Shown here one piece after another: positions 1 to 20,000 of a stretch of DNA of 20,000 nt. How positions within the stretch are numbered: the stretch's first letter is position 1; the number at the start of each line of letters is the position of its first letter. The stretch is from an uncultured virus (IMG/VR IMGVR_UViG_3300031758_009234) (lineage: Duplodnaviria; Heunggongvirae; Uroviricota; Caudoviricetes). The translations under genes were made by a program, and so were the position numbers. The DNA is taken from IMG/VR virus record IMGVR_UViG_3300031758_009234, positions 56,910-76,909 of that record; one strand, 5' to 3'. The notes under the pieces are model-generated. The model ran no database searches and had not been told where the DNA came from. It worked only from the letters and a program-made list of their open reading frames with translations.

Positions 1-88
1 TAATTATGTTCAAAAAGTAGAACATAATGGTAAGAATGTTAAAATTCTTTCTGATAAACAATACGAAGCAGCTAAGATAAATTTCTAA
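1..88 (+). CDS. 3' end of a gene truncated by the window edge (hypothetical)
   Basis: Frame starting at base 2 is open (NYVQKVEHNGKNVKILSDKQYEAAKINF) to TAA at 86-88. Confidence 0.6.
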   Translation, partial: NYVQKVEHNGKNVKILSDKQYEAAKINF

Positions 89-114
89 ACATTATATTCT
101 ACTCAGTATATAAT
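86..114 (+). promoter_or_regulatory. Putative promoter, TAAAC-N17/18-TATAA class
   Basis: TAAAC 86-90, 18-nt spacer, TATAAT 109-114, ATG at 119. Same arrangement at 2423-2450 and 9462-9490. Confidence 0.4.
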
Positions 115-118
115 CAAT

Positions 119-316
119 ATGGAAAATTATATTGAAGATATGAAATTATTAGGAACCGTACACTCTCACGGTTCAATAGATGAATATTACCATGTAAGAA
201 TTAAAGATGGTAAACAAACAACATTTGAATTTAGAGTTGTTAAACATACAAAACAGAGAGTGAGTAGTTATAAAATAGATCAATCAGATCTACCAAAATC
301 AATAGAACTTCAATGA
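119..316 (+). CDS. Hypothetical protein, 65 aa
   Basis: ATG-started ORF with ATGA overlap into the next gene. Confidence 0.7.
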   Translation: MENYIEDMKLLGTVHSHGSIDEYYHVRIKDGKQTTFEFRVVKHTKQRVSSYKIDQSDLPKSIELQ

Positions 317-729
317 GAGTAGGATTTACATGTTCTTGCTTTGACCTTTTTCATGCTGGTCATATTATGATGTTGAAAGAAGCTAAATCAATTTGCGATT
401 ATTTAATTGTTGGATTACAAACAGATCCTACAATAGATAGACCAGAAAAGAATAAACCAATACAAAGTGTTGTTGAAAGATTTATTCAATTAGAGGCTTG
501 TAAATATGTAGATGAAGTTGTTGTTTACGCAACTGAAAAAGACTTACTAGATATTCTTTATTCTTATCCGATTAATGTTAGAATAGTTGGAGAAGAATAT
601 AAAGATAAAGACTTCACAGGTAAAGATCTATCACACATAGAAATGTATTACAACTCTAGAAAACATTCATTCTCAACAACCGAACTAAGAGGTAGAGTTA
701 TCGAAAGATATAAAAGTGATAAAAAATAA
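313..729 (+). CDS. Cytidylyltransferase-family nucleotidyltransferase (glycerol-3-phosphate cytidylyltransferase/TagD-like)
   Basis: FDLFHAGH (HxGH motif), LIVGL, CKYVDEV, C-terminal STT; 138 aa is typical for the family. Confidence 0.88.
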   Translation: MRVGFTCSCFDLFHAGHIMMLKEAKSICDYLIVGLQTDPTIDRPEKNKPIQSVVERFIQLEACKYVDEVVVYATEKDLLDILYSYPINVRIVGEEYKDKDFTGKDLSHIEMYYNSRKHSFSTTELRGRVIERYKSDKK

Positions 730-751
730 TATTATTTTATTAATTTTTCCG

Positions 752-759
752 TATTTTTG
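752..759 (+). promoter_or_regulatory. Bacteroidota-type -7 promoter element (TAnnTTTG)
   Basis: TATTTTTG in an intergenic gap, 4 nt before the ATG at 764. Confidence 0.55.
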
Positions 760-763
760 TAAA

Positions 764-865
764 ATGAAATTTGAACGTGTTAAAAAAATCATACAAAAAA
801 TAGATTGGATTTGGGTATTCTTTCCCATTTACTATTATTGGAAAGATATAGATGATTTAACTTAA
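764..865 (+). CDS. Small aromatic-rich protein, 33 aa (not in the ORF track)
   Basis: MKFERVKKIIQKIDWIWVFFPIYYYWKDIDDLT*; fills the gap between the promoter element and the RNA ligase. Confidence 0.5.
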   Translation: MKFERVKKIIQKIDWIWVFFPIYYYWKDIDDLT

Positions 866-882
866 CTTAAAATTTTAATAAG

Positions 883-2106
883 ATGTACAATATACCAACA
901 TATAACGAAGCTGTCAAACTAACTCAAGGTAAAAGATATGTACCTGAGATAGATCAATATTTAGACGCTGCTTTCTACGAGGCTAAACTTGTAGTTGATG
1001 GGTATAATGTATCTATATTCAACTATCGTTTAGCAACTTACAATGACTTTAAATACAACGATGCTTTTGAATTAAGAGGTTTAGTTTACGTCTTTAATGA
1101 AGATGGTTCTGTGTATAAATCATATAGATTGTTACATAAATTTTTCAACTTAAACCAAGTTGAAGAAACTCAATACTCTTTAGTAAAAGATCGAGTTGTT
1201 AAATCTGTTTTCAATAAAGAAGATGGTTCTATTGGTTCTTTCATAAAATTACCAAACGGAAATGTTGTTGCTAAATCTAAAATGTCTTTTGAATCAGACC
1301 AAGCTTATGGTATGAACAAAATATACAACTCTAACGCAGATATAAAAAGATTTGTTGATTGGTCATTAGATAACGATTTAGTTGCTGTATTTGAGTATGT
1401 GGCTCCACACAACCGTATAGTTTTAAAATATGATAAAGAAGAATTAATCTTATTAAGATTAAGAAGAAACTCTACTGGTGAATACTTAAACCTCCACGAT
1501 TATTCAGATGTTATAGGTGATTTAAAAACTGCTGAGTCTTTTGATCTATCATTAGATGAATTGGTTGAATTGGCTAAAACTGTTGAAGGTGTTGAAGGTT
1601 GGGTAGTTGACTTAGATGGTTTATTTGTTAAAATAAAAACTGTTTGGTATTGTGAAAGACATGGTCTTTTAACAGAAGACTTGTATCGTGAAAACATACT
1701 AGTTAAATACATATTAGATGATAAAATAGATGATGTCTTAGGTCAAATCCCAGAAGATGAAAAAGAAGCACACGCTCGTATAGAAAAAATAATAGCGGCT
1801 GTCTCTAAGGCAGTTAAAATGAAAGTTGATTCTATATTAGAAGATTGGAAAGTGTTTCAAACTATGGCTGATGGTAAAGATTGGACTGGTGATTTAAAAG
1901 ATCAACTAATGAGAAAGTCTTATGCTATGAAGTATAAGAAAACTAAAAATTTTGGAGCTGTGATGTCTATGGCGAAAGGTAACGATGTCTATGATATAGT
2001 TACTGAACAAATAGCTAAGGAAACTTTTAGATTACAAAATGCGAGAGCGTTTTTATTTCAAATAGATCCAACTCTAAACTTTAAAGATGGTGAAATAGAA
2101 GATTAA
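883..2106 (+). CDS. rnlA: T4 Rnl1-family RNA ligase
   Basis: Nucleotidyltransferase motif I KEDGS, plus ELRGL, HKFFN, FEYVAPHNRIV, EGWVV and KIKT motifs characteristic of T4 RNA ligase 1 homologues. Confidence 0.9.
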   Translation: MYNIPTYNEAVKLTQGKRYVPEIDQYLDAAFYEAKLVVDGYNVSIFNYRLATYNDFKYNDAFELRGLVYVFNEDGSVYKSYRLLHKFFNLNQVEETQYSLVKDRVVKSVFNKEDGSIGSFIKLPNGNVVAKSKMSFESDQAYGMNKIYNSNADIKRFVDWSLDNDLVAVFEYVAPHNRIVLKYDKEELILLRLRRNSTGEYLNLHDYSDVIGDLKTAESFDLSLDELVELAKTVEGVEGWVVDLDGLFVKIKTVWYCERHGLLTEDLYRENILVKYILDDKIDDVLGQIPEDEKEAHARIEKIIAAVSKAVKMKVDSILEDWKVFQTMADGKDWTGDLKDQLMRKSYAMKYKKTKNFGAVMSMAKGNDVYDIVTEQIAKETFRLQNARAFLFQIDPTLNFKDGEIED

Positions 2107-2126
2107 GGGAGGTGAAATATCCTCTC
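2107..2126. terminator. Weak hairpin between convergent genes
   Basis: GGGAGG-TGAAATAT-CCTCTC fills the whole gap between the stops at 2106 (+) and 2127 (-); includes one G-U pair and has no clear U-tract. Confidence 0.35.
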
Positions 2127-2411
2127 TTAAAAACTTCTAAAATCTTTTACACCACCTATATTCTGTAAAATTGGTGAGCTATTTTTAATTGATGGTTTGG
2201 AACTAACTGTAATCACATCATCTAAACCTAAACTAGACTTCATCAAGTCTGGATACTTTGTAAAGTAATCCGTTAAGAATTTAATATTCTCTTCCTCTGA
2301 TTTATCATTATCCCAAAGATGTCCAAGATTTTGTTTATTTGTTTCAATATAATCAACAACTTCTTTATTAATAACTGGATTCCAATTAGACCACTCAACT
2401 ATATACTTCAT
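2127..2411 (-). CDS. Hypothetical protein, 94 aa
   Basis: ATG ORF preceded by TTAATATATA 4 nt upstream; starts MKYI. Confidence 0.75.
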   Translation of the reverse strand: MKYIVEWSNWNPVINKEVVDYIETNKQNLGHLWDNDKSEEENIKFLTDYFTKYPDLMKSSLGLDDVITVSSKPSIKNSSPILQNIGGVKDFRSF

Positions 2412-2415
2412 ATTT

Positions 2416-2425
2416 TATATATTAA
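2416..2425 (-). promoter_or_regulatory. Putative phage late-type promoter TTAATATATA
   Basis: Exact 10-mer, 4 nt upstream of the ATG at 2411; recurs upstream of five other genes. Confidence 0.65.
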
Positions 2426-2454
2426 ACTTTCAATATTGAAATTCTATAAATGAT

Positions 2455-3321
2455 ATGAACACATTATATGGGATGGTTACACTTAAAGTAACCAATGAAT
2501 ATGCGGATAAAGCGGTTGATTCATTTTTGAGAAATACTTATTTAGAACCAGGTGACAGATTTATAATGATTGATAATGATGGTGATTTTAAATCAAATTG
2601 GAATAATGGTAGAATAAAAGAAGAAGATATTATAGTAAATAGTAAAATTGAAAATTTTTCTCATAACATGAATATTCTTATGAGAATTGCGGTTGAAGAA
2701 GAAAAAAACCTTATCTTCATGAGTAATGATGTTATCTTTACTCCAAATTGGTCAAAGTTATTGGGGAATAGTGATTATATACTAACTGTTCCATCTTGTA
2801 ATCAAACACATACCGATTTGGGAATACCTGGATTTTTATCACTAAATGACTTTAATGAAAGATATGATATACTAAATCAGATATCAGAACACGTTAATAA
2901 ACAACCATCTTACTTTCAAAGAATGCTAATGGCTTTTTATGTTTGTAGAATACCACTAAAGATAATAAAAGAAGTTGGTGAGTATGATGAAATGTTTACC
3001 GTTGGTGGTGAAGATGTTGATTATAGACTAAGATGTTTAATGAAAGGTTTTGGTGTCACTTATACACCATCATTCCTATTACATTTTAATGGAAAATCTT
3101 CTTGGAATGGAGTTGAAAATACACAACAAATAAAAGAAAGAGAATATAAGTACACAATGCAATTTATATCTAAATGGGGATTAGATTTAAAAGATCTTTG
3201 TTTAGTTAATACTGATGTTATGAGAGTTGTAAATAAATATAACCTATACAACTTTATGAACGAAGGTAACTATAATGGTTTACTATTATATGTCATAAAT
3301 AAAACAAGTATGTCAAAATGA
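2455..3321 (+). CDS. Family 2 glycosyltransferase (GT-A fold)
   Basis: IMIDND, NFSHNMN, FMSNDV, IKEVGEYDE, GGEDVDYRLR and LLHF match rhamnosyltransferase-like GT2 motifs. Confidence 0.8.
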   Translation: MNTLYGMVTLKVTNEYADKAVDSFLRNTYLEPGDRFIMIDNDGDFKSNWNNGRIKEEDIIVNSKIENFSHNMNILMRIAVEEEKNLIFMSNDVIFTPNWSKLLGNSDYILTVPSCNQTHTDLGIPGFLSLNDFNERYDILNQISEHVNKQPSYFQRMLMAFYVCRIPLKIIKEVGEYDEMFTVGGEDVDYRLRCLMKGFGVTYTPSFLLHFNGKSSWNGVENTQQIKEREYKYTMQFISKWGLDLKDLCLVNTDVMRVVNKYNLYNFMNEGNYNGLLLYVINKTSMSK

Positions 3322-3350
3322 CATATAAATTAAAGTGGCACACAATTTGA
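3309..3350 (+). promoter_or_regulatory. Inverted repeat plus sigma54-like promoter upstream of dnaK
   Basis: TATGTCA-AAA-TGACATA perfect 7-bp inverted repeat (3309-3325), then TGGCAC-ACAAT-TTGA (3336-3350) versus the sigma54 consensus TGGCAC-N5-TTGC. Confidence 0.5.
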
Positions 3351-3380
3351 CAATGTATAAATAAAAAACAAAAATAAAAT

Positions 3381-5261
3381 ATGGCAAAAGACGTAATTAT
3401 TGGAATTGACTTAGGAACAACTAACTCGTGTGTAGCAGTAGTTGAAGGTGGTGAACCAATCGTAATCAGTAATGCTGAAGGTAAAAGAACAACTCCTTCT
3501 ATTATTTCATTTACAGAAAATGATAGAAAGATTGGTGATCCAGCAAAAAGACAAGCGGTTACTAACCCTAAAAAAACTATCTACTCAATTAAAAGATTTA
3601 TTGGTAAAGATTTTAATGTTTGTAAAGATGAGGTAACTAGAGTACCTTATGAAGTAGTTTCAAACGGAGCTAATGTACCTACTGTTAAAATCGATGATAG
3701 AAATTATACTCCACAGGAGTTATCAGCAATGATTCTTCAAAAGATGAAGAAAACAGCTGAAGATTATTTAGGATATGAAGTGAAAAGAGCGGTTATTACC
3801 GTACCAGCTTACTTCGGTGATGCTGAGAGAACTGCAACTATTGAGGCTGGTGAAATCGCTGGTTTAAAAGTTGAAAGAATTATCAACGAACCTACAGCAG
3901 CGGCTTTAGCGTATGGTTTAGATAAGAAAAACACAGACTCTAAAATTTTAGTATTTGACTGTGGTGGTGGTACTCATGACGTTTCTGTGTTAGAGATTGG
4001 TGATGGTGTATTTGAAGTAAAATCTACTGACGGTGATACTCACTTAGGTGGTGACGACTTTGATAATGCAATTATTACTTGGATGGTTGAAGAATTCAAA
4101 TCTGAAAACTCTATGGATTTATCAAAAGATCCTATGGCTTTACAAAGATTGAAAGATGCGGCTGAAAAAGCTAAAATTGAATTATCTTCTACATCTGAAA
4201 GTGAAATTAACTTACCTTACATCACAGCTAGAGACGGAATGCCTCTTCACTTTGTTAAGAAATTAACTAAGGCTAAATTTGAACAATTAACTTCATCTTT
4301 AGTTGATAGAGCTATCAGTTGTGCTAAATCAGCTTTGAAAAACGCAGGTTTAAAACCAGCTGATATTGACGAAGTTATCTTAGTAGGTGGTTCTACAAGA
4401 ATTCCAGCAATTCAAGATGCTATTGAAAGTTATATTGGTAAGAAACCAAACAAATCCGTGAACCCTGATGAAGTTGTTGCTTTAGGTGCGGCTATTCAAG
4501 GAGCTGTTTTAACCGGTGGTATTACTGACGTTTTACTTTTAGATGTTACTCCACTTTCTTTAGGTATTGAAACAATGGGTGGTGTGTTTACTAAATTAAT
4601 TGAAGCAAACACTACTATTCCAACTAAGAAAAGTGAAACATTCTCAACAGCATCCGATAATCAACCTTCAGTAGAATTACACGTTTTACAAGGTGAAAGA
4701 GCGATGGCTAAAGACAACCGAACTTTAGGTCGTTTCCACTTAGATGGTATCATGCCAGCTCCAAGAGGAATTCCTCAAATCGAGGTGACTTTTGATATAG
4801 ATGCTAATGGTATCTTATCTGTACACGCTAAAGATAAGGCAACTGGTAAAGAAAATAAAATCCGTATCGAAGGTGGTTCTCAATTAACTAAAGAAGAAAT
4901 TGAGAAAATGAAAGCTGAGGCTGAGGCAAATGCTGAAGCAGATGCTAAAGAAAGAGAGTTAGTTGATAAAATAAACTCAGCAGACTCAATGATTTTCCAA
5001 ACCGAAAAACAAATTAAAGAGTTTGATGAAAAATTAACAGCTGATGATAAGAATGCTTTGAACGCTGACCTTGACGAATTGAAGAAAGCTCATTCCGATA
5101 AAGATGTTCAAAGAATTGATGAATCAATCAGTAAGTTAAACTCGACTTGGAATACAATTTCAACTAAGTTGTATGAACAAAGTCAAACTGAACAAACAAC
5201 AGAAAATACTTCCAGTGGTAATGATGGAGTAGATGATGTTGATTTTGAAGAAGTAAAATAA
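3381..5261 (+). CDS. dnaK: Chaperone DnaK (Hsp70)
   Basis: [59 protein letters not shown] linker, C-terminal DVDFEEVK. Confidence 0.98.
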
Positions 5262-5264
5262 TTT

Positions 5265-5296
5265 AAAAAAGTCCTTGAGAAATCAAGGACTTTTTT
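5265..5296 (+). terminator. Rho-independent terminator after dnaK
   Basis: AAAAAA-GTCCTTGA-GAAA-TCAAGGAC-TTTTTT. Confidence 0.9.
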
Positions 5297-5320
5297 ATTA
5301 TATTTATATAAAATTATTAT

Positions 5321-5710
5321 ATGGAAACAAGAACCGCTAAATTAGCAGCAACCGCTCTTATCTTTAACGAAGATAAATCTAAACTATTAGGTGTATCAAG
5401 AAAAGATGATACAACTAAATTTGGATTACCTGGAGGTAAAGTAGATGTTGGTGAAACATTATATGACGCTTTAGTTAGAGAATTAAAAGAAGAAACAGGA
5501 TTAGATGTAAACTCAGCAAAACCAATTTTCTTTAGAGAAGATGGTGATTTTGTTGCTGTTGTTTATTTAGTAACTGATTGGTCTGGTGAAGTTTCAACAA
5601 CCGAAAAGGGAGTTGTTAAGTGGATTACTTTTGAGGATTTAAAACACGGTGCTTTTTCTGAATATAATACTATGTTAGAAGAACATTTAAGGTTTATCAA
5701 ACTTTTATAA
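5321..5710 (+). CDS. NUDIX hydrolase (MutT-like)
   Basis: Nudix box [24 protein letters not shown]. Confidence 0.93.
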
Positions 5711-5718
5711 TAAAAAAT

Positions 5719-5728
5719 TTAATATATA
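5719..5728 (+). promoter_or_regulatory. Putative phage late-type promoter TTAATATATA
   Basis: Exact 10-mer, 21 nt upstream of the ATG at 5750. Confidence 0.6.
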
Positions 5729-5749
5729 ATAAAAAATTATTATATTTAC

Positions 5750-6244
5750 ATGAAATACATCAAAAGATTTAAAGTCAACGAAAATATGAGCGGTAAGAAA
5801 ATTGTTTACGTAGATATGGACGACACTCTTTGTGATTTTACAGGTCCTTTTAGAAGTGGTCAACAAAATACAGAGGCTTCAGAGGATGAACCAATTAGAA
5901 AGTGGCCTCAGTCAAAAGTTGGTTTTTTCTTAGGTTTACAACCACTACCAGGAGCAATCGAAGGAATGAATACCTTGATGTCTAAGTATGATGTTTGGAT
6001 TTTAACTAGACCATCTATTAAAAACATTCACTGTTATACCGAAAAAGCTGAATGGATTAAGAAATATTTTGGTGAAAAAATGTTAGAGAATATGATTATT
6101 TGTCCAAATAAATCCCTTGTTAAAGGAGACTACTTAATTGATGATGATACAAGACATGGTCAAGTTGAATTTGAAGGAGAACATATTCATTTTGGTAAGG
6201 AAAAATTTCCTAATTGGGATTCAGTTATAGAATACTTAATGTAA
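5750..6244 (+). CDS. 5'(3')-deoxyribonucleotidase (NT5C-type HAD) with a short N-terminal extension
   Basis: VYVDMDDTL (HAD motif I), PLPGAIE, EKAEW, KSLVKGDYLIDD, FPNW; leader MKYIKRFKVNEN precedes a second Met. Confidence 0.88.
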   Translation: MKYIKRFKVNENMSGKKIVYVDMDDTLCDFTGPFRSGQQNTEASEDEPIRKWPQSKVGFFLGLQPLPGAIEGMNTLMSKYDVWILTRPSIKNIHCYTEKAEWIKKYFGEKMLENMIICPNKSLVKGDYLIDDDTRHGQVEFEGEHIHFGKEKFPNWDSVIEYLM

Positions 6245-6456
6245 TGTTTATTTATTGTATAAATAATCGAGGTTTGGAGAAATATCTAACCATCAATAAA
6301 AAATATGAAAATATTGAAGATTTTGTAGAAATTGATGAAGATTTTAACTGGTATAGAATTATCAATGATAAAAACATATCAGGAACATATGATAAATCAA
6401 GATTTGTGACAGTTGATAAGTGGAGAGAAATTCAATTAAATAAATTATTAAAATAA
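6244..6456 (+). CDS. Small hypothetical protein (70 aa) with conserved C-terminal tail; paralog of 14335..14559
   Basis: Start moved to the ATG at 6244 (TAATG overlap with the upstream stop); YCINN..LTINKKYE..WREIQLNKLLK. Confidence 0.75.
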   Translation: MFIYCINNRGLEKYLTINKKYENIEDFVEIDEDFNWYRIINDKNISGTYDKSRFVTVDKWREIQLNKLLK

Positions 6457-6488
6457 AAAAACCCAACTTTTTCAAGTTGGGTTTTTTT
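6455..6488. terminator. Bidirectional rho-independent terminator
   Basis: A7-CCCAACTT-TTTC-AAGTTGGG-T7 between convergent genes. Confidence 0.9.
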
Positions 6489-6494
6489 CATTTA

Positions 6495-7829
6495 TTACCA
6501 TTCATCATCATCATCATCTCCATCGCCATAAGAATCATCTTCACCATATCCTTCCCACGTACCATCAGTATGTTGACAATATCTAATTCTATCTTCATTT
6601 AAACCTTCAATATCGCTATCGTTAGCAGCTTTATTATTTTCAACATCAATACAATACATAGTATCCATATAAGGATACATATCAAACTCAGCTCTATCTA
6701 AATCACAAACAATATCTGGTCTAGTAATCGTTCTTGATCCATTAGAAATATCTCTACCCCCGTATCCTTGATTTGTTTTATAAAAGAATCCTTCTTTTTC
6801 AGCGAATTGTTTGAATAATTCCGTATCACTTTCATAAGCTGTGTAAATTCTATCCATAAAATCTACTTTTTCACCATTGACAGTACAGTTTCTCCAAAGA
6901 ATTGCTCTACCTTTAATTTTATTAGATTGATAAACACCATCAACAACTTCACCTTCATCCGAATAAAGTATAACTAATTCAACATTTTCATTATCACAAT
7001 AAATTGCTAACTTTGTTCTACTAGCACTTTTCATACAAGAATTATTTAATGAACCACCACCACTTACATATCTCAAACCATTATACCAGTGATAAATTTG
7101 ATCACCTTTAACAATTGAGAATTGTCTTAAAGCATCTGCTGCAAAGTCAAATGTTGCTGTAAATTGTTCAACAAATTGAGATAACTCATGATCTGTAAAC
7201 TCTATTTTACCAGCAGTTAAAATAGCTCTCGCCATTCTACCAATTCTCAATGGGTTTCTAGCTGTTGTCCAAATACCATCTAATTCAGGTGCGAATAACT
7301 CTAATCCTTCTTTGTTAATAACAGATACTCTTGGATTTTCTTTATCAGAACCATCTCTGTTAGTTTCTTCAACTTTACAATAAACTTTACCTGAACTTTT
7401 TGAAGTTGTTTCGGTTACAATTTTCATAACTTCTCCAACACCAACAGACCATCTATCACCAGTACCACCCGGCCATGGCTCAGCTTTATTATATTCTAAT
7501 CTCCCGAAGATTGCATCATTTGAGTCACTATGAGTTAAACATTTATTACCTTGGATACATTTCCAAACTACTGGTCTAGCAGCTAATAATTGTTGAACTC
7601 TTCTGTCTGGTGTGAAAGAGAAAGTTTCTCTATCAGTCACATCAATATAGTTTTGTGTAATACCATCAACATCAACTTTATTTAATTTCAATAACTCTTG
7701 AGCAATTCTATTACGAGTCATTCTTTTTAACAAATTAACTAATTTAGGTGAAAAAATCAACACAGATTCGTTGATTAAATCAAAAACTTGTTTCTCTGTT
7801 AAGTATTCATTATATCTTAAAATACTCAT
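6495..7829 (-). CDS. Hypothetical phage protein, 444 aa, with SCM / GRAILW / MDRIY / YPYMDT motifs and an acidic tail
   Basis: Long ORF; the motif series resembles an uncharacterised family I recall from large phages; function not assignable. Confidence 0.8.
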   Translation of the reverse strand: MSILRYNEYLTEKQVFDLINESVLIFSPKLVNLLKRMTRNRIAQELLKLNKVDVDGITQNYIDVTDRETFSFTPDRRVQQLLAARPVVWKCIQGNKCLTHSDSNDAIFGRLEYNKAEPWPGGTGDRWSVGVGEVMKIVTETTSKSSGKVYCKVEETNRDGSDKENPRVSVINKEGLELFAPELDGIWTTARNPLRIGRMARAILTAGKIEFTDHELSQFVEQFTATFDFAADALRQFSIVKGDQIYHWYNGLRYVSGGGSLNNSCMKSASRTKLAIYCDNENVELVILYSDEGEVVDGVYQSNKIKGRAILWRNCTVNGEKVDFMDRIYTAYESDTELFKQFAEKEGFFYKTNQGYGGRDISNGSRTITRPDIVCDLDRAEFDMYPYMDTMYCIDVENNKAANDSDIEGLNEDRIRYCQHTDGTWEGYGEDDSYGDGDDDDDEW

Positions 7830-7851
7830 CCTTAAAAATTTCTTTTTTTTG

Positions 7852-7861
7852 TATATATTAA
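7852..7861 (-). promoter_or_regulatory. Putative phage late-type promoter TTAATATATA
   Basis: Exact 10-mer, 22 nt upstream of the ATG at 7829. Confidence 0.6.
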
Positions 7862-7895
7862 TTTTTTATCATGAAAAAATAAAAATATATACATT

Positions 7896-8135
7896 ATGAA
7901 AAGAAAAGTGGCTAAAATAATAGAAATATTGGGTATAGGTCTAACAGAAATTGTTATTGACTTAGATACTAGTTTAGGTACTTTTAATTCAATAGAGTGG
8001 TCTAAATCAGAGAATAAAGTTTGGCTTCATATGTTTCATGAAGATGATATACAAATATCATTTGATTTTGATGATCTAGACAAAATAGACAAATCTATGG
8101 TTTATACATTATTAGCTTCTATAGCTTATAATTAA
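7896..8135 (+). CDS. Hypothetical protein, 79 aa
   Basis: ATG ORF with the variant motif AAAATATATA 4 nt upstream; stop overlaps the stop of the convergent gene (TTAA). Confidence 0.7.
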   Translation: MKRKVAKIIEILGIGLTEIVIDLDTSLGTFNSIEWSKSENKVWLHMFHEDDIQISFDFDDLDKIDKSMVYTLLASIAYN

Positions 8136-8635
8136 ATTCCTCTATTACCTCTTTCTTTTTCTAAATAAGCTTTAACATCTTCCCAAGTTACTCCACCAGG
8201 ATTACTAGTTAATTTATCAGCATTACCTTTTGGTTTTTCTTCTTGTTTTTTTAGTTCGTTATTTTTAACTAACTCTTCATATTTCTCATCAATATCTTTA
8301 ATAATAGATCCTAAATAAGCGTCAATTCCTTTTTGGTTAAGAATACTCTTATCAAAATCAACTACAAACTCTTCGAAAGTATCACCATAATAAATACCCA
8401 TAACCGGTTCCATAATATAATGATCTGTGTAAAATCTTATATTTCCAATTCGACCTTGCGCGTAAATAGTTGTTTTATAATTACCATTATAAGATTGAGA
8501 AAATCGATCTTGATCATTAAAAACTCTTTGACCATTTTTTTCAACGGTTGGTACAAAACCTAAATTAACTTGAAAGTATTTAGATCTTTTTATCTCTTGT
8601 AAGATTGTAAAGTTTGTTACTATATTTATTTCCAT
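8132..8635 (-). CDS. Hypothetical protein, 167 aa
   Basis: ATG ORF with the variant motif TAAATAAATA 4 nt upstream. Confidence 0.8.
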   Translation of the reverse strand: MEINIVTNFTILQEIKRSKYFQVNLGFVPTVEKNGQRVFNDQDRFSQSYNGNYKTTIYAQGRIGNIRFYTDHYIMEPVMGIYYGDTFEEFVVDFDKSILNQKGIDAYLGSIIKDIDEKYEELVKNNELKKQEEKPKGNADKLTSNPGGVTWEDVKAYLEKERGNRGI

Positions 8636-8669
8636 GAATTATTTATTTAAAAATAAAATTTCCCTAAAC

Positions 8670-8695
8670 AAAAAAATCACCATTTAGGTGATTTT
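8670..8695 (-). terminator. Rho-independent terminator for 8698..9390
   Basis: On the - strand AAAATCACC-TAAAT-GGTGATTTT-TTT, immediately after the stop. Confidence 0.75.
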
Positions 8696-8697
8696 AT

Positions 8698-9390
8698 TTA
8701 TTCTGTTTCGTATTCTAATCCTTTATTTTCTCCATACTTATCATCAAAATCTGATTTTAAGAATTCTAAAAATTCAAGTAATGACATTTTTTCACTTTCT
8801 GGTGTTTCTTCTTGAGTAGGAGCTTCTTGTTGATTTTGACCTTGAGCAGGAGCTTGAGCGGCAGGCTTTTTATTTAGACTTAATTTAAACTCACCATCTT
8901 CCTTTTCTATATTAACATTATGTGTTGTTTGACCAATTAAATCAATTTCATCTACACCATATTTCTTAAACTTAACATACATTTTTGTTATATCATCACT
9001 TGAAAAATCAGCATTTGGATCTTTTGGTATACCATCTTTTATATTAATAGAAATATAAAGATTATAAACACCATCACCATCAGAGTATTTAACTGTTAAT
9101 GAATCGTCTGTTTGTGAATAAACTGATATTTCAGAACTATGTAGTTTAACTCCTTGTTCTGAAAGGCTAACAACACGTTTCTTACTTTTTTTATTTGAAT
9201 TTTCTTTAGCTTGATTAATTGATATATTCTCTTCTTCTGTTTCATCAACATTATCTTCATTAAATAAATCATCAACAGCTTTTTTTAACTCCATTAATTT
9301 ACCTTTGATGTAAGTTTCAGGTGTATCGTTTGCTTCATTAATTTTGTTTTCATTAACAAAATCAGAATATCTTAATATTTTACTTTTCAT
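8698..9390 (-). CDS. Hypothetical acidic protein, 230 aa; possible virion-internal protein
   Basis: Leader MKSKILRYSDFVNENKINE; low-complexity PAAQAPAQGQNQQEAPTQEE linker. Confidence 0.8.
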   Translation of the reverse strand: MKSKILRYSDFVNENKINEANDTPETYIKGKLMELKKAVDDLFNEDNVDETEEENISINQAKENSNKKSKKRVVSLSEQGVKLHSSEISVYSQTDDSLTVKYSDGDGVYNLYISINIKDGIPKDPNADFSSDDITKMYVKFKKYGVDEIDLIGQTTHNVNIEKEDGEFKLSLNKKPAAQAPAQGQNQQEAPTQEETPESEKMSLLEFLEFLKSDFDDKYGENKGLEYETE

Positions 9391-9394
9391 ACTT

Positions 9395-9404
9395 TATATA
9401 TTAA
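9395..9404 (-). promoter_or_regulatory. Putative phage late-type promoter TTAATATATA
   Basis: Exact 10-mer, 4 nt upstream of the ATG at 9390. Confidence 0.65.
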
Positions 9405-9519
9405 TTTTTTATTCCCAAAAATAGATAGAAAGACAATTAATTCAATATATATGGTATATACTAAACTTAGACTGTAAGTTATTGTATAATAAAAAAAGAC
9501 AAAAATAAATCTTAAATAT

Positions 9520-11439
9520 ATGAGTTTATTAAGCACGATAAAAAAAGACTTTACCCAAGGTGATAAAGATATTTCTTTACAGGAATTTTTAGAACTTTGT
9601 AAAAAGGATAAAGTTTATTCTTCACCAGCTGAGAGAATGTTACAAGCTATTGGTGAACCAGAAGTAGTTGATACTAAGCTAGATGAAAGACTTAGTAGAA
9701 TTTACTCTAACAAATTAATTAAAAGATATCCAGCATTCTCGGAATTCTTTGGAATGGAAGATACTATTGAACAAATTGTTTCTTTCTTTAGACACGCAGC
9801 TCAAGGATTAGAAGAAAAGAAACAAATTCTTTACCTTTTAGGACCAGTTGGTGGTGGTAAATCTTCTTTAGCAGAAAGATTAAAACAACTAATGGAAAAA
9901 AGTCATATTTATGTGCTTGTTGCTGACGGTGAAGTTTCACCGGTATTTGAGAACCCACTTGGATTATTTTCTTCTTATAGAGAAGAATTAGAAAAGGAAT
10001 ATGGTATTCCAAAAAGATATATTCCTTCTTGTGCTTCTCCATGGGCTACTAAAAGATTAGCTGAGTTTGATGGTGATGTAACTAAGTTCTCAGTTAGAAA
10101 ATTAAAAATGTCTATCGCATCTCAAGTAGGTATCGCTAAAACTGAACCAGGTGATGAAAACAACCAAGATATCTCAGCTTTAGTTGGTAAAGTAGATATC
10201 CGTAAATTGGCTGAGTTTCCACAAAATGATGCTGATGCTTATAACTACTCTGGTGCTCTTTGTAGAGCTAATCAAGGTATGATGGAATTCGTAGAGATGT
10301 TTAAAGCTCCTATCAAAGTTTTACACCCACTATTAACTGCTACTCAAGAAGGTAACTTTAATGGTACTGAAAACTTACCAGCTATTCCGTTCCAAGGGAT
10401 TATTTTAGCTCACTCAAATGAGTCTGAATGGGAAACATTCTCAAACGATAAAAAGAACGAAGCTTTCTTAGACCGTGTTTACATTGTAAGAGTTCCTTAT
10501 TGTTTAAGAGTTGATGAAGAAGTTGAAATCTATGAAAAACTTTTAAAACATTCTTCTTTATCTGAAGCACCTTGTGCACCACAAACTTTAGACTTGTTGG
10601 CTAAGTTTTGTGTTATGACAAGATTAAAACACCCTGAGAACTCAAATTTATACTCTAAAATGAGAGTTTATAATGGTGAATCTTTAAAAGAATCTGATCC
10701 TAAAGCAAAATCTTTACAAGAATATAAAGATGACGCGGGTATCACAGAAGGTATGAATGGTATTTCTACTCGTTTCGCTTTTAAAGTTCTTTCTAAAGTA
10801 TTTAATCACGACACTGAAGAAGTTGCTGCTAACCCAGTACACCTTTTCTATGTGTTAGAAAATGAAATTGTTAAATTACAATTACCAAAAGAAACTGAAG
10901 AATACTACTTAAATATCTTAAAGTCTAAAATCAGTACAAAATATGCTGAGTTTATTGGTGATGAAATTCAAAAAGCTTATGTAGATTCTTATCAAGAATA
11001 TGGACAAAACTTATTTGAAAGATATATCACTTATGCTGACCACTGGTGTCAAGATAATGACTTTAGAGATCCAGAAACAGGACAACAATTTGATAGAGCT
11101 GCTCTTAACGAAGAGTTAGAGAAAATTGAAAAACCAGCTGGTATCGCTAATCCAAAAGATTTCAGAAATGATGTTGTACAATTCTATTTAAGACATAGAG
11201 CTAAGAATGGTGAATCACCAACTTGGGATTCTTATGAGAAAATTAGAAGTGTGATTGAAAAGAGAATTTTTTCTAAAACTGAAGATATCATTCCAGTTAT
11301 TTCTTTCACTTCTAAAGCTTCTAAAGACGAAGAAAAGAAACATTCAGAATTCATCAATAGAATGAAGGATAGAGGATACACTAACAAACAGATTAAGTTA
11401 TTAACTGACTGGTATCTAAGAGTTAGAAAATCAAATTAA
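9520..11439 (+). CDS. prkA: PrkA/YeaG family AAA+ ATPase (annotated as serine protein kinase)
   Basis: Walker A GPVGGGKSS, KTEPGDENNQDISALVGKVDIRKL, VEMFKAPIKVLHPLLTATQEG, EAFLDR, GISTRFAFK; 639 aa. Confidence 0.96.
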   Translation: MSLLSTIKKDFTQGDKDISLQEFLELCKKDKVYSSPAERMLQAIGEPEVVDTKLDERLSRIYSNKLIKRYPAFSEFFGMEDTIEQIVSFFRHAAQGLEEKKQILYLLGPVGGGKSSLAERLKQLMEKSHIYVLVADGEVSPVFENPLGLFSSYREELEKEYGIPKRYIPSCASPWATKRLAEFDGDVTKFSVRKLKMSIASQVGIAKTEPGDENNQDISALVGKVDIRKLAEFPQNDADAYNYSGALCRANQGMMEFVEMFKAPIKVLHPLLTATQEGNFNGTENLPAIPFQGIILAHSNESEWETFSNDKKNEAFLDRVYIVRVPYCLRVDEEVEIYEKLLKHSSLSEAPCAPQTLDLLAKFCVMTRLKHPENSNLYSKMRVYNGESLKESDPKAKSLQEYKDDAGITEGMNGISTRFAFKVLSKVFNHDTEEVAANPVHLFYVLENEIVKLQLPKETEEYYLNILKSKISTKYAEFIGDEIQKAYVDSYQEYGQNLFERYITYADHWCQDNDFRDPETGQQFDRAALNEELEKIEKPAGIANPKDFRNDVVQFYLRHRAKNGESPTWDSYEKIRSVIEKRIFSKTEDIIPVISFTSKASKDEEKKHSEFINRMKDRGYTNKQIKLLTDWYLRVRKSN

Positions 11440-11440
11440 T

Positions 11441-11466
11441 AAAAAGGGAGTTTATCTCCCTTTTTT
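11441..11466 (+). terminator. Rho-independent terminator after prkA
   Basis: AAAAAGGGAG-TTTAT-CTCCCTTTTTT. Confidence 0.8.
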
Positions 11467-11484
11467 AAAATATAATAATATGAT

Positions 11485-11604
11485 ATGCCACTTCCTCATT
11501 ATGCTTATAACTATAATAGATATTTAGTTATGAATCGTAGAAGAAAAATTAAAAAAATTTATAAAGATGTCAATAAATATAGTAGATCGAAGAAAGAGTC
11601 CTAA
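11485..11604 (+). CDS. Possible small basic protein, 39 aa (not in the ORF track)
   Basis: MPLPHYAYNYNRYLVMNRRRKIKKIYKDVNKYSRSKKES*; overlaps the yeaH start by 38 nt; TATAAT at 11471-11476. Confidence 0.35.
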   Translation: MPLPHYAYNYNRYLVMNRRRKIKKIYKDVNKYSRSKKES

Positions 11605-12832
11605 GGGAAAATCTTCGGAAAATAGACAAAGATTATTAAAAAGAATTGAAGGTCAAATTAAAAAGGCTCTTCCTGACATCGTTAAGAATACCAATGTTAA
11701 AGATTTGACATCTTCAAAAGAAAGAGTTAATATCCCAGTCAAAGGCATTAATGAACCACAATTCACTTATGATAAAGATACTGGTGATAAAAAACATGTA
11801 CATCCTGGTAACAAAGAATATTCAGAAGGTGATTTAATAAAAAAACCAAAAAGTGGTCAAGGTAAAGGTAGTGGTCAAGGTAAAGGATCAAATGATCCAA
11901 ATGCTACAGAAGATGACTTTACTGTATCAATAAGTCGAGAAGAATTCTTAGATTACTTTTTCAATGATCTAGAATTACCAGATATGGTTAAAAAACATTT
12001 AAACTCTATTGTTGATTTTAAACAAAAAAGAGCTGGTTATTCTAACTATGGTAATCCAAGTAGATTAAATATAACTCGTTCATATAAAAACTCAATGGCT
12101 CGTAGGATGGCTGTTGGTATGTTTTTCGATAAAAAGATTAAAGAAATTGAAGAAAAATTAAAGTCTGATTTATTAGATGATGAGAGAAATGAATTACTTA
12201 AAGAATTAGATAAGCTAAAAAAGATGAAGTTATCAGTTTCTTTTATGGAGGAAGTTGATTTACAATATAATAACTTTGAGAAAGTTGCTATACCAGTTAC
12301 TTCAGCTGTTATGTTTTGTGTAATGGACGTTTCTGGTTCAATGGGTGAGAAAGAGAAAGATATAGCTAAAAGATTTTTTATGTTATTATATATGTTTCTT
12401 ACAAAACAATATGAGAAAATTGAGATTGTCTTTATAAGACACCATACTTCAGCAAAAGAAGTTACTGAGGATGAATTCTTTAACTCTAAAGAAAGTGGTG
12501 GTACCGTTGTGGTAACTGCTTTAGAATTGATGGCAAAAATCATTAGAGAAAGATATAATGAAAACTGGAACATATACGCCGCTCAAGCCTCTGATGGTGA
12601 TGTTTGGGATAAGGCAGATGCTAGTGATTGTTATAAAATATTAGACGTTGATATATTAAACAAAGTTCAGTATATGACATATATCGAAATATGTAGAAGT
12701 GTAGATGGTGATCTTTGGAACAACTATAAGGTTTTATCTGATAAAAGAAAGAACTTTGAGATAGGTAAGATTAATGAAGTAAGTGAAATTTGGAAAGTAT
12801 TCCAAGATTTCTTTAAAAAGAAAACAGCATGA
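11567..12832 (+). CDS. yeaH: YeaH/YhbH (DUF444) vWA-domain protein
   Basis: IVDRR..KGKSSENRQR, VHPGNKEY, AVMFCVMDVSGSM (MIDAS DxSxS), FIRHHT, ESGGT, WNIYAAQASDGD; lies directly after prkA. Confidence 0.94.
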   Translation: MSINIVDRRKSPKGKSSENRQRLLKRIEGQIKKALPDIVKNTNVKDLTSSKERVNIPVKGINEPQFTYDKDTGDKKHVHPGNKEYSEGDLIKKPKSGQGKGSGQGKGSNDPNATEDDFTVSISREEFLDYFFNDLELPDMVKKHLNSIVDFKQKRAGYSNYGNPSRLNITRSYKNSMARRMAVGMFFDKKIKEIEEKLKSDLLDDERNELLKELDKLKKMKLSVSFMEEVDLQYNNFEKVAIPVTSAVMFCVMDVSGSMGEKEKDIAKRFFMLLYMFLTKQYEKIEIVFIRHHTSAKEVTEDEFFNSKESGGTVVVTALELMAKIIRERYNENWNIYAAQASDGDVWDKADASDCYKILDVDILNKVQYMTYIEICRSVDGDLWNNYKVLSDKRKNFEIGKINEVSEIWKVFQDFFKKKTA

Positions 12833-14322
12833 TGACTAAAGAAGAATTAAAAAAATTATTTTCAAAACCTGATTGGACTGATGAAACTATTATAGAAGCT
12901 GATAAAGTTGTTAGTAGAATCGCTAGTGAATATTTAGGTATTGAAACATATCCAAATCAATTTGAAATAATAACATCTGAACAAATGTTGGATGCTTATT
13001 CATTAATTGGTTTACCAATTTCTTATAATCACTGGAAATTTGGTAAAGACTTTGTTATTAACTCAAATCAATATAAGAAAGGTAGAATGGGATTGGCTTA
13101 TGAGTTAGTTATTAATTCAAATCCTTGTATATCTTACAATATGGAAGATAACACAACTTGTCTTATGATCTTAGTATTAGCTCACGCCGCATACGGTCAT
13201 AACACATTCTTTAAAAATAATTATCTTTTCAAACAATGGACTCAGGCAGATTCAATCATTGATTATATGGTCTTTGCTAAAGAGTTTGTTGCTAAATGCG
13301 AAGAGAAATACGGATTTGAAGAGGTAGAAATGGTTTTAGATGCTTGCCACGCCTTAATGAACTATGGTGTTGATAAATATAAAAAACCTAGAAAATTAAG
13401 TCCAACTGAAGAAGGAGAAAGACTTAAAAAGAAATTAGAAGATGATAGAATTCTTTTAAATGATTTATGGAGAACTATTCCTAAAGATGAGAAAGAAAAA
13501 CTTAAAGAAAAAAGATTTCCTGAATCACCGGAAGAAAATATTCTTTACTTCATTGAGAAAAACTCTCCTAAGTTGAGAGGGTGGCAAAGAGAAATTGTTA
13601 GAATTGTTAGAAAAACTGCTCAATACTTTTACCCACAAGGTCAAACAAAAGTTATTAATGAAGGATGTGCTACTTTTACACACTATGAAATTATTAATAA
13701 AATGTTCGATGAAGGTTATTTATCAGACGGTTTTATGCAAGAGTTTTATCATAATCATTCTAATGTTATTTTTCAACCAGGATTTGACTCTAAGTTTTAC
13801 TCTGGATTGAATCCATATACATTAGGGTTCAATATCTTTCAAGATTTAAAAAGAATGTCTTTAAACCCAACTAAAGAAGATTTGGAATGGTTTCCTAAGA
13901 TTGCTGGAAAAGGTAATTGGGCTGAAAACTTCAAATATATCGTTGAAAACTTTAAAGATGAAACATTTGTTTTACAATATCTTTCACCTAAGGTTATTAG
14001 AGATATGAAATTATTTGAAATTGATGATAAAATGGATAATAACTATTATGAAGTTAGTTCTATACATAATGAGAATGGTTATAAAAAAGTAAGAGAATCT
14101 TTATCACAATCTTATAATAGAAGTAGATACGTACCAGATATTCAAGTATATGATGTTGATATATTCGGAGATAGAACACTTACTTTAGAATATACACCTA
14201 TTAATAATAAAGGTCTAGATTATAATGATATTAAAAAAGTTTTACCTCACGTTGAATATCTATGGGGATTCCCAGTTAGAATGACTGAAAATGGTAAAGA
14301 ATTAGCAACTACAAAGAAATAA
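12829..14322 (+). CDS. spoVR: SpoVR/YcgB family protein
   Basis: YPNQFEIITSEQMLDAY, HWKFGK, GLAYELVINSNPCI, AHAAYGHNTFFKNN, QYFYPQGQTKVINEGCATF, NPYTLGF; ATGA overlap with yeaH. Confidence 0.95.
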   Translation: MMTKEELKKLFSKPDWTDETIIEADKVVSRIASEYLGIETYPNQFEIITSEQMLDAYSLIGLPISYNHWKFGKDFVINSNQYKKGRMGLAYELVINSNPCISYNMEDNTTCLMILVLAHAAYGHNTFFKNNYLFKQWTQADSIIDYMVFAKEFVAKCEEKYGFEEVEMVLDACHALMNYGVDKYKKPRKLSPTEEGERLKKKLEDDRILLNDLWRTIPKDEKEKLKEKRFPESPEENILYFIEKNSPKLRGWQREIVRIVRKTAQYFYPQGQTKVINEGCATFTHYEIINKMFDEGYLSDGFMQEFYHNHSNVIFQPGFDSKFYSGLNPYTLGFNIFQDLKRMSLNPTKEDLEWFPKIAGKGNWAENFKYIVENFKDETFVLQYLSPKVIRDMKLFEIDDKMDNNYYEVSSIHNENGYKKVRESLSQSYNRSRYVPDIQVYDVDIFGDRTLTLEYTPINNKGLDYNDIKKVLPHVEYLWGFPVRMTENGKELATTKK

Positions 14323-14326
14323 AAAG

Positions 14327-14352
14327 AAACCCACTCATTTGAGTGGGTTTTT
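14327..14352. terminator. Terminator hairpin after spoVR, overlapping the 3' end of the convergent gene
   Basis: AAACCCACTC-ATTT-GAGTGGGTTT-TT. Confidence 0.85.
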
Positions 14353-14559
14353 TAATATATCATCTAATTTTTCATCTCTTACTTTTGAAACAGATTTAAA
14401 ATCCGATAAATAAGCTTGAATTGTTTTATATCCTACTGATGTAGTCTTATCAGGTATTTTAACCCAAACACATTTAGGGTGTTCGTGTTCAAATATTTCA
14501 TAGGTTTTTCCTATTTCTATCTCACTTCTATTTGAAGTATTACTAATACAAATATACAT
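14335..14559 (-). CDS. Small hypothetical protein (74 aa) with conserved C-terminal tail; paralog of 6244..6456
   Basis: YICISN..IEIGKTYE..VRDEKLDDILK; TATATTTG element at 14585-14578. Confidence 0.75.
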   Translation of the reverse strand: MYICISNTSNRSEIEIGKTYEIFEHEHPKCVWVKIPDKTTSVGYKTIQAYLSDFKSVSKVRDEKLDDILKNPLK

Positions 14560-14597
14560 ATCACCAATTTATAAAAACAAATATAATAAAAATTATG

Positions 14598-15269
14598 TTA
14601 TTTAACTTTTATTTTATATGCTTTTTCAACTTTAGCTCCTCTTAAATCATATTTAGATAAATCAACATTTTCAATTTTACCTAAAGTTTTTAATTTACCT
14701 ATTTTATTTTCAATTGGTTTTAAAGAACAAAAAGCAATAGTTCCACCTACTTCAGATACTTTTGACTCCATTCTAGATGAAGCATTTACAGCATTTCCGA
14801 AAAAGTCTCTTAACTCAACCTTTTGAATACTATATGTTTTTTCATCCATATGACCTTCACAAATACCAACTCTTAAACTATAAGCTTTTTCATTAAGTAT
14901 AAGTTCTTTTGAGAATTTAATAGCATTGAATAATGAGTTCTCATTTGGTTCAAAATAAACCATGAAAGCATCACCAATTGTTTTAACAATCCATCCATTA
15001 TTTTTAGAAGCTAAACTATCCACTAATTTATGATGAGCTTCTAATTGACCAATCATAGTAACTGGATCATCAGACCACATTTTTGATGAACCTACAACAT
15101 CAGTAAAAACCATTGTTGGAACTGGTCCCGATTTTTTCTGTAATTCTGGACTTTCTTTATATTCTTTTTGAGCTTGTGTTAAAACTCTTTCGGATCTTAC
15201 ATTTGATTTATTATCAGTTGGTTCTTGCTCATCAGCTTCAAATAAACGAAAATTATTGATGTGTTTCAT
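14598..15269 (-). CDS. Class III nucleotidyl cyclase, predicted adenylate cyclase, catalytic domain only
   Basis: VFTDVVGSS (metal Asp), VKTIGDAFM (Lys and metal Asp), LRVGI, DFFGNAVNASSRMES (Asp; catalytic Asn/Arg). Confidence 0.92.
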   Translation of the reverse strand: MKHINNFRLFEADEQEPTDNKSNVRSERVLTQAQKEYKESPELQKKSGPVPTMVFTDVVGSSKMWSDDPVTMIGQLEAHHKLVDSLASKNNGWIVKTIGDAFMVYFEPNENSLFNAIKFSKELILNEKAYSLRVGICEGHMDEKTYSIQKVELRDFFGNAVNASSRMESKVSEVGGTIAFCSLKPIENKIGKLKTLGKIENVDLSKYDLRGAKVEKAYKIKVK

Positions 15270-15588
15270 TTGTTAGTTTATTTTTTATAAGAGCACACTT
15301 TTCATACTCTTCTTTTTCTTCTAATTCAGGAAGTAATTTTTTCAATTCATATACATCATTTAGTTCTAAACAAACCCAGAACTTTATATCAGATAAATCA
15401 CTATAATCTTCGATATAATGATCGATTATATCATTTACTTCATTACTATGTTCAGCTTTCATAAAGATATCTTCCCACTTATCTATACAGTTTCTTTTTA
15501 GATAATCTAATATCTCATCAACTATAACTTCAATATGTAATTCTTTTTCTGTTGAAAAATTCTCATTAAATCTTTTTAAGTATTTCAT
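15253..15588 (-). CDS. Hypothetical protein, 111 aa, with a C-terminal UVR-like coiled-coil motif
   Basis: Leader MKYLKRFNE; EEKEEYEKCALIKNKL resembles the UvrB/UvrC (UVR) motif; 17-nt overlap with the cyclase gene. Confidence 0.75.
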   Translation of the reverse strand: MKYLKRFNENFSTEKELHIEVIVDEILDYLKRNCIDKWEDIFMKAEHSNEVNDIIDHYIEDYSDLSDIKFWVCLELNDVYELKKLLPELEEKEEYEKCALIKNKLTNETHQ

Positions 15589-15608
15589 AATATAAAAAAA
15601 AATAGTTT

Positions 15609-15626
15609 TATATATATATATATTAA
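15609..15626 (-). promoter_or_regulatory. TTAATATATA motif extended into a (TA)7 tract
   Basis: TATATATATATATAT at 15609-15623; motif at 15626-15617, upstream of the ATG at 15588. Confidence 0.55.
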
Positions 15627-15633
15627 ATCAACA

Positions 15634-16428
15634 TTATTGATTTTTCTGCCAATAGTTTTTACCAGGCATTTCTAATTTATTTTTTTTAATACACCAAGTT
15701 ACTTGCCTTGCTGTCACATTTAGTTCCTTAGCTATTTTTGGGACTGACATTTTCCAGATTAGTGGTTTTATTAGTTCTAATAATTCACTATCATCTTTGA
15801 AATAACCATCTTTTCTTTTCTCTTTTGTTTTAAGAAAAACATTTTTGTAAAAATCCTCCAAATCAGACTTCAAATATTCTTCTCTCTTCTCATCAAAGTT
15901 TATAAAACAATATTTACCAAGTAAATATAGAGAAACTTTATCATACATCTCAGCTGCTTCAATTTCACTATTTGTGAATTTAACTTTTGATATTTGATTA
16001 TTATCAAATCTACACATCCAAGATTTTTTACTTTCCTTCCAATAAACACCTTTATACTTTGATGATTTTTTATTATTTGGTTTATAACTAGTTCCTAATC
16101 TAAAGGTAGATAGATGTTTTTTCAACTCATCATCAACAAATTTATTATCACCACAACCTCTTATATTATAACCATTTGGTCTGTATGTATTATACTTTTC
16201 TGCATATTTAACTTCTAATTTGTTTAACTCATCAATATCTTTAACATTATCTTCTAATATTTCAAAATCAAAATTTTCTAACCCGTATTTATCAACCGAG
16301 TTTTTAAGAATTATGTTGTGTGTATATTTTAACCAATCACCACCTTTGTATCTTTTATTGAAACTATGAACAGATTGTCCTATATAAGATTTGCAATTTA
16401 TTTTATTAAAAATTCTATATATTATCAT
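15634..16428 (-). CDS. Free-standing GIY-YIG homing endonuclease with AP2-like and HTH-like DNA-binding modules
   Basis: IIYRIFNKINCKSYIGQS (GIY-YIG), catalytic-type R and E, GYNI; SSKYKGVYW..W..EIEAAEMYD (AP2-like); SVPKIAKELNVT (HTH-like). Confidence 0.88.
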   Translation of the reverse strand: MIIYRIFNKINCKSYIGQSVHSFNKRYKGGDWLKYTHNIILKNSVDKYGLENFDFEILEDNVKDIDELNKLEVKYAEKYNTYRPNGYNIRGCGDNKFVDDELKKHLSTFRLGTSYKPNNKKSSKYKGVYWKESKKSWMCRFDNNQISKVKFTNSEIEAAEMYDKVSLYLLGKYCFINFDEKREEYLKSDLEDFYKNVFLKTKEKRKDGYFKDDSELLELIKPLIWKMSVPKIAKELNVTARQVTWCIKKNKLEMPGKNYWQKNQ

Positions 16429-16432
16429 AATA

Positions 16433-16442
16433 TATATATTAA
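16433..16442 (-). promoter_or_regulatory. Putative phage late-type promoter TTAATATATA
   Basis: Exact 10-mer, 4 nt upstream of the ATG at 16428. Confidence 0.6.
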
Positions 16443-16449
16443 AAAAGCT

Positions 16450-16457
16450 TATTTTTG
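16450..16457 (+). promoter_or_regulatory. Bacteroidota-type -7 promoter element (TAnnTTTG)
   Basis: TATTTTTG, 14 nt upstream of the uvsE ATG at 16472. Confidence 0.55.
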
Positions 16458-16471
16458 TAAAAAATATCTAT

Positions 16472-17398
16472 ATGAATCGAGTAGGTTATTGTTGTATAAA
16501 CATTTCTATAAATAATGGTAAGAAGAAAAAAGACTTCATAACCGTAAATAGAGGAATGACTAAGAAAACCTTTGAAACAAAAGGTTTAGAATATGTCACT
16601 GAGTTAGCACTCTTGAATATAGATGATATGTTCAAGATTATAAAATGGAATAAGGAAAATGATATATTAGTTTACAGAATGTCTAGTGATATTCTACCTT
16701 GTATCGGATTCTATAAAATAGAAAATCTACCAAAATTTGATATAATATCAAAAAAGTTAAAAGAAATTGGTGACTATGCTAAAAGTGTAGATATGAGATT
16801 ATCATTCCATCCAACCCACTTTTGTATACCTGCTAGTGAAAATCCAGTTGTAGTTAAAAACGCAATTGATGAATTAGATAAACATGCTCAAATTATGGAT
16901 TTAATGGGTTTAGATCAAACTCACTATTATCCAATTAATATACACGTAAACACAACAAAACCAACCAGAGAAGAGGCAGCTGAAAGATTTTGTACTCAAT
17001 TTTATAATTTAAGCGAGTCTTGTAGAAAGAGATTAGTTGTTGAGAATGATGATGGACCTAACCAATACTCAACCAAAATGTTATATGATCTAATATATAC
17101 TAAAATTGGTATTCCAATAACTCATGACTTTCACCATCATAATTACGGACCACAAGATATTTCTCAAGAAGAGGCGATAAAACTTGCTTGTTCCACATGG
17201 GGTGATGTAAAACCAATGACTCACATTAGTTCACCTAAAATATTAGAAGATGCAGCAGGCAGAGAAACAGCACACGCTGACTATATTTATGAAGAGATTC
17301 AAACGTTTGGTCTTGAATTTGATACAGAGATTGAAGCAAAAGCCAAAGATTTGGCGGTTATCAAGTATAGAAGTCAGTTTCAAGTACTCAAAGGCTAA
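16472..17398 (+). CDS. uvsE: UV DNA damage endonuclease (UvsE/UVDE)
   Basis: RVGYCCIN, YRMSSD, RLSFHP, INIH, LVVENDD, DFHHH, HADY, EAKAKDLA; start moved from the TTG at 16391 to the ATG at 16472. Confidence 0.93.
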   Translation: MNRVGYCCINISINNGKKKKDFITVNRGMTKKTFETKGLEYVTELALLNIDDMFKIIKWNKENDILVYRMSSDILPCIGFYKIENLPKFDIISKKLKEIGDYAKSVDMRLSFHPTHFCIPASENPVVVKNAIDELDKHAQIMDLMGLDQTHYYPINIHVNTTKPTREEAAERFCTQFYNLSESCRKRLVVENDDGPNQYSTKMLYDLIYTKIGIPITHDFHHHNYGPQDISQEEAIKLACSTWGDVKPMTHISSPKILEDAAGRETAHADYIYEEIQTFGLEFDTEIEAKAKDLAVIKYRSQFQVLKG

Positions 17399-17663
17399 GT
17401 TTAAAGTAGGTGATGAAGTTTTAATCAAAACACGTATAAATACCTTTGATGGGTTTTTTAAACATGGAATTATATTAGAAGTTGTTTTATCACCTAAACT
17501 ACGTGGTGATAGTCTTGACGAATGGTATTATAGAGTTGAATATGATCCACTTGAAGGTAGAAGTTCGGAAAATCATAAATACACTGATTACTTTAATGAA
17601 ACCGAATTAGATTACACATTACAAACGAAAAGAGATAATAAACTAAAGGAACTTGGATTATGA
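17289..17663 (+). CDS. Hypothetical protein, paralog of 18052..18339; start codon uncertain
   Basis: KFKVGDEV..YFNETELDY..KRDNKLKELGL aligns with 18052..18339; nearest in-frame ATG (17289) lies 110 nt inside uvsE. Confidence 0.6.
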   Translation: MKRFKRLVLNLIQRLKQKPKIWRLSSIEVSFKYSKAKFKVGDEVLIKTRINTFDGFFKHGIILEVVLSPKLRGDSLDEWYYRVEYDPLEGRSSENHKYTDYFNETELDYTLQTKRDNKLKELGL

Positions 17664-18055
17664 AAAATTATATACTCATAAAGTTACCTAATACTATTAA
17701 TTGGTATTCAAAAGGAAAGACTATAACAGATTTAATGTATAGCTCAAAACCTCTTATAACTAATCACACAATTGATAGTTTAATCAGATGTGGCTTACAA
17801 AAAAGTTACCAAGATGATTATAGAAAATATGAAGGTCCGTTCAGTGTTATAGTAGATACTCTTAGACTTGATGGTATAAGAATGGATTATTGGTATGACG
17901 ACCTAAAAGATAAAGGATTTGGAGTTATATCCAGAAATGAATTGGTTATAGATAAAAGGAAATTCGAATCAATTCCTAATATATTTAAAGATTGGTTAAA
18001 CCCCATTATTGTAATGGAGACAAGAGATAATAAACTAAGAGAATTGGGAATATGA
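17660..18055 (+). CDS. Hypothetical protein, 131 aa, with conserved C-terminal tail
   Basis: ATGA overlaps at both ends; ends TRDNKLRELGI. Confidence 0.8.
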   Translation: MKNYILIKLPNTINWYSKGKTITDLMYSSKPLITNHTIDSLIRCGLQKSYQDDYRKYEGPFSVIVDTLRLDGIRMDYWYDDLKDKGFGVISRNELVIDKRKFESIPNIFKDWLNPIIVMETRDNKLRELGI

Positions 18056-18339
18056 TTTGGACTATATGGATATTAATAAAATCACTCTTTAAAAAGAAGG
18101 AAATAAATAAATCTCCTAAGTTTAAAGTTGGTGATGAATTGAAAATTAATAGCGAATTCTATAAAAATAGAGAAGGTGTTGTTTTGGAAGTTTCTGAACA
18201 TTTTGTTGATATATGGATTTATCAAGTTGAAATTAAAATGGATGATGGTTATAATCATATTCAATACTTTAATGAAAACGAATTAGATTATCCATTATGG
18301 AAGAAAAGAGATGATAGATTAAAAGAGTTAGGAATATGA
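18052..18339 (+). CDS. Hypothetical protein, 95 aa (KOW/SH3-like start, conserved C-terminal tail)
   Basis: PKFKVGDEL..YFNENELDY..KRDDRLKELGI; short hydrophobic N-terminus. Confidence 0.8.
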   Translation: MIWTIWILIKSLFKKKEINKSPKFKVGDELKINSEFYKNREGVVLEVSEHFVDIWIYQVEIKMDDGYNHIQYFNENELDYPLWKKRDDRLKELGI

Positions 18340-18536
18340 AAGAAAATACGTTAAGAGAAAATATAAAACCTGGTTTAAGAGTTTTAATAGTTTTAAAGAA
18401 GGATCAGAAAAGTGGAATACTAACAGAAGGTATTGTTAAAGATTTACTAACTAAAGTGCCTAAGCATCACAGAGGTATAAAAGTTAGATTAGAAGATGGC
18501 CAAATAGGAAGAGTGCAAGAAATTTTAGATATATAA
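18336..18536 (+). CDS. ywbE: YwbE family protein (DUF2196)
   Basis: RENIKPGLRVLIVLKKDQKSGILTEGIVKDLLT..HHRGIKVRLEDGQIGRVQ. Confidence 0.9.
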   Translation: MKENTLRENIKPGLRVLIVLKKDQKSGILTEGIVKDLLTKVPKHHRGIKVRLEDGQIGRVQEILDI

Positions 18537-18540
18537 GTCT

Positions 18541-19221
18541 ATGAGAAAAAGTAAATTAGAAAAAATTGTATGGTTCATAGTTATGAACTTTTTAATCATG
18601 TCAAGTGTTTTATCACAAAATGTGGTTAGTAAAAATGGTTTAGTGATTGACCACGGCGACGTTAAACTTTATTTAGATGATGATACAACATCAATGGTAT
18701 CAATACACAAACTAAAATATGAAAACTTTTTAAAACTAGGTAGTGTTGCTAGAGGAAACAACTGGTATGATGATACTTACAAAGGTAAATACTTACCAGT
18801 TAAATATAAGAAAAGTGGATTTGATAAAGGACACTTAACACCTTCACACATAACTACATATGATAGTATTACAAATAGAAATACTTTCAGTATGTTTAAC
18901 GCAGCTCCTCAATATCCGTATTTTAATGAACATCCTTGGCAAGAATTAGAAGCTGATGTAGAAGATAGTATTAAGAAATATAAATCAGATGTTATTATAA
19001 TTACTGGTGTTATTTATAATGAGAATAAGAAAAATTATATACCAAAATCACGAATTAAAATACCAACACATTATTTTAAAATAGTTACAATTGGATCAAA
19101 GACTTGGGTTTGGTTAGGAGTTAATGCTGATGGTAAGAAAGATTGTATAGTTACAGTAACAACACTTGAAGATTTAAACAACCGATTTAAAGTCAATGGT
19201 ATGAAAGTTAGAATTAAATAA
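18541..19221 (+). CDS. DNA/RNA non-specific endonuclease (NucA/EndoG-like) with a predicted signal peptide
   Basis: SGFDKGHL (DRGH-like), TFSMFNAAPQ..FN..W..LE, IPTHYFK; N-terminal basic + hydrophobic segment ending VLS-Q. Confidence 0.88.
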   Translation: MRKSKLEKIVWFIVMNFLIMSSVLSQNVVSKNGLVIDHGDVKLYLDDDTTSMVSIHKLKYENFLKLGSVARGNNWYDDTYKGKYLPVKYKKSGFDKGHLTPSHITTYDSITNRNTFSMFNAAPQYPYFNEHPWQELEADVEDSIKKYKSDVIIITGVIYNENKKNYIPKSRIKIPTHYFKIVTIGSKTWVWLGVNADGKKDCIVTVTTLEDLNNRFKVNGMKVRIK

Positions 19222-19252
19222 AAAAATCCTGTTTTTATAACAGGATTTTTTT
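19220..19252 (+). terminator. Rho-independent terminator
   Basis: A7-TCCTGTT-TTTAT-AACAGGA-T7. Confidence 0.88.
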
Positions 19253-19259
19253 ATCTTTG
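19252..19259 (+). promoter_or_regulatory. Bacteroidota-type -7 promoter element (TAnnTTTG)
   Basis: TATCTTTG, 4 nt upstream of the ATG at 19264. Confidence 0.55.
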
Positions 19260-19263
19260 TACT

Positions 19264-19581
19264 ATGAAAGAAAAAATATTTAAACTGGCTAAAATAGAAG
19301 CCGAATGGATGAGGTACTACGGTCATATCGACTCTAGAATTAGTGAAACTTTTGAAGATATAAACTTTTATGAGAGAATGTTACCAATTGGTTATTCTAA
19401 AGTTTATACACCATTAGTTAATAAATGTCCGATGGGTTATGTCAATAGCTTAGATCTTGAAAAGGTTGAAGTTGTTTATGGTCCGAGAAATCATGAGAAA
19501 GGAGTTTACACACCACTAGAATATGTTATCTACAACAAAGTTGATGGGTATTTAGATTTAATCAAACTGATAAAAGGCTAG
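19264..19581 (+). CDS. Hypothetical protein, 105 aa
   Basis: ATG ORF after a terminator and promoter element; ends with a YTPLE motif. Confidence 0.8.
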   Translation: MKEKIFKLAKIEAEWMRYYGHIDSRISETFEDINFYERMLPIGYSKVYTPLVNKCPMGYVNSLDLEKVEVVYGPRNHEKGVYTPLEYVIYNKVDGYLDLIKLIKG

Positions 19582-20000
19582 TTTGAAATTACTTCAATAC
19601 CCAATTTTAATTTACTCAAATATTCCATATTATAATCTTCTATATAATAATTTGGATACTCATCTTTAATATTATCTGATGCACCTATTATAGTATTTAC
19701 CAAACTCTTTAATTCATCACACCAATTGGAAATTTCACTATTGGAATCTGGGATACTTTCAATGTATTTTTCTATTTTTATACCTATTATTTCTTTTTCG
19801 TAATCACCATTTTCTGATCTAAAATATTTTTCTATTTCGGAATGCAATAGAAAATCACTCTCAAGCCATCTATCATATTTTTTATATTGATATTTATAAT
19901 AAACTTTAGAATTATCAATTTCTATTAAGTCAATTAGACAATTCGTAACATATTCCAAGTCAAGTTCTTCTTTCTTCTTACCACCAATAGAGATAGCTTC
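19578..20000 (-). CDS. Hypothetical protein, 5' end outside the window
   Basis: Frame stays open past the TTG at 19958 to the window edge (EAISIGGKKKEELD-LEY...). Confidence 0.7.
   Translation of the reverse strand, partial: EAISIGGKKKEELDLEYVTNCLIDLIEIDNSKVYYKYQYKKYDRWLESDFLLHSEIEKYFRSENGDYEKEIIGIKIEKYIESIPDSNSEISNWCDELKSLVNTIIGASDNIKDEYPNYYIEDYNMEYLSKLKLGIEVISN

Follow-up and report, generated by a model that had tools for sequence, protein, structure and literature searches.

A T4-like N-terminal leader on unrelated proteins of a giant freshwater phage, a candidate capsid-targeting propeptide coupled to a late-type promoter

Unrelated proteins of an uncultured giant freshwater phage open with the same kind of short peptide, a tag that is real, restricted to the N-terminus, added in front of the protein that bears it, coupled to a late-type promoter and co-occurring with a T4-type protease-scaffold. 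We consider it probable on balance that these leaders act as T4-like capsid-targeting propeptides cut after glutamate, core binding, cleavage, packaging and injection being the steps that the sequences would lead one to expect. The window analysed is a stretch of 20,000 nucleotides from a 77-kb contig (G+C 27.8%) that belongs, like its nearest genomes, to the uncultured 634-735 kb "Mahaphage" group. The tag comprises 8-14 residues with a basic start, two conserved aromatic or aliphatic positions and a final aromatic/hydrophobic-x-Glu. Six such leaders had been named in the sequence-only reading, with open reading frames and N-termini that proved correct, including the start of the cyclase gene, which shares 17 nt with the end of gene 15253-15588. 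Five of them (at 5750, 7829, 9390, 15269 and 15588) are real; the sixth, MKYIVEWSNW at 2411, fails both matrices described below, matches no regular expression and is not a member of the set. The relevant features of the window are as follows.

2127..2411, minus strand: 94-aa gene without leader (matrix score 0.1, no regular-expression match), behind TTAATATATA at 2416-2425
5719..5728, plus strand: TTAATATATA motif of the predicted late-promoter class, 21 nt ahead of the nucleotidase ATG
5750..5782, plus strand: leader MKYIKRFKVNE of the nucleotidase, type II (matrix 15.6), absent from close homologues and disordered in the AlphaFold model
5750..6244, plus strand: 5'(3')-deoxyribonucleotidase (HAD, NT5C; PF06941, E 5.7e-15) with add-on leader as seen in the homologue alignment
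6495..7829, minus strand: 444-aa conserved protein with leader MSILRYNEYLTE (7794-7829; type I, T4-like; scaffold-repeat matrix 13.7)
7852..7861, minus strand: TTAATATATA motif, 22 nt ahead of the ATG at 7829
8698..9390, minus strand: 230-aa predicted protein with leader MKSKILRYSDFVNE (9349-9390; type I-like; scaffold-repeat matrix 7.8)
9395..9404, minus strand: TTAATATATA motif, 4 nt ahead of the ATG at 9390
14598..15269, minus strand: class III nucleotidyl cyclase (PF00211, E 4.9e-18) with leader MKHINNFRLFE (15237-15269; matrix 12.6) and a linker of ~40 aa
15253..15588, minus strand: 111-aa predicted protein with leader MKYLKRFNE (15562-15588; matrix 22.7)
15617..15626, minus strand: TTAATATATA motif, 28 nt ahead of the ATG at 15588; the cyclase gene is second in the unit begun here
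16433..16442, minus strand: TTAATATATA motif, 4 nt ahead of the leaderless gene 15634-16428, which is homing-endonuclease-like

The census was carried out with regular expressions and with two matrices. The expression MK.[ILV][KRN].[FYW] is found at residue 1 of 13 of the 117 predicted contig proteins and at one internal Met; its core has 10 matches in 21,908 internal positions, which predict only 0.32 at the N-termini. A leader matrix trained on another genome, the complete relative W01, and applied at a score of at least 8 accepts 11 of the 117 contig N-termini as compared with 6 of 22,844 internal positions and 1 of 431 internal Met; a more generic expression matches 16/117, 132/971 and 77/1018 N-termini in three genomes versus 1.7, 12.6 and 13.5 after shuffling. 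In W01 the leader opens 114-158 of 971 proteins, so that ~12-16% of the phage proteome, about one protein in eight, is tagged, and leader genes are clustered (66 adjacent pairs vs 25.4 expected). Two subtypes are distinguished: type I, the T4-like one (7829, 9390 and the contig gene at 39349), and the abundant type II (5750, 15269 and 15588, three of the five leader genes of the window), with the consensus MKHLKK[YF]NE and the wider forms MK[HY]L[KR]x[YF]NE and ...YK[IL]FE. The W01-trained matrix passes all three type II leaders of the window, whereas 7829 and 9390 fail it and are passed by the scaffold-repeat matrix. The nine residues MKYLKRFNE open the contig gene 40754-41398 as well; the best W01 match of the 15588 protein (34% identity) starts with MSRIRKYKEFITE and the W01 homologue of 9390 with MKIRKFTEFINE. 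Enzymes bearing the leader include the nucleotidase, the cyclase and NFACT-R, in the relative also HNH, SET, GNAT and lysozyme proteins, and the tagged proteins are acidic (median pI 5.1 vs 5.9, 75% below 6). Sec or lipoprotein signal peptides, defined by a hydrophobic core of ~10-15 residues behind the basic start, were rejected, the leaders being rich in K, R, N and E and free of any hydrophobic run; true signal-like N-termini in W02 differ from them in appearance.

That the bearers are unrelated, as had been claimed, was borne out by trimming the first 16 residues from 21 leader or leader-like proteins and comparing them by blastp with all 117: the sole related pair is that at contig positions 3457 and 4259. 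Homologue alignments likewise agree with the proposal that the leader is an add-on to nucleotidase and cyclase. Homologues 72-79% identical to the nucleotidase are leaderless and their start Met aligns with the second Met of 5750, which had been taken for the normal start of the domain, while in the AlphaFold model residues 1-11 have pLDDT <50, lack secondary structure and are detached from the confident HAD fold. The nearest homologues of the cyclase carry leader variants, and those of ~200 aa begin at the catalytic domain. Codons 2-11 of the leaders follow genomic synonymous usage (e.g., His CAT.47/CAC.53, four Leu codons), and since synonymous codons vary freely, the leader is selected as protein. 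At its end the peptide resembles a hydrophobic-x-Glu protease site, in line with the sequence-only reading: 72 of 83 leaders have their first Glu at position 8, 9 or 11, and the residue at P3 is F, Y, L, I or V in 67 of 80. Ten orthologues of NFACT-R, whose gene neighbours that of the capsid protein, have leaders of differing form and length (8-13 aa), yet all retain the junction Glu and the KK behind it.

The promoter motif is equally non-random. Exact TTAATATATA occurs six times in the window against 0.45 expected (none of 200 shuffles reaches six), and all copies lie 4-28 nt ahead of an ATG. TTAATATATA/TAATATATA is a general promoter whose late class is suggested by the genes behind TAATATATA, among them portal, head protein, tail fibre, tube, baseplate and adaptor, and it drives homing-endonuclease genes as well; the host-type TAnnTTTG precedes helicase, RNase H, nucleotidyltransferases and the like, none of them structural. 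The expected enrichment of leaders among motif-driven genes was found: TAATATATA-led units hold 13 of 16 leader genes vs 38 of 101 others in the contig (p 0.002) and 118 of 158 vs 181 of 813 in W01 (p 4e-36), and TAnnTTTG units hold 0 of 16 and 5 of 158. Leader genes thus appear to fall into the class with late (virion) promoters. The proposed portable unit of promoter plus leader was not sustained in this form, nor was a fixed cassette of the PeSL kind considered below, as spacing ranges over 4-28 nt and each element occurs alone: among 160 W01 genes with the late motif directly upstream, 90 are leaderless (portal, tail fibre, tube, baseplate and homing endonucleases among them), and 88 of 158 leader genes, lying inside operons, lack a motif of their own. 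In the window itself promoter and leader are separable because TTAATATATA at 16433-16442 precedes a leaderless gene. The W01 motif often ends 4-8 nt ahead of the ATG, in 55 of the 160 cases at 4 nt with AATATATA.

The likeness to T4 is best judged through the head genes of the clade. No head genes were found in the 77-kb contig, and protease and scaffold were read in its relatives. The W01 genome encodes a portal of the T4 type (E 1e-58), a Gp23 capsid protein (E 4.5e-28) and, joined in one protein with tandem NIxYSEYIAENLDK repeats, a head maturation protease (phrog_207, E 6e-28). W01, W02 and W03 all possess the T4-type set of portal, prohead protease, scaffold and Gp23 capsid protein; this head module is present also in 99 of 110 candidate IMG/VR stretches, and leader genes occur within it in the relatives. 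Portal, protease, scaffold and capsid protein follow one another as in T4 with its gp21 and gp22, but in this clade protease and scaffold form one protein of 699-807 aa whose scaffold is a tandem array of ~13 tag-like 13-residue units with the core YSEYIAE. A matrix built solely from 25 scaffold 7-mers of these repeats, applied to 263 T4 N-termini, places the internal proteins IPII and IPIII (MKTYQEFIAE) first and second (15.1) and the prohead-protease inhibitor Inh third. It gives 13.7 for 7829 (the contig maximum), 7.8 for 9390 and 8.1 for contig 39349, and is enriched at N-termini (3 vs 0.5, 9 vs 2.7 and 18 vs 3.3 expected).

The T4 capsid-targeting sequence, present on IPII and IPIII, in related form on IPI, and removed by gp21, is likewise an N-terminal addition of ~10 aa to unrelated proteins with conserved hydrophobic/aromatic positions and a hydrophobic-x-Glu end, its Y-Q-E-F-I-A-E being matched here by Y-N-E-Y-L-T-E and Y-S-D-F-V-N-E of subtype I. 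As described in part of PMC3012670, T-even internal proteins are diverse, with only this sequence in common. Mutagenesis of the T4 tag assigned targeting to residues 4 and 7 and processing to residues 8 and 10, with which Y6, Y9, [IL]10 and E12 of the 444-aa family align. The motif M-x-I-L-[KR]-Y-x-[DE]-Y-[IL]-[TS]-E is kept in 117 of 120 homologues of this family among the matches listed, and in 40 sequences Y6 and E12 are invariant, L4 and Y9 nearly so; this strong N-terminal conservation could perhaps be just conservation of the family, for which no Pfam entry was found and fold matches are weak (SH3-like and GNAT-like, Z 5.4-5.7). Subtype I therewith resembles the proven T4 tag at functional positions. 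With the type II matrix none of the 263 T4 N-termini reaches the threshold, and IPI comes seventh with a negative score. The dominant type II is lineage-specific and absent from T4; its putative link to the T4 tag runs through a common architecture, intermediate forms and orthologues in which types I and II are swapped. Among the short N-terminal segments compared (gp22, gp67, gp68 and gp24), T4 core proteins in the T4 record start, as the leaders do, with [LI]-x-Glu segments, e.g., at the gp22 N-terminus. T4 tags a handful of proteins, highly basic ones, as against ~12-16% of all proteins here, which are mostly acidic and include enzymes.

Other systems share some of these traits. Encapsulin cargo-loading peptides are short terminal peptides that load diverse enzymes into an HK97-fold shell, as proposed here, but they are usually C-terminal and stay on the cargo, no protease being known to take part. 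In phiKZ-like giant phages (SPN3US, phiKZ, 201phi2-1) a T4-related head protease trims N-terminal propeptides of many inner-head and ejection proteins after Glu, at (A/S)-x-Glu; these phages belong to another clade, and within the account given in part of PMC5694885 the propeptides are mostly 80-160 residues long, share no single short tag and concern ~8 of ~50 head proteins. PeSLs of T4-type phages, as portrayed in part of Arbiol et al. 2010 (PMC2839356), consist of an early sigma70-like promoter and a stem-loop, with no coding part; like the motif studied here they are repeated before many ORFans in plastic regions and may serve as substrate for gene shuffling, but here the promoter is late-type, its distance to the ATG varies and what the genes share is a peptide.

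Chance likeness among AT-rich N-termini, unnoticed paralogy and artefacts of gene calling have a negligible probability. Low G+C does make K, I, N, Y and F common, and the patterns were defined after examples had been seen, but controls with internal Met, internal positions and shuffled N-termini are 6- to 40-fold lower, the matrix from another genome transfers, paralogy is limited to one pair and the type II matrix leaves all T4 N-termini aside; these controls refute this family of explanations. It is distinctly improbable, though less so, that the peptide is functionless, a by-product of gene expression or acquisition arising either from the spread of the late promoter with the first codons through recombination of the kind seen with T4-type regulatory cassettes, or from codons aiding translation of mRNAs devoid of 5' leaders. 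The short distance between motif and ATG points to 5' leaders that are very short or missing, ORFans of T4-type phages are shuffled when conserved promoter cassettes recombine (according to part of PMC2839356), leader genes cluster, and the DNA pattern encoding exactly MKHLKK[FY]NE is found 80 times in IMG/VR, 25 times with TAATATATA within 45 nt. None of this would account for synonymous codons varying as they do elsewhere in the genome, for promoterless leader genes and variable spacing, for most late genes being leaderless, or for an orthologue whose leader changes in length and form around a fixed aromatic residue and junction Glu.

That the leader addresses late proteins, or marks them for processing, for a purpose other than capsid loading is unlikely, while deserving more credit than a functionless peptide. 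Such a tag could be recognised by a head-type or other phage protease for activation or turnover, or could dock to another late assembly or to phage chaperones, and the phage does encode Hsp70, DnaJ, GrpE and ClpB. The data proper comprise late co-expression, as predicted from promoters, and a Glu-ended tag; the tagged share and acidity suit capsid cargo poorly; and a second, C-terminal tag is mutually exclusive with the leader (0 of 158 leader proteins have both, p 6e-7), suggesting a wider sorting or turnover scheme. Yet subtype I matches both scaffold repeat and proven T4 capsid tag, T4 uses the same motif without a DnaK of its own, and leader genes are located within the head module.

Capsid targeting, the reading that we prefer, has weak points: a cargo of one in 7-8 proteins would be an unprecedented number of species, acidic cargo is unlike the basic internal proteins of T4, the injection of housekeeping-type nucleotidase and NFACT-R has no obvious reason, and type II is not singled out in T4. 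According to the mechanism envisaged, leader genes would be transcribed from the late promoter class alongside virion genes, the tag would dock onto the prohead core, probably by mimicking one scaffold unit with its Y-S-E-Y-I-A-E core, the head protease would cut after Glu and the tag leave, and the mature protein would remain in the head, being delivered with the DNA. A phage operating in this way would probably pack an unusually large protein cargo.

The window is the final 20 kb of one 76,909-bp contig (27.8% G+C), for which megablast returned only three matching records, all of uncultured phages of 634-642 kb and all aligned across the PrkA/DUF444 genes. The closest matches of its UvsX-like protein, at 50-85% identity, come from five uncultured phages of 634-735 kb, with Lak phages next and T4-like cyanophages after them; relatives of 634-735 kb have been described as "Mahaphage" genomes with Bacteroidetes as predicted hosts (PMC7162821). 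Pfam assignments among the 117 greedy ORFs of the contig include gp32, a RecA/UvsX-like protein, two RNA ligases, the RNR small subunit, DnaK/DnaJ/GrpE, ClpB, PrkA-DUF444-SpoVR, a glycosyltransferase block and homing endonucleases, and none of these 117 genes is assigned by Pfam to head or tail. Two relatives were used as references: W01 (LR756502.1, complete, 642,428 bp, 971 greedy ORFs) and W02 (LR756501.1, 735 kb, 1018 proteins). Six public sequencing runs, none of the listed ones being RNA, contain half or more of the words sampled from window positions 2000-10000; with four possible source runs set aside, two remain, which belong to different studies and carry the label freshwater or aquatic metagenome. 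Several accessory loci of the contig are listed here.

Window 9520-14322 (+): full phage-borne PrkA - DUF444 (YeaH) - SpoVR operon (E 9e-171, 7e-146 and 2e-155), the only DNA-level conservation with the 634-642 kb phages in the queried stretch
Window 3381-5261 (+), contig 51852-54321 and contig 21440-23629: the phage's own Hsp70 (DnaK), DnaJ, GrpE and ClpB-type disaggregase
Contig 16595-18511 (+): intein with LAGLIDADG endonuclease splitting a flavodoxin/FMN-reductase-like gene

All six ORFs of the window for which the sequence-only reading had claimed similar N-termini were recovered with exactly these termini. The pattern MK.[ILV][KRN].[FYW] opens 13 of the 117 contig proteins and occurs once at an internal Met, 0.32 being predicted from the internal rate. 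The same expression matches 83 proteins of W01, from which a leader (type II) matrix was built; at a threshold of at least 8 it selects 114 of 971 N-termini in W01 itself and 11 of 117 in the contig, against 6 of 22,844 internal positions and 1 of 431 internal Met. With a looser expression the counts rise to 16/117 for the contig, 132/971 for W01 and 77/1018 for W02, shuffled N-termini giving 1.7, 12.6 and 13.5, respectively. The three controls (internal positions, internal Met, shuffling) rule out chance or composition as the origin of the likeness. Genes 5750 (nucleotidase), 15269 (cyclase) and 15588 pass the W01-built matrix, genes 7829 and 9390 represent a second, T4-like subtype (subtype I, for example MSILRYNEYLTE), and 2411 (MKYIVEWSNW), which fails the matrix, has to be dropped as a leader gene. 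Just 3 of 1018 N-termini of W02 pass the type II matrix, the leaders of this genome being shorter variants such as MIKK[FY]..FE. Beyond these genomes, 77 IMG/VR stretches contain a total of 80 copies of the exact DNA pattern for MKHLKK[FY]NE, of which 71 coincide with the first ATG of their frame and 25 lie within 45 nt of the upstream motif TAATATATA. A separate element, DPYG[EDQ], mostly as DPYGEE-W, is found in 91/1018 proteins of W02 (22 of the 91 within the first 40 residues, often directly after the leader) and in none of the contig or W01.

That the leader bearers are unrelated proteins, as had been proposed, was borne out: 21 leader or leader-like proteins deprived of their first 16 residues yielded a single paralogous pair, which rules out paralogy as the cause of the shared leader. 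This sole pair lies at contig 3457-4651 (-), where MKHLRKFNE begins three tandem genes, two of them distant paralogues. Nor is the leader an element acting at the nucleotide level (RNA signal), since synonymous codon choice in codons 2-11 tracks genomic usage. In the nucleotidase the leader had been noticed in front of a second Met, and homologues 72-79% identical do start at the residue aligned with it; a minority of nucleotidase homologues, including one encoded on a 444-kb contig, do have leader variants. The AlphaFold model predicts the leader with pLDDT below 50 and without secondary structure next to a confident HAD fold. For the cyclase, a leader variant is followed by a linker of about 40 residues in the nearest homologues, and homologues of about 200 aa begin at the catalytic domain. 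The alignments suggested by the sequence-only reading thus display an add-on in both enzymes, and the leader is an add-on peptide, neither a family signature nor an RNA signal. Its consensus runs M-K-[HY]-[LI]-[KR]-x-[YF], then N-E, E-x-F or K-[IL]-F-E, the next residue often being Ser; in 72 of 83 leaders the first Glu is residue 8, 9 or 11, and in 67 of 80 the residue two places ahead of it is F/Y/L/I/V. The cyclase itself (window 14598-15269, -) keeps both metal-binding Asp motifs (FTDVVGSS and IGDAF), and a conserved RSxRLLT segment, which precedes the catalytic domain in the leader-bearing cyclases and follows it in other homologues, looks like a case of relocation or permutation.

The promoter motif proposed to accompany the leaders is likewise non-random: its exact form, TTAATATATA, has six copies in the window against 0.45 expected (six reached in 0 of 200 shuffles), each 4-28 nt upstream of an ATG, the gene behind the sixth copy having no leader. 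Two motifs are prominent upstream of genes, TAATATATA and TAnnTTTG, the latter of which we take to be the Bacteroidetes -7 box; both stand 4-8 or 18-28 nt (for TAnnTTTG also given as 15-30 nt) before the ATG. PHROGs was run on 103 of the 107 TAATATATA genes without leader, four crossing piece borders being left out, and gave a family for 22, including seven structural (portal, head protein, tail fibre, tube, baseplate hub and wedge, adaptor) and four homing/HNH endonucleases or endonuclease VII. From 71 of 73 TAnnTTTG genes, 20 obtained a family (helicase, nucleotidyltransferases, RNase H, RNA ligase, NUDIX), none with a structural best hit. Because structural genes occur among TAATATATA genes and not among TAnnTTTG genes, TAATATATA would represent the late promoter class. 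In the contig the late motif ends just 4 nt before the ATG in 12 of 22 exact gene-upstream motifs, and such short spacing suggests that many mRNAs may be leaderless or near-leaderless; the window contains the following copies at 4-nt spacing.

Window 2416-2425: late motif ending 4 nt before ATG
Window 9395-9404: late motif ending 4 nt before ATG
Window 16433-16442: late motif ending 4 nt before ATG

Directly upstream, TAATATATA precedes 6/16 leader genes vs 19/101 others in the contig (p 0.11) and 70/158 vs 90/813 in W01 (wider leader set). When transcription units were delimited by walking upstream over same-strand genes with gaps of at most 80 nt, TAATATATA-led units comprised 13/16 leader genes vs 38/101 others in the contig (p 0.002) and 118/158 vs 181/813 in W01 (p 4e-36), and TAnnTTTG-led units 0/16 and 5/158 leader genes, respectively. 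Since leader genes concentrate in TAATATATA-led units, the coupling is real at the level of promoter class. The portable promoter-plus-leader module envisaged earlier does not amount to a fixed cassette, as spacing varies and each element also occurs alone.

For this clade, genes of the head machinery were identified in W01.

T4-type portal: PF07230, E 1e-58
Gp23-type capsid protein: PF07068, E 4.5e-28
Tail sheath: encoded
Head maturation protease: clear by phrog_207 (E 6e-28), weak and below cut-off by PF03420 (E 1.8e-5)

In W01 the protease is joined in one protein to a tandem array of about 13 repeats of 13 residues, NIxYSEYIAENLDK, and likewise in W02; the protease domain takes up roughly residues 1-190 of the fusion. 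Of 110 candidate IMG/VR stretches, 99 encode relatives of this protease-scaffold fusion, which is present on at least 80 contigs, and a sequence search of the W01 protein against PDB gave nothing at E <= 0.01. The proven T4 tag is MKTYQEFIAE (bioRxiv 10.1101/2021.01.19.427310), with targeting reported to depend on residues 4 and 7 and processing on residues 8 and 10 (PMC9026906); T-even internal proteins are described as diverse, with the tag as their sole common feature (PMC3012670). A matrix made solely from 25 scaffold 7-mers, scanned over the first 12 start positions with a threshold of 8, found 3 N-termini vs 0.5 expected in the contig, 9 vs 2.7 in W01 and 18 vs 3.3 in W02, window gene 7829 being top of the contig (13.7) and gene 9390 scoring 7.8. 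Applied as a positive control to T4's 263 greedy ORFs, it placed IPII and IPIII at ranks 1-2 (15.1) and Inh, the prohead protease inhibitor, at rank 3 (9.5); N-termini of the T4 core proteins gp22, gp67, gp68, gp21 and gp24 are likewise [LI]-x-Glu segments. The large 444-aa family of gene 7829 keeps M-x-I-L-[KR]-Y-x-[DE]-Y-[IL]-[TS]-E in 117 of 120 homologues among the matches listed, and 40 sequences show no variation at Y6 and E12 and hardly any at L4 and Y9; shifted by two residues, the conserved positions would map onto T4 residues 4, 7, 8 and 10. For the 444-aa protein, Foldseek gave no match at E <= 0.001, and VIA-align gave middling similarity of the predicted fold to SH3-like (Z 5.7, 55 aligned, rmsd 2.1) and GNAT-like (Z 5.4, 116 aligned, rmsd 4.3) structures. 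Complex prediction for two copies of scaffold repeats with its first 45 residues gave no interpretable answer (score 0.00) and counts as evidence neither way.

Subtype II has no counterpart among the 263 N-termini of T4 and appears connected to subtype I only indirectly, via NFACT-R orthologues and contig-W01 orthologue pairs in which leader style is swapped. Ten NFACT-R orthologues beside the capsid gene, 63-72% identical to the first, have leaders of one style or the other (8-13 residues), the junction Glu then KK being invariant. In many relatives the neighbour of the capsid gene is this stand-alone NFACT-R (PF05670, 127-132 aa), with leader and late-type promoter, and in stretches L160-L239 its gene follows the protease-scaffold gene at a distance of about 2 kb.

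As for the cargo, PHROGs was uninformative for the 21 leader or leader-like contig proteins (18 without family, zero structural annotations), and 100 of the 108 W01 leader proteins scanned by Pfam (of 114) are without family, six exceeding curated cut-offs (HNH, SET, GNAT, phage lysozyme and two DUF6576). With a median pI of 5.1 vs 5.9, leader proteins are acidic, and their genes are clustered (66 adjacent pairs vs 25.4 expected). A second proteome-wide tag, RDxx[ILV]xx[ILV][ILVG] in the last 16 residues, occurs in 8/117 proteins of the contig, in 79/971 of W01 (where 184,807 positions hold 24 internal matches) and in 0/1018 of W02. No W01 protein carries both this tag and the N-terminal leader (sets of 79 and 158; p 6e-7), and 0/79 of its genes stand behind TAATATATA. 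Three window genes bear it.

Window 14335-14559 (-): C-terminal tag gene
Window 17660-18055 (+): C-terminal tag gene
Window 18052-18339 (+): C-terminal tag gene

The leader is real and abundant, and its simplest reading, which we consider somewhat favoured, is a T4-like capsid-targeting propeptide system at proteome scale. Of the window's five leader genes, the two of subtype I make a good sequence case for a T4-like tag and the three of subtype II, both enzymes included, an indirect one; capsid targeting faces real difficulties in how many proteins are tagged and how acidic they are. A bolder and rather doubtful extension is that phages of 0.6-0.7 Mb use proteome-scale peptide addresses, whereby tags mimicking one repeat of a polymeric protease-scaffold would carry more than 100 late proteins (about 1 gene in 7) into the capsid, these proteins then being trimmed and injected as pre-made fast-evolving effectors, nucleotide cyclase and nucleotidase among them; the C-terminal tag would mark another, non-late and mutually exclusive class, and the T4 tag would be a small remnant or relative of general "scaffold-mimic" loading. 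In the literature searched, the strings MKHLKK, MKYLKK, MKHLKT, MKYIKK and MKHLKR were not found, nor was a published account of such leader tags in huge phages, and "capsid targeting" is absent from the megaphage, huge, Lak and jumbo phage literature among the matches listed.

If the tags load heads, the largest known phages would deliver, along with DNA, a sizeable and variable stock of proteins made in advance, which would alter the understanding of host take-over and counter-defence by huge phages and would supply a simple sequence rule for listing candidate injected effectors in uncultured phages. The binding partner of the T4 capsid-targeting sequence is called unresolved in a T4 review (PMC9958956), and the scaffold repeat, given its resemblance to the tag, points to a concrete and testable candidate for it; the T4 protein-packaging toolbox could be extended by these tags.

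Follow-up and report, generated by a model that had tools for sequence, protein, structure and literature searches.

SspB-type adaptors, with their XB peptide, and the MecA-ClpC system combine a variable body with a short C-terminal peptide on an AAA+ unfoldase, and the small phage proteins described here are built in a similar way. These phages encode their own ClpC-like unfoldase, on which the tails might dock by analogy with SspB and MecA. However, SspB-type adaptors are present as one or few per cell, whereas the phage tail has 9 to 76 bearers per contig; the phage motif is unrelated to the SspB peptide LRVVK; and the XB peptide binds the N-domain of the unfoldase, which the phage ClpC-like protein lacks. 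An SspB-type adaptor layout with its long flexible linker was rejected, the tail in most bearers adjoining the last predicted strand directly. F-box, SOCS box, and poxvirus ankyrin/PRANC proteins resemble the phage set as large groups of fast-evolving binding domains that end in one module, which in those proteins serves a single machine, but those modules are folded, 40–50 residues long, and part of eukaryotic ubiquitin systems, while the phage module is a predicted helix of 10–13 residues.

Sliding-clamp tails (T4/RB69 gp43, gp55, and gp33; bacterial QL[SD]LF) likewise are C-terminal peptides that bring unrelated proteins to one hub. They are extended, follow QL[SD]LF/QLxLxL or the T4-type SLDFLF, and are limited to a few proteins of replication and transcription, whereas the phage tail occurs on dozens of mostly unannotated small proteins; its consensus, phi-R-[DE]-x-[KR]-[LI]-x-x-[LI]-G-[ILV] (~10–13 residues, with a minor form ending in -L-[KDE]), fits neither type of clamp-binding sequence. 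C-terminal degrons (ssrA/C-motif 1 and MuA-type C-motif 2) and the ChAD tail of TAC antitoxins offer an analogy as short C-terminal signals of chaperone or protease fate; no sequence likeness of the phage tail to ssrA, MuA-type C-motif 2, or ChAD was found. The ssrA-like and ClpX C-motif degrons have a free carboxylate at the very C-terminus and an LAA-like or RRKKAI-like ending, while the phage tail tolerates 1–5 residues beyond it, is predicted to be helical, and has conserved charged positions. A description of this tail was not found in the literature searched.

The tail was first noticed in a stretch of 20,000 nucleotides (the window) of a 77-kb contig (G000) from an uncultured virus. All five tails that the initial annotation had listed were recovered on re-reading the ORFs at 17663, 18055, 18339, 14335 (minus strand), and 6456, and the features are as follows.

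6244..6456, plus strand: tail-bearing gene, family C, DUF6501-like body; 6214 is an alternative ORF start
6424-6453, plus strand: tail WREIQLNKLLK of the 6244..6456 gene
6455..6488, plus strand: intrinsic-terminator-like hairpin with T run, RNA fold -16.9 kcal/mol
14327..14350, minus strand: terminator-like hairpin, RNA fold -15.5 kcal/mol
14335..14559, minus strand: tail-bearing gene, family C, ending in VRDEKLDDILK, then NPLK and the stop
14350-14379, minus strand: tail RDEKLDDILK, followed by four additional residues (NPLK)
14578..14585, minus strand: TAnnTTTG box (TATATTTG) ahead of the 14559 gene; promoter type that accompanies tail genes
17289..17663, plus strand: tail-bearing gene 1 (ORF1), family A, SH3-like body, ending in TKRDNKLKELGL and the stop
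17631..17660, plus strand: tail 1, RDNKLKELGL; gene 2 begins with an ATG that overlaps the stop codon at 17661-17663 (ATGA)
17660..18055, plus strand: tail-bearing gene 2 (ORF2), family B, alpha/beta body without known family, ending in ETRDNKLRELGI and the stop
18023..18052, plus strand: tail 2, RDNKLRELGI; gene 3 begins with an ATG that overlaps the stop codon
18052..18339, plus strand: tail-bearing gene 3 (ORF3), family A, paralogue of gene 1, ending in KKRDDRLKELGI and the stop
18307..18336, plus strand: tail 3, RDDRLKELGI; a DUF2196 gene (18336-18536) begins with an ATG that overlaps the stop codon

The start of gene 1 is uncertain: ATG 17289 and ATG 17250 both lie within the 3' end of uvdE in a different frame, the gene 1 frame downstream of the UvdE stop (17396-17398) holds no ATG, GTG, or TTG, and homologues are called from MKRFKR. 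The family C gene at 6456 probably starts at ATG 6244 (P0074 is the 70-aa form of the 6244..6456 product). The hairpin at 6455..6488 stands directly behind an LLK-type tail, and the 5' arm of that at 14327..14350 codes for the four residues behind the tail. Gene 3 is predicted to encode an N-terminal hydrophobic helix, an SH3-like barrel, and a C-terminal helix. It had been claimed that the tail sits on at least three unrelated bodies; three body families are indeed present in the window, but the five bearers are not all unrelated. The ORF1 and ORF3 products are paralogues (40% identity) and the 6214 and 14335 proteins are homologous (32% identity, E 8e-4), and these two pairs reduce the five bearers to three families; for two of these, a small beta-barrel is a possible fold.

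Scanning the 257 ORFs of at least 40 aa on the whole 77-kb contig for the motif R-[DE]-x-[KR]-[LI]-x-x-[LI]-[GL]-x with a loose regular expression gave 10 matches, nine of them no more than 4 residues from the C-end and one elsewhere. One of these nine is a low-complexity ORF that is probably non-coding. With a 3-residue cut-off, 8 matches in G000 were C-terminal and 2 lay elsewhere (per-position rate ratio ~89), while reversed proteins gave 2 and 5; the corresponding counts were 55 and 6 in the related contig G001 (reversed proteins, 0 and 5), and 50 and 6 in G003. Matches to a tail HMM were C-terminal in 98/98 cases at 12 bits or more and in 31/34 at 9–12 bits, the high-score counts being partly circular because both the HMM and the position counts derive from training with regular-expression matches in the same genomes. 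Over the entire 77-kb contig, the motif is almost exclusively C-terminal. Two weak echoes that had been suspected, in the micro-ORF at 11485 and at the N-terminus of the nuclease, are not tails: the tail HMM gives them only 1.4 and -1.0 bits, respectively, and both lie away from a C-terminus.

R1 is present in 156/156 tails, K being permitted there by the regular expression and found in none, and the endings include LGI (56), IGI (22), LGL (10), and LLK (10). Because 45 of the 156 tails have 1–5 additional residues beyond position 10, a fixed free carboxylate is not required, and this tolerance argues against classic C-terminal degron readers; with these extensions and endings, an ssrA-like or ClpX degron was rejected. 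Ahead of the tail, many bearers have F at -6 and T/S/D at -4. As had been noted for the window proteins, the tail and the N-terminal leader MK[YH][LI][KR]xF[ND]E never occur together (59 leader and 156 tail proteins), the sole co-occurrence being one false regular-expression match.

The tail HMM marks 9/117 genes on the 77-kb contig and 76/327 and 71/495 in two related contigs, and further copies were found in a published 642-kb Mahaphage genome (23 strict copies) and at 55 loci on 43 IMG/VR contigs. The observation is confirmed as real and is much larger than first stated, with an excess far above chance. The bearers' clade is that of huge, Mahaphage-type phages of Bacteroidota, with the tail on 8–23% of genes, and in this huge freshwater phage group the same predicted ten-residue helix closes up to a quarter of small proteins, irrespective of their fold. 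A search of 185,579 prokaryote genomes (596 Gb) returned three spurious matches and no true tail copy.

The 50 distinct tail ORFs from IMG/VR fall into 39 body clusters. A body-only HMM assigns 30 of the 156 tail genes to family C; BLASTP splits the remaining 126 into 107 clusters, a number that overstates that of truly unrelated folds. With 107 clusters besides family C, and with bodies that include four unrelated Pfam domains (DUF1660, HGTP_anticodon, DUF7448, and DUF6501, all stopping short of the tail), the tail is not confined to one homologous family; judging from sequence comparison, it is a modular element carried by more than 100 unrelated bodies. Five bearers in G001 have TM-like segments. 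Of the 120 homologues listed for the LLFETM..RYSTWEEAEAGH family, 15 have the tail and the remaining 105 end before it, and on this evidence the tail appears grafted onto an older, pre-existing family. In one orthologue pair, one member ends in YLAQF and its partner runs on to YLAQIRDSRLTHLGI. Family C, by comparison, is an expanded DUF6501-like family in which the tail is native. Its body (genes 6244-6456 and 14335-14559) resembles Pfam DUF6501/DUF7244 via multi-repeat relatives (P0054, P0056, P0059, P0063, and P0109) that pass the DUF6501 cut-off of 23.8 bits; one G001 member scores 23.3 bits, and the window proteins are below the cut-off, without a Pfam match at E 0.1. The DUF6501 profile ends before the tail.

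The initial annotation had proposed a helix, and the tail is predicted to be helical in the models of both ORF3 (pLDDT 83; C-terminal helix 82-92) and ORF2, and the variable positions x3 and x6 share one helix side. Such a helix could do without a common reader, as a structural cap that stabilizes or oligomerizes each domain in a few fast-diverging families with occasional cassette copying, an explanation that we consider unlikely. It is consistent with the small barrels and native helix of family A and family C (30/156), with the pLDDT of ~85 of the ORF3 helix, whose model has a barrel-plus-helix protein as its best fold match, and with the recurrent residues ahead of the tail, which hint at a common last strand. 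However, the tail is also found behind Zn-ribbon, anticodon-binding, DUF7448, and membrane proteins, it has been joined to a family most of whose listed members lack it, and the family C body occurs 2–16 times within long proteins, folding repeatedly without it. Across unrelated bodies, an Arg that never varies and the conservation of polar positions 2, 4, and 7 would suit one partner better than a variety of intramolecular packings, and the pLDDT of the tail in the ORF2 model, itself a poor one, is only 40–47.

We favor, at a probability of about one half, a docking tag: a self-capped helix with a common putative reader, placed on small proteins that are mostly driven by host promoters. The tail would be a portable C-terminal helix that caps itself at both ends; phi0, R1, K4, L5, and L8 would form its conserved face and serve as the docking handle, and the helix would plug many variable small domains into one shared reader. 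That one common partner reads the tail is what we infer. The original interpretation of the tail as an addressing signal is partly supported, namely in the helix, the C-terminal confinement, the many bodies, and the conservation of the peptide; confinement to one family, absence of C-terminal bias, and conservation at the DNA level, which had been named beforehand as speaking against it, were not what we found. As counterpoints to a docking tag, the modeled helix in SH3-like bodies may merely pack on its own barrel, and the tail is native in the 30/156 bearers of a single family.

Tail genes are mostly small, and host-type promoters precede the dense, translationally coupled arrays in which they stand. 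In G001, 38 tail genes are behind TAnnTTTG, which we take to be the Bacteroidota -7 box, vs. 2 behind TTAATATATA (other genes, 73 vs. 72; p 4e-8), and in G003, 20 vs. 4 (other genes, 77 vs. 97; p 3e-4), while G000 shows no such enrichment (2 vs. 4); these promoter classes are based solely on matches to the motifs, and less than half of all genes could be given a class. The N-terminal leader goes with the TTAATATATA class. This context bears on a very improbable alternative, that the tail is a packaging signal loading small proteins into the capsid for co-injection, in the manner of encapsulin cargo peptides and the T4 capsid-targeting sequence. Encapsulin cargo-loading peptides have the form ..LGIGSLK, which the ..L-G-I ending loosely recalls, and unrelated, cargo-like proteins that share one short peptide at the C-terminus would be in keeping with this role. 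Encapsulin cargo genes are linked to the shell or structural module. However, the tail genes lie in small-gene arrays, mainly behind host-type promoter motifs and apparently away from the large structural genes, five G001 bearers look membrane-bound, and the N-terminal leader of the TTAATATATA class is a better candidate for such a role.

For the docking tag, DnaK and the phage ClpC-like unfoldase are candidate readers only. The initial annotation had suggested DnaK or the PrkA complex as the partner, and we doubt that either reads the tail, as a dedicated client or recruitment motif in the case of DnaK. PrkA is missing in 2/3 tail-bearing genomes that are at least 90% complete, namely G002 (97% complete, 16 strict tails) and G003 (91%, 46 strict tails), so it is not a general reader and is unlikely as the tail partner. 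DnaK is encoded in the window and in 3/3 tested relatives at least 90% complete, and G003 also encodes DnaJ. DnaK prefers extended, hydrophobic-basic peptides, whereas acidic residues are conserved in the tail, which is predicted to be helical; the presence of DnaK does not follow tail number, and nothing besides presence points to it. The ClpC-like gene (VGF loop, UVR-type M-domain, without N-domain) is found in G000 and in 5/5 relatives at least 90% complete; ClpP is missing in G007, which is 94% complete. Because the ClpC-like gene and DnaK are clade core genes, kept also where only 3 strict tails occur, their co-occurrence with the tail is uninformative.

If we may guess, the reader could be the proteostasis machinery that the phages themselves encode: the ClpC-like unfoldase, which lacks the N-domain, either alone or together with ClpP. 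In that case, the tail would be an adaptor-docking or timed-clearance signal. A bolder and rather improbable extension is phage-run targeted proteolysis, with dozens of fast-evolving baits sharing one docking helix for this unfoldase/ClpP and each bait domain binding a different host or phage protein. If true, this would be a bacterial-virus counterpart of the F-box/PRANC receptor families, in which a recombination event at the tail-coding junction would be enough to recruit a new bait.

It is mainly the tail peptide that is under selection, with part of the signal at the DNA level. The three window copies differ at synonymous sites, as had been reported (L5 CTA/CTA/TTA, E7 GAA/GAA/GAG, and L8 CTT/TTG/TTA), and tail codon use over positions 1–8 is near background (close to it at R, D, K, E, and L8). 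In G001, tails show a same-codon rate of 0.63 vs. 0.59 expected; the values are 0.52 vs. 0.39 in G003, a genome of 36.6% GC that keeps the motif using CGN, CTG, and GAG codons. Among 16 ORF2 orthologues with the tail, x3, x4, and x6 vary and R, D/E, L/I, L, and G are kept. The last two codons are biased (GGA at G9, 30 observed vs. 14.3 expected; ATA at I10, 34 vs. 15.4), as is CTA at L5 (20 vs. 5.4). A last codon xTA followed by TGA creates the ATG of a stop/start overlap, and this ATGA overlap is found in 29/76, 37/71, and 4/9 tail genes of three contigs vs. 23/189, 36/266, and 9/68 other small genes. The DNA that codes for the tail also serves as the junction where the stop and start of coupled cassettes overlap.

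In nature, whole cassettes are lost when tail copies recombine. Natural contigs (runs X18 and X7, from two studies) join ORF1 to ORF3 via a hybrid tail with exactly 392 nt skipped (joints 17629>18022 and 17647>18040), and the entire gene 2 cassette is missing in some natural strains. Because a cassette was lost exactly between two tails, the locus resembles mosaicism boundary elements such as lambdoid boundary sequences and T4-type PeSL, short conserved gene-border sites of cassette exchange; those elements are non-coding or promoter sequences conserved as DNA, whereas the phage repeat is coding and conserved as peptide. It is conceivable, though improbable, that the nucleic acid is primary, the 33-nt tail unit being a junction for translational coupling and a homology patch through which cassettes are gained, lost, or shuffled, with the peptide as a passenger. 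The excess of ATGA overlaps, the over-used ATA and GGA codons, the cassette loss, and the loose ends at the tail borders, which accumulate at 18022/18023 and at 18055, are in line with it, as are internal tails that resemble fused cassettes. Against it, positions 1–8 are nearly free at synonymous sites, substitutions conserve the protein (D/E, K/R, and L/I), variable positions track helical periodicity and not codon position, ATGA is absent in 86/156 tails (including 47/97 of the G9 type), and operon-end tails just ahead of terminators keep the motif. The cassette-junction and breakpoint role of the tail DNA had been missed in the initial annotation, and the internal tail copies that look like fused cassettes lie within longer ORFs.

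The window makes up the last 20 kb of a virus contig of 76.9 kb (G000; GC 27.8%), and the five C-terminal tails that the initial annotation placed in it are all present. Three of them close ORF1, ORF2, and ORF3, which are arranged head-to-tail; the other two are of the LLK type, and terminator hairpins lie directly 3' of both.

Tails in the window and the genes that they end
17631-17660, plus strand: tail 1, RDNKLKELGL and stop, end of ORF1; 30-nt unit, TGA stop overlapping the next ATG
18023-18052, plus strand: tail 2, RDNKLRELGI and stop, end of ORF2; 30-nt unit, TGA stop overlapping the next ATG
18307-18336, plus strand: tail 3, RDDRLKELGI and stop, end of ORF3; 30-nt unit, TGA stop overlapping the next ATG
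6456, plus strand: end of the gene terminating in WREIQLNKLLK and stop
14335, minus strand: end of the gene terminating in RDEKLDDILK, then NPLK and stop

The proposal that these tails sit on unrelated protein bodies holds for three families in the window and not for five, because ORF1 is a paralogue of ORF3 (40% identity) and the proteins at 6214 and 14335 are homologues. The weaker echoes suggested for the 11485 micro-ORF and the nuclease N-terminus are not C-terminal, and a tail HMM gives them scores of 1.4 and -1.0 bits. Searches of 50,697 phage records with ORF3 and ORF2 (tblastn) gave zero matches, Pfam and PHROGs matches to the five proteins were all below threshold, and the ESM Atlas placed ORF2 only among viral clusters without names, at scores of 0.85-0.86 that serve as a lead. 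In the region 17250-17430 of the window, ORF1 lacks a canonical start codon downstream of the uvdE stop (17396-17398), so that it must start at the ATG at 17289 or 17250, overlapping uvdE by at least 110 nt in another frame, or be reached via a frameshift; its homologues are likewise called from within uvdE.

The motif occurs much more often than chance predicts, and its copies are confined to C-termini. Among 257 ORFs of at least 40 aa on G000, a loose regular expression matched nine within four residues of the C-terminal end and one elsewhere, one of the nine being a low-complexity ORF and probably spurious. At a cut-off of three residues, G000 and two related contigs gave the same picture, with reversed proteins as the control for G000 and G001.

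Matches to the loose motif by position
G000: C-terminal 8, elsewhere 2; reversed proteins, C-terminal 2, elsewhere 5
G001 (172 kb, related): C-terminal 55, elsewhere 6; reversed proteins, C-terminal 0, elsewhere 5
G003 (344 kb, 36.6% GC): C-terminal 50, elsewhere 6

The initial annotation had proposed to look for this bias with an HMM of the tail. Such an HMM, built from the regular-expression matches and applied to the gene sets of G000, G001, and G003, matched mostly C-termini in every score bin: 98/98 matches were C-terminal at 12 bits or more, a bin that is partly circular as the model was trained on matches from the same genomes, and in the lower bins, which hold new sequences, the counts were 31/34 (9-12 bits), 14/18 (7-9 bits), and 13/20 (5-7 bits). 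By this HMM, tails are carried by 9/117 genes of G000, 76/327 of G001, and 71/495 of G003.

A back-translated DNA pattern of the tail, stop codon included, was found at 55 loci on 43 contigs of IMG/VR, many of them 100-480 kb long, and all 50 distinct matches terminate ORFs of 53-212 aa. The same pattern occurred at three places in 596 Gb of prokaryote genomes, none of which encodes the motif. With a looser pattern, for which the reversed control was zero in every record, strict tail copies numbered 46 in G003, 37 in G001, 16 in G002, 10 in G005, six in G007, three each in G004 and G006, two each in G009 and G010, and one in G008. The phage of the window itself is present in lake and freshwater metagenomes from 11 studies. 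The nearest named genome, found by tblastn with the ClpC-like protein (72% identity), is LR756502.1, a 642-kb uncultured phage with 23 tail-pattern matches grouped near both ends, one of which ends in TGG. As given in PMC7162821, the four largest complete genomes, including a 642-kb one, all belong to the Mahaphage clade, and replication in Bacteroidetes is predicted for five genomes above 634 kb (PMC7162821); LR756502.1 is presumably that 642-kb genome. A Bacteroidota host also fits the T9SS sorting domain of a protein encoded in G001.

The diversity of the proteins concerned was upheld: the tail is not restricted to a single homologous family. Without their tails, the 50 IMG/VR ORFs fell into 39 BLASTP clusters, 51 tail-ended proteins of G001 (five with TM-like segments) into 42, and, in a body-only HMM analysis of G000, G001, and G003, 126 of 156 into 107, counts that overstate the folds, the true number of which is lower as remote kinship escapes BLASTP. 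The other 30 of the 156 form an expanded family C (consensus MKxxCIxN..LTxGKxY..ND.G..Y..RF..EWRExKLxxLGI), to which the genes at 6244 and 14335 in the window belong. Several bodies clearly differ, with matches to a DUF1660 Zn-ribbon, HGTP_anticodon, DUF7448, and DUF6501, each ending before the tail. ORF3 is modelled (pLDDT 83) as an SH3-like barrel followed by a C-terminal helix, matching HspQ, KOW, and PWWP barrels in fold, and the model of ORF2 is a poor alpha/beta one (pLDDT 58).

Tail and body are separable on three lines of evidence. First, family C has 5,209 representatives at E <=0.001, and among the best 150 of them, 122 are short, with a tail-like end kept in 109/122, and the other 28 are long proteins in which the body is repeated 2-16 times without a tail. 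Second, in a widespread family marked by ..LLFETMVFGG..RYSTWEEAEAGH, only the 15 closest of the 120 homologues listed carry the tail and 105/120 stop without it. Third, in one orthologue pair the difference falls exactly at the tail border. Metagenome proteins P0054-P0058 (704-1941 aa) consist of 6-16 tandem family C or DUF6501-like bodies, and the tail helix is absent from them.

The synonymous differences among the three DNA copies in the window are real. The selection on the peptide deduced from them stands for most of the tail, with codon use near background, although the DNA itself matters at the 3' end. Codons for R, D, K, E, and L8 (numbering from the arginine) are used as in the genome at large, and tails sharing an amino acid share its codon at a rate of 0.63 against 0.59 expected in G001 and of 0.52 against 0.39 expected in G003, the latter expectation being drawn from long genes only. 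The motif is written with CGN, CTG, and GAG codons in G003, and in orthologues of ORF2 the x positions vary around conserved motif positions. Over-used are ATA at I10 (34 vs 15.4 expected), GGA at G9 (30 vs 14.3), and CTA at L5 (20 vs 5.4). A final tail codon xTA followed by TGA supplies the ATG of the next gene, and this ATGA overlap occurs in 29/76 tail genes against 23/189 other small genes in G001, 37/71 against 36/266 in G003, and 4/9 against 9/68 in G000; 86/156 tails are without it. A nucleic-acid junction with a passenger peptide is improbable given the codon use near background, for all the excess of ATGA overlaps, and a packaging signal is more improbable still.

The tag is modular, C-terminal, and selected as a peptide, and its DNA doubles as a cassette junction. 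One contig of sequencing run X18 joins 17629 to 18022 and one of run X7 joins 17647 to 18040; both leave out exactly the 392 nt that separate equivalent positions of tails 1 and 2. The entire ORF2 cassette is thereby lost and a hybrid tail remains. We relied on these two bridging contigs, as the loose contig ends at tail borders, aligned at 80% likeness, may come partly from other tail genes. A mode of spread of the tag is shown as well: coupled cassettes meet in register at the sequence that encodes it, and it is exactly at this junction that natural strains acquire or drop cassettes. One X18 contig steps from 18341 back to 18307, 35 back at tail 3, where either a tail may have been duplicated or a different tail gene may align. 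In G003, tail-like motifs lie mid-ORF at 315824-316408 and 324603-325349 (both minus strand), one of these two ORFs being also tail-ended; such internal copies, seen in a few longer ORFs, resemble adjoining cassettes fused by read-through. A 170-nt piece from the metatranscriptome run X20 ends at tail 2 and, being a small share and from contigs only, is not taken as evidence of transcription.

Residue counts from the 156 HMM-defined tails are as follows.

Tail positions (n = 156)
-6: F 39
-4: T/S/D 60
0: mostly hydrophobic
1: R 156
2: D/E 148
4: K/R 135
5: L/I 155
8: L/I 156
9: G 97, L 47
10: I 80, K 20, L 14

The protein ends at position 10 in 103/156, at position 9 in 8/156, and 1-5 residues further on in 45/156. 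On a helical wheel, phi0, K4, L8, R1, and L5 share a face and the free x3 and x6 lie opposite. From general knowledge of helix capping, we take L5-x-x-L8-G9-phi10 to be the form of a Schellman-type C-cap. A purely structural helix, against which the invariant arginine counts, is an unlikely account of the tail.

The tail was also said to form a second addressing system beside a separate N-terminal leader, MK[YH][LI][KR]xF[ND]E, which is found in 14, 16, and 29 proteins of G000, G001, and G003 (in the window at 5750, 6495(-), 8698(-), 14598(-), and 15253(-)) and is reminiscent of the T4 capsid-targeting sequence. True co-occurrence of leader and tail was never found in these three genomes, and leader genes stand mostly behind the promoter-like motif TTAATATATA, 10-25 nt upstream of larger genes; leader and tail therefore seem to be two separate tagging systems. 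Small-gene arrays have a distinct promoter-like motif, TAnnTTTG, presumably the Bacteroidota -7 box, 20-35 nt upstream (e.g., at 14578-14585(-) in the window and in many intergenic regions of G001). In promoter classes assigned by motif, which was possible for less than half of the genes, TAnnTTTG and TTAATATATA preceded 38 and 2 tail genes against 73 and 72 others in G001 (p = 4e-8), 20 and 4 against 77 and 97 in G003 (p = 3e-4), and 2 and 4 against 15 and 43 in G000 (not significant). The three-gene tail array of the window lies after uvdE, in a TTAATATATA unit. The leader protein at 14598-15269(-) has a class III adenylate/guanylate cyclase domain.

Full-text searches of the literature for the motif strings returned unrelated papers only, and searches by descriptive phrase and among huge-phage papers gave no description of the tag; the term "C-terminal" does not occur in the main text of PMC7162821 and occurs once, in an unrelated sense, in a 2025 huge-phage fold preprint. 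Neither the motif nor its scale nor its double role as a cassette junction is described in the literature searched. Shared C-terminal docking peptides are themselves a known kind, as in clamp-binding tails, adaptor XB peptides, and cargo-loading peptides. Small genes without a known function number in the hundreds in huge phages, and here up to a quarter of them share one short handle.

The invariant arginine and the polar pattern conserved across unrelated bodies, the grafts, and the exclusivity with the leader argue for a docking handle for one shared reader, to which we give about an even chance (0.5). As readers, DnaK or PrkA had been suggested. PrkA is ruled out by its absence from G002 and G003, DnaK is found in 3/3 tested genomes at least 90% complete (with DnaJ also in G003), and that either reads the tail is very doubtful. 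Window 9520-14322 holds a complete PrkA - DUF444 (YeaH) - SpoVR operon, its PrkA being 89% identical in G007. Our guess at the reader is the phage ClpC-like/ClpP machinery, in which case the tailed proteins might be a library of adaptors or of substrates for timed clearance. The ClpC-like double AAA+ protein (G000:C1:21440-23626, L091, beyond the window), a core gene of the clade, occurs in G000 and in 5/5 relatives at least 90% complete, and has a UVR-type M-domain, a VGF loop at the position of the ClpP-docking loop, and a conserved acidic patch (..A[IL]EDDDDDD..) at an N-terminus without an N-domain. Co-occurrence profiling was dropped: the ClpC-like protein and DnaK are also in tail-poor genomes, and as clade core genes their co-occurrence proves nothing. 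A complex prediction of ClpC-like residues 1-440 with ORF3 22-95 scored 0.00, which, without controls, is neutral on binding. The idea that LGI mimics the IGF/VGF loop of an unfoldase at the ClpP pocket is weakened, as 59/156 tails lack G9 (-LLK and -LLD variants) and ClpP, found in G001-G004, is absent from G007. A small heat shock protein reading LGI as an IxI-like motif was rejected, with an HSP20 gene in 0/8 records, and so were tail-less DUF6501 repeat proteins as a multivalent reader, with none in G000, G001, and G003, where the only three "non-tail" matches to the family C body have degenerate tails.

With a tail peptide as bait, one experiment could identify the reader of such a docking handle; the reader, if found, would bring dozens of unknown proteins per genome, and hundreds of metagenome protein clusters, under one common logic. 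As a portable tag, too, the tail is a candidate, and it may function in Bacteroidota. Among other genes of the related genomes are IF3 and NusG in G001, an S1-domain protein and a sigma-70-family factor in G003, and, in both, inteins or LAGLIDADG genes and several DNA methylases.
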